Shown here: one piece after another, positions 1 through 64,000 of the stretch
Layout of the letters: the number at the start of each line of letters is the position of its first letter
How positions within the stretch are numbered: position 1 is the stretch's first letter
Assembly (NCBI GenBank): GCA_002337525.1
Contig: DDGG01000031.1
Location: 18,923-82,922, forward strand
DNA: 64,000 bases
Reading direction: 5' to 3'
Source of the DNA: Alphaproteobacteria bacterium UBA1908
GTDB lineage: Bacteria; Pseudomonadota; Alphaproteobacteria; Caedimonadales; UBA1908
Translations under genes and position numbers: made by a program
Notes under the pieces: model-generated
The model's input: the letters and a program-made list of their open reading frames with translations, nothing else
Told to the model about the DNA's origin: nothing
Database searches by the model: none

Positions 1-798
1 AACAATGTAAAGGGCCCCCGACACTAAAATAATTGAAGGACCAGAAGGAAGAGTATAATGATATGAAATCAATAGGCCAAAATAGCCTGAAAAAAGAGCA
101 ACAAAAAAAGCCACACTAAAAAGGCCCCAGATTTCACGTGCCCAAAAACGGGCCGCAACAGCCGGTAACATCATCATTCCCAGAGCCATTAAAATACCCA
201 AAGCCTGAAAGGCAGCGACCATATTCAAAACAACCAGCCCCATAAAAAGAACATGATAAAAACTACCATGACCGCCAATTGAACGCATAAATGTTGGGTC
301 AAAACACTCAAGGATCAGGGGACGATACACAATCGCCAGCACGAGAAGACTAATCGTTGTAATAGAAGCAACTAAAACAAGCGAAGCACCGTTAACCCCC
401 AAAATTGTCCCGAAAAGAATATGTGTTAAATCAATATTACTGCCTTTTAATGAGATAATCACCGTCCCTGTAGAAAGTGCAATCAAATAAAAACCAACAA
501 AGCTGGCATCTTCCTGAAGCTGGGTATAACGTGTTACCATTGTTGCCAGAAACGCCACAATCAAACCCGCGACAATTCCCCCAAGCCCCATTACAGGTAA
601 AGACAGGCCTGCAATCAAATAACCAACAGCAACCCCCGGCATAATAGAATGAGACAAGGCATCTCCCATCAGGCTCATGCGTCTTAAAACCAAAAGAACA
701 CCAACAGGGGCACATCCCATAGAAAGGGCGAAACAGGCAACAAGGGCCCGTTTCAGAAATAGATAGGATTCATAAGGCGCTACAAAATAATCATACAT
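1..798 (-). CDS. Metal (Zn/Mn-type) ABC transporter permease, ABC-3 family (ZnuB/MntB-like); 3' end runs off the window
   Basis: Absent from the ORF track because the window edge cuts it. My reverse-strand translation from ATG at 798 gives an open 266-codon frame: MYDYFVAPYESYLFLKRALVACFALSMGCAPVGVLLVLRRMSLMGDALSHSIMPGVAVGY... It is multi-TM and typical of ABC-3 permeases. It starts 3 nt after the stop of the upstream ATPase gene. Confidence 0.85.
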   Translation of the reverse strand, partial: MYDYFVAPYESYLFLKRALVACFALSMGCAPVGVLLVLRRMSLMGDALSHSIMPGVAVGYLIAGLSLPVMGLGGIVAGLIVAFLATMVTRYTQLQEDASFVGFYLIALSTGTVIISLKGSNIDLTHILFGTILGVNGASLVLVASITTISLLVLAIVYRPLILECFDPTFMRSIGGHGSFYHVLFMGLVVLNMVAAFQALGILMALGMMMLPAVAARFWAREIWGLFSVAFFVALFSGYFGLLISYHYTLPSGPSIILVSGALYIV

Positions 799-801
799 GT
801 G

Positions 802-1611
802 TTAGACCTTTTGTTGTCCAGAAGAAACATTGAGTTCTACGTCCTGACACTCTCTATCACGAAAAAGCCGCTTGGCAAGTCGGAAGTTCTCAAGAGTCGC
901 TACTTCAGATGTTTTTCCCCATGCAAGACACTTGTTAACCAATAGAAGAGTCTCGGGGAAAAATTCGCGCACTAAATCCATATCGTGGGAGACAACAACT
1001 ATCGTACGGCCCTGCTTTTGCCAACCCAGAATAATTTGAATCAAATCATCAATGGTATAGGAATCAACAGCCGCAAAGGGCTCATCAAGTAAAATTACAG
1101 GCGCTTGTTGCAAAGATAATCGTGCAAAAAGAACGCGCTGAAATTGTCCACCAGATAAAGTATGCAAAGAACGGTTAAAACAACGGGTCATCCCCACTTC
1201 TTTTAAAGCCCTTGCAATTCTTTTGTATGATCGAAGCCCAATTCGGCGAAAGAAGCCTTCCTGATAACAAAGACCCAGCCCGACAACATCACCGACCGTC
1301 AAAGGAAAAAGACGATCAATTTCAGATTGCTGAGGCAAATAAGCGATATCACGGTGGTTAAAGTGATCACAGATAATTTTACCCGACTCTGTAGGTACCA
1401 GGCCCAAAACAGCTTTTAAAAGAGTACTTTTGCCCCCTCCATTTGGCCCCACAACAGCTGTCAGGCTCCCGGGTTGAAATGATCCCGAGATATCCTGAAG
1501 AGCAACGCGACGGCGATAACTCACAGAAATCCGGTCAAGTGTTAAAGCCCCATGAGGACCAGGAATATTTGACTCTTTTAATAAAGAAGATTTTTTCTGA
1601 AAACCAGACAT
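802..1611 (-). CDS. Metal ABC transporter ATP-binding protein (ZnuC-like)
   Basis: 269 aa. Walker A GPNGGGKST, ABC signature LSGGQFQRVLFARL, Walker B ILLDEPFAAVD. Directly followed by the ABC-3 permease. Confidence 0.9.
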   Translation of the reverse strand: MSGFQKKSSLLKESNIPGPHGALTLDRISVSYRRRVALQDISGSFQPGSLTAVVGPNGGGKSTLLKAVLGLVPTESGKIICDHFNHRDIAYLPQQSEIDRLFPLTVGDVVGLGLCYQEGFFRRIGLRSYKRIARALKEVGMTRCFNRSLHTLSGGQFQRVLFARLSLQQAPVILLDEPFAAVDSYTIDDLIQIILGWQKQGRTIVVVSHDMDLVREFFPETLLLVNKCLAWGKTSEVATLENFRLAKRLFRDRECQDVELNVSSGQQKV

Positions 1612-1836
1612 AACTTTTTAGAGAACCCAGAAAACGGACAGCCATAACCCCGCAATCATAACAAGTGCGATCAACGTACGCTCAATCCAGCCCCAAAGCA
1701 GCGGTGACACAAGAATTCCTTATAAAAAATAACATATTGAATTATCATCTTTTAAAGAAAGCCTGTCAATTCATATGTCATTTATTTCCTTATAGAAAAG
1801 GCATTTAAGCTCTTTTCCAATTTAAAGACAATGCTG

Positions 1837-2361
1837 TCATTTATCTATTTGGAATTCATCAAAAGAAATAGAATCTTCCGTTAAAGTCAGATATTCACAT
1901 CCAGAGCTATAGGGTAGTGAAAATAGAAGCTTGCTGCTCTCTGCAGCATTATAAAATTTAAATATATAGCCTTTCAGTGTCCCCTCGCAGGAACGGAAGT
2001 TGTATGTATCACCTGTTTTCAAAGTAATATCAGTAACGTCTGTTCCCCTTGAAAGATGAAAATGGACAGGATAAGAACGCTGGTTTCTAAAAACTATTTT
2101 ACAAGTTTCCTGAACAGTCTTTTCAGAGTCAAGCTTTAAAACAGCCTCGCCCCCCTCTTCTAACCCAAAGGAATCATCATCCTCTGAACCTTGTGTCAAA
2201 GCCAAAGCCACTCTGCAGAAATCTTCATCATCCCAGTTCTCAAACTCCGAATCAGACGCCATCACAGTTCCCGAGAGAAGCAAACAACATAATATTAATT
2301 GTCCCCAATAAACCATCCTTCTATCAACTCCTCCTGTTAAAGTAATTTTAGCAAAGAACAT
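1837..2361 (-). CDS. Hypothetical secreted protein
   Basis: 174-aa ORF. Internal Met16 (nt 2316) begins a signal-peptide-like MVYWGQLILCCLLLSGTVMA/SD, so the start is ambiguous. Acidic N-terminal region and several Cys. No family recognised. Confidence 0.5.
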   Translation of the reverse strand: MFFAKITLTGGVDRRMVYWGQLILCCLLLSGTVMASDSEFENWDDEDFCRVALALTQGSEDDDSFGLEEGGEAVLKLDSEKTVQETCKIVFRNQRSYPVHFHLSRGTDVTDITLKTGDTYNFRSCEGTLKGYIFKFYNAAESSKLLFSLPYSSGCEYLTLTEDSISFDEFQIDK

Positions 2362-2537
2362 TTATATTTTTTGCTCTATCAATATTCAATGATAATAAAG
2401 GTTTTAGCATACCTTTTTTTAATCAGCACCATCATAAGGTTTTCTATCTTTAAAAAGAAGCTTGAATTTTATCAACAGTGAGTGTTATTTTGTTTATAAA
2501 TTTTTAACAATTTAGGGCTCTTGAAGAGACAAAATAA

Positions 2538-2738
2538 ATGGATACTCAAGAGATTCTCCGGCAGCAACTTGACCGACTTGAACATGAACATCATGATCTG
2601 GATGCCATGATTGAGAAAATGTTGCGGGATACAACTGTTAATCAGATCGCGGTTCAGCGTCTTAAAAAAAGGAAGCTGATGATTAAGGATCATATTTCCC
2701 AAATCCACAGCAAAATCTTGCCGGACATTATTGCCTAG
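2538..2738 (+). CDS. DUF465 (YdcH-like) small protein
   Basis: 66 aa. LDRLEHEHHDLDAMIEKM...LKKRKLMIKDHISQI matches the DUF465 pattern (eH..LD..I ... LKKrKL.lKDeI). Confidence 0.8.
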   Translation: MDTQEILRQQLDRLEHEHHDLDAMIEKMLRDTTVNQIAVQRLKKRKLMIKDHISQIHSKILPDIIA

Positions 2739-2835
2739 CCCTTCATCCGTTTTTCAAAACGCCTCGGTAGAAGTCTTGACCTGCTTTTTCAATCTGTGTA
2801 GGACATAAGACAATAGAAAATCCAAGGAGTAAAAA

Positions 2836-4644
2836 ATGTTGGCAAGGTTCTTTTTAGCTCTAGCGCTTTTTTTCACGCCCCTCATCTCTCCCTTAAATGC
2901 CAAACAACATGCCCTTTCAATGCACGGTGATCTTAAATATAAAGAGGGAGAGCCTTTTTCCAACACTAACATGAACGCTCCTAAAGGAGGTCATATCCGA
3001 TTTGGAGTCGTTGGAACCTTTGATTCGACAAACCCCTTTATTACCAAGGGAACGTCTCCTGCCGGACTTAGTCTTTTTTCTGAACAGCTGGTTTTTGAAG
3101 GACTAATGAAACGATCACCCGATGAACCTTTTTCACTTTATGGGCTTCTGGCTCAATACGTTAAAGTTGCCCCCGACCGGTCCTCTATCACTTTTTATCT
3201 TAACCCCAAGGCACAGTGGTCAGATGGCAAGCCTGTTCTAGCCAAAGATGTAAAATTCACCTATGAAACCTTCAGGGAAAAAGGGCGCCCTAATATGCGG
3301 CTCTATTACAGTCGTGTTTCGTCTTGTGAAATCATCGATCCTCGAACGATCAAGTTTACTTTCAAAAAAGATCCCCAAAAAGGGTATGACCCGGAACAGC
3401 CTCTTCTAATGGCCCTAATGCGGGTTATTCCTGAACATATTTACGGAGGGCGAGATTTTGAGAAAGTTTCCCTGGATGCTATCGTAGCCAGTGGCCCTTA
3501 CAAAATCAAGTCTTTAAAACCCGGTCATTCTATTGTCTATGAAAAACGAGAAGACTATTGGGCAAAAGACCTGCCTGTCACACAAGGAGAATTCAATTTC
3601 CAGACAGTGTCTTTTGATTACTACAGGGACAGCAAAGTTGCCTATGAAGCTTTCAAAGCAGGAGAATATGATATTTATCGTAAGGTGACACCATCAAGTT
3701 GGGCCTCGGAAAGGCCTTATCCAGCCCTCAGGAAAGGCCTTGTGAAACAGGTGGAATGGTCACATAATATGCCTGTCGGCTTTCAGGGACTCGTCATGAA
3801 TACACGCCGCACACTTTTCAAGGATCGACGTGTCAGAGAAGCCCTTTCCTATGCTTTTGACTTTGAAACTCTCAACAAGACCTTGTTTCATAACAGCTTT
3901 ACGCGAAGTACCAGTTACTTTCCAAATACGTCTCTGGCTTCAACCGGGCTCCCAACAAAAGAAGAGCTAGAGCTTCTAACGCCCTTTAAAGAAACTCTTC
4001 CCCGGGAAGTTTTTGAAAAAGAATTTACAGTTCCTGAAACATCGGGGCATGGCAAAGACCGCCAAAATCTTCAAAAAGCACGTTCTTTACTTAGGGAGGC
4101 TGGCTGGGAAATTCAAAAAGGCCGCCTTGTTCATAAAAAAACCAAGGAACTTTTCAAATTTGAAATTCTGCTTTTCAACCCGGAACACCTGAAGTTTGCT
4201 TCCAGCTTTGAACAGAACCTTAAATCTCTGGGTATTGAAGTTAGCCTGAGAAACGTTGACACAGCACATTATGAAAATCGTCGACTGACCTATGATTATG
4301 ACATGATTGTTCAAACTTGGGGCCACTCACTCTCTCCTGGCAATGAACAGCTCTACTACTGGAGTTCCGGAGCAGGTAAAGAACCTGGAAGCCGAAACTA
4401 TTCTGGCATTGATAGCCCTGCGGTCGATGCATTATGCGATGCTATCACAAGGGCAAAAAACCGTGAAGAACTTGAAACAGCACTGCATGCCCTTGATCGT
4501 GTCCTTTTATGGGGGCATTATGTCATCCCTCTTTTCCACACAAACAAGATACGTCTGGCGTACTGGGACAAGTTCGGGTATCCTGAAATAGATTCAAGGG
4601 TTGGTGTTCGTTTCACAACCTGGTGGTCCAAAGAAAAGAACTAG
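2836..4644 (+). CDS. ABC transporter substrate-binding protein, family 5 (YejA/peptide-type), no cognate permease or ATPase adjacent
   Basis: 602 aa. Signal peptide MLARFFLALALFFTPLISPLNA. ALSMHGDLKY near the N-terminus and the overall length fit YejA-like SBP_bac_5 proteins. Confidence 0.85.
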   Translation: MLARFFLALALFFTPLISPLNAKQHALSMHGDLKYKEGEPFSNTNMNAPKGGHIRFGVVGTFDSTNPFITKGTSPAGLSLFSEQLVFEGLMKRSPDEPFSLYGLLAQYVKVAPDRSSITFYLNPKAQWSDGKPVLAKDVKFTYETFREKGRPNMRLYYSRVSSCEIIDPRTIKFTFKKDPQKGYDPEQPLLMALMRVIPEHIYGGRDFEKVSLDAIVASGPYKIKSLKPGHSIVYEKREDYWAKDLPVTQGEFNFQTVSFDYYRDSKVAYEAFKAGEYDIYRKVTPSSWASERPYPALRKGLVKQVEWSHNMPVGFQGLVMNTRRTLFKDRRVREALSYAFDFETLNKTLFHNSFTRSTSYFPNTSLASTGLPTKEELELLTPFKETLPREVFEKEFTVPETSGHGKDRQNLQKARSLLREAGWEIQKGRLVHKKTKELFKFEILLFNPEHLKFASSFEQNLKSLGIEVSLRNVDTAHYENRRLTYDYDMIVQTWGHSLSPGNEQLYYWSSGAGKEPGSRNYSGIDSPAVDALCDAITRAKNREELETALHALDRVLLWGHYVIPLFHTNKIRLAYWDKFGYPEIDSRVGVRFTTWWSKEKN

Positions 4645-4779
4645 GGAACTTCACGATTATGATACATCGATTGGCAGGGGTAAAGTCTACCGAAAGCAAG
4701 GGTGATAGAACCCTTACTGAGAAGATCTCCAAACCTTGCAAAACAGTGAAGCAGGTTCCCTACCCAATAAGAGGTTATT

Positions 4780-5571
4780 ATGTCATCGTCTAAGAAACAG
4801 CACCCTTTTCATATTGTTGATCCAAGCCCGTGGCCCTTTGTCACATCCCTTGCAATACTCGTTTTAGCCATTGGCTCTATTTTATTTATGAAACAGCAAG
4901 GACAACTTGTTTTCTATGCAGGGCTTGTTTCCGTTCTTGTTTGTATGACATTTTGGTGGCGAGACGTCATTCACGAAGCAAAAACAGATCATAATAAAAC
5001 AATCCATATTGGTTTTCGATACAGCATGGCCCTGTTTATTTTGTCAGAAGTTGCCTTTTTTGCCGCCTTTTTCTGGGCCTATTTTGATGCAGCACTTATT
5101 CCAAGAGAGGCAAGTGGCTTTGTTTGGCCTCCAAAAGGTATTGAAACTCTGGATCCTTTTGATTTGCCTTATTTGAACACTTTGATCCTCCTTTTGTCGG
5201 GAACGACCGTTACCTGGGCGCATCACGCGATTGTTGAAGGTGATATCAAAACCATGATTCGCCAAACAGGTTTAACAGTTGCCCTGGGTGTCATTTTTCT
5301 AGGTGTTCAGATTTTTGAATATACACATACTGGCTTTGCCTTTAAGGATGGGATCTATCCTTCTGTCTTTTATATGGCGACGGGGTTTCACGGATTTCAC
5401 GTTTTTATTGGTGTTGTTTTCCTGACTGTCTGCCTTTTCAGGGCCCGTGCCGGACATTTTAAATCAGATGACCATTTTGGATTTGAAGCAGCCGCCTGGT
5501 ACTGGCACTTTGTCGATGTGGTCTGGCTTTTCCTTTTCGTGAGTATTTATTGGTGGGGCGCGTCTTCATGA
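4780..5571 (+). CDS. ctaE: Cytochrome c oxidase subunit III
   Basis: 263 aa. Classic HPFHIVDPSPWP N-terminus, 7-TM pattern, and C-terminal FEAAAWYWHFVDVVWLFLF motif. Confidence 0.95.
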   Translation: MSSSKKQHPFHIVDPSPWPFVTSLAILVLAIGSILFMKQQGQLVFYAGLVSVLVCMTFWWRDVIHEAKTDHNKTIHIGFRYSMALFILSEVAFFAAFFWAYFDAALIPREASGFVWPPKGIETLDPFDLPYLNTLILLLSGTTVTWAHHAIVEGDIKTMIRQTGLTVALGVIFLGVQIFEYTHTGFAFKDGIYPSVFYMATGFHGFHVFIGVVFLTVCLFRARAGHFKSDDHFGFEAAAWYWHFVDVVWLFLFVSIYWWGASS

Positions 5572-6353
5572 CGCTCCAAACCTTTTTTAAAAAATTCAGT
5601 TGGTCGACCCTGGTTGTTGTTTTTGGAGTTGCTTTTTTTACGGGCCTCGGGAGCTGGCAACTCAAACGCCTTTCCTGGAAAGAAAATCTGATTCAAACTG
5701 TTGAGACACGCCTTCAAGGCCCACGCCTTCCCTTGGAAGAATTCCTTGAAAAATACACCTCTTTTACAACTCATGAATACGAGAAATTGACTCTTGAAGG
5801 ACAATATCTTCATGATCAGGAAACCTATCTTTTAGGGCGCACCAATGGAGGCCAGGTTGTTTATCACGTCGTTACTCCCTTCTTACTAGAGTCTGGTACT
5901 GTCATTTTAGTGGATAGAGGATGGATTCCTGCAAAAGTGTCATCCAGTGATCCCGATATTACACGCCCGAAAGGGACTCTGATAGAACAAGGACATATGC
6001 GCCTTAAATCTTCTCGTAATCTCTTTACCCCGGATAATAATTACGAGAAAGGTAATCTTTATTCGATAGAACCAAAAGAGTATGCTCGAGAAAAATCCAT
6101 GACGACACTTCTCCCCTTTTATGTTGTCCGCGAGAGCACGAATGATACAAATTCTTTCCCGCGTGCCAGGAAAACCGCACTACCAGAAATGCATAATAAC
6201 CATCTACAATACGCGCTCACATGGTATTTTATGGCCTTTGTGCTTATTGTGATGTATCTCGTTCTCCTAAAAAAGAAGATGCATTCTGAAGAGCGCTCAC
6301 CCGGTAAAAGTTCTTCCAGGCCAAAAAAGAATAAAAGTGCTTTGAAAAAATAA
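5568..6353 (+). CDS. SURF1 family cytochrome oxidase biogenesis protein
   Basis: ATG at 5568 overlaps the ctaE stop (ATGA). N-terminal TM followed by GSWQLKRLSWKENL, internal VDRGWIP, and a C-terminal TM with HLQYALTWYFMAF are SURF1 hallmarks. The track ORF begins at an upstream TTG (5550). Confidence 0.85.
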   Translation: MTLQTFFKKFSWSTLVVVFGVAFFTGLGSWQLKRLSWKENLIQTVETRLQGPRLPLEEFLEKYTSFTTHEYEKLTLEGQYLHDQETYLLGRTNGGQVVYHVVTPFLLESGTVILVDRGWIPAKVSSSDPDITRPKGTLIEQGHMRLKSSRNLFTPDNNYEKGNLYSIEPKEYAREKSMTTLLPFYVVRESTNDTNSFPRARKTALPEMHNNHLQYALTWYFMAFVLIVMYLVLLKKKMHSEERSPGKSSSRPKKNKSALKK

Positions 6354-6440
6354 AAAAACGATGAGGGAACAAAAAAATGTATCAGTGTCCTCACTATGAG
6401 GAGAACACTGATGTACGGATTAGAGAAAAGGTGGCTTTAA

Positions 6441-7007
6441 TTAATAAACCGCCTTATAACCTTCATGTTGGGCATATTCTTTAACTTTTTCTTTAGCCAC
6501 TTTAAGATCAACATTTGTCTGTAATGGATTAAGAGACAAACACTGTTGAGTAACAAGTGGAACATTGACACTTTTCGGGATAGGTCCATATTTATGCTTT
6601 GCTAAACCTTCACATACTTTTTGTTGGGTTGCCATAATATCATTCACTATCGGAACAAAGTAGGGAATAATTTCCACATGTTTATTCGCAGATTCAGTAT
6701 AAAAAGACTTGGAGTGTCCGCTTGAAATCTGTTGTATAAGGCTTTTTAAATTATTAACTCTATTTTTCATTGATGTTGCGGAAAGAGATTTTTCTGATGA
6801 TTTCTTTGATAATACCGCAACCAGGATAGAAGATGTCATACCAGGATATTTAACCAGGTTATTCCAAAAGTGAGCCATTTTATCAACAGTGCTCTGTAAG
6901 GACTCCAACTCTTTTTTTTCTTTCTCGGGCATTGTATGTAAATTCAAAAAAGCGTTAGCAGACCCCACAGTAAAAATTAGATAAAAGGCAACGAAGATTT
7001 TTTTCAT
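6441..7007 (-). CDS. Hypothetical secreted protein
   Basis: 188 aa. Signal peptide MKKIFVAFYLIFTVGSANA. Lys/Ser-rich and probably helical. AT-rich gene. No family recognised. Confidence 0.5.
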   Translation of the reverse strand: MKKIFVAFYLIFTVGSANAFLNLHTMPEKEKKELESLQSTVDKMAHFWNNLVKYPGMTSSILVAVLSKKSSEKSLSATSMKNRVNNLKSLIQQISSGHSKSFYTESANKHVEIIPYFVPIVNDIMATQQKVCEGLAKHKYGPIPKSVNVPLVTQQCLSLNPLQTNVDLKVAKEKVKEYAQHEGYKAVY

Positions 7008-7317
7008 ATTTGTTCTCCTGAATATACGTTACCTATATAAATTATCATTCTATTATTAACATTCTATAAAGAACTGAAAACAATTTGATTTCAAATGCTT
7101 AAAAACCCTATTCTTTTGATAAGAGGTGGGGTATAGTCATCTTTGCCTTGATAATAAGGTTTAGGGGAGACTATTTTGGAAGATCTTACAAAAAAATATC
7201 TGTCACTTTGGGAAGATATGATCTCGGCTACACTTCTTAATCCAGAGCTTCAAAAGAAAATGTACGAGCTCTCGACTGAAACGTTTGACTATTTCCAGAA
7301 ACAAGCCTCTCAATCAG

Positions 7318-8538
7318 ATGAGCCCACAGAATAAAAAAACTTTTCTCCAGGGCCGCCTTAGCCCTCTGCTTCTCGCTTTTCACAGCTCGTTAAACGCGTT
7401 CAAAGCGTCTTTGAGCTTGGTAAACCTTACAATATTATCTGATTATCAGAATTCACTGTCCTGTGAACAAACGCTTTCTTTATGGGACAAGCATCTGGAC
7501 ATTTACAAAAATACAATCACGCAAACCTTTGAAAGTCAGCGCCTTTTCCTGAAAGGCGTTCAGGTCTATGAAACAGCACCGCGTTCTTTAACACCTAAAA
7601 TGCCACCCCCTCTCTGGACAAAAGGATCCGCAGGACTTTTTGATTTTGGCGTAAAATATTCCGTCACAAAAAGAGCGGTACCAGTTCTTTTTATTCCCTC
7701 TCTGATTAATAGGTCCTATATTTTTGACCTTTATGAAGAAAAGGGATTCTTCGCATTTCTGGCACGTCACAACATTCGGCCTTATCTTTTTGACTGGGGA
7801 GATCAGGAAAAGGACAAACAAACATTATCTCTTGAAAACTATCTAAAGAACCGCCTTCTGCCTGCCTTACACTTCCTGGTACAGCACACGAAAAAACCTG
7901 TCCATATTGCAGGGTATTGTATGGGGGGTCTTTTTGCAACGGCGCTAAGATCACTGGCACCTGGTTTGGCGCGTTCCCTGTCTCTTTTTGCAACCCCGTG
8001 GGATTTCCATCAAGGTAATGCCACTCCACTTATGATGCAAAATATTGCGGATTGGATCAAGGGGACCTTACCAAAAGATCAAAGAATCCCGGGAGACTTT
8101 TTACAACTTTTTTTTCATGCCCTGTCACCTTTTTCAATACAAAAGAAATTTCAGGATCTTGGCCTTTGCCATCAGAAAAAATCTCTTTTACCGCCATCCT
8201 ATATCGCTCTGGAAGACTGGTTAAACGATACAGTGTCATTATCATCTCATGTTTTTCACGAATGTTGCACAAAATGGTATCAGCAAAATGAGCCCTATCA
8301 TCGGGAAATTGTTGCCGGAGTCAATCTTCAAAAAGAAAAAACCTCTTCCCCGGCGTATCTCGTCACCCCCACAAAAGACCGTCTTGTCCCGCTAAAAGCC
8401 GCACAAGGCATTCTATCTTTGATGCCCCACGCTGATGTATTGGCACCCCCAACAGGACATGTGGGTATTTTTGGGTCGCGCAGAGCGTCAGAAATGGTTT
8501 GGCAACCCTATTGTGCCTGGTTAAAACACCTTCATTAA
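7318..8538 (+). CDS. phaC: Class III-type poly(3-hydroxyalkanoate) synthase catalytic subunit (PhaC-like alpha/beta hydrolase)
   Basis: Blocks PVLFIPSLINRSYIFDL, YLFDWGD, lipase-box-like GYCMGG, ATPWDF and C-terminal PTGHVGIF are collinear with class III PhaC as I recall it (PLLIV..LVNRPYM.D, YLIDWGY, GICQGG, TPVDF, GGHIGIY). Start set at ATG 7318; the track uses TTG 7285. Confidence 0.7.
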   Translation: MSPQNKKTFLQGRLSPLLLAFHSSLNAFKASLSLVNLTILSDYQNSLSCEQTLSLWDKHLDIYKNTITQTFESQRLFLKGVQVYETAPRSLTPKMPPPLWTKGSAGLFDFGVKYSVTKRAVPVLFIPSLINRSYIFDLYEEKGFFAFLARHNIRPYLFDWGDQEKDKQTLSLENYLKNRLLPALHFLVQHTKKPVHIAGYCMGGLFATALRSLAPGLARSLSLFATPWDFHQGNATPLMMQNIADWIKGTLPKDQRIPGDFLQLFFHALSPFSIQKKFQDLGLCHQKKSLLPPSYIALEDWLNDTVSLSSHVFHECCTKWYQQNEPYHREIVAGVNLQKEKTSSPAYLVTPTKDRLVPLKAAQGILSLMPHADVLAPPTGHVGIFGSRRASEMVWQPYCAWLKHLH

Positions 8539-8566
8539 GTAAACTGAGAGAAAAAGGAGAAAAAAA

Positions 8567-9295
8567 ATGGACAGAAAAAAAGTTGCCCTTGTCACAGGCG
8601 GGACTCGGGGAATTGGAGAAGCAATCTCAAGAGCATTGAAAGATGCCGATTATGAAGTTGCAGCAACTTATCACGGTAATACACAGGCTGCCGAAGTTTT
8701 TGAAAAACAAACTCGTGTCCGAACTTATAAATGGGACGTTGCCGATTATGACGCCTGCCAAAAAGGGATTGCACAAGTGTCGAATGATCTTGGTCCTGTT
8801 GATATTCTTGTGAACAACGCAGGTATTACGCGCGATGGCATGTTCCACAAGCTTTCTCCAGATCAATGGCACGCCGTTATTAATACAAATCTGACATCCT
8901 GCTTTAATATGACACAGGCGGTTCTGTCCGGGATGCGTGAACGTGGATTCGGCCGTATCATCAATATTTCCTCGATCAATGGTCAAAAGGGTCAGATGGG
9001 TCAAACAAATTATGCTGCCGCCAAAGCGGGTCTTATTGGTTTTTCAAAAGCTTTGGCTCTTGAAACTGCGGCCAAGGGTATTACAGTCAATGTCATCGCA
9101 CCAGGTTACATCGAGACAGATATGGTACGCCAGGTAAATCCCGAAGTCCTGCAGCGAATTATTTCGGGAATTCCGGTGGGGCGCCTTGGAAGTCCCGAAG
9201 AAATTGCGCGCGCTGTTTTATTTCTTTCCAGCGATCAGGGTGGCTTTATGACGGGATCAACTCTGTCTATCAATGGCGGGCAATATATGGCCTGA
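8567..9295 (+). CDS. phaB: Acetoacetyl-CoA reductase (SDR family)
   Basis: 242 aa. VTGGTRGIGEAI cofactor motif, NNAGITRD, and NISSINGQKGQMGQTNYAAAKAG closely match PhaB (NGQKGQFGQTNYSTAKAG). Adjacent to phaC. Confidence 0.85.
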   Translation: MDRKKVALVTGGTRGIGEAISRALKDADYEVAATYHGNTQAAEVFEKQTRVRTYKWDVADYDACQKGIAQVSNDLGPVDILVNNAGITRDGMFHKLSPDQWHAVINTNLTSCFNMTQAVLSGMRERGFGRIINISSINGQKGQMGQTNYAAAKAGLIGFSKALALETAAKGITVNVIAPGYIETDMVRQVNPEVLQRIISGIPVGRLGSPEEIARAVLFLSSDQGGFMTGSTLSINGGQYMA

Positions 9296-9481
9296 TTCGT
9301 GATAACTGGAAAAAAATAGAACACACCCAATTTTTTCCAGTTAGTCTATTGACTTAACAACAGGACAAGTGCTTTTTGGGGAACAGGTATTAAAAGGCTT
9401 TTCGATGTGCCAGAAGAGTTCAGGCTTCTTTGCGACGAAAGGCCATGTTATGCTTGTCAACCAAGAGGAGAAGCTGAAGGA

Positions 9482-11821
9482 ATGTCAATGTCCAAAGAAG
9501 AATTACGTAACAGTGCTTTACACTATCACCAATACCCGAAGCCGGGAAAGCTTCAGATTACCGCAACAAAGCCACTGGGAACCCAGCGAGATTTAGCACT
9601 CGCCTATTCACCAGGTGTTGCCGCCGCCTGTGAGGAAATTGTTGACGATCCTCAAAATGCTTCTTTTTATACAGCGCGCTCTAATCTTGTTGCTGTTATT
9701 AGTAATGGAACAGCCGTTCTCGGCCTTGGAAATATTGGTCCTCTGGCCTCCAAACCAGTGATGGAAGGAAAAGCAGTTCTTTTCAAACAGTTTGCCAATA
9801 TTGATGTCTTTGATATCGAGGTGAATCAGCCTGATCCCGAGAAACTGGTTGATGTCATTGCCAGCCTTGAGCCTACCTTTGGCGCCATTAATTTAGAAGA
9901 TATTAAGGCTCCCGAATGCTTTTATGTGGAAGAAGAACTTAAAAAACGCCTGAAAATTCCTGTTTTTCATGATGATCAACACGGCACTGCTATTATTGTT
10001 GCAGCGGCTGTTCTCAATGGTCTCCATCTGGTTGGTAAAGATATCAAGCATGTGAAAATTGCTGCCTCCGGTGCCGGTGCCGCGTCTATTGCGTGCCTTA
10101 AACTCCTCGAAGGTCTTGGCGCTCAACGGAAAAATATTTTTGTGACTGATGCCAAAGGTGTTTTACATAATGAACGTACAAATATGGATCCTTTTAAACA
10201 ACAATATGCCAAAGACACAGATGCCCGTGTTCTTGCAGATATTGTTAAAGATGCCGATATCTTTCTGGGTCTTTCCGTCAGCAATCTTTTCTCTGAAGAC
10301 ATGCTGCGATCAATGGCGAAGGACCCTCTAATCCTGGCTCTTGCCAACCCAAATCCAGAAGTTGATCCAAACCTGGCCCGAAAAATACGCCCCGATGCCA
10401 TCGTTGCCACTGGTCGATCAGACTTTCCAAACCAGGTTAACAATGTCCTTTGCTTTCCTTTCATTTTCAGAGGAGCCCTTGACGTTGGAGCGACATCAAT
10501 CAATGAAGAAATGAAACTTGCCTGTGTTCATGCCATCGCAAATCTTGCACGTGCCGAACTTTCAGATATTGTCGCCCGTGTCTATGAAGAAGAAGAAATG
10601 CGCTTTGGAAAAGACTATTTAATTCCCAAGCCGTTTGATCCCCGACTGATGATCGAAATCGCCCCTGCCGTTGCTAAAGCTGCAATGGACACAGGGGTTG
10701 CAACACGCCCCCTGGAAGATATGGCCTCTTATCGTCAGGAACTGAGCCAGCATGTTTTCCGTTCCGGTCTTGCAATGCGCCCCCTTTTCGAACGGGCAAA
10801 ACAGGCACCTAAACGTGTTGTCTATGCTGAAGGGGAAGATGAACGCGTTCTTCGCGCTGTTCAAGTGGTGGTTGATGAAGGCCTTGCAAAACCTATCCTG
10901 ATTGGGCGACCCAAAGTTGTTGAAATGAGAATAGAACGCTTTGGACTGCGTTTAAAACCAGGCGTTGATTTTGACTTGATTGATCCGGAATGTGACCGCC
11001 GTTTCACATCCTACTGGCAAACGTATCACAAAATTATGGAACGCAAGGGAGTCACCCCCGATTTTGCTAAAACAATTGTACGGACAAACACAACAGTAAT
11101 TGCTGCTCTTATGGTTCATCGGGGAGACGCAGATGCTATGCTGTGTGGCCCTGTTGGTCGCTATCATCACCATTTGGAAAGCATCCGCGCTATTATCGGG
11201 CTTCGCGAGGGTGTTTGTGTGCCGGCCTCATTAAGTGTTTTGGTCCTTGATAAAGGTGTGTTTTTCCTAACAGATGGATATGTAAACAAAAATCCAACGA
11301 GTGAAGAAATCGCAAATCTGACTTTGCTTGCAACAGAGCAGGTTTTACAGTTTGGTATTTCACCAAAAGCCGCGTTACTTTCCCACTCAAGTTTTGGCTC
11401 CACGAATTCAGAATCCTCCCTGAAAATGAGAGAAGCCGTTTCATTCCTGCACGAAACCTACCCTGATCTTGAAGTTGAAGGAGAAATGCACGCGGATGAT
11501 GCTCTTGACGAACAATTACGTCAGCGTCTTTTCCCAAATTCCCGACTTAAAGGACAGGCTAACTTACTTGTCATGCCGTGTATAGATACAGCCAACATTG
11601 GATTCAATCTTTTGAAAGCGCTTGCAGGAGGACAACCCATTGGTCCAATCCTTCTTGGATTAGAGCATCCAGCACATATTATGACACCTGCGGTGACAGT
11701 CAGAGGGATTTTAAACCTCACAGCCGTTGCCGTTGTGGATGCCCAACAAAAAGAAAACCCTTATACAACAGGCATGTCTGAGGCTCTTATGCAAACTTGC
11801 AAGGTGGCTTCTAATGCATGA
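9482..11821 (+). CDS. maeB: NADP-dependent malic enzyme (malic enzyme plus phosphate acetyltransferase-like domain)
   Basis: [37 protein letters not shown]...[26 protein letters not shown] matches the MaeB N-terminus. Length of about 780 aa includes the PTA-like C-terminal half. Start set at Met26 of the track ORF (9482), behind GGAGAAGCTGAAGGA. Confidence 0.9.
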
Positions 11822-13211
11822 TGAGAGTTCTCTCCTAGAGAATGATCCTAAAGGAGCAGAGAGCCAGGAACTTTATGGTGCTTCTGCTGACCTTCAGGAA
11901 AAGGTTTTAAAGGCCCTTTCTGAAAATCAGACAAATGTTCTTTTTACCCTTCTTGAAGAAGAGCACGCCGCCGATATCGCGGACTTGATTAGAGTTCTAA
12001 AATCAGAAGATCGTCATCTTTTCCTGGAGACTGTCCGCCACCAGCTTCCTGCAGAAGTCATTTCCGAACTTGATGAGTCTGTAAGAGACGAGGTCTTTGA
12101 AATTCTCGGTACCTCAGGCCTTGCTGTAGCAGTAAAAGATCTGAACACAGATGATGCTCTTGACCTCATTGAAGACCTGGATTCAGAACAGCAAAAAGAG
12201 ATTCTACGAGCGGTTCCCGCTGGTGAACGCGCTATTTTGGAAGAAGGACTGGGTTACCCGGAAGATAGTGCGGGACGTTTGATGCAGCAAGAAGTTGTCT
12301 GTGTCCCCCCTTTCTGGACTGTGGGTGAGGCAATTTCTTTCATCCGGGATACAGGGGATGTTTCTGACAGCCTTTATACTATCTATGTCGTTGATCCTCG
12401 TCATCATCCTGTTGGCGAGATTTCTTTAAGCACACTTTTCAAGCACCCACTTGATACACAGCTTTCCGACATCATGTCAACAGATATTCGTTTGATTCCA
12501 GTTATGGAAGATCAAGAAAAAGTAGGGCATCTTTTTCGACATTATGCCCTTGTTTCTGCCCCTGTTATCGATGCCTCCGGACGCATTGTTGGCATGATTA
12601 CCTTTGATGATGTCATGTCTGTTATCGAAGAAGAGGCCGAAGAAGATCTCATGTTAATGGCAAAAGTGAGTGAATCTGACTTTTATGAGCCTGTTCTGAC
12701 AACAGCCCATTGGCGTGCACGATGGCTTATTGTTATTCTAATGACAACCCTTTTGGCCTCGCTTGTTATTTCCTACTTTGAAGCCTCGATTCAGCAAATT
12801 ACTGCTCTTGCTTTTCTGCTTCCTGTTGCTTCTGCAATTGGAGGGAGTTCGGGGATGCAGGTTGTTACCGTTGTTGTAAGGGCCCTTGCAACCAACTCTT
12901 TGCGAGAAAAAGACACCTGGCGTGCTGTTGGTAAAGAAGTGCTCGTAAGCCTTATTATCGGAAGCTTCTTTGCCCTTTTTGCAGGCAGCCTTGTCAGCTG
13001 GTGGCTTCATGATACAGGCCTTGGCCTTATTCTGGCTTTGGGGCTTTTCTTTAACATTATTTGGGCTGCATTTGCTGGAACTCTTATTCCTATCTTAATC
13101 CATCGCTTGAACCTGGATCCTGCCATCAGTGCCGGTCCTATCCTTGCCACGACAACAGATATTTTTGGATTTGCTATTTTTCTGGGTCTTGCAACGCTAT
13201 TTCTGCTTTAG
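11814..13211 (+). CDS. mgtE: Magnesium transporter MgtE
   Basis: Acidic N-domain, tandem CBS region (VVDPRHHPVGEISL.., VIDASGRIVGMITFDDV) and a 5-TM C-terminal domain with PILATTTDIFGF. ATG 11814 overlaps the maeB stop by 8 nt. Confidence 0.9.
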   Translation: MHDESSLLENDPKGAESQELYGASADLQEKVLKALSENQTNVLFTLLEEEHAADIADLIRVLKSEDRHLFLETVRHQLPAEVISELDESVRDEVFEILGTSGLAVAVKDLNTDDALDLIEDLDSEQQKEILRAVPAGERAILEEGLGYPEDSAGRLMQQEVVCVPPFWTVGEAISFIRDTGDVSDSLYTIYVVDPRHHPVGEISLSTLFKHPLDTQLSDIMSTDIRLIPVMEDQEKVGHLFRHYALVSAPVIDASGRIVGMITFDDVMSVIEEEAEEDLMLMAKVSESDFYEPVLTTAHWRARWLIVILMTTLLASLVISYFEASIQQITALAFLLPVASAIGGSSGMQVVTVVVRALATNSLREKDTWRAVGKEVLVSLIIGSFFALFAGSLVSWWLHDTGLGLILALGLFFNIIWAAFAGTLIPILIHRLNLDPAISAGPILATTTDIFGFAIFLGLATLFLL

Positions 13212-13272
13212 GCTGCAACAAGCTTTAAAATTCAAGGACAACGTTGATTATCAAGAATCATCAGACATAACT

Positions 13273-14796
13273 CTATTCCTGAGACGAAATGTTTTTTAGT
13301 TTGTTCCAGCACAGCAAGATTGCAAGTATACTAATAAAAATACCAAGCCCCATTAATACTGAAAAAGCTTCAGAAAAAGTTTCTTTTAAAAGACTGGAAG
13401 CTTCCTGGACTGTCAAAGTTTCACGAGGAAATTTCTCAAAGCTCCAGTGAGCCTCTGCAAAAATATTTTTCAGAATATGTTGCGTTGATTCAGACAGAGT
13501 CTGGGCCTTCTTGAGAAAAATATTATCCGACAAGCCCACCAAAAGGCTTGTGCTGATAACTGTACCAGCAGTGCACCCAAAACAGGCAATCATCGTAAAA
13601 ACCCCTGATGCCGTTGAAAGCATTGATTCAGGAACTGTTTTTAGCATTACCGCGTTAAAAGATGGCAGGCCCAACCCAAGACCCAAACCATAAAAAACAA
13701 AAGCAGAAACAATCTGCGCTTGAGATGTTTGTTCATTGAAGCCATAACTCAGGCAAAAACCAATAAGAGAGCAAATTAACCCTGCACAAACAGGCCACCG
13801 CACATCAACAAGATCACAAAGTTTTCCTCCAAAGGGAGAGAAAAGTCCCATCAGAACGGTCATTGGTAGAAACAAAATACCGGCTTCTTGAGGAGAGAAA
13901 TCTTTGACATTTTGAACGTAAAGCGTAAATAAAATTAGAATTAGAGAAAAAAGAAATTGTAATAGTCCATAACCGGTACAACACACCAGAAAAGCCCCGC
14001 GTTTATAAAGCTTTCTCGGAATAAGCGGAGACTTTAATCTTGCAGAAATTCTTTCAAATAAAATTAAAGCTACAGTTCCTGCACCCAGAAGACACCATAA
14101 CCCTGGATCAGAGAAGCCCCAGACTTCGCTTTGATTTAAGGCCACCATCATAAGGATTAATCCAGCAAACAGGAGAAAAGTTGTTAGCATATGAAGTTTT
14201 TCATCAGTTCCCCGGTCCATAGACTTATCAACAAACAGATAGGTTTTAAGGATCACCAAAAGACAAAGAGGAACATTTACCAAAAAGATCCAGCGCCATG
14301 AAAAATGTTCCAGAATAAACCCTGAGAAAGGAGGCCCCAGCGCAAGCCCTATACCAACACCAACACCCAAAATACCAATCGCAAATCCGCGTTTGTTTTC
14401 CGGAAACGAGGCAAAAACAAGCGCATAAATTGGGGGCACAAACAAAGCTCCGCTAAGCCCCTGAAGCCCTCGTGCGAAAATGAGGAGATTATCGGATTGG
14501 GCCAGACCGCAAAGCGCAGAAGAAATCAGAAATCCCCAAACGCCAAGCAACAACATTTTACGCTTACCATAAATATCTGACAAACGACCTGCGGCCACCA
14601 CAAAAGCTGACCAGGCAAGAACATAGCCACTGATTAACCATTGTAGCTTGTTAAGGTCACTCTCTACATCTTTTGAAATAGCAACAAGAGCAATACTGAC
14701 GGCAGTATAATCCAGATCAACCAAAACCAATAAAATAAACATAGTGCTCAGCACTAGCCAGGGATTTTGCTTTTTAGACGTTGACATCATTGTCAC
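13273..14796 (-). CDS. MFS transporter, DHA2 (14-TM drug:H+ antiporter-like)
   Basis: 507 aa, about 14 hydrophobic segments. The GRLSDIYGKRKMLL motif between TM2 and TM3 is typical of MFS efflux pumps. Confidence 0.8.
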   Translation of the reverse strand: MTMMSTSKKQNPWLVLSTMFILLVLVDLDYTAVSIALVAISKDVESDLNKLQWLISGYVLAWSAFVVAAGRLSDIYGKRKMLLLGVWGFLISSALCGLAQSDNLLIFARGLQGLSGALFVPPIYALVFASFPENKRGFAIGILGVGVGIGLALGPPFSGFILEHFSWRWIFLVNVPLCLLVILKTYLFVDKSMDRGTDEKLHMLTTFLLFAGLILMMVALNQSEVWGFSDPGLWCLLGAGTVALILFERISARLKSPLIPRKLYKRGAFLVCCTGYGLLQFLFSLILILFTLYVQNVKDFSPQEAGILFLPMTVLMGLFSPFGGKLCDLVDVRWPVCAGLICSLIGFCLSYGFNEQTSQAQIVSAFVFYGLGLGLGLPSFNAVMLKTVPESMLSTASGVFTMIACFGCTAGTVISTSLLVGLSDNIFLKKAQTLSESTQHILKNIFAEAHWSFEKFPRETLTVQEASSLLKETFSEAFSVLMGLGIFISILAILLCWNKLKNISSQE

Positions 14797-14927
14797 AATG
14801 ATAAAACCTCTCTGAAAGATATTCTCTTAAATCCTGCGCGACTATCTCATGAATTTGTTTAAATAGAAAGCGTTAAGAATAATACCATTTAAATAATTTA
14901 AACAATTCTAAAAGTGAAAAAGCATTT

Positions 14928-17720
14928 CTACAACTTACTTAGAGACTCTATCTTTTTTAACTTTTTTTGAAGCCTTTCCAAATGAGGCGAGTCTTTTGAA
15001 AAATGTTGTCTAACAACCAGAATGGACTGTTTATAGAAATCCAGGGCCTTTTGCTTTAAGGACCTTTGGTTCAAAACATTTTTGTTTGTAGCAAGCCTTT
15101 TCACATACAAGTCCCCCAGGGCCTCAAAACATTTGTACAGATCAGAATGAGCATTTTGTTTGTATATATTGAGAGGTTTCTGGAAGTGGGCTTCAGCATC
15201 ATCTAAACGGTTTTCAGCTAAATAGAGTTGACCCAGTTCGTATAGGGGATAAGCTCTTTTAATATGATCAAGCCCATAATGCTTGGTATATAAATCCACA
15301 ATCTTCCTTAGTATTTTGTGGGATTGATCAAATTTCCCCAGATTTCTATAAATTTTTCCTAAAAATACTGCATGCCAATACAAAGAAATATTATTCTCTC
15401 CTAAATATTCTTCCCGAGTTTTCAATGCTTTTTTGATAAGGTATTGGGCTTTCTTATAGTTACCCAAATCACTTTGCACACTTCCCAGGAAGGCTAGACT
15501 CCAGGCTGTTCTTAAATGATTATCACCAAAGTGGTCCTTATGAATAACAAGGGATTTTTTAAAACAATTTTGAGCCTTTTGAAGATTCCCTAAACTTGTA
15601 TAAACCTTACCCAAATAGACTAAAATCCATGCTGTCTCAATACTTTTCATACCATAATATTGTTCATATACCCCAAGAGCTTTTTCTAAAATATTTCTTG
15701 CTTGTTCATAATTTCCTAATTCCTCATAAATATTCCCAAGGTGCACCAGACTCCAAGCCGTCTTAATATGTTTTTTCCCGTAATAAACACCATAAATCAT
15801 ACACCCTTGTTCAACAAATTGTTTTCCGACAAAATACTCTCCTAAACGCCTGTGAACAGCTCCCAGAACAATATAAGACCGGGCCATTTTGACATCACTC
15901 TTTTCAGTAGAATTCTTATTAAGGTCTATTCCTTTTTGAAGAAATTTTTTTGCTTTCTTATCTTGATTTAACAAATAATAAGCCCAACCCAACTGATTAA
16001 ACAAATCCCCTTTAATATAGGTTTTCAGTAAAAGATCTTGCTTTAAAAAAATACTTATATGGTTAGTTATTAATTTTATTTTGGAGAAACTTCCTTTTTC
16101 TATTACATTATCCAAATAATCCTGCAAAAAACTCCCAATTATTTGAATAGATCTCTGCTTTTCAAGTAAATCCACAGCTTCATTCAGATAAGTCAAAGTA
16201 ATGGCCTGCACACTTCGATGCAAAGAAAGCGTCGAAACATTTTCAATCATCTGTTCACTGGTAATGAAAGAGTATTTTCGCAAATGGTGAATAAAGTTTT
16301 CCACGACAAGCTCAGGCTTTGACTTTTTCAGAAGTTCTACTGGAATATCCTGGGAATCAAGCACACTGATCAAAAGAAGCAGTTCTTTAAAGTTTGGATT
16401 TTCTTCCATAAGGGTATCAAGGGTCAGCGTAATAATGCCAAAACGTGTTTTCGTATAGTCGTTAAACTCTTTTAATAATAGCTTTTGGGCCTTATCAAAG
16501 CCTGGGGTGCGCCCCTGCAATCTTTTGAGATAAGTCTCAAAAGAAACATGCGCATCCTTGATATAATAGGCTGCCGTTGAAACATCGAGAGGGAAAGGAG
16601 GAAGTGAGTTTAAAAAGTATAGTTCTTCCCCTGAAGAAGGATGCGATTTCTGATCTTGGCCTCCTGAGAGAATCCTCCTGAAAAGACGTGCTTTTTCCGG
16701 AAGTGAAAGGGGAGGCACACGAAGGACTGAATTACTTTTTGAAACAAGATAATTTTTAACATTATCATCTCGTGTTGTTACAATAACATGGCCCTGTCCC
16801 CATACTGCCGGATCTTGGGGTAAGTATTTCCAGAATCCCTGAAGTGTTTCTACATTATCATAAATCAGAAGCCATTTTTGACGGGTCTTTAAAGCTCTTT
16901 TAACAAGCAAGAAAAGGCACTTTTCCCTTTCTTCTGAATCTCTGATTTCCCGAAGAAGCCTTACATCATATTTTTCTTCTTCTATCTGCGCCAGAGCCAT
17001 TGCCAGATCTGTAAAGGAATTTATCAGGCTTTCTTTTGTTTCCGCATTAATCTCCCAAACGACAGACATTTTCTGGGATTTGGCATACTGACGCGCCAAA
17101 GTTGTTTTCCCAGCCCCTCCAATGCCAACAAGGGCAACTGTCTGAATTTTCTCTGAGCCTTTTAATTTTTGATCAATTTTTGCCAAAAGATCCAGCCGTT
17201 GTAATAAAACAGAGTGATGAGGCAAGAAAAATTCAGAACGCACACTCTCTATTGTTCCGGCAACAGTGACCGCAAAATCTCTCACTTTTGGATAAAGAAA
17301 GCTTGCACATATAATGAACACGACCGTCAAAGCATAAAAAATGATCTTACGTCGTTGTTTCTTTCTTTGCAGTTCAAGAGAAAATGTACTTTCACAACCA
17401 AACTCTTGAACAGTCTTTTCTTCGTCATCTCCCGTTATGAACTGCTGATAATATTGCCTTACATATTTTTCCTGGCTTGATTTTTCAATAAAAGTCAGGA
17501 TTGTGTGTCGTCCCCCGGATCCAAGTTTTTGTGCAATTGCTTCCAAATGACTTTCAACGGTACTGGGCGAAATAGAAAGACGTAAGGCTATAGATTTCAC
17601 ATTCCAGCCACTTACAAGACAAGCAATAACATCAACCTGACGTCGCGTAAATTTGATCCCACCAATATTTTGTAAATGTTGCTCGTAGAAAATACGAGCA
17701 ACATCATCCCTGTCTGGCAT
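14928..17720 (-). CDS. LuxR/GerE HTH - single TM - NB-ARC/STAND NTPase - TPR protein (paralog A)
   Basis: 930 aa. HTH GIKFTRRQVDVIACLVSGWNVKSIALRLSISPSTVESHLEAIAQKLG (aa 21-67). Hydrophobic IIFYALTVVFIICASFL (aa 126-142) follows the basic RKKQRRK. Walker A GIGGAGKT (aa 199-206), LLIYDNVE, VIVTTRD. C-terminal repeats of about 42 aa, e.g. YGKKHIKTAWSLVHLGNIYEELGNYEQARNILEKALGVYEQY. Confidence 0.75.
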   Translation of the reverse strand: MPDRDDVARIFYEQHLQNIGGIKFTRRQVDVIACLVSGWNVKSIALRLSISPSTVESHLEAIAQKLGSGGRHTILTFIEKSSQEKYVRQYYQQFITGDDEEKTVQEFGCESTFSLELQRKKQRRKIIFYALTVVFIICASFLYPKVRDFAVTVAGTIESVRSEFFLPHHSVLLQRLDLLAKIDQKLKGSEKIQTVALVGIGGAGKTTLARQYAKSQKMSVVWEINAETKESLINSFTDLAMALAQIEEEKYDVRLLREIRDSEEREKCLFLLVKRALKTRQKWLLIYDNVETLQGFWKYLPQDPAVWGQGHVIVTTRDDNVKNYLVSKSNSVLRVPPLSLPEKARLFRRILSGGQDQKSHPSSGEELYFLNSLPPFPLDVSTAAYYIKDAHVSFETYLKRLQGRTPGFDKAQKLLLKEFNDYTKTRFGIITLTLDTLMEENPNFKELLLLISVLDSQDIPVELLKKSKPELVVENFIHHLRKYSFITSEQMIENVSTLSLHRSVQAITLTYLNEAVDLLEKQRSIQIIGSFLQDYLDNVIEKGSFSKIKLITNHISIFLKQDLLLKTYIKGDLFNQLGWAYYLLNQDKKAKKFLQKGIDLNKNSTEKSDVKMARSYIVLGAVHRRLGEYFVGKQFVEQGCMIYGVYYGKKHIKTAWSLVHLGNIYEELGNYEQARNILEKALGVYEQYYGMKSIETAWILVYLGKVYTSLGNLQKAQNCFKKSLVIHKDHFGDNHLRTAWSLAFLGSVQSDLGNYKKAQYLIKKALKTREEYLGENNISLYWHAVFLGKIYRNLGKFDQSHKILRKIVDLYTKHYGLDHIKRAYPLYELGQLYLAENRLDDAEAHFQKPLNIYKQNAHSDLYKCFEALGDLYVKRLATNKNVLNQRSLKQKALDFYKQSILVVRQHFSKDSPHLERLQKKLKKIESLSKL

Positions 17721-17737
17721 GTTAAAACTTTTTCATT

Positions 17738-17755
17738 TTATTGCTAACGCAATAA
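17738..17755. promoter_or_regulatory. Perfect inverted repeat TTATTGC-TAAC-GCAATAA just upstream of the STAND paralog A start codon
   Basis: Read directly: 7-bp arms with a 4-nt spacer, 18-35 nt upstream of ATG 17720 on the gene's strand. Candidate operator; function not established. Confidence 0.25.
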
Positions 17756-18233
17756 TTTTATCTTCTCCTCTTTCCTTATTAGCATATATTCCGGAAAAAT
17801 GAAGAAGGTTCCAAACAAGCGAGTTTCTTGAAACCAGAGCTGAATATTTTTATTAATCCTTTTTTAGAAATCAAAAACTTGATTTTTAATCACTCTTCAT
17901 AGATGATAGGCAAGTGTTGCCTTTTAGTGGGCTTGTTATTAGAGTGTTTCGACAGTTACCAATGACAGAGGTAAAAATGTATTATATATTCGCCAATACC
18001 ACTCCCTTTACAGGGTCCGCCACAAACTGTTCCGGTGATATCTGTTCGATCTTAATCCAACAAAGTGATTTATCATGTCTTTTAAGTCAATAAACTCTAC
18101 TGTTTCATTTTTTCTTTTCCCCTTCCATTCCCTTAACGTAAAATCAACGCCTTATTGGCATTATTATTCATAAAAATTTAAACCTGGTTTCCTTTAGAAA
18201 AATAATTGTACGAACTTTGATGAAAGAATAATA

Positions 18234-19127
18234 ATGAGTCTTATAGAAGTCTGGGCTGCTCTTGAAATTGGTCTGATATATGCCCTTGTTGCCCTTGCGG
18301 TTTTTATTTCCTTTCGTGTGTTGGATTTTCCTGACCTCACAGCAGACGGTAGCTTCCCTCTGGGGGGAGCCATAGCTGCTACATTACTTGTTGGGGGGAT
18401 GTCACCCTGGCTTGCAACCGGATGTGCTATTTTAGGGGGGATGTTTGCAGGACTCTTCACCGCCTGGCTCAATCTAAAATGGAAGATCCTTAACCTTCTC
18501 GCCAGCATTCTAACAATGACGGCTCTTTACTCTATTAACCTAAGGATTATGGGACGTCCCAATGTGGCTTTGCTGGATGAAGAGACTATCTTCACACCGT
18601 TTGAAGCCCTCACAGGCTCTCACCTTTATGGCATTTTACTGCTAGGAGGCCTGGTAATATTAACTGTAGGTTTTCTGTTTTGGCGTTTTATGATTTCGGA
18701 CACCGGGCTTGCTTTGCGCGCAACAGGATCAAACCCCCGCATGGCTCTCGCTCAAGGTATATCAATCAAAAGAACAACCTACCTGGGCATGGGCTTAAGT
18801 AACGGCCTTATTGCCCTTGCCGGCGCTCTTTTTGCTCAAAGCCAGGGATTTGCCGATATCACAACAGGTGTCGGTACCATTATTTTTGGACTCGCTGCTG
18901 TGATTATTGGAGAAGTTCTGATACCTTCCCGATGGATGTCGCTTATTATTCTGGGATGTATCCTGGGATCAATTGTATATCGTTTGGCTGTTGGGTTTGC
19001 GCTCAATGCGGGAGCAATCGGATTACAAACTTCAGACCTTAATCTGGTAACAGCAACCCTTGTTGCACTTGCGATGATTTTGCCCCGAATTCGCCAATCT
19101 TCCCCTTTAAGTTCCGGGAGAAAATAA
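18234..19127 (+). CDS. ABC uptake transporter permease (uncharacterised branched-chain/BMP-like family)
   Basis: 297 aa, multi-TM. The N-terminus EIGLIYALVALAVFISFRVLDFPDLTADGSFPLGGA is typical of the permease family that pairs with the ATPase below. Confidence 0.8.
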   Translation: MSLIEVWAALEIGLIYALVALAVFISFRVLDFPDLTADGSFPLGGAIAATLLVGGMSPWLATGCAILGGMFAGLFTAWLNLKWKILNLLASILTMTALYSINLRIMGRPNVALLDEETIFTPFEALTGSHLYGILLLGGLVILTVGFLFWRFMISDTGLALRATGSNPRMALAQGISIKRTTYLGMGLSNGLIALAGALFAQSQGFADITTGVGTIIFGLAAVIIGEVLIPSRWMSLIILGCILGSIVYRLAVGFALNAGAIGLQTSDLNLVTATLVALAMILPRIRQSSPLSSGRK

Positions 19128-19888
19128 TGCTATCTCTTGAAAATGTTTCTGTAACCTTTAATAAAGGCACACTGTTAGAACGACGAGCCCTAACAGATAT
19201 TAATCTTACCATCAGGGAAGAAGATTTTGTAACAGTTATTGGTAGCAATGGAGCGGGAAAATCGACACTCCTTAACATCATTACCGGTAATATTTGCCCT
19301 CAAAAAGGGCGAATTCTTGTTAACGATACGGAAGTTACCGCATGGCCCGTTGAGAGAAGAGCACGATTTGTTGCCAGAGTATTTCAGGACCCTCTTGAAG
19401 GAACGTGTGGGGAATTAACCGTTGAGGAGAACCTGGCTCTTGCCCTTAAAAGAGGGACTCAACGTACATTATCAAAAGCCCTTAATGGAAAGAATCGAAA
19501 CCTTTTTGAAGAAACTCTGGCACGACTTAATCTTGGTCTTGAAAAAAGATTACGTCAGCCTATTGGCCTTCTTTCTGGGGGGCAAAGGCAGGCAATTTCT
19601 TTAATGATGGCCGTGCTTTCCCCCATGGAGATTCTTGTTCTTGATGAACATACAGCAGCCCTGGATCCAAAAACAGCTTCTTTTATTATTAAATTGACGC
19701 GCGATATTATTGCGGAGAAAAAACTGACCGTCTTGATGGTGACCCACAGTATGCATCAAGCCCTTGATGTGGGAACACGAACAATTATGATGCATGACGG
19801 CATTGTAAAAAGGGATTTAGGAGAAGAAGAGCGTAATAAGCTGACACACCAGGATCTATTGACTTTTTTTGAAGAAATTGATGGATAA
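19127..19888 (+). CDS. ABC transporter ATP-binding protein
   Basis: 253 aa. Walker A GSNGAGKST, signature LSGGQRQAISL, Walker B ILVLDEHTAALD. Its start overlaps the permease stop. Confidence 0.9.
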   Translation: MLSLENVSVTFNKGTLLERRALTDINLTIREEDFVTVIGSNGAGKSTLLNIITGNICPQKGRILVNDTEVTAWPVERRARFVARVFQDPLEGTCGELTVEENLALALKRGTQRTLSKALNGKNRNLFEETLARLNLGLEKRLRQPIGLLSGGQRQAISLMMAVLSPMEILVLDEHTAALDPKTASFIIKLTRDIIAEKKLTVLMVTHSMHQALDVGTRTIMMHDGIVKRDLGEEERNKLTHQDLLTFFEEIDG

Positions 19889-20149
19889 AACTGCTCGGTC
19901 ATAATCTACTTTCAGCTGAAGATAATCAAAAACATTGTCCTAAAAAAAACAAAATAGACATAGCCCTGCGAGATAGTGCCAGCACAGCACCACAAAAAGA
20001 TCCCCTTTTAAAAAAATATCACCTGTCCTCATATGAGAGTTTTAATGCTTTATATTTGCCTTTTAGGATATTTATTTGCACAAAAACAATAAAATCAACC
20101 CACAGAAAATCTTGTTTTTTAATAAGAATATAGAACCCAAGACAATATT

Positions 20150-20177
20150 TTGACAAAATAAGATTGAATACTAGAAA
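20150..20177 (+). promoter_or_regulatory. Candidate sigma70-type promoter for cspA (TTGACA, 16 nt, TAGAAA)
   Basis: TTGACA at 20150-20155 and TAGAAA at 20172-20177. This would give a 5' UTR of about 140 nt, consistent with the long leaders known for cold-shock genes. Sequence pattern only. Confidence 0.25.
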
Positions 20178-20320
20178 ATATGTGTTACTATTGCCTTGGT
20201 TTCGGATAAGACTATGACGAACGACTTGAGACTACAGGGCAAAATCTTACTTCTCTACTCTTCTTCACCTGACTCTTCCAAGGCCGATTGTAACGACTAA
20301 AACAACAAGGATTATACGAC

Positions 20321-20524
20321 ATGCCAACTGGAACAATCAAATGGTTTAACCCCACAAAAGGCTTTGGATTTATTGTACCTGATGACGGGGATAAAGACGT
20401 TTTTGTTCACATTTCTGCTGTTGAAAAAGCAGGTCTTGGAACACTTGATGAGAATCAAAAAGTTAGCTATGAGCTTCAAGAAAGCCGTGGCCGTACGTCT
20501 GCTGTAGAATTGACGGTCGTTTAA
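20321..20524 (+). CDS. cspA: Cold-shock protein (CspA family)
   Basis: 67 aa. [31 protein letters not shown] contains the RNP1 and RNP2 motifs. Confidence 0.95.
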
Positions 20525-20580
20525 GGCTACAGAACAAATAAGCTTTTCATTCGTAATGAAGGTTAAAGCTTAACAAAAAA

Positions 20581-20605
20581 GGAAGCCTTCCAGCTTCCTT
20601 TTTTT
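20581..20605 (+). terminator. Rho-independent terminator after cspA
   Basis: GGAAGC-cttcca-GCTTCC followed by TTTTTTT. An A-run precedes it, so it may act bidirectionally. Confidence 0.7.
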
Positions 20606-20740
20606 ATACCTCGTCACTTCTTTAATTTTTTTGAAGTACCGATAGCGCTCGACCCAAAGTATCTAAACCTTCAAAAGCAACGTTGATAACTCAGGAGCTA
20701 AACTTCTTTTATCGTAATAATTTGAAATGAAACAACAAAA

Positions 20741-21151
20741 ATGAGTACCATTAAAGCAACTGCGGCCGTTCTTACCGATTACTCCAGTAAAAAGACCCTT
20801 CTCAGCCTGAGGCCCCACAATAAACCGCTTGGAGGCTTTTGGGAATTTCCGGGAGGGAAAATTGAATACGGAGAAACCCCAAAAGATGCCTTATGCCGGG
20901 AATGTTATGAAGAACTTGGAATATTAATCTCTCCAAAAGACCTTCTGTTTTTGAAAGAAATCGATATCTTATATTCAAAAAATAAAGTCAACATTTTATT
21001 TTTCCAGGTTATGCGGTGGGACCAAAGACCACAGCCTAAAGAAGGCCAAAAATTAGCATGGCATACAAAAGAAACGGTTAAGAACTTAAAAACCCTTCCC
21101 CGGGTTAAAGAAATATTGAATGCAATTCAATTTGAAGAAGAGAAATTATAG
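20741..21151 (+). CDS. mutT: NUDIX hydrolase, MutT-type (deoxy)nucleoside triphosphate pyrophosphohydrolase
   Basis: 136 aa. Intact Nudix box GGKIEYGETPKDALCRECYEELGI preceded by GGFWEFPGG. Confidence 0.8.
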   Translation: MSTIKATAAVLTDYSSKKTLLSLRPHNKPLGGFWEFPGGKIEYGETPKDALCRECYEELGILISPKDLLFLKEIDILYSKNKVNILFFQVMRWDQRPQPKEGQKLAWHTKETVKNLKTLPRVKEILNAIQFEEEKL

Positions 21152-21733
21152 GTGAGAGTTATTGCAGGGTCATTAAGAGGGCGCCCTATAAAAGCCCCTG
21201 AAGTTAGAACAACACGGCCAACCCTTGACCGTGTCCGCGAATCTATTTTTAACGTCCTTGAAACCCTGCTTCAAAGAAGGGGGCTTGTCTATGAAAAACT
21301 TGCTTTTCTGGATGTTTTTGCTGGCAGTGGTGCCATGGGCATTGAATCACTTTCACGTGGTGGCATGACAGCAGGTTTTATTGAACAAAATCATCAAGCC
21401 TTTATAACTATAAAAGCCAATCTTGAACGCTTTGATTTAAACGAGAACTCCTGGTGTTACCGGCGCAATGCCTTGAAACCCGGAGATGCTCATACTCGTT
21501 ATGATGTCATTTTTCTTGACCCACCCTATGAAAAAAATATAGGGCCAAAAGCCTTATTAAGGCTGGATCAAGAACTGTGGCTGAAGAAAGAATGCCTTGT
21601 TATTCTGGAAATAAGCCAAAAAGAAAACCTTCCTTCTCTGGAAGGCTTTGACCTTTTAGAACGACGTTCTTATGGAACTGTCCAGGTTTTGTTCTTTGCG
21701 AGACAACCAGAAAATGATGAAATTCGCCCCTAG
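21152..21733 (+). CDS. rsmD: 16S rRNA (guanine966-N2)-methyltransferase RsmD
   Basis: The GTG start immediately follows the mutT stop. MRVIAGSLRGRPIKAP...TRPTLDRVRESIFN...LDVFAGSGAMGIE...FLDPPY are RsmD family motifs. Confidence 0.85.
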   Translation: MRVIAGSLRGRPIKAPEVRTTRPTLDRVRESIFNVLETLLQRRGLVYEKLAFLDVFAGSGAMGIESLSRGGMTAGFIEQNHQAFITIKANLERFDLNENSWCYRRNALKPGDAHTRYDVIFLDPPYEKNIGPKALLRLDQELWLKKECLVILEISQKENLPSLEGFDLLERRSYGTVQVLFFARQPENDEIRP

Positions 21734-23083
21734 AAAACCAGGAATCATAGAAGGAACAGCCTCTGACATAAAACCTGGAAGAGCAGGCCAGATACCCGAA
21801 AGCAGAGCCCCGGTCAACATTCCGTAAAGAGCTGTTTTTTCAGAAATGACTCTATCTGATAAAGACCATAAAACAAGGGGGCCAAAAGAGGCTCCAAGCC
21901 CTGCCCATGCATAAAAAACAAGTTCATAAATACTGGCTGTATTAGACCAGGCAAGACCTGTTGCTGCACAACAAATACTAACAATACCTCCCCGTGTAAG
22001 CCAGATTTGTTTATTTGGGGGAACATCAAAAACATCTTCTGATAAAGTAGACGCCGCCGAAATGACCTGGGAATCCAGTGTTGAAAGAGCTGCCGCAAGA
22101 ATAGCACATAAAACAATTTGAGCTAAAACTGGATCTAACAGAAATTGCGTTAACCGAACAAAAACAAGCTCGGGTTTATCAAGATCTGGTATAATTTTAT
22201 AACCGAAAACACCAACAAGGATAGCTGCAACCAGGGCAAGAGTTTGCCACGTCAACCCTATATATTTTGCTTTTCGGATGTTCTCAGGTTTATCAATTGA
22301 CATAAATTTATTCAAAACATGAGGCAAGCCGAAATATCCCAAGCCCCAGCTTGCGGAAAATAAAATTCTGGAGAACAAGCCATCGCTGGACGACTGCTCT
22401 GCAACAAGGGTCACAATGCTTTCCGATTCAGGAAGATGTTTAAAAGCAAGAACTGGGATTAAAATAAGCATCAAAAGTAGAAAAACAGCTTGAATCATGT
22501 CATTCCAGGCAACAGCTAAAAAGCCTCCCAGAAATGTATAGGCCATAATAACGACAACACCGCCAATAACGCCGGCACGATAGTCAATATCAAAAAGACT
22601 TTCAAACATACGGCCTAACCCTACAAGACCTGATGCAATGTAGGCCACAAGAAAAAAAACGCAGATTAAACTGCTTATAACTTGCAAGGACGTACGGTCT
22701 TTCGGAAGAATTGTTTGTTCCGGTAAAATAAAACGTGAGGCAAAAAAGGATGAAAGTGTTAACGATCCGTGCAATGCTGTTTTTTCACGCAGCCGAGGTG
22801 CTATATAGTGCCACGTCAAAAACATAAAAATCATCAAGGCAACAGCTGTCCACAGCTCACCACCACCATAAATATAGATAGCGGCAGGAAACCCCATAAA
22901 AAGCCATGAGCTCATATCACTGGCATGCGCAGAAAGAGCCGCGACCCAATAATTGAGATTACGATCACCAAGAACAAAACTACTGGATGTTTTTGAACGG
23001 CGATAGTAAATAAAACCAACCGTTAACAAAATAGCGAAATAAGCGATAAAAACAATATACTGCATCAAAGCATTAAAGCACAA
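21656..23083 (-). CDS. putP: Sodium:solute symporter, PutP-like (sodium/proline)
   Basis: 475 aa, about 12-13 TM. GDRNLNYWVAALSAHASDMSSWLFMGFPAAIY matches the SSF/PutP N-terminal signature. Start may be at Met7. Confidence 0.8.
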   Translation of the reverse strand: MCFNALMQYIVFIAYFAILLTVGFIYYRRSKTSSSFVLGDRNLNYWVAALSAHASDMSSWLFMGFPAAIYIYGGGELWTAVALMIFMFLTWHYIAPRLREKTALHGSLTLSSFFASRFILPEQTILPKDRTSLQVISSLICVFFLVAYIASGLVGLGRMFESLFDIDYRAGVIGGVVVIMAYTFLGGFLAVAWNDMIQAVFLLLMLILIPVLAFKHLPESESIVTLVAEQSSSDGLFSRILFSASWGLGYFGLPHVLNKFMSIDKPENIRKAKYIGLTWQTLALVAAILVGVFGYKIIPDLDKPELVFVRLTQFLLDPVLAQIVLCAILAAALSTLDSQVISAASTLSEDVFDVPPNKQIWLTRGGIVSICCAATGLAWSNTASIYELVFYAWAGLGASFGPLVLWSLSDRVISEKTALYGMLTGALLSGIWPALPGFMSEAVPSMIPGFLGANFIIFWLSRKEQNLDSSIRTSF

Positions 23084-23151
23084 AAAAATATTTCCCGCAA
23101 TAAAGCCCTATAAGTAAATCCGCTATAAACAATCCTCTTTATAAACTACCT

Positions 23152-23712
23152 TTAAACTGCCTCGTTCAAATGCGAATAGTCACGACTCTTTGATGATACC
23201 GGTAGCTCGGAAATTAAAAAGGGCCTGTTGAACTTTGTGTTCCTAAGGCCATGTTCTTTCAAAACTATTTCTTTATACGGAAACGTAATGTCGTCCTGTT
23301 TAGACTTTAGATCAAGATGCATAACTTTTTCATAAGGATACACTAAAGGCGAGTTTGTCAGTATCTGATACAAATCATTGTAAAACAATTTCCTGGCGTG
23401 ACGAACAGCCCCTTCATTCCTTTTAAGCCAGTGGTTATCACACATATTGAAAGAAATTAGACTAACCTCAATAAAATTCTCTGGCGATGAATAATGTTCA
23501 ATATAAAAATCTGAGGCAGGTGAATCTGACAAACGGTTCAAGCGACAACTACCGAAAACGCCCAGAGCAGGTTTTTCATAAGCTATATAAATGGTAGATG
23601 AAGTATCATATTGATCAACTTCCGTTTCAGAAAAATTTTTCCTGGTTTTAAAAATCCTGGCGAGTAAATCAGCCTTTTTACCCCACTGAGAAGGTTGAAT
23701 AATCGTGAACAT
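23152..23712 (-). CDS. Divergent LuxI-family (autoinducer/N-acyl synthase fold)-like protein
   Basis: 186 aa. Four collinear blocks compare with V. fischeri LuxI as I recall it: FKTRKNF vs FKQRLEW; EVDQYD vs ESDEYD; GSCRL vs GCWRL, with the same 21-residue spacing from the DxYD Asp; EVSLI vs ELSRF. Some spacers are shorter and R104 is not conserved. Needs HMM confirmation. Confidence 0.4.
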   Translation of the reverse strand: MFTIIQPSQWGKKADLLARIFKTRKNFSETEVDQYDTSSTIYIAYEKPALGVFGSCRLNRLSDSPASDFYIEHYSSPENFIEVSLISFNMCDNHWLKRNEGAVRHARKLFYNDLYQILTNSPLVYPYEKVMHLDLKSKQDDITFPYKEIVLKEHGLRNTKFNRPFLISELPVSSKSRDYSHLNEAV

Positions 23713-23775
23713 TTGAAATATCCCTGTAAAATGATGTTTTTTTATATTAATAAGCTCGTATGGAAACTAAGCATT

Positions 23776-23880
23776 CTATTCCCCACAAAAAGTTCCGTTT
23801 TGGCAATGATAGCCTGAAAATCCGGAGTAATAAAGTGCCGAACAGGCATTAAGAAAAAAGAGTGTACTGATTTTATTCAT
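23776..23880 (-). CDS. Small lipobox/Cys-containing peptide ORF (34 aa)
   Basis: My own translation: MNKISTLFFLNACSALYYSGFSGYHCQNGTFCGE. It is preceded by GGAGG with a 5-nt spacer and lies 63 nt upstream of, and co-oriented with, the LuxI-like gene. FLNAC resembles a lipobox. Below the ORF-track size cutoff. Confidence 0.3.
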   Translation of the reverse strand: MNKISTLFFLNACSALYYSGFSGYHCQNGTFCGE

Positions 23881-24044
23881 AAAAACCTCCCTGTAAAAGT
23901 AGCTTTTTAGGGACATTAAATATATAATGGCCCAGTTAATATATTAAATATAACTCATGGTATTTGATTTTTTATTTTTTGATACCATATTTGATACATA
24001 GACCGGTATTTTTTTTATGTCAACATATTTTTTCGGGTGTGCAG

Positions 24045-24479
24045 ATGTCGTCTAAGTTAACAGTAAAACTTAAAGATTTAATTGAGAAAAACGCTCTTTC
24101 TGTTCAAGGGCTTGAAAGAAAAGCAGGCCTTAAAATTCATGCTGTTCGTAACATATTGACAGGCCAGACAAAAAAACCAAGCGCTGAAACGCTTTTAGCT
24201 GTTTCTAAAGCGCTGGATTGTAGTATCAGTGACCTTCTGGATGAGGTAAGACCCAGAAATGAGAACAGAGAAACGATACAAGAAATTGTTTTCCACAAAA
24301 TTGATTTATTACAAAAAATCATTCCTGATATTATTGAGTTTCATCAACAAAATACCTTGCCATTGACAAATTGTGACTTAATGGAGGCTATTGAGCAGAT
24401 CTATACATATTCTCTTAAAAATAACAATGGAGATTATGACAGTAACTTTGCCAAATGGTTCCTTGAAAGAAAATTATAA
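24045..24479 (+). CDS. XRE-family HTH transcriptional regulator with uncharacterised C-terminal domain
   Basis: From Met28 of the track ORF: LKDLIEKNALSVQGLERKAGLKIHAVRNILTGQTKKPSAETLLAVSKALDCSISDLL is a canonical HTH_3/XRE domain. Divergent from the LuxI-like cassette. Confidence 0.75.
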   Translation: MSSKLTVKLKDLIEKNALSVQGLERKAGLKIHAVRNILTGQTKKPSAETLLAVSKALDCSISDLLDEVRPRNENRETIQEIVFHKIDLLQKIIPDIIEFHQQNTLPLTNCDLMEAIEQIYTYSLKNNNGDYDSNFAKWFLERKL

Positions 24480-24741
24480 CCTCTTTTAATTGAGTGTTAA
24501 AATTTCTGATGCTCTTTAAAGAAGAAAGCCTAAAGATAAAGGACGAGTACCATTTGAAAAGCTGTCATAAACGCAGACCTTTTAAAAAAGTGCTCCCTAT
24601 CAAAAGAGAAAGAAGCAGGGCCATTTGATGTGCGCCCCCTAAGGAGCCCCAATTAAGGGTCCAACAATGCTGTGCCCCCTTCGTAAACCTCAAGAGTAAC
24701 AGCCCTGATTCTTGTCTCCATTTTTTAGTTAAAAATTGGCC

Positions 24742-24760
24742 GGATTCGTCATTTGAATCC
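24742..24760 (-). terminator. Candidate hairpin terminator downstream of cutA
   Basis: On the minus strand GGATTC-aaatgac-GAATCC begins 5 nt after the cutA stop. The T-run (aattttt) is displaced by a few nt, so it is weak. Confidence 0.3.
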
Positions 24761-24764
24761 TTAA

Positions 24765-25076
24765 CTAACTTTCAATATAACTCTGAAACTCTTGTGTTGT
24801 CTGAACATCGGACTTTAATAAGGCCGGGCTATCATAGGGATGGTTTTCAGCCAACCACTTTATTAAAAGGTTCCCTTTGGAAAGAGACGTTTTAAAAATC
24901 AAGCCATATTCTTCTGCTTCTTTAAGATCACCTTCCCACATATAAACTGAATGAATGCAAGGAATAATATTCACACACTTGGCCAGGCTTTTTTTCACAA
25001 CATGTTTGGCCAATTTTTTGGCAGACTCTAACGAATCACATGTTGTATAAATAAGAGTTAACTGATTGTCTTTCAT
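24765..25076 (-). CDS. cutA: Divalent-cation tolerance protein CutA
   Basis: 103 aa. LIYTTCDSLESAKKLAKHVV...AKCVNIIPCIHSVYMWEGDL..EEYGLIFKT...HPYDSPALL fits the CutA1 family. Confidence 0.85.
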   Translation of the reverse strand: MKDNQLTLIYTTCDSLESAKKLAKHVVKKSLAKCVNIIPCIHSVYMWEGDLKEAEEYGLIFKTSLSKGNLLIKWLAENHPYDSPALLKSDVQTTQEFQSYIES

Positions 25077-25232
25077 TGAAAATTCCCTGTCTGAATTAAA
25101 TTTCGTGTTAATAAAGCCAGCTGCCTTACCAACTGACTTTTATACTTTATCTAATTTTATAATAATCTTGCTATCATAAAAAAAGGGCGACTTAAAAAGC
25201 CGCCCTGTAATTTTATGAATTAAATGCCTGAT

Positions 25233-26351
25233 TTAGCTGGTTTCAAGAGAAGCAAAAATTGCCTTGAACCCATAGATGCTATCATCAGTATAAAAACTGG
25301 ATCCTTCTGCAAGCCACTTTGTCAGAGAAATCGTCATGAAGCCCGGGTTGACTTCTGCAAAGCCCAATCCTGTTAAGATCCCGGTATAGTGCAAAAAACC
25401 CCCTCTAAACTTACAAGCTTCTTCCCCGGCAAATATAGCAACGGCTTCTGCAAAAGTTTTAGAGCCGGCTTGAGAAAATCCTTTCGCATTGAGGTGAATC
25501 CAGGCATGCTTGAAAAAAGCCTCCTGATGATCTCTAAAGGACGGCTCAAAATCAGGTGTTTCTGATCCTTGAAGGCCTACTCTAAAATGGAATTTTTGCG
25601 TCTCATCAGCAGTTGTAATAGCTTCCAACGCCCCTAAACCAATATCTTCAACTGCCGTACCTTTGCAAAATTTTTCAGCAAAAATTGGAAGTTTTTTTGC
25701 TAAAACTTGTAAAGACACGTTAAACTCTCTGATCGCATGTTTTTGAAGAGCAACAGGCTCTAACAGTTTCCAGGCAACAACCATATCCTTCGTTGTTTGA
25801 TCAACCAGGGAAGGCATCAAAAAGGCTTGAAGCGCCCCATACCGCAAAGCTAAAGAAATACGGAAGGACTCACCTTTAGAATAATCAACCACTTTACCCT
25901 TTGAATTAACTTTTCCTAAAGGAAAGGCTTCTTTGAATTCCCGACGATCTTTTGGAAGCTCTCTTTCAAGGATTAAAGCAGGATCTAATTTCACCGTCTG
26001 TAAAGAAGCCCCCATTCCTAGTATGCCTCCTTGTTCTTCTTTTACATCCCATTCTGATTGCAGAGCAACACAACCTGGACGAATCTGCCCCTTTTTTGCC
26101 TTATTTCCAATAGCAATGGTTTTAGAAATTCGAATACCTTCGCCAGGCTTACCAAAGGCAGGCGCAACTTTCTTTAAGTCTTGTTTTGCATCGCGTCCTG
26201 TCTTCTGATGATACGCCTGACACAATGTACGAGCAAGAGGATGCTGGTCATCAAGGATGTCAGCACCTGCTGAAGAAGAGGAAGCATAGGCTTCTGCCCC
26301 CCAAAGCGCCGCCAAAGTCGCGCAAGCGACAAACAGGTTTATTTTTTTCAT
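25233..26351 (-). CDS. Hypothetical secreted protein
   Basis: 372 aa. Signal peptide MKKINLFVACATLAALWGAEAYA. No recognisable family motifs. Confidence 0.55.
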   Translation of the reverse strand: MKKINLFVACATLAALWGAEAYASSSSAGADILDDQHPLARTLCQAYHQKTGRDAKQDLKKVAPAFGKPGEGIRISKTIAIGNKAKKGQIRPGCVALQSEWDVKEEQGGILGMGASLQTVKLDPALILERELPKDRREFKEAFPLGKVNSKGKVVDYSKGESFRISLALRYGALQAFLMPSLVDQTTKDMVVAWKLLEPVALQKHAIREFNVSLQVLAKKLPIFAEKFCKGTAVEDIGLGALEAITTADETQKFHFRVGLQGSETPDFEPSFRDHQEAFFKHAWIHLNAKGFSQAGSKTFAEAVAIFAGEEACKFRGGFLHYTGILTGLGFAEVNPGFMTISLTKWLAEGSSFYTDDSIYGFKAIFASLETS

Positions 26352-27025
26352 AGGAAGCTCCTTTTGAAATTTTAATTTTTGACAATTTTGACAATACTGA
26401 AAAAATTTATGGCACTGTGTTAACGCTTATGTCAATCGAAAAGATGACGTTAAGGATAAAAACAAGACTTTAGCGCCCCCCCTTTTGATTATCGATACTC
26501 TTTTAAGCCCAAAAAAAGAGGCTCTGCACCCTTTAAGTATTTGCAATGTATTGAAAAAATCTGAAGCATGAATTCTCCTAAGCCAGATATAAATAAAGTA
26601 CAGAGTGAAAACGAGATTCACCCCAATTTCTTCAAAGATTCTTGAATACAGTTCATTTTAGAGTTGTTAAACGCCAGATCAGAGATAATAAACACCTATA
26701 TTTTAATAATTTATAGAATAGAAAATACATTAATTTAATTCTGAAATATGAATAGATAATTTAACACCTAAATAAAGAGAGTGTTTTTTTCTATTTCAAG
26801 GGCTCTCAATTTTTAAATATTTCCCCATAAAACTATGCAAAAGAACAATTCAGAAATGGCTTTACAAAACCTAATAGTGCTCGATATCAAAACTGTCCTC
26901 ACGAAGCTCGAAATATAAAAACCAGCCCAAAAAATATATTTGGACAAAAAAAATTGAATCAAGCTTATTCTTGATTAAAGGTCTTAAGAAATGTAGTCTT
27001 TCGACAGTTTTACCCTAATTCATCA

Positions 27026-28690
27026 TTGATGATGCTGAATCGCCTTTTAAAGGGCCCTGTTGCCCTCCCTTTTTTACTGGCCATCTTAATTTGTTCGACA
27101 AGTCTTTTCTATTTTCTGGGGGGATATGGCCTTTTGGATAATAATGAAGGCCTATATGCACAAATTGGGCGCGAAATGACGAAAACAGGGAATTATATTA
27201 TTCCCTCTTTAAATGGCCTTCCCTATCTTGAAAAACCTCCCCTTTTGTACTGGCTCATATCAAGTCTTTTTCACATCTTTGGCACCAATGAAACAGCCGC
27301 AAGATGTGTCCCGGCAATGTCTGCTTTTTTAGGGTTGTTTTTTATCTATAGCCTCCTTAAAAAAGTCTTTTCCCGCATAACAGGGATAACAGCTTTCCTG
27401 ATTCTTGGAACAAGCCTTGGATATATCGCTTTTGCTCGCACTCTTTTGTTTGATATGCTTTTTACCACCTGCCTGACAGGTGCTCTTTGCTCTCTTTTCA
27501 ATCTGTGTGAAAAGAAAACTGTCAAATCTGTTCTTTCTTTTTATCTTTTTCTGGCCTTTGCTGTTCTGGCGAAAGGCTTGGTAGGCCTTGTTCTAACAGG
27601 TTTGATCTGGACCACCTATTTCCTTGTTGAAGGTCGCCGGCATATTTCATTCTGGCATCCTTTGAGCCCGACAGGTCTTGTTCTGTTCCTTACTATTACA
27701 GCACCATGGCATGTTGCAGCTCATCTTCAGGAAGACTCCTTTGCCTGGTTTTATTTTATTAATGAGCATTTTTTAAGATTCCTGGGCCAACGGGAACCCC
27801 ATGATTATTATGAAGGCCCCGTGTATTACTATACATACAGGATTTTTCTTTACTTTATTCCCTGGACACTGATTACCCCCTTTCTTATTCGCCAGAAAAT
27901 GAATTTTGAAACTTCCTCTCAACGTCGCCTTTTCTTTTTCATGACGTCTTGGTTTATAAGTGTCTTTATTTTTTTCAGCATCTCTAAAGCCAAGGCAAAT
28001 TATTACCTTGTTACACTTATGCCGCCCGCAGCAGTTTTATTCAGCCTTTATTTTAACGAGAAGCTTTCTGAGCGAACCCATCGATGGATTTATGGGACAG
28101 GTTACAGCATATTAACCCTTCTTTCCCTGATTTTCCTGGCAATCTTTGTCTTCCAGAAAATGAAAGCCCCGTTCCCTCTTTCTCTCGACATTCCACAAAA
28201 CCTATGGATGTCGGGAGTTTTGGGATTATGTATTGTCTGTATTTGTCAGATCCTGAAGAAATATAAAACAGATCTTTGGTCCGTTTTTCCCTTAAGTTCC
28301 CTGCCAATAGTCCTTCTTTTTGCAGGCACCAGAATTCTTCCTTTATATGAAGATCAACTCTCCCAAAAAAAGATGGCTCTTCAGGCTTTGCAAACAACCA
28401 AAGGGCCTTTCCTGATTTACAGGGAATACGAGGCCGTCTCGTCTCTACGTTTTTATTTGCCATCTGACCTTCGAATTGTTGATAGTATAAGCCAGGATTT
28501 ATTATTTGCCCAGCAGCAGGAACCCGCCGGCAAGCACTTTTTAACAAGAGAAATGTTTAAAGAACAGGGTGGCTTCATTTTTGTTCGAAAGAATCGGGAA
28601 GCAGAATTCATGAGTTATTTCCCAATGGCCACAAAAATTCTTGAAAGGTCCCAGGGAAAAGTCGCTCTTTATCATCTCCAGTCAAAATAG
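27026..28690 (+). CDS. ArnT/PMT-like membrane glycosyltransferase (GT39/GT83 type)
   Basis: 554 aa, polytopic. NNEGLYAQIGREMTKTGNYIIPSLNGLPYLEKPPLLYWL is the characteristic first-loop motif of ArnT/PMT_2 enzymes. Confidence 0.8.
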   Translation: MMMLNRLLKGPVALPFLLAILICSTSLFYFLGGYGLLDNNEGLYAQIGREMTKTGNYIIPSLNGLPYLEKPPLLYWLISSLFHIFGTNETAARCVPAMSAFLGLFFIYSLLKKVFSRITGITAFLILGTSLGYIAFARTLLFDMLFTTCLTGALCSLFNLCEKKTVKSVLSFYLFLAFAVLAKGLVGLVLTGLIWTTYFLVEGRRHISFWHPLSPTGLVLFLTITAPWHVAAHLQEDSFAWFYFINEHFLRFLGQREPHDYYEGPVYYYTYRIFLYFIPWTLITPFLIRQKMNFETSSQRRLFFFMTSWFISVFIFFSISKAKANYYLVTLMPPAAVLFSLYFNEKLSERTHRWIYGTGYSILTLLSLIFLAIFVFQKMKAPFPLSLDIPQNLWMSGVLGLCIVCICQILKKYKTDLWSVFPLSSLPIVLLFAGTRILPLYEDQLSQKKMALQALQTTKGPFLIYREYEAVSSLRFYLPSDLRIVDSISQDLLFAQQQEPAGKHFLTREMFKEQGGFIFVRKNREAEFMSYFPMATKILERSQGKVALYHLQSK

Positions 28691-28949
28691 TTTGTTTGAG
28701 ATCTAATCTGTCATTTTTAGAGCTTCCCAACGACAGATAAAGCAGACACTATTTCCTTGAAAGAGCTTTTTCACTTTTATGTTAAGATCCTGACGACCAT
28801 TTTACACCTTCCGGATCACAAAAAAGAGGGTCTGTATTTTGAAGGTATGTCCTCATCATTCATGAGTAAGGATTGTCGAGCGTCGGGATCCAGCTAAAAA
28901 TCTTTAATGAAACCACAAAAAGAAATCTTTGTATCCTTTTCTGGAATTA

Positions 28950-30278
28950 CTAACGCTCGGTCAGGGCATTTTGCCTTGCTCGTAGAATAGGTTTAAGAAT
29001 ATAGTCCAGAATTGTTTTCTTACCCGTAATAATATCAGCAGAGGCCGTCATACCAGGAATAATCGCCACTTCTTTTGACGATTTGCTCAGACGATTTCCA
29101 AGCGTTCTCAACCTGATCTTGAAATAGCTTATATTCGGATCTTTTTCATCCTGAATAGAGTCCGCACTAATTTGGACCAATTCTGCTTCAAGCCCCCCAT
29201 AAATTGCAAAATCATAAGCGGTTAGTTTAATAGAGGCAGGAAGCCCGGGACGCAAGAAAGCAATATCAGCCGGCAAAACCTTGGCTTCAATCAGTAGTGT
29301 ATCTTCCAAAGGCACAATCTCAACCAGATCTTCTCCTGGTTGGACAACACCGCCAATTGTTGCTACCAAAAGTTGCTTTACAATCCCCTTAACCGGAGAC
29401 TTCACTTCTGTCCGCGATAACCGATCGCCCTCAGTTTTGAAAGACTCCTGCGCCGCACCCAGTTTATTTTCAGCTTCTTGTAGAGCCTTGCTGTCTTGTT
29501 CCGCAAAATCAAGGGGAACCTGTTTCAGCTTATCTTTTGCCTGCTTCAAAGCAGAGCGAGCCCTTTCAATATTCACTTTAACAGAGCCCAGTTCACCACG
29601 AAGTTTCACCGCTTCACTTTTTAGACGCAAAAAATCAACGCGTGCTGTTAAACCTCGTTTCACCAGCGGTTCATTGATTTTGACTTCTTCCTCTGAAAGG
29701 GCAACCTGATCTTTCAACTGGCTTTTTCTATTCTCCAGCTCAAGAAGTTCCTGTTTTTTTTGTTCAACTTCCTGTTTTGCAATATTAAGCTGGTTATTGT
29801 ACTGCCCCATACGTGCCCGATAACGCGCCATTGCTCTTTCGGCAACAACCGGAGCCTTTTTGCTGACCTCTTCGGGAACAACATATGGGATTTGATTAAT
29901 TTGGGCCCGCAATCGACCAACCTCTGATAAATAACGGTAATAAAGGTTCTCTCCTTCCTGTAAACGGGCGCTTGCCTGGGTGTTATCAATCTTTAAAAGA
30001 ACCTGACCTTTTTCAACAATATCTCCTTCCCTGATATAAATATCTTGAACGATTCCTCCCTCCAGGTGATCTACACGTTGAATCTGGCTCGAAGGAATAA
30101 CCCGGCCTTCTGCCCGAGTAAGCTCATCTATTTCAGCATAATTCGCCCACAAAATAAAAATAACAATGAAAAGGCCTGTCGCATATAATAGGATAGGTGC
30201 AAATCTTTCTTCCTTTCGAAAGTTTGCCGCTGCAATTGGTTTCATGAAGTCAACATCATCAGGGTTTATCTTTGTCAT
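28950..30278 (-). CDS. Type I secretion membrane fusion protein (HlyD/LssD family)
   Basis: Start set at Met37 of the track ORF (30278), 4 nt after the ABC gene stop. N-terminal TM, long coiled-coil region, and C-terminal AIIPGMTASADIITGKKTILDYILKPI typical of T1SS HlyD proteins. Confidence 0.9.
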   Translation of the reverse strand: MTKINPDDVDFMKPIAAANFRKEERFAPILLYATGLFIVIFILWANYAEIDELTRAEGRVIPSSQIQRVDHLEGGIVQDIYIREGDIVEKGQVLLKIDNTQASARLQEGENLYYRYLSEVGRLRAQINQIPYVVPEEVSKKAPVVAERAMARYRARMGQYNNQLNIAKQEVEQKKQELLELENRKSQLKDQVALSEEEVKINEPLVKRGLTARVDFLRLKSEAVKLRGELGSVKVNIERARSALKQAKDKLKQVPLDFAEQDSKALQEAENKLGAAQESFKTEGDRLSRTEVKSPVKGIVKQLLVATIGGVVQPGEDLVEIVPLEDTLLIEAKVLPADIAFLRPGLPASIKLTAYDFAIYGGLEAELVQISADSIQDEKDPNISYFKIRLRTLGNRLSKSSKEVAIIPGMTASADIITGKKTILDYILKPILRARQNALTER

Positions 30279-30282
30279 TTTC

Positions 30283-32553
30283 TTATGCCCCTCGAATTTG
30301 CGATTTACTAAGAGCCTTGATGACCTCGTCACGAGGTCCATCGGCAACAACACGACCGCTGTCAACAATAACAAGTCGATCAACAAGGCGCACTAAAGGC
30401 ATACGATGCGTCACCAGCAAAAGAGTCTTATCTTTGATATGGGATTTCAGGCGATTCAAAAGACGTGCTTCGGAAGCATGGTCCATCATCGCTGTAGGCT
30501 CATCCATCATGTAAATGGCCGGATCCCTGACTAAGGCACGAGCAACGGCAACAGCCTGCCTCTGTCCTCCGGAAAGATTGCTGCCTCCTTCTCCAACCTG
30601 CATATCAAAGCCCTGGGGATGCGCTCGAACAAAATCTAAAACACCTGCAAGTTCAGCAGCCTTAAAAAGAGCCGCATCATCAGCATCCCTAACACCCAAC
30701 AGAATATTATCTTTCACACTGCCATAAAAAAGGTATATATCCTGGGGGACATGACCCATATTTGACCTTAAATCCGCAGGATCAATTTGGCGAATATCGG
30801 TTCCATCAATCTTAACCGAGCCGGACTGAGGTTCGTAAAGGTTCAGAATTAATTTTTCGAAAGTCGACTTACCAGATCCTATACGACCCAAAAAACCAAT
30901 TTTTTCACCCGCCTCAATTTTCAAAGAGAAGTCCTTGAGAGCATTTGTCTTTTGACCTGGGTATGAAAAAGTGACGTCCTCAAACTCTATATTTCCTTTT
31001 AAGACAGGACGATGGAGAAAGCGTTTCCCATAAGGCCTCTCAACAGGAAGCGCCAAAACCTGATCAAGGGCTTCCAGTGCCGTTTGTGACTGATTGAAAC
31101 GTGTTAGAAGACTGACAACTTGACCAAGAGGGGCCATGCTGCGTGCTGATAAAATGGAGCAGGCAATAAGCCCCCCCATCGTTAACTCACCCTGACCAAT
31201 CAAAAAAACACCCGCAATAATAACGCTAACGTAACCAAGTTGTTGAACAAATCCAGACCAGTTCATGGCAAGAGTCGCAAAAAAACGTAAGAATTTTGAG
31301 GAGTCAGCTGACTGTGCAACAAACCCTTCCCAATCTTTTTGTGTTTCTCCCTCTGCCCCAAAGGACTTGATTGTTTCCAGACCATTAATAGTCTCAACCA
31401 AAAGAGCGTGCTTTTGCGCGGCTTCTCTAAAAGAACGACGTACCCAGGCACTAAGAGGAATATGAATCAGCAGGGAACCTGCAATAATAATAGGAATTGC
31501 AAAAAGAGGGACATACGCCAACGGCCCCCCAATCAGGTAAATAACGCCAATGAAGAGGATAATGAAGGGAAGATCGATAAGTGCCACAAGACTTGCGGAT
31601 GAGAAAAATTCCCGCAAAGTCTCAAACTCGCGCAATTGATTTGCAAAACTCCCGGAAGAAACAGGTCGCGCGCCCAGTTGAATTCCCATAACATGTTCTA
31701 AGAGGCGGCTCGCCAAAATAATATCAGCATTTTTTCCTGCCGAATCCACAAAGTAAACACGCAAATTCTTAAGAATAAAGTCAAAGAGAAAAACGATACC
31801 AATTCCGATCGACAAAACAATCAAAGTATCAATAGCCCTATCCCCATTAGGAACCACACGGTCATAAACATTCATAGTAAATAAGGGACTCGCGATCGCA
31901 AACAGGTTCACCAAAACAGCAGCAAAGGCTACCTTGCTGTATACTGGCCAGAATTTCCATATAACACTCCAAAACCAGGACTTGGGCTTTTCTGTATCCA
32001 AATCAGCAGAACGATTATCATAACGATAAAGAGGCCTGGCAAATAAAGCATAACCACTATAGATAAGGTCCAGATCTTCCAAAGACAGGGTCGTCATACC
32101 TCGACCTGTTTCTGGCAGAATAATTTTGGCCTCTCCCTTGTCAGAAACCTCAACCAGGAGGCATGCTTTATCACCATCAAGGAGTAAAACACAGGGCAAG
32201 GTATATTTTGAAATATCCGATAATTTCTTATGGACAAGCCGCGCCGAAAGACCCGCTTTTGAAGCGGCCCGTATAAAATGTTCGGGTGATATTTTTTCTG
32301 TTTTTAAAGGAAGGCCTGCTCGAAAAGCAGCCGCTGACATTGGACGTTCAAGAAGTGAGCTTAATATTTCCAGACATGTAAGAAGTGAATCGCTTGATTC
32401 TGCACTTGACTTATCCCAACGAACCCTTTTCCTTTGGGGTGATTTTTCAGCCTTTGCTGTTTCTTTTGGTTTGTCCGGCACCTCTTCTTGAGACATATAT
32501 ACAACACCTTCTTTGCTATTAATGTTTTCTTCTGTCACCTGCTCTCTAGACAA
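30283..32553 (-). CDS. Type I secretion system permease/ATPase (LssB-like, N-terminal C39-like domain)
   Basis: 756 aa. N-domain SLLTCLEILSSLLERPMSAAAFRAGLPL...LSARLVHKKLSDI..LPCVLLLDGDKACLL, 6-TM domain, Walker A GRIGSGKST, signature LSGGQRQAVAVARAL, Walker B IYMMDEPT. A Lys/Glu-rich leader of about 60 aa makes the start ambiguous (32553 or Met20 at 32496). Confidence 0.9.
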   Translation of the reverse strand: MSREQVTEENINSKEGVVYMSQEEVPDKPKETAKAEKSPQRKRVRWDKSSAESSDSLLTCLEILSSLLERPMSAAAFRAGLPLKTEKISPEHFIRAASKAGLSARLVHKKLSDISKYTLPCVLLLDGDKACLLVEVSDKGEAKIILPETGRGMTTLSLEDLDLIYSGYALFARPLYRYDNRSADLDTEKPKSWFWSVIWKFWPVYSKVAFAAVLVNLFAIASPLFTMNVYDRVVPNGDRAIDTLIVLSIGIGIVFLFDFILKNLRVYFVDSAGKNADIILASRLLEHVMGIQLGARPVSSGSFANQLREFETLREFFSSASLVALIDLPFIILFIGVIYLIGGPLAYVPLFAIPIIIAGSLLIHIPLSAWVRRSFREAAQKHALLVETINGLETIKSFGAEGETQKDWEGFVAQSADSSKFLRFFATLAMNWSGFVQQLGYVSVIIAGVFLIGQGELTMGGLIACSILSARSMAPLGQVVSLLTRFNQSQTALEALDQVLALPVERPYGKRFLHRPVLKGNIEFEDVTFSYPGQKTNALKDFSLKIEAGEKIGFLGRIGSGKSTFEKLILNLYEPQSGSVKIDGTDIRQIDPADLRSNMGHVPQDIYLFYGSVKDNILLGVRDADDAALFKAAELAGVLDFVRAHPQGFDMQVGEGGSNLSGGQRQAVAVARALVRDPAIYMMDEPTAMMDHASEARLLNRLKSHIKDKTLLLVTHRMPLVRLVDRLVIVDSGRVVADGPRDEVIKALSKSQIRGA

Positions 32554-32581
32554 GTTAGGCTCAAGAAGCTACTTTCACAAT

Positions 32582-32597
32582 AATAAACTTTAGTTTA
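32582..32597. promoter_or_regulatory. Perfect palindrome ATAAACT-TT-AGTTTAT in the divergent T1SS ABC / tolC promoter region
   Basis: Read directly from the 96-bp divergent intergenic region. 7-bp arms, 2-nt spacer. Candidate operator. Confidence 0.25.
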
Positions 32598-32649
32598 TGA
32601 TAAATAAAAGTTAATTTTTTCAAAAAAGTATGTAGGGAGAAAATTAAGG

Positions 32650-33987
32650 ATGCCAACGAAAATCCGCATTTTCACAATGACAACACTTGCAACTATGGGC
32701 TTTATCGTCAGCTCCTTCACCAGTTGCTTTTCTGATCAGACCGTTAAGAAACTACCCGAAGCTGTTGTTAAAGCCGTCTCCGACAATCCCGGTATTCTTG
32801 CGAATAAAGCCGCCCAGGAGGCCACTGAACATCGCATAGATTTTGCAAAAGGGGGATACTACCCTACACTTGATCTACAGTTTGGAGGAGGTCATGAATA
32901 CACAAGGCAAAAATATCGTGAAAACAGCTTAAACAGCTCAAAAGTCAGTGGGGCCGTTGCCACCGATCGTTATGATCCGGCAATACGTGTTCGCCAGATG
33001 GTCTTTGACGGTTTTGAAACGCCGCATCAAGTTGAAAAAGCAGAAAATGAACGCCTTCAGGCTGAGCGAAAAACGTTAGAAACAGAAGAGTTAACTGCGT
33101 TTTCAGCCTGTGAGCAATATATTGCTGTTCGACGTTTTGGGCGTTTGTTACGCTTGGCAGAAGATAACGTAAGCGTTCACAAAAATATTCTTTCTAAGGT
33201 TCAAGCTCTCATTTCAGCAGGAAAAGCAACAGTCGCAGACCGTCACAATGTTGAATCTCGCCTGCATGATGCTGAAGCCGCAGTCCAAGATATTCAAGGA
33301 GATTTGGACTCGGCCGTCGCTCAATTCATTGATGTCGTTGGCAGTAAACCTGGACGCCTCGTCAACGCAGAGATTTCGAAAGAGCACATCCCTGCAACAA
33401 TTAATGAGGCTCTTGAAGTTGCACGAAAAAACAACCACTCTTTAGTTTTAGCGGAAGCCTCTATTGACGTTGCAAAATCGGATATTGATGTGGTTCGATC
33501 GGCTTACTATCCTCGCCTGGATATAGAGCTTGATGCAACCCGTCGCCATAATGTCGGCGCCAAGTCAGGCTTTGAAAACAACCTTACGGCTCTTGCCGTT
33601 GTGCGTTTCAACGTTTTCAATGGCGGTAAAGATAGCGCTCGTGTTCGTGAGTTGCGCGCCAAAATGACAGAAGCCAAATACCTGATGAAAAATCAAAAAA
33701 GAACAGCAGAGCGCGAAGTTCGCGTTTCCTGGAGTGAAATGAGAAGCGCTCTTGGACAGGCAAAAGTCCTTCGCCAGGCTGTTGAAGCCAAAAAAAGCGT
33801 AAGAGATACATATCTGGAGCAATTCCGCCTTGGGCAACGCAGTTTTCTTGACATCCTTGATGCGAGTCACGAATTCTTCCTCGCCAAGGGATCTTTGATC
33901 ACCGCTGATGCAACTTATGATTTGGCAAATGCACGCCTTCTCGCGTCAACAGGCCTTTTGAAAAAAACTATTTTAGACCTGATATAA
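32650..33987 (+). CDS. tolC: TolC-family outer membrane channel (type I secretion)
   Basis: 445 aa. Signal peptide and two tandem OEP repeats (YYPTLDLQFGG.. and YYPRLDIELDA..). Divergent from the T1SS ABC/MFP operon. Confidence 0.85.
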   Translation: MPTKIRIFTMTTLATMGFIVSSFTSCFSDQTVKKLPEAVVKAVSDNPGILANKAAQEATEHRIDFAKGGYYPTLDLQFGGGHEYTRQKYRENSLNSSKVSGAVATDRYDPAIRVRQMVFDGFETPHQVEKAENERLQAERKTLETEELTAFSACEQYIAVRRFGRLLRLAEDNVSVHKNILSKVQALISAGKATVADRHNVESRLHDAEAAVQDIQGDLDSAVAQFIDVVGSKPGRLVNAEISKEHIPATINEALEVARKNNHSLVLAEASIDVAKSDIDVVRSAYYPRLDIELDATRRHNVGAKSGFENNLTALAVVRFNVFNGGKDSARVRELRAKMTEAKYLMKNQKRTAEREVRVSWSEMRSALGQAKVLRQAVEAKKSVRDTYLEQFRLGQRSFLDILDASHEFFLAKGSLITADATYDLANARLLASTGLLKKTILDLI

Positions 33988-34012
33988 GGCAATCTTCTCA
34001 AAAGATTTTAAG

Positions 34013-34043
34013 GGGGATGGTTCTCTGGAATCATCCCCTTTTT
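34013..34043 (+). terminator. Rho-independent terminator after tolC
   Basis: GGGGATG-gttctctggaat-CATCCCC followed by TTTTT. Confidence 0.65.
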
Positions 34044-34116
34044 ATGATATATCTCCCTAATTTTCTCAGAAGGGAAGAAAATTCCCGGCCCAAATATTTT
34101 GAGCACACAAAATATA

Positions 34117-34893
34117 TTAATTTTTAAAAAAACCAATCGAATCAAAAACAGCTTCCGCGAAAACCTGTATTATTTTAGGAAGTGTTAAAAAGAAAATACC
34201 CAGTCCAAGAAGAATTTGCAAAGGCTGCGTCACAAAAAAGATTTGAATCTGTGGAATAAGGCGGTTAACAATACCCGCGGCAGCAAAGAGAAAAAGTCCC
34301 GTCACTATGATGGGCGAGGCAAGCTGCAGCCCTAACTGGAAGCTTACACTGATAATACCAAGACCCAATTCAAGAATATCCCCTGTGAGCGGTAAAAGAG
34401 CCTTTGTATCAGCAGGTTTAAAACTTTCATAGCTTTCAATAAAAGATCGTATCACCGCATGATGCAAATCGAGACCCAAAACAAAGACTGTTGCCACAAG
34501 AGTCAGAAAAACACCGGGAAGAGCACTTTGCTGGGCACTGGCAGGACTTGATGCAAAAGCGTTAGCAATCCCGATTTGGTATCCCATAAGAGACCCGGCA
34601 ACATCCAGCGCCGTAAAAATAATTTTAAGAGATAAAGCAGCCAGATATCCAATAAAGACTTCTGTGAAGATAAGCGTCAAAAAAATAAAACTATGGGATG
34701 GCCAGGCAGGCATATGAACACTTAATAAAGGTGTAAAAACCAAGGCCGTTGAAAGAACAAAAAGAATCTTGATTCGAAAGGGGACAGAAAGTTCAGAAAA
34801 ACCAGGCATAAAAAAGAAAAGCCCTCCCAAACGCGCTGCGATCAGAAAAAAACCAATCAAATCGCCGAGAAGAATCGTTTTAACTGTTTCCAC
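34117..34893 (-). CDS. fliR: Flagellar/T3SS export gate protein FliR
   Basis: 258 aa polytopic protein immediately downstream of fliQ. ARLGGLFFFMPGF and the overall hydropathy pattern fit FliR/SctT. Confidence 0.8.
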   Translation of the reverse strand: METVKTILLGDLIGFFLIAARLGGLFFFMPGFSELSVPFRIKILFVLSTALVFTPLLSVHMPAWPSHSFIFLTLIFTEVFIGYLAALSLKIIFTALDVAGSLMGYQIGIANAFASSPASAQQSALPGVFLTLVATVFVLGLDLHHAVIRSFIESYESFKPADTKALLPLTGDILELGLGIISVSFQLGLQLASPIIVTGLFLFAAAGIVNRLIPQIQIFFVTQPLQILLGLGIFFLTLPKIIQVFAEAVFDSIGFFKN

Positions 34894-34896
34894 GGT

Positions 34897-35163
34897 CTAA
34901 CCAAGACCAATGATACGATTAAAAATTTCTTGAGAAAAAGCCCCAAGAGTGCGGCCAAAAAAAGGCATAAGAAGAATCATCCCTCCAAATGTCACAAGAA
35001 TTTTGGGAATGAAAGAAAGAGTCATTTCCTGAATTTGAGTCAATGCCTGGAAAAAAGAAATAGCAAGTCCCGTTAAAAGCGCAGCAAACATAAGAGGCGT
35101 CCCCACCTTTAAAAGAACAAAAATAGCATCTTGCCCTACATCAAGGACATCTGTTGGTGACAT
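34897..35163 (-). CDS. fliQ: Flagellar/T3SS export gate protein FliQ
   Basis: 88 aa from Met5 of the track ORF (GGGAGG RBS, 5-nt spacer). ALTQIQEMTLSFIPKILV matches the FliQ core (ATQINEMTLSFIPKI). Confidence 0.85.
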   Translation of the reverse strand: MSPTDVLDVGQDAIFVLLKVGTPLMFAALLTGLAISFFQALTQIQEMTLSFIPKILVTFGGMILLMPFFGRTLGAFSQEIFNRIIGLG

Positions 35164-35339
35164 AAAGCCTCCCAAAATTAGTTATTTTCATAGGGATTAT
35201 AACGGAATACGGCCTTTTTCAAAAGAAAATCCAAAATTAATGTAAAGATTTAGGTTCACAAAGCTTGAATTCAAGGTTGTTTTCGGTTTATAAGTCAAAA
35301 CATCTTTTTGTTCTAATCTATGTTGAAAGAGTTTGACCT

Positions 35340-35918
35340 ATGTTTGCAGTAGTCAAAACTGGCGGTAAGCAGTATAAAGTTTCCCCGGGAGACGTCCTTC
35401 TCGTCGAAAAGCTTCAGGGAGAAGCTGGCGAAAATGTAACGCTTTCTGATGTTCTTATGGTTTCTGATGATAAAGGTGCCACAGTTGGAGCCCCTTCCGT
35501 TGAAAAGGCAGAAGTGAAAGCAACAATTCGCGAGCAAGCCCGTGGTGATAAAATCATCGTTTTCAAGAAAAAACGTCGACAAGGATACCGTCGTACAGCT
35601 GGCCATCGTCAAGACTTAACAGTCCTGACAATTGACGAAATCATGTTAGGTGGAAAATCTGTTGCCAAGTCAACAACAAAAGCACCGGCGAAAAAAGAGA
35701 CTGCCTCCAAGCCTTTGGCAAAAGCGGCAAAAACAGAAAAAGAATCCTCAAAATCTTCTGCTGTAGCCGAGAAAAAAGCGCCTGTTAAAAAAGCAACACC
35801 AACGAAAAAAGCAGCCACAACATCTGCTGAAGCTGCCCCCAAGAAAGCAGCCCCTAAAAAAGCAGCACCGAAGAAAACAGCGTCGCCTTCTAAAAAGAAG
35901 ACGGATTCAAAAGAATAG
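35340..35918 (+). CDS. rplU: 50S ribosomal protein L21 with Lys/Ala/Pro-rich C-terminal extension of about 90 aa
   Basis: [25 protein letters not shown]...[17 protein letters not shown] is canonical L21. Residues from about 104 onward are KAPAKK/KKAAPKK-type low complexity. Confidence 0.95.
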
Positions 35919-35941
35919 TAGAAACTTAAAGGAGTTTAGAG

Positions 35942-36196
35942 ATGGCTCAAAAGAAAGCAGCTGGTAGTTCCAAAAACGGTCGCGATAGTGCCGGCCGGCG
36001 ACTGGGCGTCAAAAAATTTGGTGGTGAAGCCGTTATTCCTGGAAATATCATCATTCGTCAGCGTGGAACAAAATATCGACCTGGTCAAAATGTAGGTCTT
36101 GGAAAAGATCATACTATTTTTTCTTTGATCGAAGGTGCCGTGAAATTCTCAAAAGGTCGCGATAACAGAACTTATGTTTCTGTTGAATCTGCCTAA
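35942..36196 (+). CDS. rpmA: 50S ribosomal protein L27
   Basis: [42 protein letters not shown] is canonical L27. Confidence 0.95.
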
Positions 36197-36760
36197 ACCA
36201 AAAGAAATTTTCAACAGGGCCCCAAAAGCCTTTTTTGAAAAGTCATATTTTAGTTTATACAAGTTTTAGACACCCTGTTTCAGGGAGGACGCAACGCGGC
36301 CTCCTTTTCCCATTTTAGAAACCATAACTTCAATGGTCGATAAAACATTTTTTTCTTATGGTTTTGGAGCATTTTGACATCATTTGCAGAACCAGGCATT
36401 CGGTCAATAAAAACTCTTAAAAGATTTTTATTGCATTCCTTAATAAAGTGACTCTTATACCTAAATTGCCTTGAGAATAAATAGAATACGAGCATTTAAC
36501 ATAAAAACAGGCCTCTTTATCTGGTTGATGTAGATTATGAATACGGCTTATAAATAACATGAAACGATAGATGCCAGAATAAAAGTTGATATCAGAAGCC
36601 TTATTGTAACCTTGGTAGGTTCAAATAATGAAAACTGATTTTATGAAAAAATATTCTTGAGGTCAGAGCGACTTCGCTCTTTGTAAAGCAATTTTGCTGT
36701 CGTTAATGTTGGAAATGTGTCCCCCAAGCGAAAGACACTCAAAAAAAGAGACTGATTAAT

Positions 36761-37813
36761 ATGAGATTTTTAGACGAAGCAAAGATTTTTCTTAAAAGCG
36801 GTGATGGAGGGCCCGGCTGCATTAGTTTTCGCCGTGAGAAATTTGTTGAGTTTGGAGGACCCGATGGAGGAGATGGTGGTCGAGGAGGCGATATTCTTAT
36901 AGAAGTTGTCGATGAGAACACACTAATAGATTATCGTTATCAACAACACTTCAAGGCAGGCAGAGGTCATCATGGCATGGGCCGTAATAAAACAGGCTCA
37001 TCTGGCAAATCGCTTACATTAAAAGTCCCTGTAGGAACTCAAATACTTTATGACGATCGCAAAACTGTCATGCTTGATTTAACACAGGTTGGAGAAACTC
37101 ATATTCTTTTAAAAGGCGGACAGGGAGGACGCGGTAACGTCCATTTTAAATCATCAACAAACCAGGCCCCCCGGCGAGCAGATACAGGTATGCCAGGAGA
37201 AGAAATGTGGGTATGGTTGCGATTAAAGCTGATTGCAGATGCAGGTCTTGTAGGTCTCCCAAACGCTGGGAAATCAACTTTTCTATCAGCCAGCACACGT
37301 GCAAAACCCAAAATTGCAGATTACCCTTTTACAACACTGATTCCTCAACTGGGCGTTGTCTATGTCGATAATAAAGAATTTGTTCTGGCCGATATTCCAG
37401 GACTCATTGCAGGAGCCCATGAAGGCGTAGGTTTGGGACATCGTTTTTTGGGTCATGTTGAACGTTGCAATGTTCTTTTTCACTTGATTGACGGGACACA
37501 AGAAAATGTTGTGGAAGCTTATGAAACAATCCGTCATGAGCTGGAAGCCTACGATACAACACTTGCTCAAAAACCGGAAGTCATTGGGCTTAATAAGTGT
37601 GATGCTCTTTCCCGGAAAGAAGCCCATGAAAAGGTTTCTGCTCTTGAAAAAATTGTAAAGCAACCCATTTTTTTGCTTTCTGGCGTCACAGGGGAAGGTG
37701 TCACAGAGGTCCTTCGCGCCTTGCATGTTCCTATTCAAAACGCTCGAAACCCCTCTGCTTCTGAAAGGAAAGACGAAAATACAGGTTGGTCAGAGCCCTG
37801 GAATGGTCCCTAA
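36761..37813 (+). CDS. obg: GTPase Obg/CgtA
   Basis: [46 protein letters not shown]1 GLPNAGKST and G3 DIPGLI. Lies in rplU-rpmA-obg synteny. Confidence 0.95.
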
Positions 37814-37963
37814 TGATTGGTATAAAAGTTCTTCAAAGAAAAATCTCCTGTTCCAGGAAAACAAAATCCCTTGAAACTCTTATAAAGACTTAACCCGTCT
37901 CTCCATCTTTTTCAGCGGGAAAAATATTGCACAAAAAGCCAAAGTGTATTATGGTCAGGTTCC

Positions 37964-39325
37964 ATGTGTGATAATTTAGTAAATCCTCGTGATTCCGGCT
38001 CCCCCGATCCTTTGACAAGAGGGGGGCAGTGGTTCCTGGCGCGCCGAAGTCGAGCTCTTCTCATTTGGTTATGCGGAAGTCTTTTCTACTGTTTTCAATT
38101 TTCCCTAAGAGTCGCTCCCGGTGCCATGGCCGAAGACCTTATGCGTGACTTTGGAGTTCAAAGCTGTTCTCTGGGCATTTTGGGGGCTTTCTACTATAAT
38201 GCCTATGCTTCTCTGCAGGTGCCTGTTGGATTAATGTTAGATAGACTTGGATCCCACCGCATTATTCCTGCTGCCATCAGCTTCTGTACTGTGGGCGCTT
38301 TTCTTTTTTCCTTTGCTGAGGGCCTTGCAGAAGCTTCTATCGCTCGATTACTAATGGGAGCTGGATCCGCTTGTGCCTTTATTGGGACAATTAAGCTCAT
38401 TACCTTATGGTTTCCCCCTCACCGAAAAGCATTGATGATTGGGTTGACGATGACTTTTGGAACAGTTGGCGCCACTCTTGGAACAGCACAACTGCCCATT
38501 ATGATGGATTCTCTTGGGTGGCGCTCCTCAATGCAAACTCTTGGTATTGCAGGAGGAGTTCTGGCCCTGATGAGCTTTTTTCTTATTTCGGCTTCTCCAG
38601 GAACAGTGTCAGATGACAAACGTAAAACGAAACAGGAGGCGCAACCTTCTCTGAAAGTTTTGGAGGGTTTAAAAATTGTCATTGGTAAACCGCAAATTTG
38701 GTTAATTGCCCTCTTTGGATGCTTAATGTACGTTCCCCTGGCCGCAATTGCAGATTTATGGGGAATTCCTTTTCTCACAAAAATGTATACTATTGACCGG
38801 GGACTAGCAGGACTTTATATCAGTTCTATCTTCTGGGGTCTTTGCCTGGGGGGACCTCTGGTATCCTATCTTTCAGATCGTTTTCAAAGACGCCGGCCCT
38901 TTATGGTTGCCTCAACTCTTTTGTCAGCATTTGTATATGGTATTATTATTTTCTATCCAGGTTTGCCTGTTTTTGCAATGATAGGCTGCCTCTTTTTAGG
39001 AGGCCTATTCTTTGGAGGGCAAGTTCTATGTTTTAGCTGTATTACAGAAAGCCTGCCACTATGGACCAGTGGTGTTGCTGTTGGTTTTGCGAATATGATT
39101 ATTATGAGCAGCGGCGTTATTTTTGAACCCCTTGTTGGTTTTCTCCTGGATTATTTCTGGACAGGAGAAAAACTGGATGGAATACCCCTTTATTCAATTG
39201 AAACATTTCGGTTATCCCTGTCTCCCGTTTTTTTCAGTCTTATTATTGCCTTTTTTGTAACGCTTTTTATACGGGAATCCTTTCCAAAAAAAGAAGTGTC
39301 ACCTCGTTTTCCAGACAGCCCCTGA
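37964..39325 (+). CDS. MFS transporter (substrate unknown)
   Basis: 453 aa, about 12 TM, with an MFS loop motif LMLDRLGSHRII after TM2. Confidence 0.7.
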   Translation: MCDNLVNPRDSGSPDPLTRGGQWFLARRSRALLIWLCGSLFYCFQFSLRVAPGAMAEDLMRDFGVQSCSLGILGAFYYNAYASLQVPVGLMLDRLGSHRIIPAAISFCTVGAFLFSFAEGLAEASIARLLMGAGSACAFIGTIKLITLWFPPHRKALMIGLTMTFGTVGATLGTAQLPIMMDSLGWRSSMQTLGIAGGVLALMSFFLISASPGTVSDDKRKTKQEAQPSLKVLEGLKIVIGKPQIWLIALFGCLMYVPLAAIADLWGIPFLTKMYTIDRGLAGLYISSIFWGLCLGGPLVSYLSDRFQRRRPFMVASTLLSAFVYGIIIFYPGLPVFAMIGCLFLGGLFFGGQVLCFSCITESLPLWTSGVAVGFANMIIMSSGVIFEPLVGFLLDYFWTGEKLDGIPLYSIETFRLSLSPVFFSLIIAFFVTLFIRESFPKKEVSPRFPDSP

Positions 39326-39492
39326 CAAAAGAGAGTGTTGCTTCATAAAACAGTAGACGTAACAGATACTCTGTCGTATAGCTGGTATTATATTTTTAAG
39401 CTTAATTATGGAATTTGTGTATCGGCAGGAAATCAATAGAGATTTTTTGTAAAATGTTCCCTAATCAGCTATAAATAGAATCAATGAGATGA

Positions 39493-40548
<1,056 letters not shown>

Positions 40549-40570
40549 CCCGTTTTCAGGAATATTTCTC

Positions 40571-41416
40571 GTGGAAACAGCAAAACCGCTCGCAGGGGGA
40601 ACTTTAAAAGCTCTTCCCCTCGTGCGCTTTGTTTTTCAGCGATCCTCTTTCCTGCTCTATATTATTGGGGGTCTTTCCCTGATGATTTTGGATATGCTGG
40701 GAAAAGAATCCTCCTTAACAATCAAAGCTCCACTTTTACAGATAAATCTCAAGCTTGAAAAAATTTCAAGTTATCCAAGCCAGACCTACCATTATTTTTC
40801 AGACAAAATAAATACCTTATGGCTTAATAAGGACGACATAGGTCACCTTAAACAACAAGCCCGGGATCAGCAAAAATGGGAAATCAAGGCTCGAATACTT
40901 CAACGAGAAAATCTGCAGCTTAAGAAACTTTTACGGCTGGCCCCTCAAAAAACAACCTCCTACGTTACCGGGGAAATTTCCTCCCGTTCAAAAAGTTTTT
41001 CCGAAGACAGTTTTCGTCTTTTACTCTCCAAAACAAATACTGTAACCCCATTCAGCCCTGTTGTTCTTGGGAGTACCCTTATTGGGTATGTTAAGGAATG
41101 TGGAACCAATTCAGCTATTATATGCCCCGTCACTGCTTCCCAATCCAGAGTACCTGTTGTGTCGGAAAAAACAGGCATCAAAGCTATTATTGCGGGCCTC
41201 AACCATGGGAAAATGAAAATTCTCCACACACATGAGAACAGCTCTTTTGAAGAAGGTGAATTACTTCTTTCTACCTCGGATGGTGCCCTTTATCCAGATC
41301 ATTACGCGGTCGGGCGTATTACTTATCGCGGAACCACTACACCACATGTTGACCCCCTTTTTTCTGCTGCTGCCACAGCATATGTTTTTGTTTTGCCTCC
41401 TTTGGAACGAGAATAA
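40571..41416 (+). CDS. mreC: Rod shape-determining protein MreC
   Basis: 281 aa. GTG start, N-terminal TM, coiled coil (ENLQLKKLL), beta-rich C-terminal region. Positioned between mreB and mreD. Confidence 0.8.
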   Translation: METAKPLAGGTLKALPLVRFVFQRSSFLLYIIGGLSLMILDMLGKESSLTIKAPLLQINLKLEKISSYPSQTYHYFSDKINTLWLNKDDIGHLKQQARDQQKWEIKARILQRENLQLKKLLRLAPQKTTSYVTGEISSRSKSFSEDSFRLLLSKTNTVTPFSPVVLGSTLIGYVKECGTNSAIICPVTASQSRVPVVSEKTGIKAIIAGLNHGKMKILHTHENSSFEEGELLLSTSDGALYPDHYAVGRITYRGTTTPHVDPLFSAAATAYVFVLPPLERE

Positions 41417-41419
41417 AAA

Positions 41420-41920
41420 ATGTCTCAACTTTCCTTTCACGAGCGTTTTTTTAAAATACTTCTCAGAAATTTTTTGTTTTTGGGAAGTGCTTTTTCCTTT
41501 TATCTTTTTGACGCACAAACCTGGGCCTTCTGCCTTGTACCCTTTTTTCTGATTTTACTAAAAGATACAGACCAGTTACCGACTCTTTCTCTGTTCTGTA
41601 TTCTGCTGTTACAAGATATTGCTACAGGGTATTGGGTCGGAACACATCTTTTCTTATATGGCCTTACAGGTGTTTTTATTGTCTCCCAAAAACGCTTTAT
41701 TTTAAGCCGTGGGTTCGTTTTGATATGGATTTTCTTTACTCTTACTGTTTTCTTAACCCTGGGCCTGCGAGAATTGCTCGGTCTTATCGCAAACGTTCCT
41801 CTCCACTCCTTCCTTTCACTTCTCTATGAAGCAAGTTTTCTTTGTTGTGTGTTTCCCCTCTGTTCTCACTTCCTGACACGGTATCTTTCCTTTAAAAAGG
41901 TTCCCTCTCATGAAGCCTAA
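41420..41920 (+). CDS. mreD: Rod shape-determining protein MreD
   Basis: 166-aa polytopic membrane protein between mreC and mrdA. Called mainly on position and hydropathy. Confidence 0.7.
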   Translation: MSQLSFHERFFKILLRNFLFLGSAFSFYLFDAQTWAFCLVPFFLILLKDTDQLPTLSLFCILLLQDIATGYWVGTHLFLYGLTGVFIVSQKRFILSRGFVLIWIFFTLTVFLTLGLRELLGLIANVPLHSFLSLLYEASFLCCVFPLCSHFLTRYLSFKKVPSHEA

Positions 41921-43730
41921 AAATTCTCATAAGACAGAAAATCGCTTTACGAGGCGAGCCTTCATCATGGCTGGAGGGCAAATTACTTTAATGGGCATCC
42001 TGGCAAGCCGACTTTTTTACCTTGGCGGTATGCGCTCTCAACACTATGGAACTTTGGCAAAAGAAAATCGTATTCGTCTTCGTCTTACATTACCAGAGCG
42101 AGGTTTCCTCATTGATCGTAACGGTCGTCCCCTTGCAGAAAATATCACGAGTCATCGTCTCGTCTGCTATCCTGGTGACTCACAAAATTTACAGGAAATC
42201 GTTGATGCAACACTCTCTTTAGATTTTATGGTCTTACCTGCTTCCAAACGAGACAGCCTTTTGATGACTCTACGTCATCATCCCCGTTTCAGTCCCTACG
42301 TTCTGAAAGAAAACCTGACCTGGGAAGAAATATGTAATGTTGAAGTTCAAACAGCCCACCTTCCTGCTCTTCAAATTGAAAAAGGAATGAAGCGTTTTTA
42401 CCCACAAGCAGAAATATTTTCACACATTATTGGGTATGTTCAGTCTCCAAATCCTGAAGAGGTAAGTTCTTCGGGCTTTTTACGCCTGCCTGACCATCGC
42501 ATTGGCAAAAGAGGTGTCGAGAAATCTTTTGAAGACCATCTAAAAGGCGTCCCGGGTTTTAAGGAAATCGAAGTGAACGCCCGTGGAAAACTGGTCCGGG
42601 AACTGAGCAAAAAACCTGCTATAAAAGGCAAAGATCAAGTTCTTTCTCTCGATTCCAGCCTTCAACAAAAAGGGCATGACCTTCTTACGGCTCATAAAAG
42701 CGGTAGTCTCGTTGTCCTGGATATAAACTCGGGCGAGGTACTGGCACTTGTTTCAACACCAGGTTTTAATCCAAACCAGTTCATTGATGGAATCTCCCAT
42801 AAGAACTGGGATTTTTTGAGGGATAACCCTTATGCACCCCTGACAAATAAAGCTATTCAGGGGCTTTATGGACCTGGTTCTCTTTTCAAAATGGTTGTAG
42901 GGCTGGCAGGCCTTAAGGCAGGGTTTATTGATGCCCACAAAAAAGTCCTTTGTGAAGGGTACGTTGATATCAGTAATCATCGGTATCATTGCTGGCGACG
43001 CCATGGTCATGGCCCTATGTCTTTAATAGATTCACTCAGGGAATCTTGCGATGTCTATTTCTATGATTTAGCCCGTCGTGTAGGAATCGATCGCATTCAA
43101 CAAATATCCTTTGATCTGGGCCTCGGTCACTTAACCGGCATCGAGCTTTTAGGAGAGAAAGAAGGCCTGATACCAGGAAAAAAATGGAAAAAAATAACTT
43201 ATAACCGTGACTGGACTGTTGGCGACACAGTTCTTTCCAGTATTGGGCAGGGAGCTATGCTCGCAACCCCCCTGCAACTGGCCGTTATGATGGCCCGCCT
43301 TGTAGGTCCCGGAAAAGCCATAACACCAACACTGCAAAGACATCCTGAAACGAGCTTTAAACCTCTGGCGATCTCGCCAACTTATTTGGAACAAATGAAA
43401 CTCGCCATGGATGATGCTGTGAATAATCCAACTGGAACAACTTTCAGGTACCGAATCAAAGAGAAAAAATATGCCATGGGTGGTAAGTCTGCGACAACAC
43501 AAGTACGGCGCATCAGCCTTGAAGAACGCAAAAAACGGGTTCGTCGCAATGAAGAACTTCCCTGGAAATTAAGAGATCATGCTCTTTTTGCGGGGTATGC
43601 TCCCCTTCACTCCCCTCGGTTTGCTACTTGTGTGGTTATTGAACATGGTGGAGGGGGGAGCCGTGTTGCGGGGGCTATTGCACGGGATCTACTTTTATAT
43701 GCTCAACAACTCGAGGCATTCAAAAAATGA
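41910..43730 (+). CDS. mrdA: Penicillin-binding protein 2 (elongasome transpeptidase)
   Basis: 606 aa. N-terminal TM, SLFK (SxxK), and a KSATTQV segment in the KTG-position near the C-terminus. Overlaps the mreD end and the rodA start. Confidence 0.9.
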   Translation: MKPKNSHKTENRFTRRAFIMAGGQITLMGILASRLFYLGGMRSQHYGTLAKENRIRLRLTLPERGFLIDRNGRPLAENITSHRLVCYPGDSQNLQEIVDATLSLDFMVLPASKRDSLLMTLRHHPRFSPYVLKENLTWEEICNVEVQTAHLPALQIEKGMKRFYPQAEIFSHIIGYVQSPNPEEVSSSGFLRLPDHRIGKRGVEKSFEDHLKGVPGFKEIEVNARGKLVRELSKKPAIKGKDQVLSLDSSLQQKGHDLLTAHKSGSLVVLDINSGEVLALVSTPGFNPNQFIDGISHKNWDFLRDNPYAPLTNKAIQGLYGPGSLFKMVVGLAGLKAGFIDAHKKVLCEGYVDISNHRYHCWRRHGHGPMSLIDSLRESCDVYFYDLARRVGIDRIQQISFDLGLGHLTGIELLGEKEGLIPGKKWKKITYNRDWTVGDTVLSSIGQGAMLATPLQLAVMMARLVGPGKAITPTLQRHPETSFKPLAISPTYLEQMKLAMDDAVNNPTGTTFRYRIKEKKYAMGGKSATTQVRRISLEERKKRVRRNEELPWKLRDHALFAGYAPLHSPRFATCVVIEHGGGGSRVAGAIARDLLLYAQQLEAFKK

Positions 43731-44839
43731 ATATTGCCCCCACACTCACACAAAAAAAACCGGTCAGCCTCACTGTACTTGCCTTGGTCTGTGGCATCGC
43801 CTGCATAGGTTTTATCTTATTATACTCTGCCGCCGGAGATAATTTTGCGCCCTGGACACACAAACAGATAATACGCTTTGGCGTAGGTCTTGTTTTGATG
43901 GTTATCATTGCCTGTGTTGACTTGCGCTTGTGGCTCTCACAAGCTTATGTCTTATATGGTCTTTCCCTAAGCCTTCTTATTGGTGTTGAAATTATGGGAC
44001 GTATTGGAATGGGGGCTCAACGCTGGATTGACCTTTATTTCTTTGCTCTTCAACCCTCTGAGCTTATGAAAATCACATTGTTACTTGCTTTGGCGCGATA
44101 CTTTCATACACGTACTTATAAGGAAATTGGTGAAATAAAAAACCTTCTTTTTCCTGCTCTTCTTATTGCGGTTCCTGCTTTTCTTGTCTTGCGCCAACCG
44201 GATCTTGGCACAATGATTATTCTTGCAACTGCGGGTATCAGTATTTTCTTCGTCGCTGGTATGCGTACCTGGAAAATTATAACACTTCTGTCTGGGACAG
44301 TTTTAAGCCTTCCTCTTTTCTGGATGCTACTTCATGATTACCAAAAAAGGCGTATTTTAACTTTCCTGGATCCAGAAAATGATCCTCTTGGGGCAGGGTA
44401 CCATATCCTACAATCCAAAATTGCTCTGGGATCAGGAGGTTTTTTTGGAAAAGGCCTTGGAAAAGGAACACAAACCCACCTAAATTTTCTTCCCGAAAAA
44501 CAAACTGATTTTATTTTCCCTATGCTGTGTGAAGAGCTTGGCATTATTGCCGGTCTTGCTTTGATTGCGGCTTATTGCGCTTTAATGACCTACGGATTTC
44601 GGGTAAGTTTTCAAAGCAGAAGCGCTTTTGGACGCTATCTTGGAATAGGGCTCACCACCCTTCTTTTTGTTTCTGTTTTCATCAATATCGCAATGGTCAT
44701 GGGCCTTGTACCGGTTGTTGGGGTCCCCTTACCTCTTGTTTCTTACGGTGGGACGGCCATGCTGACATTCACAATGGGACTGGGACTTCTCATGTCAATT
44801 TCGGTCCACCGTGATTTACGTTTTGGCAGAAACAGGTAA
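43727..44839 (+). CDS. rodA: Peptidoglycan glycosyltransferase RodA (SEDS family)
   Basis: 370 aa. QPSELMKI, LRQPDLGT, LPEKQTDFIFP and PLPLVSYGGT are SEDS motifs. ATGA overlap with mrdA. Confidence 0.9.
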   Translation: MNIAPTLTQKKPVSLTVLALVCGIACIGFILLYSAAGDNFAPWTHKQIIRFGVGLVLMVIIACVDLRLWLSQAYVLYGLSLSLLIGVEIMGRIGMGAQRWIDLYFFALQPSELMKITLLLALARYFHTRTYKEIGEIKNLLFPALLIAVPAFLVLRQPDLGTMIILATAGISIFFVAGMRTWKIITLLSGTVLSLPLFWMLLHDYQKRRILTFLDPENDPLGAGYHILQSKIALGSGGFFGKGLGKGTQTHLNFLPEKQTDFIFPMLCEELGIIAGLALIAAYCALMTYGFRVSFQSRSAFGRYLGIGLTTLLFVSVFINIAMVMGLVPVVGVPLPLVSYGGTAMLTFTMGLGLLMSISVHRDLRFGRNR

Positions 44840-44962
44840 GTGTGAGAAATATATTCCCTTTAACTTTTAAACTTTCTCATTTTAATGCCTGTTTTTCGGC
44901 GGCAAGAACATGGAATATGCGTTAGGGTAGTACCTGTACGTTGATAAAAACAAGAGCCTTCC

Positions 44963-46027
44963 ATGACAAATACCAGTGTTGACCGAACTCAGGAATTTTA
45001 CAAAGCGCTTCTTAAAAAAGATACAGCTTATGAAGGAATATTCTTTGTGGGCGTCACCTCAACCGGGATTTTTTGTAGACCTTCCTGTCCGGCAAGAAAA
45101 CCAAAATTTGAAAACTGTATTTTCTTTAAAACAGCCCAGGAAGCCCTACTCGTCTCCTTCACACCTTGTAAAAGATGCCATCCTCTTTTGCCTCCCGGAA
45201 AAATTTCTGATCAGGTGCAATACCTTATTGAAGCCGTTGAAGCTGAACCTGAAAAAAGATGGAAAGACAAAGACTTTGAAACTCTTTGCATTGATGCCTC
45301 TACAGCGCGACGCCAGTTTAAAAAATATTTTGGCATGACTTTTGTTGCTTATGCCCGGGCTCGTCGTTTGGGTATAGCCCTGAAACAAATCCGTCAAGGA
45401 GAGTCTGTCCTACAGGCCCAGATTGAAGCAGGGTATGACTCTGGCAGTGGTTTTCGTGATGCATTCTCCAGGATCATGGGAACTACACCAGGACATTTTA
45501 GTACAGAGTCCCTTATTCTAAAAGCTTCCTGGCTGGAAACACCCCTCGGCCCCATGCTTGCTATCAGTGATGAAAAAGCCCTATACCTGCTTGAATTTGT
45601 TGATCGTCGAGGACTTGAGCGCGAAATTGAAAGATTGCGTGACCGTATAAAAGCCCCTATTTTGCCAGGAAAGGCACCTCCTACTCTGTCTATTCAACAA
45701 GAATTAAAAGAATATTTTGAAGGCCATCTAAGAGTATTTCAGACCCCCCTGCATCTTATAGGGAGCCCTTTCCAGCAAAAAGTTTGGCAAGAATTAAGAC
45801 GCATTCCCTATGGTGAAACACGAAGTTATTGCGAACAAGCAGATGCCATAAAAAAACCAACAGCGACAAGAGCTGTCGCCAACGCGAATGGCATGAATCA
45901 ATTAGCCATTGTAATTCCCTGTCATCGAATCATCCGTCATAATGGTGAGATTGGAGGCTATAGCGGCAACCCGGTTCGAAAAAAATGGCTTTTAGAGCAC
46001 GAAATTTTTCACAAAAACAAAGAATAA
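44963..46027 (+). CDS. ada: Bifunctional Ada: methylphosphotriester-DNA methyltransferase/AraC-type regulator plus O6-methylguanine-DNA methyltransferase
   Basis: N-Ada zinc motif FCRPSCPARKP...PCKRCHP, an AraC HTH region, and the C-terminal active site IPCHRII. Confidence 0.9.
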   Translation: MTNTSVDRTQEFYKALLKKDTAYEGIFFVGVTSTGIFCRPSCPARKPKFENCIFFKTAQEALLVSFTPCKRCHPLLPPGKISDQVQYLIEAVEAEPEKRWKDKDFETLCIDASTARRQFKKYFGMTFVAYARARRLGIALKQIRQGESVLQAQIEAGYDSGSGFRDAFSRIMGTTPGHFSTESLILKASWLETPLGPMLAISDEKALYLLEFVDRRGLEREIERLRDRIKAPILPGKAPPTLSIQQELKEYFEGHLRVFQTPLHLIGSPFQQKVWQELRRIPYGETRSYCEQADAIKKPTATRAVANANGMNQLAIVIPCHRIIRHNGEIGGYSGNPVRKKWLLEHEIFHKNKE

Positions 46028-46037
46028 AAATCTTCCG

Positions 46038-47156
46038 TCATAGACATAAAAGTATCATCATATTTGGATCGTCCTTCCAGATAAAAGGGCATTCTATCTC
46101 TGTTCCCTGCTGGGGCTCAAAAAACTTTAATGTCAAGGAAGGGTCTATGTAAAAATTAGTAACATGTTTACTACTCTCGGATGTCTGGCCTGTAATAAGA
46201 CCAAAAGCAGGCGGATATTGAGACCCGGAATTATGAGCAGTATACTTTTTAAATCCGTCATTCAGTGTCACTGAAAAATCTTCACAGTTAAAATTCCTGG
46301 CATCATAATAATATTTAAGCCTCAAAAACCCTTCTGAATTTTCACACATTATGCTTGTATAAGCGTCTTGAATTTGTGTAGGAAAAACAGTCCTAAAAGT
46401 GTCATTTTCCAAATCAGGTATCAAAATTATTCTTCCCCCGGGAAAAGCTTTTCTGATCGACCGTTTTATTTCTTCACAAGAAACAAACAAATATTCTATT
46501 GTCCATTGTGTCTCACAGAATAAACCTTCTTTTGTGGGGGACAGGTAGACAGATCCGCTTTCACAATCTCCCCCCAAATGGTATTCATTATGGCGGTCTG
46601 CCGTAACAGCCTTAAAAGCAAACAATCCATTATCCCGACATTCCAGAATCCAGGGTATTATTGGTAACGTGTCAAACTGAGGAGAGAGAATGACTTTTTG
46701 ATCAAATGGATTAAAATCAAGACCATAATTCATTGGTTGTTTTTTCACAGATGACACAATCTCGTATCTCTCATCAGCATAAGTCAGCAACCACCTGCTG
46801 ACTCTAGAAATCAAACCGGCCCCCGGAAGAAAAGAATCAGAATTAACTTTTGTTTCTAACAGCGTTTCTTCAAAATGAAGAGAACACTGTCCAGCTATAT
46901 GTTGCTTTAAAAACCAATGTGAACCTGAAGATAGCGCCTCCTTTTCACAAGAAAGAACAACAGATCCACTTTCTGTCTTTCCGTCAAGATAAAACACCTC
47001 TCCCGAAGAAGGTGAGTATTTTAACATTACTCGCCCTTCCTGGAACAGGTCATTACTCTCAAAAGAGCCTTTGGCCTGATTGACAACAACAATCAATAAA
47101 GTCAGGGCATACAAAAAAGATCTCACGAAAAGAACGGCAAGCTCATTGAATCTCAT
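46038..47156 (-). CDS. Hypothetical secreted/membrane-anchored protein with internal repeat
   Basis: 372 aa. N-terminal hydrophobic segment SFLYALTLLIVVVNQAKG. Repeated ESGSVVLS..(x)..HWFLK and ESGSVYLS..(x)..QWTIE blocks. Many Cys. No family recognised. Confidence 0.5.
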   Translation of the reverse strand: MRFNELAVLFVRSFLYALTLLIVVVNQAKGSFESNDLFQEGRVMLKYSPSSGEVFYLDGKTESGSVVLSCEKEALSSGSHWFLKQHIAGQCSLHFEETLLETKVNSDSFLPGAGLISRVSRWLLTYADERYEIVSSVKKQPMNYGLDFNPFDQKVILSPQFDTLPIIPWILECRDNGLFAFKAVTADRHNEYHLGGDCESGSVYLSPTKEGLFCETQWTIEYLFVSCEEIKRSIRKAFPGGRIILIPDLENDTFRTVFPTQIQDAYTSIMCENSEGFLRLKYYYDARNFNCEDFSVTLNDGFKKYTAHNSGSQYPPAFGLITGQTSESSKHVTNFYIDPSLTLKFFEPQQGTEIECPFIWKDDPNMMILLCL

Positions 47157-47308
47157 TTGGGTTGTCCATAAATGTTTTTATGAAGGTTAAAACCTTTCTA
47201 TGATGTCCTCTATTTTTCCCTGATGTCAATATTTAGACTCTTTTATGAGTCTCGGAAATTTACTCTGAAAAAATTTAAGGTTTTCTTTTTCCTCAAGGTC
47301 AGTAAACT

Positions 47309-48493
47309 TTGAGGGACAATGATGAAACAATCTTTGAGAAGCGTCTCGCTCATGAAAGGTCTGTCGTGCCAACTATCCGGGTTCATAAAAAAAAATCTGA
47401 AACTTCTCTTTCTCTTGAAGGAGAATGGGTCACGGCAACATTAAAAGAAGCAGCAAAACTTTTGGAACAAACTCTGGCAACTCTTCCCCTGGAAGAAAAA
47501 CTTACCGTAGAGACCTCTTCATTAACAGCCCTGGATACATCCGGGGCCTATCTTATTGAAGACTTGTTTCGAAAATTGACATCTACAGGTATCCAATTGG
47601 ATGTCGCTCCTTTTTCTTCGTCTCATCAAACCCTGTTTAAGGAAGTTCAAAAACATTTACCCGGGTGTAAAGAAAAAGTCACACCTCCCCCTGTTTGGCT
47701 CCTCTTTCTAAACAGACTTGGAGAAAAAACATGTGATATGCAAAGAGAAGCCCTTTTTTTACTTTCTTTTTTAGGGGAAGTCATTCTCAATCTTGGAGCC
47801 CATATCAGACGTCCTGGCCTCCTTAGAAAAGTTTCTCTTCTATCTCATATTCAGAAAGTAGGGTTTCAGGCTTTACCTATTATAGGGCTTATTGCCTTTT
47901 TAATCGGCATTGTTCTTGTCTATCAAGGAGCCCAACAGCTTAAACGTTTTGGTGCAGAAATTTTCACCATTGATCTCTTAGCTGTTTCTGTCCTGAGAGA
48001 AATAGGAGTTCTGCTCACTGCTATTGTTGTTGCAGGACGGTCAGGAAGTGCCTTCACAGCCCAAATCGGAACAATGTCTTTAAATCAGGAAACAGATGCC
48101 ATGCGGGTCATGGGCCTTGACCCTATTCGCTATCTTGTCATTCCAAGACTTCTGGCTCTTTTAATTGCATTACCCTTGCTTGTTTTTTTCGCAAATATTG
48201 TAGCCTTGATAGGAGGCGCCTTTATGGGATCTGCCCTTATTGGAGTCGATTTTGATCAATTTTTTCAACATCTTAATCTCACTATAAAACCATGGACTTT
48301 TTGGACAGGTATGATCAAGGCACCGGTTTTTGCCTTTGTCATTGCTCTTGTTGGTTGCTTTGAAGGTCTCCGCGTGACAGGAGGAGCCGATAGCGTTGGA
48401 CGCCATACAACGAGTGCTGTTGTTAAATCAATTTTTCTTGTTATCGTTCTGGATGCAGCCTTTTCCATTTTATATTCTGTGATTGGAATTTAG
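47309..48493 (+). CDS. mlaE: MlaE-family lipid ABC transporter permease with N-terminal extension of about 130 aa (STAS-like?)
   Basis: REIGVLLTAIVVAGRSGSAFTAQIGTMSLNQETDAMRVMGLDPIRYLVIPRLLA is the MlaE core motif. TTG start in the track. No mlaF or mlaD adjacent. Confidence 0.8.
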   Translation: MRDNDETIFEKRLAHERSVVPTIRVHKKKSETSLSLEGEWVTATLKEAAKLLEQTLATLPLEEKLTVETSSLTALDTSGAYLIEDLFRKLTSTGIQLDVAPFSSSHQTLFKEVQKHLPGCKEKVTPPPVWLLFLNRLGEKTCDMQREALFLLSFLGEVILNLGAHIRRPGLLRKVSLLSHIQKVGFQALPIIGLIAFLIGIVLVYQGAQQLKRFGAEIFTIDLLAVSVLREIGVLLTAIVVAGRSGSAFTAQIGTMSLNQETDAMRVMGLDPIRYLVIPRLLALLIALPLLVFFANIVALIGGAFMGSALIGVDFDQFFQHLNLTIKPWTFWTGMIKAPVFAFVIALVGCFEGLRVTGGADSVGRHTTSAVVKSIFLVIVLDAAFSILYSVIGI

Positions 48494-48638
48494 GATTTTT
48501 CCCTCATTCAAAATGACTTTTTAGAACCAATTTATAAAAAAATGGCGTTTTAACTCGTTCTTGTATTGATTAAGAGGAATCTCCTGCTTAAGATGATGGG
48601 TATATAAAATTATAATTATTTTGAGTCAGGAGCCTATA

Positions 48639-49253
48639 ATGTCCGATATTCGCGATACTTTTATGAATACGCTCGTACCGATGGTGGTCGAGCAAACAAA
48701 CAGAGGTGAGCGATCTTACGATATATATTCCAGACTCTTGAAAGAAAGAATTATCTTTCTGGTTGGTGAAGTTGATGACAATGTTGCAACACTTGTATGT
48801 GCCCAGCTTCTGTTTCTTGAGTCAGAAAGCCCCTCTAAAGAAATATCTTTTTATATTAATTCTCCGGGAGGCGTTTTAACAGCTGGTTTCGCTATGTATG
48901 ACACCATGCGCTATATTAAAAGCCCTGTTTCAACAATGTGTATTGGGCAAGCCTGCTCTGTGGGATCTCTGCTCCTAACAGCCGGAGAGCCCGGTCGTCG
49001 TCTTGCGTTGCCAAATTCACGTGTTATGATTCACCAGCCTCTGGGAGGATTTAGAGGGCAAGCAACTGATATCCAGATCCATGCCCGGGAAATTCAGGAA
49101 ATGAAAGAACGTCTCCATGAAATTTATTCAGAGACAACGAAACAACCAATAGATAAAGTTATTTCTGCTATGGAACGTGATAATTTCATGTCACCACAAG
49201 CAGCAAAAGAATTTGGCCTTATTGATGAGGTTGTAGACGCTAGAGGATCTTAA
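48639..49253 (+). CDS. clpP: ATP-dependent Clp protease proteolytic subunit
   Basis: ATG 48639 follows [34 protein letters not shown], catalytic [11 protein letters not shown] and MIHQP. Confidence 0.95.
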
Positions 49254-49286
49254 AGAGTGTCTTTGTGGCATTTTTTTTAAAGTTAT

Positions 49287-49369
49287 ATTAAAGTTAATTT
49301 ACTTTGTTAACTTTTTATTATGGTCTTTCCGGCATTCTAAAGATAAGTAGAGATTAAAGTTAATTTACT
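49287..49369. repeat. Two perfect 17-bp direct repeats ATTAAAGTTAATTTACT in the clpP-clpX spacer
   Basis: Copies at 49287-49303 and 49353-49369, read directly. Function unknown. Confidence 0.6.
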
Positions 49370-49408
49370 CTCGCCCTGGTTCGGAAAACAGCAGAAGATA
49401 GAGTTGAT

Positions 49409-50698
49409 ATGACAAAATCAGATAGCGATAAAGCAAAAGAGATCCTTCACTGTTCTTTCTGTGGGAAAAGTCAGCATGAAGTCAAAAAGTTAATAGCAGG
49501 CCCCAGCGTTTTCATTTGTGATGAATGCGTTGATCTGTGTCTTGAAATTATCCGTGAAGAAGGCGCGACTCCAAAAGGTATCAGCGACGGTGAAATTCCT
49601 CCCCCTTCAAAAATCAAGGAAGTCCTCGATGACTATGTCATTGGTCAAGCCCAGGCCAAGCGTGTTCTTTCAGTAGCTGTCTATAATCACTATAAGCGCC
49701 TTGAAAATATTGCCCAGGGTAGCAGTGAGATTGAGCTTGCAAAGTCTAATATTCTTTTAATGGGGCCTACCGGTTGTGGTAAGACACTTCTGGCACAAAC
49801 TTTGGCACGGATTCTTGATGTACCGTTTACAATTGCCGATGCGACCTCCTTAACAGAAGCTGGCTATGTTGGAGAAGATGTTGAGAACATCATTCTGAAA
49901 CTTTTGCAAGCAGCAGACTATAACGTTGAAAAAGCCCAACGCGGCATTGTTTATATTGACGAGGTTGATAAAATTTCGCGCAAATCTGACAACCCTTCAA
50001 TTACACGCGATGTTTCTGGTGAAGGGGTTCAACAAGCTTTGTTGAAAATTATGGAAGGTACTGTGGCCTCTGTTCCTCCCCAGGGAGGTAGAAAGCATCC
50101 TCAGCAAGAATTCCTTCAAGTTGATACCACAAATATTCTGTTTATTTGTGGAGGTGCTTTTGCAGGCATTGACCGCATTATTTCATCACGAGGCAAAGGA
50201 ACTTCCATTGGTTTTGGGGCGGATGTTCAAGACCCTGACTTGCGCCAGGTCGGAGAGCTATTATCCGAGATTGAACCTGAAGATCTTCTAAAGTTTGGAC
50301 TTATTCCTGAATTTGTTGGTCGTTTACCTGTTCTTGCGACACTTGAAGACCTTGATGAAGAAGCTTTGGTTAGAATTCTCCAGGAGCCAAAAAATGCCCT
50401 TGTGAAACAATACCAGAAACTCTTTGAAATGGACGGGTCTCAATTAACTTTTACAGAAGATGCCCTTAACGCCATTGCAAAAAAAGCTATTATCCGAAAG
50501 ACTGGAGCCCGGGGTTTACGCTCTATTATGGAAGCAACCTTACTGGATACAATGTATGATATCCCGGGAGAAGAAGGGGTTCAGGAAGTTATAATTAATG
50601 CAGATGCTGTTGATGGAAAGTCGAAGCCTATGCTGACTTATGTCAATACAACAGAACCACAAACACCAACTAAAACTGCAAAGGCTTCAAAAGCTTAA
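49409..50698 (+). CDS. clpX: ATP-dependent Clp protease ATP-binding subunit ClpX
   Basis: Zinc-binding [27 protein letters not shown], Walker A GPTGCGKT, and IVYIDEVDK. Confidence 0.95.
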
Positions 50699-50913
50699 AT
50701 TTTTCATGTTGCCTGGTGTGAAAACGCTTATAAACCGCCTTAAAGATGGTAAGAATAATAATCTTGCCATCTTTAAGGTTTTGGCTACAAAAACAAGCAT
50801 AGCAAGAATGTCTACAAAATAAAAAATGGTGTAAAACATGTCAGCCAGGACTTGCATCCAGTCCATTTTAAAGGCAATGTAAAGAGAAATAGTAACCCTC
50901 TCGAAAGAGATTT

Positions 50914-53244
50914 ATGTCACTTGAAATTCCAAAGGGTGATTTGTACCCTATTCTTCCCTTAAGGGATATTGTTGTCTTCCCTCATATGGTTGTCCCTCTT
51001 TTTGTCGGTCGGGAAAAATCTGTGAAAGCTCTTGAGTCATTATTGAGTGATGACCAGGAAATTCTTTTAATCACCCAAAAAGACGCTTCTCTGGAAGATC
51101 CCCAACATCGGGATTTATTCACTATTGGAACACTTGCCAAGGTTCTTCAACTCCTAAAACTGCCTGATGGCACTGTTAAAGTTCTTGTTGAAGGACAGTC
51201 ACGAGCGCAGGTATTACGTTTTTCAGAGTCAAAGGATTTTTTCCAGGCCTACGCCAGTCGCCTGGACGAAGGAGAAAGCAAACCAACAGAGACAGAAGCC
51301 CTGACTCGAACAGCTACCTCCCTGTTTGAGCAATATTTGAAACTCAACAGCAAAATTCCCCCGGATATTCTAGTCTCTATTTCAAAAATCAGTGATCCCA
51401 ACAAATTGGCAGATACCCTGGCGTCACATCTGGCTTTGAAAATAGAGGACAAACAAGCTTTACTAGAGATTTCCAATATTAACAAACGCATTGAACAAGT
51501 TTGCTCTCATATGGAAGGCGAAATTTCTGTTCTCCAAACAGAAAAACGTATTCGGGGACGTGTCAAACGCCAAATGGAAAAATCTCAACGTGAGTACTAT
51601 TTGAATGAGCAAATGAAAGCGATTCAAAAAGAGTTGGGCGATTCAGAAGATGGTCAGGATGAGTTAAGCGAATTTGAAGCACGTCTATCAAAAACAAAAC
51701 TTAGTAAAGAAGCCCGGGAAAAAGCATCTTCAGAATTAAAAAAACTGCGCACCATGAATCCCATGGCATCAGAAGCGAGTGTTGTCCGCAATTACCTTGA
51801 ATGGATTCTGGATATTCCCTGGAAGAAACCCACCAAAGTCAAAAAAGATTTACTTGCAGCAGAAAAAATCCTGGATCAGGATCACTATGGTCTTAAAAAA
51901 GTCAAAGAGCGTATTCTGGAATATTTAGCGGTTCAAAATCGTGTAGGAAAGGTAAAAGGTCCTATTTTGTGTCTTGTTGGGCCGCCAGGCGTTGGAAAAA
52001 CTTCCCTTGGTCAATCTATTGCCAAGGCAACAGGACGTAAATTTGTTCGCATGGCCCTGGGTGGTGTTCGTGATGAAGCTGAAATTCGTGGACATCGCCG
52101 CACGTATATTGGATCGATGCCTGGCAAGATCATTCAAGGAATGAAAAAAGCAGATAATTCCAATCCTCTTTTCTTACTCGACGAGATTGATAAACTAGGT
52201 GCAGACTGGCGAGGAGACCCTGCTTCCGCTCTCCTTGAAGTTCTTGATCCCGAACAAAACCTGGCATTTAACGATCACTATCTTGAAGTTGATTATGACT
52301 TGTCTGATGTCATGTTTGTCACAACAGCCAATAGTCTCAACATGCCACAGCCTCTCCTCGATCGCATGGAAATTATTCGTCTTTCGGGTTATACGGAAGA
52401 TGAAAAAGTAGAGATTGCAAAGCGCCACCTTATTTCAAAACAAATGAAACTTCACGGTCTTAAGAAAGATGAATGGGCAATAACAGATGATGCTTTACGT
52501 AAGTTAATTCGCAACTATACGCGCGAAGCGGGTGTCAGAAATCTTGAACGTGAGCTTGCAAATTTACTGCGGAAAGCCACTAAAAAAATACTGACGAAAG
52601 AAGCAAAATCGATCACAATTACAGAAGAAGCTCTTGAAGAAGATGCCGGCATTATTCGTTTCCGTTTCGGCGTCTCGGAACAGGAAGATCAGATTGGGGC
52701 CACAACAGGCCTTGCCTGGACCGAAGTTGGTGGAGAGTTATTAACAATTGAATCTGTTATGCTGCCGGGTAAAGGTAAAATGAAAATTACAGGAAAACTT
52801 GGTGAAGTTATGCAAGAATCAATTCAGGCGGCAGCAAGCTATGTCCGCTCCCAAGCAAATACCTATAACATTGACCAGGAACTCTTTGACAAGAAAGATC
52901 TCCATGTCCATGTCCCTGAAGGAGCGATTCCAAAAGATGGCCCTTCAGCTGGTATTGCCATGTGTACAACGATTGTATCTGTCTTGACCGGCATTCCAGT
53001 TCGTAAAGAAGTTGCCATGACAGGCGAAGTGACTCTAAGAGGGAAAGTGCTTGCTATTGGAGGGCTGAAAGAAAAACTTCTCGCTGCACATCGAGGTGGC
53101 ATTAAAACAGTTTTAATTCCCGAAGATAACAGAAAAGATCTTTCTGATATCCCGGATAATGTCAAAGAAGGCCTTAAAATTATTCCTGTCGAAACAGTAA
53201 ATCAAGTCCTGGATCATGCCCTGACAAAACCTTTAAAAAAGTAA
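50914..53244 (+). CDS. lon: Lon protease
   Basis: 776 aa. LPLRDIVVFPHMVVPLFVGREKS N-domain, Walker A GPPGVGKTS, and protease site DGPSAGIAM. Confidence 0.95.
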   Translation: MSLEIPKGDLYPILPLRDIVVFPHMVVPLFVGREKSVKALESLLSDDQEILLITQKDASLEDPQHRDLFTIGTLAKVLQLLKLPDGTVKVLVEGQSRAQVLRFSESKDFFQAYASRLDEGESKPTETEALTRTATSLFEQYLKLNSKIPPDILVSISKISDPNKLADTLASHLALKIEDKQALLEISNINKRIEQVCSHMEGEISVLQTEKRIRGRVKRQMEKSQREYYLNEQMKAIQKELGDSEDGQDELSEFEARLSKTKLSKEAREKASSELKKLRTMNPMASEASVVRNYLEWILDIPWKKPTKVKKDLLAAEKILDQDHYGLKKVKERILEYLAVQNRVGKVKGPILCLVGPPGVGKTSLGQSIAKATGRKFVRMALGGVRDEAEIRGHRRTYIGSMPGKIIQGMKKADNSNPLFLLDEIDKLGADWRGDPASALLEVLDPEQNLAFNDHYLEVDYDLSDVMFVTTANSLNMPQPLLDRMEIIRLSGYTEDEKVEIAKRHLISKQMKLHGLKKDEWAITDDALRKLIRNYTREAGVRNLERELANLLRKATKKILTKEAKSITITEEALEEDAGIIRFRFGVSEQEDQIGATTGLAWTEVGGELLTIESVMLPGKGKMKITGKLGEVMQESIQAAASYVRSQANTYNIDQELFDKKDLHVHVPEGAIPKDGPSAGIAMCTTIVSVLTGIPVRKEVAMTGEVTLRGKVLAIGGLKEKLLAAHRGGIKTVLIPEDNRKDLSDIPDNVKEGLKIIPVETVNQVLDHALTKPLKK

Positions 53245-53257
53245 CAGATACCTCAAA

Positions 53258-53285
53258 AGAGGGTGGGGTAAAAGCCCTCTCTTTT
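53258..53285 (+). terminator. Rho-independent terminator after lon
   Basis: AGAGGG-tggggtaaaag-CCCTCT followed by CTTTT. Confidence 0.6.
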
Positions 53286-53649
53286 GGGGACATTTTCGCA
53301 AAGAAATCTGATAGAATTCGTTCAAACGATCTTTCTAAAGTATTCTTAATTTAATTTTCTCCCGACTATGGATAAGCGAGAATTTATTTCGGCAAAAAAC
53401 CTCTTTTTTGTCATCCAGAGAACGTGAAATAATTGTCAGGACCTAGAGAAAAAGTAACAGAAAAAACGTAAAAAACTTCTTTAAACATTTTTTAGTCTCT
53501 CTTAATCCCCTCTCAACCTTTTCAGGATACATTAACTTTGAACACAGAAGTGAGATAGGGAAGATACTTTCACTCTTACTCTTAAAAAGAAGAAAACAGT
53601 TCTCGAAACCATAAACGTACAACCATAAAAATAAATAGAGGAGATAAAT

Positions 53650-54159
53650 GTGCCTGAAAAATCAGGAATAGAGACTTTTGAAGTCATGTGTTTTCGTCAA
53701 AGCCGAAAGGGTTTTGATGTTCTGCTTCGTAAAGAAAATACACTTTCTTCTTACTGGCATAATTTTTTTACAGCACATAGCCTGGAACCCTTGACTGAAG
53801 AAAGTGCAACTCAAGTTTTTTCCCTCAAAACACATTTGTATGAGAAATTAAGGTTATGCGGGAACATTACGACCAGTGATATGAATCCCTGCCAGCTTTA
53901 TTTCACATTTTTAACAGATGCAAATCATGCAACTCTTGCAGCATCACCTGGTCAGATTATATGGGTTAATAGTGATGTTCTTTTAACAAAACTTGTCCAG
54001 CGCCCCTCAAAGTTCAAGCCTGAACTTTTGGAAATGCTGACAACATGTTTGAAACACTTGCACAAAGAGCCCGAAGCGATTATTTCAAAACCTTTTTTTC
54101 AACATCCTGACTTAGCCGGCTCTTCTATGCCGCAAAAAATTGATGCTGAGCATATCTAA
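53650..54159 (+). CDS. Hypothetical protein, possibly a degenerate Nudix-fold protein
   Basis: 169 aa. GTG start behind GAGGAG. VLLRKENTLSSYWHNFFTAHSLEPLTEESATQVFSLKTH loosely parallels NudB-type VLMLQRRDDPDFWQSVTGSVEEGETAPQAAMREVKEE, but the catalytic REx2EE is lost. Confidence 0.4.
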   Translation: MPEKSGIETFEVMCFRQSRKGFDVLLRKENTLSSYWHNFFTAHSLEPLTEESATQVFSLKTHLYEKLRLCGNITTSDMNPCQLYFTFLTDANHATLAASPGQIIWVNSDVLLTKLVQRPSKFKPELLEMLTTCLKHLHKEPEAIISKPFFQHPDLAGSSMPQKIDAEHI

Positions 54160-55891
54160 AATAAAGACCTTGACGTTGAAGAAGATCCTCATGTGATCCT
54201 TCTTCAATAAGACGTCCTTGATCCAGAACAATAATATGATCTGCCTTTTGAACAGTTGAAAGTCGGTGTGCAATGACAAGAGTTGTTTTGCCGCACATTA
54301 ATGTCTCAAGAGCTTTTTGAATATGAGATTCACTTTCTGCATCCAAAGCATTTGTCGCTTCATCCAGCAACAGGATAGGCGCTTCTTTAAGAAATGCTCT
54401 GGCAATTGCAAGGCGTTGTTTTTGACCTCCTGAAAGACGCACACCTCTTTCACCGACACGTGTTTCCAGGGCCTTGGGTAACCCCTCAATGAAAGACGTC
54501 AAAGCTGCCTGATTAATAACTTTTTGTAAGGTAAGTTCAGAAACTTTCTTTTCTTGTGGGGCTCCAAATAAAATATTTTCTTTTAACGTTGCATTAAAGA
54601 TGACCGGTTCCTGGGGAACAACAGAGAAAAAATGCCTCAAATCTTTAAGAGACAGTTGGTCCACAGGGGTTTTCCCAATCAAAAGGTCACCTGATTGGGG
54701 ATCATAAAAACGTAATAGAAGATTAAACAGGGTTGTTTTTCCTGCTCCTGAGGGGCCAACAATCGCTACAGTCTTCCCTGCACCAACGGTCAATGAAAAA
54801 TCTTTTAAAATAGGAGTATTACTATGTGTTGGATAGGCAAAAGTCACCTGACGAAAAGTAACAGCCGTTTGAGAAAGCTTTCGAGGCTTTACAGGGTACG
54901 GAGGATCGATCAAGGTTGGCTTTGTCTCAATAACTTCGATAAGTCGATCCAAAGCACCAGCGGCTGTTTGTAAATCTCCAAAAAGGTCTGATAACGAATT
55001 AAAAGAGCCTGCAACAATAAGGGCAAAAAATAAGAAAGCTGATAGGTCACCAGGACTTAACGAGCCAGAGAGGACTTCTCTTCCTCCAAGCCACATAACA
55101 AGACTCACCGCAGAAAAAGCCAAAAAAATCACCATACCAACAAGCAAAGCTCTTAAATGAACCCGCTTTTTAACATGAATCATTTTTGACTCCATTAAGT
55201 GACAGAAACGGCCCATAATTTCCCGCTCTTTAACAAAAATTTTAATGGTCTGCAAAGCCTGTAAATAATCTAGTGTCGAAGCTTCAACAACCCCTTGTGA
55301 TGCCTGAACTGTTTTTGTAAGTTCCCGAACACGACGGCCAAGAGCCCCAATAGGTGACAAAACAAAAGGAATCACCAAAAGGACAACAGCGGTTAATTTG
55401 GGGCTGGTAATAATTAACATGATTCCTGCGCCAAGTAATTGAATCATTGAACGAACCGTTGTTGCGAGAGACGATGTCATAACATTCAGCAAAACCAGCG
55501 TGTCCGAATTAAGACGTGCCCCAAGATCTCCGGTACGCGCAGTGTCATAGTAAGATTGATCTAATGTAATTAAGTGGGAGAAAACTTTTTTTCTCAAGTC
55601 ATTAATAACTCTTTCAGCAAGCCACGAAGTCGTTCTGACACGAAAATACGCTGCTAAAGAAAGCATAACACTGGCAGATAACAGAAAAATAAACCCTGAG
55701 CGCAATAACTCGGGATCACGCCCTGAAAATCCCTGATCAACCAAATAGCGCACCCCAAAGCCAAGGGATAAAACTGTGCAGGCAGCAAGTGTTAAGAACA
55801 AAAAAGCTTTCAGAATGTCCCTTTTATAAGGAGCCAGAAAATGCCGGATATGCGGCACCAACCGTTTTATAGTTGCCTTTTTCTTTACCAT
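54125..55891 (-). CDS. ABC exporter, fused permease/ATPase (MsbA/ABCB-like)
   Basis: 588 aa. 6-TM domain, Walker A GPSGAGKTT, signature LSGGQKQRLAIARA, Walker B ILLLDEATNALD. Confidence 0.85.
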   Translation of the reverse strand: MVKKKATIKRLVPHIRHFLAPYKRDILKAFLFLTLAACTVLSLGFGVRYLVDQGFSGRDPELLRSGFIFLLSASVMLSLAAYFRVRTTSWLAERVINDLRKKVFSHLITLDQSYYDTARTGDLGARLNSDTLVLLNVMTSSLATTVRSMIQLLGAGIMLIITSPKLTAVVLLVIPFVLSPIGALGRRVRELTKTVQASQGVVEASTLDYLQALQTIKIFVKEREIMGRFCHLMESKMIHVKKRVHLRALLVGMVIFLAFSAVSLVMWLGGREVLSGSLSPGDLSAFLFFALIVAGSFNSLSDLFGDLQTAAGALDRLIEVIETKPTLIDPPYPVKPRKLSQTAVTFRQVTFAYPTHSNTPILKDFSLTVGAGKTVAIVGPSGAGKTTLFNLLLRFYDPQSGDLLIGKTPVDQLSLKDLRHFFSVVPQEPVIFNATLKENILFGAPQEKKVSELTLQKVINQAALTSFIEGLPKALETRVGERGVRLSGGQKQRLAIARAFLKEAPILLLDEATNALDAESESHIQKALETLMCGKTTLVIAHRLSTVQKADHIIVLDQGRLIEEGSHEDLLQRQGLYFRYAQHQFFAA

Positions 55892-55913
55892 ACTCTCAAC
55901 TCAAAAACTTTGA

Positions 55914-56549
55914 TCATGATTTCATCGCATCAAGATAAGGTTTTATAAGAGTTTCTATCTCGTCAAGTTCAGGTGCATAATCGATTACACGGCCATTGAT
56001 TATAAAAGTTGGTGTACCATCAATATTCATTTCTTTTTCAGCCCTAAGGCGTGTCATCAGAACCCGATCGGACAAAGCTTTATTATTGACTGTTTCCTGG
56101 CACGTCTCAAGTGTTTCACCCGTGATATGCGCCAGGGCATCAAGGCAATGACTGCCTATCCATCGGTCCTGCGTTTCAAAAAGCCTGTTAACCAGGGAAA
56201 ACTGCCGAAGAGGTATTGAGGCCGCAACAAGAGTAGAAGCTTTCAATGCGTACTCATCAATTGGGAAGTGCCTGAAAACAAGCTGCATTTTACCGGTACG
56301 AATATACTTCTTCATCAAAACAGGCAGAACTGTTTTATGGAAATGGGCACAATGATGGCATGTCAAGGAAGAGTATTCGATGATTTTAATGGGTGCCTCA
56401 CTGCTGCCTATTCGAATATCAGGAATATTCTCAGGTTCAGATTTTTTGTGAGCATCCTGCGACACGACTTGGATATCCTTGCCTACTTTTTCAGCAGAAA
56501 AGAGAGACAAGGGGGAAAAAAGAGCGGAAATAAAAAATATTTTTAGCAT
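55914..56549 (-). CDS. DsbA-family thiol:disulfide oxidoreductase
   Basis: 211 aa. Signal peptide, thioredoxin-fold active site CHHC (SSLTCHHCAHF), and a C-terminal GTPTFIING motif. Confidence 0.8.
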   Translation of the reverse strand: MLKIFFISALFSPLSLFSAEKVGKDIQVVSQDAHKKSEPENIPDIRIGSSEAPIKIIEYSSLTCHHCAHFHKTVLPVLMKKYIRTGKMQLVFRHFPIDEYALKASTLVAASIPLRQFSLVNRLFETQDRWIGSHCLDALAHITGETLETCQETVNNKALSDRVLMTRLRAEKEMNIDGTPTFIINGRVIDYAPELDEIETLIKPYLDAMKS

Positions 56550-56706
56550 TGTCTTTTTCTATACAATAATGTCGACTATAGTGTTATTTATATAATGAAG
56601 TATCACAGAAAGCGATCATAAAATTTCAAAATTTAATTTTGTTAATTTTCTAGTGACCTTTTTTAAGCTATAGTCAATTGATTAAAAATTAGGTGATCCT
56701 TAAATC

Positions 56707-57510
56707 ATGATATTAACTTTTGCACGTACTATGGTGGCTTTTTTTCTGGTCACAAGCCTTATAGTCACCAACACAGCAGAAGCATCTTATGCGGCTTCTC
56801 TTGAAAAAATGTCAAACACCGAGTCTCCTCAAAACGAGGAAAGTGAGAGTCAGGACGACGACCCTCTTGAGAGCTTTAACAGATTTATGTTTGCATTTAA
56901 TGAACTTTTTGATGGCGTTATTTTAAGGCCTCTTGCCCTTGTTTATGATACCATTACACCCGAGCCAGTTCAGGATATCGTTGGGAACTTTCTTGATAAC
57001 TTGCTAGAGCCCGTCACCTTTATGAATGATCTTCTACAACTTAAGCCTGAAGCTGCAGGGCAAACATTAGCACGCTTTGCCATGAACTCAACGTTGGGTG
57101 TTGGAGGGCTTTTTGACGTGGCTGATGAATGGGCCGATATCAAACGTCATAAGGAAGACTTTGGGCAAACGATGGGAGCCGCTGGTGTTGGGAGTGGTCC
57201 TTATCTTGTTCTTCCTTTCATTGGCCCCTCGAGCTTTCGCGACATGATTGGAAAAGCCGTTGATGTTATTACAGACCCTGTTGATTATGCCCTGCGTCGT
57301 TCTGACCGTGATACACTTATTTATGTCCGGAAAGGTGTCGATGCTGTTCATCGTCGTGCAAAAGCCTTGCCTTTAACAGATAGCATTGATAAAACAGCTA
57401 CAGATAAATACATTCGCATCAGGACACTTTATACTCAACACCGCCACTTTAAAGTTAAAGATGGCAATGTGCCTGTATCCGAAGAAGACTCAGTTGAAAT
57501 GGTAGAATAA
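56707..57510 (+). CDS. mlaA: MlaA/VacJ family outer-membrane lipid-asymmetry protein
   Basis: DPLESFNRFMFAFNELFD..ILRPLALVY...NFLDNLLEPVTFMNDLLQ...RFAMNSTLGVGGLFDVA are VacJ family motifs. Confidence 0.85.
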   Translation: MILTFARTMVAFFLVTSLIVTNTAEASYAASLEKMSNTESPQNEESESQDDDPLESFNRFMFAFNELFDGVILRPLALVYDTITPEPVQDIVGNFLDNLLEPVTFMNDLLQLKPEAAGQTLARFAMNSTLGVGGLFDVADEWADIKRHKEDFGQTMGAAGVGSGPYLVLPFIGPSSFRDMIGKAVDVITDPVDYALRRSDRDTLIYVRKGVDAVHRRAKALPLTDSIDKTATDKYIRIRTLYTQHRHFKVKDGNVPVSEEDSVEMVE

Positions 57511-58113
57511 ATGAAAAAAAACTTTTTTCTTTTTTTTATTTCGTTATGTTTAATCACATCTGAAAGTCATGCAGACTTGTCAGAATATAAAGCTTTTGCA
57601 GAGCAAACAGGAAATGAAATTATACAAGTTCTCGTGGATACAAGCTCCTCAATGCAAAATCGCAAGAAAAAGTTTAGGGCGATTCTTGAAAAACGCTTTA
57701 GCTTGCCTTCTATTGCAAAATTTGTTCTAGCACGCTATTGGCGTCGAACAAATGATCAGCAAAAAGCGCGCTATCTGGATCTTTTTGAAGACGCGACGGT
57801 GACCAACTACGCAGCTCAATTTGATAATTATAATAATGAACGCCTGGAAGTTCTTTCGGCTCGTCCCGGTAAAAAAGGCAATGTTATTATCACAACACGT
57901 ATCTTGCGTCCCTCCAAAGGGGAGCCTCTTAGTGTCGACTGGCACGCTGCAAAATCAAAATCGGGAAAAATCAAGGTTGTTGACCTCATTATCAATGGTG
58001 TCAGTATGAGTATAACACAGCGCAGTGAATATGGGGCCATGGTTCAATCGGCAAATGGCAATATTGATCAATTTCTGGATAACCTTGAAGCCCAGGTCAG
58101 ATCAGATCCCTAG
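57511..58113 (+). CDS. mlaC: MlaC/Ttg2D-like periplasmic lipid-binding protein
   Basis: 200 aa. Signal peptide. FSLPSIAKFVLARYWRRTNDQQKARYLDLFEDATVTNYAAQF fits the Tol-tolerance Ttg2D/MlaC pattern. Abuts mlaA. Confidence 0.7.
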   Translation: MKKNFFLFFISLCLITSESHADLSEYKAFAEQTGNEIIQVLVDTSSSMQNRKKKFRAILEKRFSLPSIAKFVLARYWRRTNDQQKARYLDLFEDATVTNYAAQFDNYNNERLEVLSARPGKKGNVIITTRILRPSKGEPLSVDWHAAKSKSGKIKVVDLIINGVSMSITQRSEYGAMVQSANGNIDQFLDNLEAQVRSDP

Positions 58114-58205
58114 AGAAAAATGTTTCTTTTCAGAAGACGCAAAAATCTTATCGGATGCGAAAAATTATAACCAACTCATCTATTGCAAAAAATTCCGATC
58201 CTGGA

Positions 58206-59039
58206 TTACTCTTTTGAAATAAGTTGTTCAAAGTCATTTATGAATTTTTCTGGATTCTTATTATAAATATCTTCAATATTTTTTTTCTCGAACAACTGCT
58301 CCACTGCACTTTTATTATAAACACTCCACTTGAAGAATTTTTGTGCATGTTCAGAAGTCATAATACCTAATAATGTCGCAAGTTTAGAAGGTACCTGGAA
58401 ATGATGCCAATCAATAGGGTGATTCCAATGCCCCCCCCAAATGGTGAAACCATTCTTGTGAAATATATCAATAACTTTTTCCGCCAATCCTTTTAAACCA
58501 TCCTTTTGAGCTCTAATGCGGTTTATATACAAAAGAGCACTTCCTGAAGGTTTGGTATAACGAATACCTTTTTTCTTACTTTCTTCATCTTCAAAATAGT
58601 GAAAAGGGTTTTGCACAGGATTAATATCAATTGCACATCCATATGCATGAATTGATACTCCTTGTTTGCTGCCATACTTAAATCTTGGATTAAAAGATGA
58701 AGTATTATTATCTTCCATTGATTTGTCGTCATTACCATCATAAAGATCCATGGGTAGAGCTTGATGTATAGGAAATTTTAAATTATATAGTTCGTCAAAT
58801 ATCTTTTTTACAAATAATGACACCGCATCTAGAACAACGATCTTTCCCTCTTTTATATTTCCTTCAAAATCATAATGTTTAAAAGAAATAATTTTTAACC
58901 TAGATACAGGAACAGGACTCCTCTCATTAATTATCTTTTTAAATTTCCTGGATAAAGGACTATAAGACTTTATTGAAGCACAAGTGTCGTGCGGACAAAA
59001 AAATAGAATTAAAAAAAACACACATATTTTTATATTCAT
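58206..59039 (-). CDS. Secreted M15-family zinc peptidoglycan peptidase (VanY/endolysin-like)
   Basis: 277 aa. Signal peptide MNIKICVFFLILFF. Zinc-ligand motifs SIHAYGCAIDIN (H..D) and WGGHWNHPIDWHHFQ. Very AT-rich. Starts 6 nt after the stop of STAND paralog B. Confidence 0.8.
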   Translation of the reverse strand: MNIKICVFFLILFFCPHDTCASIKSYSPLSRKFKKIINERSPVPVSRLKIISFKHYDFEGNIKEGKIVVLDAVSLFVKKIFDELYNLKFPIHQALPMDLYDGNDDKSMEDNNTSSFNPRFKYGSKQGVSIHAYGCAIDINPVQNPFHYFEDEESKKKGIRYTKPSGSALLYINRIRAQKDGLKGLAEKVIDIFHKNGFTIWGGHWNHPIDWHHFQVPSKLATLLGIMTSEHAQKFFKWSVYNKSAVEQLFEKKNIEDIYNKNPEKFINDFEQLISKE

Positions 59040-59045
59040 AATAAA

Positions 59046-62000
59046 TTACTCTTGTCTAAATTTAAGGGCATTATTAATTCTAATGAAATGTGAAGAATAG
59101 TTTGGTAATTTATTTTTTATAATTGCCATAGATTTCTGAAGATAATCTACAGACTTTTCTTTATATGATTCTGACAAGAGCTGATCGCCCTTTTTAAGTG
59201 AGTCTTTATAAAAACCCCAGTAAAGATTACTTAAATTTTCTAAAGCCAGGTACTCATTTAAATGTGAGATTTTTGAAAATGCTTGTAGAGACTTATTGAG
59301 ATAATAATTTGATAAACCATAGTGATGATCTAAAAGAAAACTTCTACCGAGCTCCAGAAAGACTTCTGCTGTTCTTAAGTGATTTTCACCGTATTCATTA
59401 ATAAAACTTTCCAAAACGTTTATTAATAAATTTTGCGCATGTTTATATTCACCTAAATCTATATGAAGTCTAGCTATATTTATTAAAACCCATTTAGTTC
59501 TAATATGTTCTTCCTCATGGTATTTTTTGTATATCTCAAAAGCGTTATTCAAAATGTTTTTAGAGTTTTTATAATCTTTTAGTTCCCTTAATGTATCTCC
59601 CAGAAGTACATTGGTCCAACCTATAAGTATATTATTTTGATCGTACTTACTTTTATAAATTGAAAGTCCCTCTTTTAAAACTTCTTTGGCTTTTGTAAAA
59701 CATCCCATTTCTCTGTATGCATTGCCTAAATAAATCAATACCCAACCAGTTTCAGTGTGTAATGGTCCATAGTGCTTTTTATATTTAGTTAGACCTTTAT
59801 ATAACAAGTTGATTGATTTATTGTAATCACCTAATTCTCTGCTTATATTACCCAAATAAACATACATCAAAGATACCTTTAAGTGATCTTCGCCATAATA
59901 CTCCTTAAAAATTTGCAAGCATTCTTCAAATATAGATTCTGCAAGTGCATATTGTCCCTGGGTTCTATATGTATTTGCTAAATGACGTTTAACATCCGCT
60001 ACTTTGATATGGTCTTTTCCATAGTAATTTTCATATATACGGATACTTTTTTTTAATTGTGTTTCTGCTTTACTGTACTGGCCTAGCTCTCTTTGAATAT
60101 TAGAAAAACTTATTAATGCCCAAGCTATTTTTTGGGGATTTTGTTTATAATGCTTTTTATAAATCTCAATGTTTTCCTGAATTAAATTTATTGCCTCTTC
60201 ATAATTTCCTGCTTCTCTTTGAATATTAGCAAGATGAATAGATTGCTCGGCAACGCTAAAATGATTTTTTCCATATTTTTTTATCTTAAACTGAATACTC
60301 TTATTAATAAGGTCCGTTGCTTTATTAGTGTACCCAAGATAATCATAAATAAGACCTAATCTCCCCATAATAGAATCTCTAATAGACTCATCTAGATAAT
60401 CTGTATTGTCCAAAAAGTGCTGTGTATGAATTTCCAAAAGGCTTACTCTTTGTGTATCTTTGTTCTCTAATGCTTCATTTATATCCTTAATAAGCGTATC
60501 AGAAATTATTTCCAGTAAAGAAATCCTGTCTTTTTTGCTCAAAAATTCAGTAACACAAAAAGGAATTATTTTATGAGAGCTTCTATGCACAGAAAATGCA
60601 GATGTTTTATTATTTATAACAAGAGATTCATCAGTAATCAAAGAGTATCTTTTTAAATAGTGAACAAAGTCATCAACAGAAATACTGTTTTTGTATTTCT
60701 TAAGCAAATCTTTTGGAATATTTTGAGAATCCAGTAGACTTATAAAAAAAAGAAGATCCCTGAAATCAGTATTTTCACGAACTAGGTTTCTAAGAGGTAA
60801 GGCTATAATATCATAACGAGTTTTTGAATACTGGCTTACCTCTTTTAATACATTTTTCTGCATTACAGAGAAAGCTTCAATTTGCTTGGACAGAAGATGA
60901 AGATATTGTTTGTAAGATATATTGCCATCTTTGATATAATATGCTGCAGTTGATGTATCAAGAGGATAATGTGGAATATGTTTAAGAAATTGCTTTATGT
61001 CTTTCTTTGATTTATTGTTTTTTTGTCCAATAATTTTTGTAAATAATTTAAATTTATCTTCTGAAGATAGTTCCCCCGGATTTATTACTTGATCAGCTCC
61101 TATGTAACTATTATTCATGATGTTGCTGTCGCGGGTTGTTATAATAATTTTTCCCTTTCCCCAACTTGTACTATCATAGGGGAAAAAATTTTGGATGTCA
61201 GAGAAAGTTTCTACATTATCATAAATTAAAATCCATCCTGGATTACCTTTAAGTCTTTGCTTAATAAAAAGAAGAAGTCTTTTTTCCCTAATATCTGATT
61301 CCTTAATTTCCTTTATTAATCTTAATTCTCTTTTATCTTCTTCTCTAAAAGTTAGGCTATAAGCCAGGATTTCAAAAGACCTTATAAGGCTCACGTGTGT
61401 TTCTGCGTTTATTTCCCAAATAACATTTGCTTTTTGCAAGCGCCCATAATGTCTGGCTAAGGTTGTTTTCCCGGAACCTCCTACTCCCGCCAGAACCACA
61501 GTTTGAATACCCGAATTATTTTTAAGTTTCTTATCAAGATCTTCCAACAGTTTTTTACGCTTTAATAAAACTGATTTATGTGGCAAGGGTAATTCAGATG
61601 ATATGCTTCTAACACTTAAGAAAGTGGGAGACATCTTTAGGTAAAGAAGACCAAGTGATGAAATAAGAAGTACGACAACCCCTAATATGATGAGCCTGGT
61701 ACTTCTTGCTTTCATGTTTTCTTTATATTTATGAGAAAAAGTTCTTGCCTGGGATACCCTGTGATCATCCTCTAAAAGTGTTGACTCATTACCTTTTAAA
61801 TGCTTGTAATAACGTCTTATCTCATCACTTTTTCCAGATTTCTCGACAAATTCTATGATATTGCTCCGCCCGCCAGAACCTAGTTTTTGGGCAATCAAAT
61901 CAAGATGACTTTCCACTGTGCTTGGCGCAATAGAAAGACGACGTCCAATTTCCTTGATAGTCCATCCACTTGCAACGCAAGAAATTACATCAATCTGTCG

Positions 62001-62072
62001 ACGCGTAAACTTGATACCACAAATCGTTTGTAAATATTTTGTATAGAGATCTTCCGAAGGCTTATTTTTCAT
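59046..62072 (-). CDS. LuxR/GerE HTH - single TM - NB-ARC/STAND NTPase - TPR protein (paralog B)
   Basis: 1008 aa. HTH GIKFTRRQIDVISCVASGWTIKEIGRRLSIAPSTVESHLDLIAQKLG. Hydrophobic LIILGVVVLLISSLGLLYL (aa 127-145) follows KARSTR. Walker A GVGGSGKT (aa 196-203), ILIYDNVE, IIITTRD. Long array of about 42-aa TPRs, e.g. YGKDHIKVADVKRHLANTYRTQGQYALAESIFEECLQIFKEY. Confidence 0.75.
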   Translation of the reverse strand: MKNKPSEDLYTKYLQTICGIKFTRRQIDVISCVASGWTIKEIGRRLSIAPSTVESHLDLIAQKLGSGGRSNIIEFVEKSGKSDEIRRYYKHLKGNESTLLEDDHRVSQARTFSHKYKENMKARSTRLIILGVVVLLISSLGLLYLKMSPTFLSVRSISSELPLPHKSVLLKRKKLLEDLDKKLKNNSGIQTVVLAGVGGSGKTTLARHYGRLQKANVIWEINAETHVSLIRSFEILAYSLTFREEDKRELRLIKEIKESDIREKRLLLFIKQRLKGNPGWILIYDNVETFSDIQNFFPYDSTSWGKGKIIITTRDSNIMNNSYIGADQVINPGELSSEDKFKLFTKIIGQKNNKSKKDIKQFLKHIPHYPLDTSTAAYYIKDGNISYKQYLHLLSKQIEAFSVMQKNVLKEVSQYSKTRYDIIALPLRNLVRENTDFRDLLFFISLLDSQNIPKDLLKKYKNSISVDDFVHYLKRYSLITDESLVINNKTSAFSVHRSSHKIIPFCVTEFLSKKDRISLLEIISDTLIKDINEALENKDTQRVSLLEIHTQHFLDNTDYLDESIRDSIMGRLGLIYDYLGYTNKATDLINKSIQFKIKKYGKNHFSVAEQSIHLANIQREAGNYEEAINLIQENIEIYKKHYKQNPQKIAWALISFSNIQRELGQYSKAETQLKKSIRIYENYYGKDHIKVADVKRHLANTYRTQGQYALAESIFEECLQIFKEYYGEDHLKVSLMYVYLGNISRELGDYNKSINLLYKGLTKYKKHYGPLHTETGWVLIYLGNAYREMGCFTKAKEVLKEGLSIYKSKYDQNNILIGWTNVLLGDTLRELKDYKNSKNILNNAFEIYKKYHEEEHIRTKWVLINIARLHIDLGEYKHAQNLLINVLESFINEYGENHLRTAEVFLELGRSFLLDHHYGLSNYYLNKSLQAFSKISHLNEYLALENLSNLYWGFYKDSLKKGDQLLSESYKEKSVDYLQKSMAIIKNKLPNYSSHFIRINNALKFRQE

Positions 62073-62463
62073 TTGATATATTGAATCTCTTGCTATTCTA
62101 TTAACTTCCCCACAGTTTTAATAATACAATTTTCTTATGTTTTTTTCCTTTTTAGCACATTTCTTATGATGTTACCCGTGATTTCTTCCAGGTCATTTAC
62201 CAGAAGGCAATATGAGTAATATCGATTTTCTATTCTTCTCTCCTGGTATAAGTACTTCGCACATTACAATAAACCAACACATACAGGGTAAAATCTAGTA
62301 AAATTAAAGAGATAACAACATGGCAGGGATAGTCATAGGCTTATAAGGATCGCTCAACAGAGAGCGGCCTTAGTTAGATAACAGAGATTAGAGCTATGAG
62401 TCGCGATGAACGAGGAAGACCCGAACATTGAAGTACAGGAATGGGTTTTAACAGTATGAGTTC

Positions 62464-63477
62464 TTAAAAATGGCCTTTTTGGACAAGAGTTTCCGCAATT
62501 TGGACAGCGTTCAGAGCAGCGCCTTTACGAAGATTATCAGCAACAGCCCAAAAAGTGAGGCCATGAGAAACACTGGTATCCTGTCGGAGCCTGCTAATAA
62601 ACACTTCATCTGATCCTGCACATTCAAGAGGTGTCACATAAAGATCGTCCCTAGGACGGTCTTGAAGAGAAAGACTCTCACTTTGTTCAAAAGCCTCTCG
62701 CGCATCCTCAACAGAGATTTTTTTCTGAAACTCGACGCAAACAGACATTCCATGACCAATAAGAACAGGAACACGAACACAAGTAATTGCAACTTTCAAC
62801 TCTGGAGATAAAACCTTCTTTAATTCAAAAATGATTTTTTCTTCCTCACCAGAATACCCGCTTGCCATAGCATTATCGATATGGGGAATAACATTGTAAG
62901 CAATCTGCTTGCTAAAAACATTGCTGACAACCCCGTCATTAACAAAGATAGCCCGTGTTTGTCGGTATAGCTCATCCATGGCCTGACGTCCTGCCCCGGA
63001 AACAGATTGATAGGTTGACACAACAACGCGCTTTAACGGAGCAATCAAAGACAGAGGCTTTAAAGCCATCGCCAGAGGAATCACAATACAGTTAGGACTC
63101 GCCACAATCTTATTTCCACCTTTCACCAGGTCCCGATTAATTTCTGGCACACAAAGAGGCACAGCGGGATCAAGACGAAAAGCTGACGATTTATCAATCA
63201 CTGTTGCTCCCGACTTAACAATTCGGGGAATATACTTTTCTGCTAAAGAGGTTTCCGCACAGAAAAATACCAGATCGGTACCCTGAAAATTATAGTCAGA
63301 TAAAGCTTGAATAATGAGATCTTGATCACCATAGGATACATTGCTCCCGACAGAACGATCTGACGCTAATGCGGTCACAGTTCCAGAAGGAAAATTTCTT
63401 TCTTCTAAAATTGTCAGAACTTCCCGGCCAACCGTCCCTGTTGCTCCTACAACCGCAATGGATAATGTCATGCTCAT
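62464..63477 (-). CDS. asd: Aspartate-semialdehyde dehydrogenase
   Basis: 337 aa. VVGATGTVGRE NAD(P) motif, active-site SPNC, and SVSGAG. Confidence 0.9.
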   Translation of the reverse strand: MSMTLSIAVVGATGTVGREVLTILEERNFPSGTVTALASDRSVGSNVSYGDQDLIIQALSDYNFQGTDLVFFCAETSLAEKYIPRIVKSGATVIDKSSAFRLDPAVPLCVPEINRDLVKGGNKIVASPNCIVIPLAMALKPLSLIAPLKRVVVSTYQSVSGAGRQAMDELYRQTRAIFVNDGVVSNVFSKQIAYNVIPHIDNAMASGYSGEEEKIIFELKKVLSPELKVAITCVRVPVLIGHGMSVCVEFQKKISVEDAREAFEQSESLSLQDRPRDDLYVTPLECAGSDEVFISRLRQDTSVSHGLTFWAVADNLRKGAALNAVQIAETLVQKGHF

Positions 63478-63503
63478 TCCTTCTCGAGAGTTTTTTTTAC
63501 AAA

Positions 63504-64000
63504 CTAGGCTGCCAACGCTAACGATGGTGCAAGGAAGGGTTTCCCCAAATCTCTTGCCGCCGCTTCATTTGTAATGTGTCCATTGCAAACAGTTAGGCCA
63601 TCCAACAAATGCAAGTTCTGGAGCAAAGCCTTTTCTCCCCCCAAATTAGCAAGCTGAAGAATAAAAGGAAGTGTTGCATGGTTAAGAGCCAGTGTCGATG
63701 TCCGTGCAACGGCACCAGGAATATTGGCAACGCAGTAGTGAATTACTCCATCAACTAAATAAGTCGGATCGTTATGGGTTGTAGGCTTGCTTGTCTCAAA
63801 ACAGCCCCCCTGATCTATCGCAACGTCAACAACTACAGATCCTGGACGCATTTTCGAGATCATATCCCTGGTAATAAGTTTGGGCGCGGAAGCTCCCGGT
63901 AATAAAATAGCACCAATAACAAGATCTGCATTACTGACAAGACGTTCTATATTATCAATCGTTGAATATACTGTGTGAATACGAGCCCCGAAAAGATGGT
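63504..64000 (-). CDS. ald: Alanine dehydrogenase, C-terminal part (5' end beyond the window)
   Basis: VVDVAIDQGGCFETSKPTTHNDPTYLVDGVIHYCVANIPGAVARTSTLAL matches Ald. The frame stays open upstream of the track ORF to nt 64000 (..LVIGAILLPGASAPKLITRDMISKM). Confidence 0.85.
   Translation of the reverse strand, partial: HLFGARIHTVYSTIDNIERLVSNADLVIGAILLPGASAPKLITRDMISKMRPGSVVVDVAIDQGGCFETSKPTTHNDPTYLVDGVIHYCVANIPGAVARTSTLALNHATLPFILQLANLGGEKALLQNLHLLDGLTVCNGHITNEAAARDLGKPFLAPSLALAA

What the first reader, a model, noticed from the sequence alone, without database searches (positions are those of the whole stretch)
58206..62072. Candidate two-gene module: STAND sensor plus secreted M15 peptidoglycan peptidase in an AT-rich patch
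Seen in sequence: the paralog B stop (59046-59048) and the ATG of a signal-peptide-bearing M15 zinc peptidase (59039) are separated by 6 nt on the same strand, so co-transcription is likely. The whole stretch is much AT-richer than its flanks. Spot counts on single 60-nt lines give 14 G+C at 59041-59100 versus 27 G+C at 62521-62580 in asd. Established knowledge: M15 enzymes (VanY, phage L-alanyl-D-glutamate endolysins) cut peptidoglycan stem peptides, and STAND NTPases are recurrent sensors in prokaryotic immunity and programmed-death systems. Inference: this could be a horizontally acquired sensor-plus-cell-wall-hydrolase module, either for defence or autolysis control, or a regulator of envelope remodelling. 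The pairing is not one I recognise as described.
Basis: partly seen in the sequence, partly recalled or inferred. Interest (0 to 1): 0.65.

Follow-up and report, generated by a model that had tools for sequence, protein, structure and literature searches.

The report
Regulator and cell-wall peptidase, chance neighbours
Two real, probably co-transcribed genes (a LuxR-type NB-ARC/TPR regulator and a probably exported M15 cell-wall peptidase) sit in an AT-rich patch, but they are not neighbours in almost any other genome, so this is a local juxtaposition of ordinary parts, not a new two-gene system.

Summary
On the minus strand a 1008-aa ORF (59046-62072) ends 6 nt before a 277-aa ORF (58206-59039). 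The patch has 31% G+C, the lowest in the window.

The large protein has a LuxR/GerE HTH, one hydrophobic helix, an NB-ARC ATPase and TPR repeats. It is one of at least two, probably three, paralogs in this genome. The family is common in Holosporales/Rickettsiales-like bacteria. Its output domain binds DNA, so it reads as a STAND transcription regulator (AfsR/MalT logic), not an Avs-type immune sensor. PADLOC gives no real hit.

The small protein is a Peptidase_M15_4 enzyme with its zinc and catalytic residues conserved. It belongs to a widespread stand-alone family (at least 558 genome loci).

- Of 81 M15 loci, one has a distant STAND neighbour, and it is convergent.
- None of 12 other close STAND-family loci with readable flanks has an M15 gene.
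- M15 neighbours are unrelated across taxa.
- All three paralogs are AT-rich.

Best reading: a lineage-specific, probably co-transcribed juxtaposition. A local regulator-target link stays possible. The family-wide membrane helix before the ATPase is unexplained.

The parts
59046..62072 (-). STAND-B: 1008-aa protein with LuxR HTH, one hydrophobic helix, NB-ARC ATPase and TPR repeats
   Evidence: ORF. Pfam GerE, NB-ARC and TPR_12 above their cut-offs. 38% identical to paralog A at 14928-17720.
61851..62009 (-). LuxR/GerE-type helix-turn-helix DNA-binding domain (aa 22-74)
   Evidence: Pfam GerE E 2e-10. The family profile matches the GerE, NarL and FixJ DNA-binding domains in PDB, E 1.5e-9 to 1e-7. 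pLDDT is 84-91 across the core of the domain.
61635..61700 (-). Hydrophobic, transmembrane-like helix (aa ~125-146, RLIILGVVVLLISSLGLLYL)
   Evidence: A segment with Kyte-Doolittle mean >=1.6 over 19 aa lies upstream of the P-loop in 80 of 85 family members. AF2 models it as an isolated helix, residues 120-147, between low-confidence linkers. Membrane insertion and topology are inferred.
60975..61556 (-). NB-ARC (AP-ATPase) nucleotide switch (aa 173-366): P-loop GVGGSGKTT, Walker B LIYDN, TTR motif
   Evidence: Pfam NB-ARC 50 bits against a cut-off of 23.5. Invariant G196, G199, G201, K202, T203, T204, D285, N286, T312, T313 in alignment A2. Foldseek best matches are ZAR1, Sr35, NRC, CED-4 and Apaf-1, E 3e-9 to 1e-6.
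59358..60425 (-). TPR repeat array (aa ~550-905), the presumed sensor or interaction domain
   Evidence: Pfam TPR_12 E 1.9e-62 with 7 stretches, TPR_10 and TPR_MalT.
59040..59045 (-). 6-nt spacer (tttatt) between the STAND-B stop and the M15 start
   Evidence: Sequence read directly. No terminator-like site here.
58206..59039 (-). 277-aa Peptidase_M15_4 (LAS-type zinc peptidase), probably exported
   Evidence: ORF. Pfam PF13539 E 3.7e-17. 39-49% identical over 84-97% of its length to many ~250-300 aa homologues.
58977..59039 (-). Signal-peptide-like N-terminus (aa 1-21, MNIKICVFFLILFFCPHDTCA)
   Evidence: Read from the sequence; no predictor was run. 50 of 114 homologues have a comparable hydrophobic N-terminus.
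58392..58673 (-). Catalytic core (aa 123-216): S129-x-H131-x6-D138 and D210-x-x-H213
   Evidence: All of these residues are invariant in the 22-sequence alignment A1. The same motifs align with Ply500 (SNHNYGVAVD ... DYPHFE) in the profile search of PDB, E 5.8e-5.
62073..62463 (-). 391-nt intergenic region upstream of STAND-B, the presumed promoter region of the two-gene unit
   Evidence: Sequence. No Rfam hit. No above-chance promoter or terminator matches in the scanned region. Its role is inferred.

Best explanation
The locus is a lineage-specific, probably co-transcribed juxtaposition of two unrelated ordinary genes. It is not a dedicated two-gene system.

Gene 1 (STAND-B) belongs to a multi-copy family of LuxR-HTH / membrane-helix / NB-ARC / TPR proteins found in Holosporales- and Rickettsiales-like bacteria. 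By architecture it is a signal-switched transcription factor. The inferred mechanism is that the TPR array receives a cue, the NB-ARC module switches nucleotide state and oligomerises, and the clustered LuxR HTH domains bind DNA.

Gene 2 is a stand-alone M15_4 zinc peptidase that is probably exported by Sec. It most likely trims peptidoglycan stem peptides in the periplasm. Its nearest solved relatives are L-alanyl-D-glutamate endopeptidases.

The M15 gene lies 6 nt downstream with no terminator, so it is probably read from the regulator's promoter. That linkage exists only in this organism.

Shown here: the domains, the conserved active-site residues, the junction, the composition and the lack of conserved adjacency. 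Inferred: co-transcription, export, substrate and the regulator's mechanism.
For: - Domains and motifs.
- Multi-copy family: paralog A is in the window beside an MFS transporter. P0122 is probably a third paralog; like the window's two proteins it is recorded on 3 contigs, the longest of 268,709 bp. It sits beside putA. L085 carries three large same-strand ORFs in tandem, each with a GKT motif, and the middle one is the confirmed family match.
- Other family members sit beside NRPS, patatin, IS elements, UDG, an aquaporin and Mob genes, and never beside M15.
- Among 81 M15 loci from very diverse bacteria, one has a distant STAND gene, in convergent orientation.
- M15 neighbours are not conserved, and PGAP names the family only generically.
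- No defence-system model matches.
- The flanks are housekeeping genes: mlaA, mlaC, asd, ald, lon, clpXP.
- The closest available relatives (asd 70% and 67% identical) keep ald-asd, or asd alone, but have neither gene downstream.
- The same arrangement, with an identical M15 protein, recurs on at least 6 contigs; two samples are on record for the contig shown. It is therefore stable within this population.
Against: - A 6-nt spacing with no terminator is typical of a true operon, and regulators often sit next to their targets, so a real local regulatory link cannot be excluded.
- The two genes share an almost identical, extreme composition (GC3 0.242 and 0.237). This fits joint acquisition.
- A second, independent STAND/M15 adjacency exists (L064). 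It is convergent, and by my rough estimate is about what chance predicts in genomes with many STAND copies.
- Only 12 other close STAND-family loci had readable flanks. The metagenome scan returned just 6 loci because its patterns were generic P-loop motifs.
Confidence: 0.55

Rival explanations
1. The genes form a genuine local regulator-target pair. STAND-B senses an envelope or host-derived cue and activates its own promoter, so the co-transcribed M15 peptidase is made on demand to remodel peptidoglycan. The pairing would be a recent invention of this lineage.
For: The genes share a strand with a 6-nt gap and no terminator. STAND-B has a DNA-binding output domain. The two genes have matching extreme composition. 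A second, convergent adjacency exists in L064. STAND-B sits apart from paralogs A and C in the NJ tree, so it could have its own function.
Against: The pairing is not conserved. The other paralogs and homologues have unrelated neighbours. No binding site was identified; the only motif shared upstream of paralogs A and B (16 of 19 nt) is about what I estimate chance gives in AT-rich DNA.
Confidence: 0.27
2. The pair is an anti-phage or programmed-death module. The STAND protein detects infection and unleashes the M15 hydrolase to lyse the cell (abortive infection).
For: STAND NTPases with TPR sensors are used in prokaryotic immunity (Avs and bacterial NLR-like systems; established knowledge). 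M15 enzymes include phage endolysins. There is a weak endolysin PHROG hit, E 2e-4, and the profile matches the Ply500 and LysB4 endolysins. The patch is AT-rich.
Against: PADLOC gives only marginal HTH, P-loop and TPR hits, with no Avs or NLR model. The N-terminal domain is a LuxR HTH, not a killing effector. The peptidase has its own export signal and belongs to a stand-alone family present in at least 558 genomes with no STAND partner. The neighbourhood is housekeeping, not a defence island. The adjacency is not conserved.
Confidence: 0.04
3. STAND-B is a ToxR-like membrane-anchored regulator with its HTH in the cytoplasm and its NB-ARC-TPR part outside the inner membrane. That outer part would sense peptidoglycan fragments produced by the co-exported M15 peptidase.
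For: A single hydrophobic helix is conserved in 80 of 85 family members, about 51 aa before the P-loop. It has more K+R upstream (3.8) than downstream (2.1), which by the positive-inside rule favours a cytoplasmic N-terminus. AF2 models an isolated long helix between flexible linkers. The peptidase appears to be exported too.
Against: To my knowledge no ATP-dependent STAND module is known outside the cytoplasm. Exporting about 860 residues is costly. The charge bias is modest. The pairing with M15 is not conserved, although the helix is, so the helix cannot be explained by M15.
Confidence: 0.06
4. The AT-rich patch is a decaying or fast-evolving accessory region and one or both genes are no longer functional.
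For: These are the lowest-GC genes in the window. The pair is absent from the nearest relatives at this position.
Against: Both ORFs are full length relative to homologues (94-99% coverage). All catalytic and nucleotide-binding motifs are intact. The M15 protein is identical on at least 6 contigs.
Confidence: 0.05

Closest known systems
AfsR (Streptomyces) and other STAND-type transcription regulators (MalT, LAL/large ATP-binding LuxR regulators, GutR)
   Same: These also fuse a DNA-binding domain to a STAND NTPase and a TPR-like sensor. AfsR likewise has its DNA-binding domain at the N-terminus, followed by NB-ARC and TPR (architecture from established knowledge and bioRxiv 10.64898/2026.09.02.748808). 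STAND-B gives partial NCBIfam hits to AfsR (E 1e-14, TPR part) and MalT (E 6e-9, HTH part).
   Different: The HTH here is LuxR/GerE type at the N-terminus, whereas AfsR uses SARP and MalT/LAL carry LuxR at the C-terminus. A conserved hydrophobic helix separates the HTH from the ATPase. Walker B is D-N. Scores are far below the equivalog cut-offs (53 against 1430; 35 against 537). The family belongs to intracellular-type Alphaproteobacteria, not Actinobacteria or Enterobacteria.
Avs (antiviral STAND) and bacterial NLR-related defence proteins
   Same: A STAND NTPase core with a C-terminal TPR-type repeat sensor.
   Different: There is no cell-killing effector domain, because the N-terminus is an HTH. 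No PADLOC model matches beyond generic segments. The gene is not in a defence island. Its NTPase is of the NB-ARC type (Pfam NB-ARC; best structural matches Apaf-1, CED-4 and plant NLRs).
Ply500, LysB4, EndoT5 and ChiX: M15 L-alanyl-D-glutamate endopeptidases with solved structures (2vo9, 6akv, 8q2g, 5opz)
   Same: They share the zinc-binding and catalytic motifs S-x-H-x6-D and D-x-x-H, and the 'GF..WGG.W' segment. The profile hit to 2vo9 has E 5.8e-5.
   Different: Only about 50 residues align. The window protein has an extra conserved N-terminal part and a C-terminal helical extension. Its AF2 model (pLDDT 86.5) finds no significant Foldseek match in PDB. It is a chromosomal stand-alone gene with a signal peptide, not a phage lysis-cassette gene. 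Its bond specificity is unknown.
VanY / LdcB / DacB-type M15B carboxypeptidases and VanX (M15D)
   Same: The same LAS metallopeptidase clan, acting on D-amino-acid-containing peptidoglycan peptides.
   Different: Only Pfam M15_4 matched. No hit to the VanY, VanX or other M15 models was listed at E <= 0.01.
ToxR/CadC-type membrane-anchored one-component regulators
   Same: An N-terminal DNA-binding domain followed by a single membrane helix. The charge bias favours the same N-in topology.
   Different: Their outer domains are small periplasmic sensors. Here the C-terminal part is an ATPase plus TPR array of about 860 aa, and its location was not determined.

Membership tests
Peptidase M15_4 (LAS zinc peptidases, Pfam PF13539) | Match to the family HMM above the curated cut-off | tested here: met
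   63.1 bits against a cut-off of 25, E 3.7e-17, profile positions 2-70 of 70.
Peptidase M15_4 (LAS zinc peptidases, Pfam PF13539) | Zinc ligands H-x6-D plus a distal H, with a catalytic acid three residues before it | tested here: met
   H131, D138, D210 and H213 are invariant in 22 homologues and align with the Ply500 motifs.
Peptidase M15_4 (LAS zinc peptidases, Pfam PF13539) | LAS fold shared with solved M15 enzymes | tested here: inconclusive
   The AF2 model has pLDDT 86.5. Foldseek finds no PDB match at E <= 0.001. The top three BFVD hits are phage 'D-alanyl-D-alanine carboxypeptidases' at E 2-3e-3 with TM 0.3-0.5.
Peptidase M15_4 (LAS zinc peptidases, Pfam PF13539) | Hydrolysis of a peptidoglycan stem-peptide bond | not testable with these tools
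   Needs enzyme assays on muropeptides.
STAND NTPase, NB-ARC (AP-ATPase) clade | NB-ARC HMM above cut-off; P-loop, Walker B and TTR (sensor) motifs | tested here: met
   50 bits against a cut-off of 23.5. GxxGxGKTT, hhhhD(N) and TTR are conserved in A2. The second Walker B acid is replaced by Asn across the alignment.
STAND NTPase, NB-ARC (AP-ATPase) clade | Fold like Apaf-1, CED-4 and plant NLR nucleotide-binding domains | tested here: met
   Foldseek best matches are ZAR1, Sr35, NRC, CED-4 and Apaf-1, E 3e-9 to 2e-6, probability 1.00.
STAND-type transcription regulators (AfsR / MalT / LAL kind) | DNA-binding HTH fused to a STAND NTPase and repeat sensor in one polypeptide | tested here: met
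   GerE HTH 22-74, NB-ARC 173-366 and TPR ~550-905. The HTH profile matches the GerE, NarL and FixJ structures.
STAND-type transcription regulators (AfsR / MalT / LAL kind) | Orthology to AfsR or MalT (NCBIfam equivalog score) | tested here: not met
   AfsR 53 bits against 1430; MalT 34.6 against 537. STAND-B works like them by architecture but is not a member of either family.
STAND-type transcription regulators (AfsR / MalT / LAL kind) | Sequence-specific DNA binding and ATP-dependent activation | not testable with these tools
   Needs EMSA or ChIP and nucleotide-binding assays.
Avs / bacterial NLR-like anti-phage systems | Match to curated defence-system models | tested here: not met
   PADLOC best hits have E 6e-4 to 2e-3 and lie on HTH, P-loop or TPR segments only.
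Avs / bacterial NLR-like anti-phage systems | Cell-killing effector domain fused to or partnered with the STAND protein in a conserved way | tested here: not met
   The N-terminal domain is a LuxR HTH. The M15 partner is absent from 12 other close family loci and from 80 of 81 M15 loci.
Avs / bacterial NLR-like anti-phage systems | Protection against phage | not testable with these tools
   Needs phage challenge in a laboratory host.
   1 of 81 M15 loci (L064, convergent, with the two ORFs' 3' ends overlapping 80 nt). 0 of 12 other STAND loci.
   A 6-nt gap and no terminator-like site are consistent with it. RT-PCR or RNA-seq is needed.

The most novel reading that the evidence does not exclude
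The LuxR-HTH / single membrane helix / NB-ARC / TPR family could be a new class of membrane-anchored STAND regulators. Its ATPase-TPR part would lie outside the inner membrane, where in an intracellular bacterium host-derived nucleotides might be available. At this locus it would sense muropeptides released by the co-transcribed, co-exported M15 peptidase, making a periplasmic NLR-like cell-wall surveillance circuit.
Probability: 0.05. Interest if true: 0.8.

Novelty: new member of a known kind. Interest (0 to 1): 0.25.

Why it matters
As posed, the finding matters little. The STAND-M15 pairing is not a recurrent system, so it should not be counted as a candidate defence or autolysis module.

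Two things remain worth keeping:

1. An uncharacterised, multi-copy family of LuxR-HTH / membrane-helix / NB-ARC / TPR proteins occurs in Holosporales- and Rickettsiales-like bacteria. Members often sit next to large unannotated, patatin or NRPS genes. This suggests NLR-like transcription switches that control accessory or host-interaction genes. The conserved membrane helix in front of an ATPase is a real topological puzzle.

2. A widespread stand-alone M15_4 peptidase family (at least 558 genomes) has no solved structure detectable by fold search and no assigned bond specificity.

Tried and rejected
- Defence system: the PADLOC scan of both proteins and paralog A gave only marginal segment hits. 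Rejected.
- Prophage or lysis cassette: PHROGs gave one weak endolysin hit, E 2e-4. The annotated neighbours are housekeeping genes, and there is no tRNA in the window. Rejected.
- Mobile-element borders: the repeat search over 57400-63000 found only short AT-rich chance repeats. There is no Rfam hit in 56000-64000. Promoter- and terminator-like sites are no more frequent than in shuffles.
- Clean insertion test by synteny: the nearest relatives (asd 70% and 67% identical) lack the pair, but they also lack mlaA/mlaC downstream of asd. An empty site could not be shown.
- Metagenome scan for STAND loci: the patterns chosen were generic P-loop motifs and only 6 loci were confirmed. I used exact-protein look-ups instead.
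- Fold assignment of the peptidase: there were no significant PDB fold matches despite a confident model, so the family call rests on Pfam, motifs and a profile hit to Ply500.
- Shared operator upstream of paralogs A and B: one 19-nt stretch is 16/19 identical. From the AT-rich composition I estimate about 0.6 such matches by chance, so I do not claim it.
- P0123, the closest non-self homologue: its contig ends at the gene, so the downstream neighbour is unknown.
- Literature: full-text searches found nothing that describes this family or pairing. The Bodo saltans Paracaedibacter-like symbiont paper (PMC8163844) reports a genome of similar G+C (40.6%) but does not mention these genes.

Full report
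**What is there**

The minus strand carries a 1008-aa ORF (59046-62072) and a 277-aa ORF (58206-59039). Read on the minus strand, the junction is gag-TAA-tttatt-ATG.

Pfam places these domains on the large protein:
- a GerE/LuxR helix-turn-helix at residues 22-74;
- an NB-ARC ATPase at 173-366;
- seven TPR_12 stretches from about 550 to 900.

The small protein has a Peptidase_M15_4 domain at 123-216 (E 3.7e-17). Its N-terminus (MNIKICVFFLILFFCPHDTCA|S) looks like a Sec signal peptide. I read this from the sequence and ran no predictor.

**Composition**

| Gene | GC | GC3 |
|---|---|---|
| STAND-B | 0.312 | 0.242 |
| M15 | 0.309 | 0.237 |
| Paralog A | 0.371 | 0.323 |
| Mean of 46 window ORFs | 0.417 (sd 0.038) | 0.347 (sd 0.039) |

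Low G+C is not peculiar to this pair, however. Paralog A is also below average. A probable third paralog (P0122) has GC 0.333 and GC3 0.273 inside a locus of 0.417.

**Where the sequence comes from**

Locus L099, from an ENA metagenome assembly, is 100% identical to window 52206-64000. The exact M15 protein occurs on at least 6 contigs with the same neighbours.

P0122 was first taken as the best 'homologue' of STAND-B. Like the window's two proteins, it is recorded on 3 contigs, the longest of 268,709 bp. It is therefore very probably a third paralog in the same genome; this is an inference. The named relatives of the STAND protein are Holosporales and Rickettsiales:
- Paracaedimonas acanthamoebae, including a plasmid copy;
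- Finniella inopinata;
- a Megaera polyxenophila plasmid;
- Paracaedibacteraceae, Holosporaceae and Rickettsiaceae MAGs.

**The large protein**

The family alignment (A2) shows these conserved features:
- an HTH;
- a variable linker;
- a hydrophobic segment;
- an R-S-D-x-x-x-P motif;
- the P-loop G-x-G-G-x-G-K-T-T-L-A-R;
- a Walker B of the form hhhhD-N;
- a T-T-R motif;
- a P-x-x-P-L-D motif.

The profile matches the GerE, NarL and FixJ DNA-binding domains and plant NLR NB-ARC domains in PDB. An AF2 model of the N-terminal 469 residues has mean pLDDT 74.7, and roughly 85-92 across most of the NB-ARC part. It models a compact HTH, a disordered linker, one isolated long helix (120-147) and an NB-ARC fold. 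The best structural matches are ZAR1, Sr35, NRC, CED-4 and Apaf-1.

The protein is therefore a STAND NTPase of the NB-ARC type (Pfam NB-ARC; best fold matches Apaf-1, CED-4 and plant NLRs) whose output domain binds DNA. The closest known logic is AfsR (DNA-binding domain, NB-ARC, TPR) and MalT/LAL regulators. NCBIfam gives only partial, far sub-threshold hits to these, so it works like them without being a member. PADLOC models give nothing beyond marginal HTH, P-loop and TPR segments.

**The small protein**

It belongs to a large, well-conserved family of 250-300-aa proteins. The word-indexed search gave 501 hits. At least 558 confirmed loci appear in one-genome-per-species contigs. Among them are Francisellaceae, Burkholderia, Photobacterium, Moritella, Vibrio, Xenorhabdus, Herbaspirillum, Bradyrhizobium, Rickettsiales, Cyclobacteriaceae and Melainabacteria.

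H131, D138, D210 and H213 are invariant. They align with the zinc and catalytic motifs of the Listeria phage endolysin Ply500. Weaker profile hits go to LysB4, an L-Ala-D-Glu endopeptidase (8q2g) and ChiX.

A confident AF2 model (pLDDT 86.5) has no significant Foldseek match in PDB. In BFVD it gives only weak matches to phage M15 proteins. The family call therefore rests on sequence evidence, and the bond cleaved is unknown. About half of the homologues have a hydrophobic N-terminus (50 of 114), so not all may be exported.

**Is the pairing conserved?**

No.

- *M15 loci.* In 81 M15-homologue loci with up to 10 kb on each side, tblastn with the STAND N-terminal and NB-ARC parts finds one neighbour, in L064, an uncultured alphaproteobacterium. 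That protein is a 1026-aa LuxR / helix / NB-ARC / TPR protein only 23-30% identical to STAND-B. It lies on the opposite strand, converging on the M15 gene, with the two ORFs' 3' ends overlapping 80 nt.
- *STAND loci.* None of the other close STAND-family loci with readable flanks has an M15 gene. Paralog A is followed by an MFS transporter. P0122 lies beside putA and a small GerE gene. The loci of P0148, P0140, P0147, P0167, P0143 and P0131 hold NRPS, IS elements, UDG, an aquaporin, Mob genes and a porin. L085-L088 also lack M15. The two more distant loci, L089 and L090, lack it too.
- *Chance estimate.* By my rough estimate STAND genes make up 1-3% of genes in such genomes. There are two in this 64-kb window, and L085 carries three large same-strand P-loop ORFs in tandem. 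On that basis one chance adjacency among the alphaproteobacterial M15 loci is about what is expected.
- *M15 neighbours.* Clustering the two ORFs on each side of M15 gives no family present in more than 7 of 81 loci, and all the loci printed for the three 7-locus clusters are Vibrio. In annotated replicons the gene is a monocistronic 'M15 family metallopeptidase' in unrelated contexts.

**Is it an acquired island?**

Possibly, but this is not shown.

- The flanks are housekeeping genes: mlaE, clpP, clpX, lon, an ABC exporter and a DsbA-like gene, then mlaA and mlaC on one side and asd and ald on the other.
- The nearest relatives available (asd 70% and 67% identical) keep ald-asd, or asd alone, and have neither gene downstream. 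They also lack mlaA/mlaC there, so no empty site can be demonstrated.
- There are no tRNA genes, flanking repeats or Rfam hits.
- In a neighbour-joining tree of the NB-ARC region, paralogs A and P0122 are sisters and B sits apart, nearest to P0124. This fits an old duplication or a transfer.

**Mechanism I commit to**

STAND-B is a nucleotide-switched LuxR-type transcription factor tethered by one hydrophobic helix. The M15 gene is probably read from the same promoter, because only 6 nt and no terminator separate them. The peptidase is probably exported and trims peptidoglycan stem peptides.

The linkage is local to this organism and is not a dedicated system (confidence 0.55). A real local regulator-target relation is the main rival (0.27). 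Defence or abortive infection is unlikely (0.04).

**What stays unexplained**

The hydrophobic helix lies about 51 residues before the P-loop in 80 of 85 family members. It carries more positive charge on its N-terminal side (3.8 against 2.1 K+R in 15 residues). Taken at face value, this puts the HTH in the cytoplasm and the ATPase-TPR part outside the inner membrane, which would be unprecedented for a STAND module. I could not resolve this. It is a property of the family and is independent of M15.

**Verdict**

Both genes are new members of known kinds. Interest is low for the pairing and moderate for the STAND family's membrane helix.

Noticed in passing
window 14928-17720 (-) and 13273-14796 (-): Paralog A of the STAND protein (930 aa, 38% identical, same LuxR / helix / NB-ARC / TPR layout) is followed 131 nt downstream by an MFS transporter. 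A branched-chain amino-acid ABC permease and ATPase pair lies divergently upstream (18234-19888). It is also AT-richer than its flanks (GC 0.371).
   Followed up: partly
window 61635-61700 (-); family alignment A2: A single hydrophobic helix between the HTH and the NB-ARC domain is conserved in 80 of 85 family members. Its positive-inside bias would place the ATPase-TPR part outside the cytoplasm. Walker B is D-N (D285, N286 invariant) instead of D-D/E.
   Followed up: partly
L064 94-1017 (+) and 938-4018 (-): This is the only other STAND/M15 adjacency found. In an uncultured alphaproteobacterium MAG the two genes converge and the two ORFs' 3' ends overlap 80 nt. The STAND protein has an extra ~150-aa insert between the HTH and the helix.
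   Followed up: partly
L085 2750-13163 (+): Three large same-strand ORFs (1061, 1201 and 1159 aa), each containing a GKT motif, lie in tandem with gaps of 17 and 125 nt. The middle one is the confirmed STAND-family match, so the family may form arrays in some genomes.
   Followed up: no
L091, L093, L095, L103, L104, L105 (upstream of the STAND gene in each): STAND homologues often have a large gene divergently upstream. These are an NRPS (1220 aa), a patatin (508 aa), or proteins of 441-1135 aa (with a 2605-aa one beyond) that have no Pfam domain. They may be the regulated targets.
   Followed up: no
window 62143-62161 (-) and 17771-17789 (-): A 19-nt stretch (ATGTGCTAAAAAGGAAAAA / ATATGCTAATAAGGAAAGA, 16/19 identical) lies 52-89 nt upstream of the start codons of paralogs B and A. 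I estimate this is about what chance gives in AT-rich DNA.
   Followed up: partly
window 23003-24479: This is the second most AT-rich stretch of the window (0.365 over 3.9 kb). It contains a 171-aa Cro/C1-type HTH protein (23964-24479, GC 0.328, GC3 0.285) and may be another accessory islet.
   Followed up: no
window 53650-54159 (+): A 169-aa ORF without any Pfam match converges on the ABC exporter gene (54125-55891, -) and overlaps it by 35 nt. It is also called as a gene in the public assembly (L099).
   Followed up: no
L002 7458-7823 (-): A stand-alone 121-aa GerE/LuxR protein sits divergently upstream of the probable third paralog (P0122), beside sodB, recA, alaS and putA.
   Followed up: no

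What the first reader, a model, noticed from the sequence alone, without database searches (positions are those of the whole stretch)
59046..62072. Membrane-anchored 'inverted LAL' STAND protein: LuxR HTH, then one TM helix, then NB-ARC NTPase, then kinesin-light-chain-type TPR array
Seen in sequence: a 1008-aa ORF with four parts. (i) A LuxR/GerE-type HTH at the extreme N-terminus. (ii) A 19-residue hydrophobic stretch, LIILGVVVLLISSLGLLYL, preceded by the basic patch KARSTR, which is a positive-inside single-pass TM signature. (iii) An intact P-loop (GVGGSGKT), hhhhD (ILIYDNVE) and TTR (IIITTRD), as in NB-ARC/STAND NTPases. (iv) A C-terminal array of roughly 450 aa made of 42-residue TPRs. 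Established knowledge: MalT/LAL regulators are soluble and ordered NTPase-TPR-LuxR HTH, while ToxR/CadC-type regulators are HTH-TM-periplasmic sensor. Inference: this order is inverted and topologically paradoxical. One TM pass would place the DNA-binding domain and an ATP-dependent module on opposite sides of the membrane. Possible resolutions are a membrane tether or re-entrant helix, oligomerisation-driven membrane insertion as the output (as proposed for TM-effector antiviral STANDs), or export to a host cell as a eukaryote-like NB-ARC/TPR effector. I cannot tell from sequence alone whether this architecture has been characterised.
Basis: partly seen in the sequence, partly recalled or inferred. 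Interest (0 to 1): 0.75.

Follow-up and report, generated by a model that had tools for sequence, protein, structure and literature searches.

The report
Membrane-anchored NLR-like LuxR regulator family
This gene encodes a real but uncharacterised protein that joins a DNA-binding domain to an NLR-type ATP switch and repeat sensor through one membrane-spanning helix; it belongs to a large unnamed family, found mostly in bacteria that live inside protists, whose layout seems to put the DNA-binding part and the ATP-using part on opposite sides of the membrane.

Summary
ORF 59046-62072(-) encodes 1008 aa with four parts: LuxR/GerE HTH (22-74), one strongly hydrophobic helix (127-145), NB-ARC (about 157-512) and a TPR array (513-1007) that includes seven 42-residue repeats. 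The AlphaFold model has mean pLDDT 90.

It is not an oddity. An exhaustive search gave 922 cluster representatives at E<=1e-30. In 138 of them, 136 keep the HTH and 129 of the 136 with a P-loop keep one helix about 54 aa before it. Flanking charges predict N-in/C-out (94 vs 13, p=6e-14). All nucleotide-switch residues are invariant.

Named relatives come almost only from Holosporales/Paracaedibacteraceae/Rickettsiaceae endosymbionts, several copies per genome. Most carry an extra, probably TIR-like, domain that the window protein lacks. A 38%-identical paralog lies at 14928-17720. Both sit in low-GC patches of a genome whose Lon looks SAR116/Rhodospirillales-like.

"Inverted LAL" is a poor label. 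The NTPase is Apaf-1/CED-4-type, and DNA-binding-domain-first order already exists in AfsR and GutR. The new element is the helix.

Best reading (about 0.4): a ToxR-like single-pass regulator with its STAND sensor outside the cytoplasm. Against it: no even-cysteine bias, rare helix-less members, and no obvious periplasmic ATP source. No description was found in the literature.

The parts
59046..62072 (-). Complete ORF, 1008 aa: LuxR HTH, linker, one TM helix, NB-ARC, TPR
   Evidence: the ORF listing; Pfam; AF2 model. The identical protein is on 3 contigs, up to 268 kb.
61794..62057 (-). N-terminal LuxR/GerE-type HTH domain, residues 6-93 (Pfam GerE 22-74 = nt 61851-62009), plus two extra family-conserved helices (69-93)
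   Evidence: Pfam GerE 40.5 bits, E 2e-10; pLDDT >90; 58% identical to the paralog and 36% across the family.
61695..61784 (-). Disordered basic linker, residues 97-126, ending in KARSTR. This is the site where about 90% of relatives carry an extra domain of about 200 aa, probably TIR-like.
   Evidence: pLDDT <50; 10-13% identity across the family; long-form insert analysed.
61638..61694 (-). Single transmembrane helix LIILGVVVLLISSLGLLYL, residues 127-145
   Evidence: KD 2.78, Hessa sum -3.3, and the only such segment in the protein. Its position is conserved (median 49-54 aa before the P-loop) and its hydrophobicity is conserved (74% strongly hydrophobic), but its sequence is not (16% identity).
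60537..61604 (-). NB-ARC / AP-ATPase module (NBD-HD1-WHD), residues 157-512. Walker A GVGGSGKT 196-203 (nt 61464-61487); Walker B ILIYDN 281-286; TTR 312-314; PxxPLD 367-372; MHD-like SVHRS 494-498 (nt 60579-60593).
   Evidence: Pfam NB-ARC 50 bits. Invariant G199, G201, K202, T312, T313, P370, L371, D372, R419; D285, N286 and H496 at >=90% in 78 sequences. Foldseek finds CED-4, Apaf-1 and ZAR1.
59052..60536 (-). C-terminal TPR solenoid, residues 513-1007. It includes seven regular 42-residue kinesin-light-chain-type repeats (562 to about 856). It is the most divergent folded part of the protein (24% identity).
   Evidence: TPR_12 207.8 bits, TPR_10 119.6 bits; PDB profile hits KLC1/KLC2 at E about 1e-32; helix period 42-43; divergence.
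58206..59039 (-). Downstream gene 6 nt after the stop codon: secreted-looking Peptidase_M15_4 (277 aa). It lies in the same low-GC patch and is probably co-transcribed. It is not a conserved partner elsewhere.
   Evidence: Pfam 63.1 bits; 6-nt gap; GC 27-37% over 58200-62200; no homolog next to 70 other family loci.
14928..17720 (-). Paralog in the same window: 930 aa, same GerE-TM-NB-ARC-TPR short form, 38% identical
   Evidence: BLASTP 552 bits; Pfam GerE 41 bits and NB-ARC 42.9 bits; TM KIIFYALTVVFIICASFLY and P-loop at 199; GC about 33% over 14800-16400.
62144..62160 (-). 17-mer ATGTGCTAAAAAGGAAA, 72-88 nt upstream of the start codon. It is shared (15 of 17 positions) with the paralog's upstream region at 17771-17787. 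It is a candidate shared promoter or operator element (weak evidence).
   Evidence: these are the only two matches in the window at up to 2 mismatches (0.16 expected). The pattern was derived from these two sites, so the test is post hoc.

Best explanation
The gene encodes a single-pass inner-membrane signalling protein. It belongs to a large, unnamed branch of the STAND (NLR-like) NTPases.

What is shown: an N-terminal LuxR-type HTH domain, a flexible linker of about 30 residues, one membrane-spanning helix, then (about 12 residues later) a complete NB-ARC nucleotide switch and a divergent TPR sensor.

What I infer about how it works: it acts as a one-component transmembrane transcription regulator.
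1. The HTH stays in the cytoplasm. It has no signal peptide, it is a folded domain, and the flank on its side is the positively charged one.
2. The helix crosses the membrane once.
3. The NB-ARC-TPR module therefore lies on the far (periplasmic) side. There, ligand binding to the TPRs together with nucleotide exchange drives oligomerisation, as in other STAND proteins.
4. Oligomerisation clusters the helices. It brings the tethered HTH domains together at the inner face of the membrane, so that they bind DNA as dimers or multimers and switch on target promoters, possibly including the gene's own.

In logic this is AfsR/MalT (a NOD-TPR module gating a DNA-binding domain) combined with ToxR/CadC (a membrane-tethered DNA-binding domain controlled from outside). 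Release of the HTH by regulated proteolysis is an alternative last step.

The nucleotide needed outside the cytoplasm would be available to bacteria that live in a host's cytosol and import host ATP. That is the lifestyle of nearly all named carriers of the family. In this window the two copies look horizontally acquired.
For: Identity of the parts.

Family-wide conservation of the layout:
- 125 relatives.
- 71 of 79 family ORFs in reference genomes have the HTH in the same ORF.
- 922 representatives at E<=1e-30.
- In 138 of them, 136 have the HTH, 136 have a P-loop, 129 of those 136 have a TM-grade helix at a fixed distance (median 54 aa, IQR 50-58), and 126 of those 129 have exactly one.
- The helix conserves hydrophobicity (74%) but not sequence (16% identity). 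That is what a plain membrane span looks like, not a protein-protein interface.

Orientation:
- K+R in the N-flank is 3.8-3.9 against 2.1-2.4 in the C-flank; net charge +2.9 against +0.6.
- N>C in 64 of 78 sequences and in 94 vs 13 (p 6e-14).
- The N-terminus is hydrophilic, with no signal peptide.

A working nucleotide switch: Walker A, Walker B D-N, TTR, PxxPLD and the MHD-like His are invariant or at least 90% conserved.

Sensor-like divergence: TPR 24% identity against NBD 43%.

Stand-alone gene: no conserved neighbour in about 70 loci, as expected for a one-component regulator.

Precedents:
- AfsR's NOD+TPR inhibit its DNA-binding domain, and ATP binding relieves this (PMC10936776).
- A His-Asp switch in the AfsR NOD controls activity (bioRxiv 10.64898/2026.09.02.748808).
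- CadC is a membrane-integrated DNA-binding receptor (PMC6320335, PMC5430869).

Lifestyle link: named carriers are Ca. Caedibacter/Paracaedimonas acanthamoebae (chromosome and plasmid), Ca. Paracaedibacter symbiosus, Holosporaceae, Paracaedibacteraceae, Rickettsiaceae, Megaera and Finniella. CP008936 and JQAK are obligate amoeba endosymbionts, and ATP/ADP translocase is a hallmark of those lineages (PMC4198247, PMC5751055).

Weak support: the C-terminal module has 2.2-fold fewer cysteines than the N-terminal module.
Against: - Every characterised STAND/NLR works in a cytoplasm. The periplasm of a free-living Gram-negative bacterium is generally held to lack ATP, yet the nucleotide-binding residues are invariant here.
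- The window's organism does not look like a classical endosymbiont. Its Lon is 79-80% identical to marine Alphaproteobacteria MAGs and a Ca. Puniceispirillum MAG, and about 73% identical to Rhodospirillales. No Holosporales or Rickettsiales appear among the best 120 hits. The window carries ordinary respiratory and metabolic genes and no ATP/ADP translocase.
- The C-terminal module shows no even-cysteine bias (90 even, 116 odd, mean 5.6 Cys). That is not what a disulfide-bonded periplasmic domain would show.
- Rare but intact helix-less members exist (L025:172-3357, L026, L046, P0299). In them all domains must share one compartment.
- No DNA target is known. The only candidate operator is a post-hoc 17-mer, and no palindrome was found upstream.
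- Topology was inferred from hydrophobicity and charge statistics only. No dedicated predictor and no experiment was available.
Confidence: 0.4

Rival explanations
1. Cytoplasmic NLR-like conflict or immunity protein (Avs / TIR-NLR logic). The NB-ARC-TPR module stays in the cytoplasm and senses an invader or a stress protein. The hydrophobic helix is a membrane anchor or the effector itself: once clustered by oligomerisation it perturbs the membrane. The N-terminal HTH (with the TIR-like domain in most relatives) is an accessory or autoregulatory part. This requires an N-out orientation or a non-canonical membrane association.
For: - All known STANDs are cytoplasmic and ATP-dependent, and the nucleotide motifs are invariant here.
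- There is no even-cysteine bias in the C-terminal module.
- Helix-less members exist.
- Most relatives carry a probable TIR-like domain. The long-form model's best structural matches are the TIR-NLRs RPP1 and Roq1, and Avs5.
- The family shows features typical of immune-type STANDs: expansion into paralogs, tandem arrays, plasmid copies, nearby mobile-element genes and divergent TPRs.
- TM effectors are listed among STAND-associated modules in PMC13581612.
Against: - The positive-inside bias points the other way (94 vs 13, p 6e-14).
- This reading would export a folded HTH (95 aa), or in most relatives 300 aa of HTH plus TIR-like domain, without a signal peptide. There it would meet neither DNA nor the cytoplasmic NAD pool.
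- PADLOC gives no meaningful hit (best E 6e-4, on the HTH only).
- No enzymatic effector is present, and the TIR-like insert has no invariant acidic residue.
- The carriers are mostly obligate intracellular bacteria with little phage exposure (my inference).
- The helix is too uniformly hydrophobic to be hidden in a soluble resting state.
Confidence: 0.25
2. Host-targeted effector. The protein, with its eukaryote-like NB-ARC, KLC-type TPR and TIR-like parts, is translocated into the protist host (for example by a type IV system). There it inserts into a host membrane through its helix, and its repeats bind host proteins.
For: - The family is concentrated in protist endosymbionts, with several to many copies per genome and copies on plasmids.
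- The TPRs most resemble kinesin light chain and LGN.
- TPR-rich ORFs in Megaira are interpreted in the literature as putative host-interaction effectors, and those genomes carry type IV secretion systems (PMC10132079).
- The low-GC, horizontally mobile character fits effector repertoires.
Against: - The bacterial-type LuxR HTH is the most constant accessory part (136 of 138) and has no obvious use in a host.
- The helix is very hydrophobic (Hessa sum -3.3, down to -8 in relatives). By my own knowledge, such a segment would be captured by the bacterial inner membrane rather than secreted.
- No secretion signal could be tested.
- The window's organism looks free-living, and the only secretion system in the window is type I.
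- The same two-compartment problem would arise in a host membrane.
Confidence: 0.12
3. In this particular genome the two copies are horizontally acquired passengers that are not integrated into host regulation. They are intact reading frames but functionally idle or decaying here, whatever the family does in endosymbionts.
For: - Both copies sit in low-GC patches (27-37% and about 33%, against about 41% for the window).
- Their closest relatives are only 38-51% identical and come from other lineages.
- Split, pseudogenised copies occur elsewhere in the family (P0025/L076).
Against: - Both ORFs are full length (1008 and 930 aa), with every catalytic and structural motif intact.
- The identical protein is seen on three contigs.
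- The two copies are 38% identical, so they are old and have been kept apart under constraint.
- Low GC partly reflects the Lys/Asn/Ile/Tyr-rich repeat composition.
Confidence: 0.08

Closest known systems
AfsR (Streptomyces; 'large SARP': SARP DNA-binding domain, then NOD/NB-ARC, then TPR)
   Same: - Same order: DNA-binding domain first, then an NB-ARC-type NOD, then TPRs.
- Same superfamily of NTPase.
- NCBIfam AfsR and PDB 8k60 match the TPR region.
- In AfsR the NOD+TPR hold the DNA-binding domain off and ATP binding relieves this (PMC10936776). A His-Asp motif in the NOD is the switch (bioRxiv 10.64898/2026.09.02.748808). The equivalent His496 is conserved here.
   Different: - AfsR is soluble and actinobacterial.
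- Its DNA-binding domain is an OmpR-type winged helix plus BTAD, not a LuxR/GerE HTH. No Trans_reg_C or BTAD hit was found.
- AfsR has no TM helix between the DNA-binding domain and the NOD.
- The NCBIfam AfsR score is 53 bits against a cutoff of 1430.
- The MHD-like motif here reads H-R, not H-D.
MalT / LAL regulators (large ATP-binding LuxR family)
   Same: A STAND NTPase, helical repeats and a LuxR-type HTH in one polypeptide. The idea is the same: ligand- and ATP-driven multimerisation controls DNA binding. The HTH matches the MalT HTH (NCBIfam, residues 22-75).
   Different: - The order is reversed: in MalT the HTH is C-terminal.
- The NTPase belongs to a different STAND clade. Here NB-ARC scores 50 bits and AAA_16 is below its cutoff, and Foldseek finds CED-4, Apaf-1 and ZAR1.
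- MalT is soluble.
GutR (Bacillus subtilis glucitol regulator)
   Same: By my recollection of the literature it has an N-terminal HTH, then a STAND NTPase, then TPR-like repeats, with ligand-induced ATP binding. It is cited as a non-immune STAND transcription factor in PMC13581612.
   Different: It is soluble, with no TM helix. No sequence comparison was made here because the GutR sequence was not on hand.
ToxR / CadC-type membrane-integrated one-component regulators
   Same: The overall plan matches: an N-terminal cytoplasmic DNA-binding domain, a flexible linker, one TM helix and a C-terminal sensor on the far side, all in a stand-alone gene (PMC6320335, PMC5430869). The predicted N-in/C-out orientation also matches.
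   Different: - ToxR and CadC use an OmpR-type winged helix.
- Their periplasmic sensors are small domains that need no nucleotide. Here the C-terminal part is an 860-aa ATP-switch plus TPR array, which is unprecedented outside a cytoplasm.
- There is no sequence relationship.
TIR-NB-ARC receptors (plant RPP1/Roq1) and bacterial antiviral STANDs (Avs)
   Same: They share the NB-ARC fold. Long-form relatives have a probable TIR-like domain before the NOD and give RPP1, Roq1 and Avs5 as best structural matches. They also share a repeat sensor at the C-terminus, paralog expansion and a divergent sensor.
   Different: - The window protein lacks the TIR-like domain.
- A TM helix separates the N-terminal module from the NOD.
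- A LuxR HTH is present.
- PADLOC gives no match.
- The TIR-like insert has no conserved catalytic residue.
FxSxx-COOH system TPR protein (NCBIfam NF040586)
   Same: It is the best full-length profile match: residues 171-902, 205 bits. This places the protein in the same bacterial NB-ARC-TPR branch, with the 'DN' Walker B motif.
   Different: The score is below the family cutoff (300). That family has no HTH or TM helix in the matched region, and no FxSxx peptide or maturase genes are nearby.

Membership tests
STAND NTPases, NB-ARC / AP-ATPase clade (Pfam PF00931) | Significant match to the NB-ARC profile, above the curated cutoff | tested here: met
   50.0 bits against a cutoff of 23.5, residues 173-366. 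The paralog scores 42.9 bits.
STAND NTPases, NB-ARC / AP-ATPase clade (Pfam PF00931) | Walker A, Walker B, sensor-1 (TTR), GxP-like and MHD-like His motifs present and conserved | tested here: met
   GVGGSGKT, ILIYDN, TTR, PHYPLD and SVHRS are present, and are invariant or at least 90% conserved in 78 sequences. Walker B is D-N rather than D-D/E (128 of 136 sequences). The MHD-like motif is H-R.
STAND NTPases, NB-ARC / AP-ATPase clade (Pfam PF00931) | NBD-HD1-WHD three-dimensional fold | tested here: met
   AF2 pLDDT above 90 over the module. Foldseek finds CED-4 (4m9s), Apaf-1 (3shf, 1z6t) and ZAR1 (6j6i).
STAND NTPases, NB-ARC / AP-ATPase clade (Pfam PF00931) | Nucleotide binding or hydrolysis and nucleotide-dependent oligomerisation | not testable with these tools
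   This needs purified protein.
LuxR/GerE-type HTH regulators (PF00196) | Significant GerE profile match | tested here: met
   40.5 bits against a cutoff of 23.5, residues 22-74. Detected in 136 of 138 representatives.
LuxR/GerE-type HTH regulators (PF00196) | Sequence-specific DNA binding | not testable with these tools
   The only lead is a post-hoc shared 17-mer upstream of both paralogs.
LAL / MalT family | N-terminal MalT-type NTPase followed by repeats and a C-terminal LuxR HTH | tested here: not met
   The HTH is N-terminal. The NTPase is NB-ARC type, and AAA_16 scores 21 bits, below its cutoff of 32.6. NCBIfam MalT scores 34.6 bits against 537, on the HTH only.
AfsR / large SARP regulators | N-terminal SARP domain (OmpR-type winged helix plus BTAD) | tested here: not met
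   No Trans_reg_C or BTAD hit in the window protein. NCBIfam AfsR scores 53 bits against 1430, on the TPRs only.
AfsR / large SARP regulators | DNA-binding domain, then NB-ARC NOD, then TPR, in that order | tested here: met
   The order is shared, but here a TM helix is inserted between the DNA-binding domain and the NOD.
ToxR/CadC-like membrane-integrated one-component regulators | N-terminal DNA-binding domain, a single TM helix and a C-terminal domain, in one stand-alone protein | tested here: met
   Exactly one TM-grade segment in 126 of 129 relatives. No conserved partner gene.
ToxR/CadC-like membrane-integrated one-component regulators | OmpR-type winged-helix DNA-binding domain | tested here: not met
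   The DNA-binding domain is GerE type.
ToxR/CadC-like membrane-integrated one-component regulators | N-in / C-out topology, with the sensor in the periplasm | tested here: inconclusive
   The charge bias predicts N-in/C-out. Against this: invariant nucleotide motifs, no even-cysteine bias and helix-less relatives. No experimental topology is available.
Antiviral STAND (Avs) and other catalogued defence systems | Match to a defence-system model, a recognisable toxic effector domain and a defence-island context | tested here: not met
   PADLOC's best hits have E of 6e-4 or worse and fall on the HTH or the P-loop only. No enzymatic effector is present. The neighbours are housekeeping genes and an M15 peptidase.
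FxSxx-COOH system TPR protein (NF040586) | Score above the curated cutoff, with the associated peptide and maturase genes nearby | tested here: not met
   205 bits against a cutoff of 300. No such neighbours were found.
Kinesin-light-chain-type TPR (TPR_12 / TPR_10) | 42-residue repeat units matching TPR_12/TPR_10 | tested here: met
   207.8 and 119.6 bits; helix-pair period 42-43; KLC1/2 at E about 1e-32.

The most novel reading that the evidence does not exclude
This would be the first extracytoplasmic NLR/STAND receptor. The NB-ARC-TPR module sits in the periplasm. It uses nucleotides that reach the periplasm from a eukaryotic host's cytosol, the same pool that ATP/ADP translocases draw on. 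The protein would then report across the membrane to a tethered LuxR HTH (and, in most relatives, a TIR-like domain). The signal would be either 'I am inside a host cell' or the host's energy state together with a TPR-bound ligand. In effect it would be a bacterial hybrid of a Toll-like receptor and an NLR.
Probability: 0.2. Interest if true: 0.9.

Novelty: new variant of a known kind. Interest (0 to 1): 0.68.

Why it matters
STAND/NLR proteins are regarded as strictly intracellular switches, because they need ATP or ADP. Here a family of hundreds of sequence clusters places one conserved membrane span between the output domains (LuxR HTH, usually with a TIR-like domain) and the NB-ARC-TPR sensor. 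The charge pattern puts the two halves on opposite sides of the membrane.

Either outcome would be worth knowing:
- An NLR-type switch works outside the cytoplasm. That would be plausible only where host nucleotides reach the periplasm, and it would explain why the family is concentrated in ATP-scavenging endosymbionts of protists.
- The accepted rules for single-span topology fail for a whole family.

There are practical consequences as well. These proteins are currently annotated as generic 'TPR repeat' or 'LuxR' proteins and are counted as putative host-interaction effectors in symbiont genomes. They are among the most expanded regulator-like genes in Holosporales-type symbionts, whose regulation is essentially unknown. 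The question can be tested directly with standard topology reporters, nucleotide-binding assays and DNA-binding assays.

Tried and rejected
- Conserved operon partner. The adjacent M15 peptidase has no homolog next to any of about 70 other family loci. The largest neighbour cluster occurs in only 9 loci. Rejected.
- Known defence system. PADLOC gave nothing meaningful.
- LAL/MalT membership. Rejected on domain order and NTPase clade.
- Tat export of a pre-folded, nucleotide-loaded domain. The paralog has QRRKIIF before its helix, but most relatives have Lys-rich flanks with no twin arginine, and the signal would be internal. Rejected by inspection.
- A second hidden TM segment or a hairpin. 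The next most hydrophobic window is the P-loop strand (KD 0.84), and 126 of 129 relatives have exactly one TM-grade segment. Rejected.
- Relatives without an HTH as natural 'signal-anchor plus NB-ARC' proteins. The one I examined (P0025) is a split or pseudogenised long form, with GerE and insert fragments just upstream. Such cases therefore cannot be used to infer topology.
- ATP/ADP translocase in the window or in about 1 Mb of flanks of family loci. None was found. This is uninformative, because it samples only small parts of the genomes.
- A lux-box-like palindrome upstream of either paralog. None of 12 nt or longer was found. The promoter and terminator scan was at chance level.
- tRNA or integrase at the edges of the low-GC patch. 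None was found.
- Naming the window's organism. Only Lon similarity is available.
- Literature. Seven full-text searches and targeted reading of STAND surveys and of Holosporales and Megaira genome papers found no description of a LuxR-TM-NB-ARC-TPR protein.

Full report
**1.

The minus-strand ORF 59046..62072 starts with ATG and encodes 1008 aa.

Pfam gives these matches:
- GerE at residues 22-74 (40.5 bits against a cutoff of 23.5).
- NB-ARC at 173-366 (50.0 bits against 23.5).
- A very strong TPR_12/TPR_10 signal (207.8 and 119.6 bits) between about 550 and 910.

The segment LIILGVVVLLISSLGLLYL (127-145) is the only transmembrane-grade stretch in the protein. Its Kyte-Doolittle mean is 2.78 and its simple Hessa sum is -3.3 kcal/mol, against 0.84 and +8.8 for the runner-up, which is the P-loop strand. 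It has 5 Lys/Arg in the 15 residues before it and 2 in the 15 after. GVGGSGKT, ILIYDNVE and IIITTRD are at 196-203, 281-288 and 309-315.

An AlphaFold2 model built on 78 relatives has mean pLDDT 90 and pTM 0.76. It shows:
- a compact HTH domain (6-93);
- a disordered linker (97-126);
- an isolated helix (124-147);
- an NBD-HD-WHD module;
- an all-helical solenoid (513-1007), whose helix pairs start every 42-43 residues between 562 and 815.

Foldseek against the PDB returns CED-4, Apaf-1 and the ZAR1 resistosome for the NTPase part, and kinesin light chain, LGN and APPBP2 for the repeats. A sequence profile finds KLC1/KLC2 at E about 1e-32 and AfsR on the repeats only.

**2. It is one member of a large, coherent family**

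*Size.* A search with residues 1-539, which leaves the repeats out, returned 125 relatives. An exhaustive HMMER scan of 1.84 billion cluster representatives gave 4302 hits at E<=1e-3 and 922 at E<=1e-30. The best 150 were all below 1e-106.

*Architecture.* I examined 138 of those representatives that I had not seen before:

| Feature | Count |
|---|---|
| N-terminal HTH | 136 of 138 |
| Walker A | 136 of 138 |
| 'DN' Walker B | 128 of the 136 with Walker A |
| TM-grade helix at a fixed distance before the P-loop (median 54 residues, IQR 50-58) | 129 of those 136 |
| Exactly one such helix | 126 of those 129 |

In 78 aligned sequences G199, G201, K202, T312, T313, P370, L371, D372 and R419 are invariant. 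D285, N286 and H496 (the MHD-like 'S-x-H-R-S') are at least 90% conserved. The alignment also shows family signatures such as WEINAET, KTRY and LLDSQNIP.

*Conservation by domain.*

| Region | Mean pairwise identity |
|---|---|
| NBD | 43% |
| HD/WHD | 41% |
| HTH | 36% |
| TPR | 24% |
| Helix | 16% (but 74% strongly hydrophobic) |

The helix therefore behaves as a plain membrane span, and the repeats as a diversifying sensor.

**3. Where the family lives**

A scan of one genome per prokaryotic species found 67 convincing loci. The named ones are:
- Ca. Caedibacter (Paracaedimonas) acanthamoebae, on both chromosome and plasmid;
- Ca. Paracaedibacter symbiosus;
- 'Caedibacter sp. 38-128';
- Holosporales, Holosporaceae and Paracaedibacteraceae MAGs;
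- Rickettsiaceae MAGs.

Most of the rest are unspecified 'Alphaproteobacteria bacterium' MAGs. A few short contigs in unrelated bins (Flavobacteriales, Nitrospirota, Lactobacillales, a melainabacterial order) are probably binning errors. Named protein hits add Ca. Megaera polyxenophila (plasmid), Ca. Finniella inopinata and Silvanigrellaceae.

Genomes hold several copies: 6 loci in JAIEPE01 and 5 in MKUL01. Some are in tandem arrays of three (L005, L024, L025).

CP008936 and JQAK are obligate Acanthamoeba endosymbionts, and the plastid/parasite-type ATP/ADP translocase is described as a hallmark of these lineages (PMC4198247; also PMC5751055).

There is no conserved neighbouring gene. Integrase-, AlpA- and replication-like genes recur nearby.

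**4. The window's own setting**

The gene and a secreted-looking M15 peptidase gene, which starts 6 nt after its stop codon, form a low-GC patch. GC is 27-37% over 58200-62200, against about 41% for the window. The patch is inserted between asd/ald on one side and mlaC/mlaA, dsbA-like, lon and clpX on the other.

A paralog with the same short architecture lies at 14928-17720. It is 38% identical, has a TM helix KIIFYALTVVFIICASFLY and sits in DNA of about 33% GC.

The organism's Lon is 79-80% identical to marine Alphaproteobacteria MAGs and to a Ca. Puniceispirillum (SAR116) MAG, and about 73% identical to Rhodospirillales. No Holosporales or Rickettsiales appear among the best 120 hits. The window encodes ordinary respiratory, metabolic, transport and type I secretion genes, and no nucleotide translocase. 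The sequence also occurs in a Tara Oceans <0.22 um fraction.

The two copies therefore look horizontally acquired by a bacterium that is not an obvious endosymbiont.

**5. Short form and long form**

About 90% of the family (125 of 136) carries an extra region of about 200 residues between the HTH and the helix. Pfam does not recognise it in three examples. The evidence that it is TIR-like:
- An AlphaFold2 model of P0013 (pLDDT 81.7) shows a five-stranded alternating beta-alpha domain there.
- A profile of the region gives weak PDB hits, of which three of six are TIR domains: RPS4 at E 0.057, TLR2 and TLR15.
- One of 21 members hits Pfam TIR_2 at 5.9e-5, and another hits CAP12-PCTIR_TIR at 0.067.
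- The whole long-form model's best structural matches change to the TIR-NLRs RPP1 (628 aligned columns) and Roq1, and to Avs5.

I read the insert as a divergent TIR-like domain that is probably non-catalytic, since it has no invariant acidic residue. The window protein simply lacks it.

**6. The topological problem is real and family-wide**

The flank on the N-terminal side of the helix is the positively charged one. Mean K+R is 3.8-3.9 against 2.1-2.4, and net charge is +2.9 against +0.6. N>C holds in 64 of 78 sequences and in 94 against 13 in the independent sample (Wilcoxon p 6e-14). The N-terminus has no signal peptide and is a folded domain. By the positive-inside rule (established knowledge), the HTH and the TIR-like domain stay in the cytoplasm, and the NB-ARC-TPR module is translocated. 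Yet every residue that binds nucleotide is invariant, and the periplasm of free-living Gram-negative bacteria is held to lack ATP.

Three further observations bear on this:
- The C-terminal module is 2.2-fold poorer in cysteine than the N-terminal module (0.68% against 1.51%). That fits export, although TPRs are cysteine-poor anyway.
- It shows no excess of even cysteine counts (90 even, 116 odd). That argues against a disulfide-bonded periplasmic domain.
- Rare intact members have a hydrophilic linker instead of the helix (L025:172-3357, L026, L046, P0299). The module can therefore work in the same compartment as the HTH.

I could not run a dedicated topology predictor or any experiment.

**7. 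Most likely mechanism**

I favour, at about 0.4, a ToxR/CadC-like single-pass regulator whose outside part is a STAND switch. Ligand binding to the TPRs and nucleotide exchange drive oligomerisation. That clusters the helices and brings the tethered LuxR HTH domains together on DNA.

The steps rest on precedent:
- In AfsR the NOD and TPR domains inhibit the DNA-binding domain, and ATP binding relieves the inhibition (PMC10936776).
- A His-Asp motif in the AfsR NOD is the switch (bioRxiv 10.64898/2026.09.02.748808).
- CadC binds DNA while membrane-integrated (PMC6320335, PMC5430869).

The nucleotide paradox would dissolve in bacteria that live in host cytosol and import host ATP, because that ATP must pass through their periplasm. 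This is my inference. It fits the family's distribution but not, on present evidence, the window's organism.

Rivals:
- A cytoplasmic Avs/TIR-NLR-like conflict protein that uses the helix as anchor or effector (0.25).
- A translocated host-targeting effector (0.12).
- Idle horizontally acquired copies in this genome (0.08).

**8. Comparison with what is known**

- The protein is a member of the NB-ARC clade of STAND NTPases and of the GerE HTH and TPR_12 families, with all profile cutoffs met.
- It is not a LAL/MalT protein: the order and the NTPase clade are both wrong.
- It is not an AfsR/SARP protein: there is no SARP domain, and the score is 53 bits against 1430.
- It is not a ToxR-family protein: the HTH is of a different class.
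- It is not a catalogued defence system: PADLOC is negative.
- It is not an FxSxx-system TPR protein: 205 bits against 300, with no partner genes.

It resembles AfsR and GutR in order and ToxR in plan.

Public sources name its relatives only generically: 'LuxR C-terminal-related transcriptional regulator', 'tetratricopeptide repeat protein', 'NB-ARC domain-containing protein' and 'HTH and tetratricopeptide repeat-containing protein'. A 2026 survey of prokaryotic STANDs cites only MalT, GutR and AfsR as transcription-factor STANDs, and it mentions TM modules only among defence effectors (PMC13581612). A Megaira genome paper merely counts TPR ORFs as putative host-interaction effectors (PMC10132079).

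**9. Verdict**

The finding is real, reproducible across hundreds of sequences and uncharacterised.
- The 'inverted LAL' label should be dropped.
- The domain order is precedented.
- The conserved membrane span between the output and the NOD, with its implied split topology, is the new and puzzling feature.

I class it as a new variant of a known kind, a STAND-type transcription regulator. There is a real chance, about 0.2, that it is the first NLR-type switch working outside the cytoplasm.

Noticed in passing
window 14928-17720 (-): A second gene with the same short-form architecture (GerE-TM-NB-ARC-TPR, 930 aa). It is 38% identical to the finding's protein and lies in a patch of about 33% GC next to an MFS transporter gene (13273-14796).
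   Followed up: yes
window 58206-59039 (-): A Peptidase_M15_4 gene (277 aa) with a signal-peptide-like N-terminus (MNIKICVFFLILFFCPHDTCAS). It starts 6 nt after the STAND gene's stop codon and shares its low GC. It is probably co-transcribed, but it is not found next to family members elsewhere.
   Followed up: partly
window 62144-62160 (-) and 17771-17787 (-): A near-identical 17-mer (ATGTGCTAAAAAGGAAA / ATATGCTAATAAGGAAA) lies 72-88 nt and 51-67 nt upstream of the two paralogs' start codons. These are the only two matches in the window. The pattern is post hoc, so significance is marginal.
   Followed up: partly
P0013 residues ~115-255; most loci L002-L067: About 90% of family members have an extra five-stranded alpha/beta domain between the HTH and the TM helix. 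It gives weak but recurrent TIR matches, and the whole-protein model's best structural hits are the TIR-NLRs RPP1 and Roq1. It has no conserved catalytic-looking residue.
   Followed up: partly
L025:172-3357, L026:7889-11203, L046:9143-12382; P0299: Intact family members in which a hydrophilic linker replaces the hydrophobic helix. L025:172-3357 is the first gene of a tandem array whose other two copies keep the helix.
   Followed up: partly
L005, L024, L025 (tandem triplets); L011 (CP008937 plasmid); P0005 (Megaera plasmid): Paralogs occur in head-to-tail arrays of three and on plasmids of amoeba and ciliate endosymbionts. Integrase-, AlpA- and replication-like genes recur within 4 kb.
   Followed up: partly
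L076:3293-6427 (P0025): A long-form gene split into three ORFs (GerE 75 aa, a 104-aa fragment, and TM-NB-ARC-TPR 808 aa). It was read on 11 contigs; the three places shown, from three different samples, have the same GerE ORF and the same main gene, and the 104-aa fragment is called in two of them. It is either a fixed pseudogene or a naturally split version.
   Followed up: partly
P0120: A 345-aa 'NB-ARC domain-containing protein' attributed to the bdelloid rotifer Rotaria magnacalcarata matches the NTPase core at 32% identity (E 2e-41). It could be symbiont contamination or horizontal transfer into the rotifer.
   Followed up: no
e.g. L013:5438-6199, L033:6207-7094: An unannotated protein family of about 250-295 aa occurs within 4 kb of the STAND gene in 9 of about 70 loci. 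A second such family occurs in 5 loci. Neither was identified.
   Followed up: no
window 28950-33987: A type I secretion cluster: a HlyD-family adaptor, an ABC exporter with an N-terminal C39 peptidase domain, and an outer-membrane factor. Together these suggest export of a double-glycine-leader peptide or bacteriocin.
   Followed up: no
window 50914-53244 (+): The Lon protease places the organism nearest to marine Alphaproteobacteria MAGs and a SAR116-type MAG (79-80% identity), not to Holosporales or Rickettsiales. The same proteins occur in a Tara Oceans <0.22 um size fraction, which hints at very small cells.
   Followed up: partly
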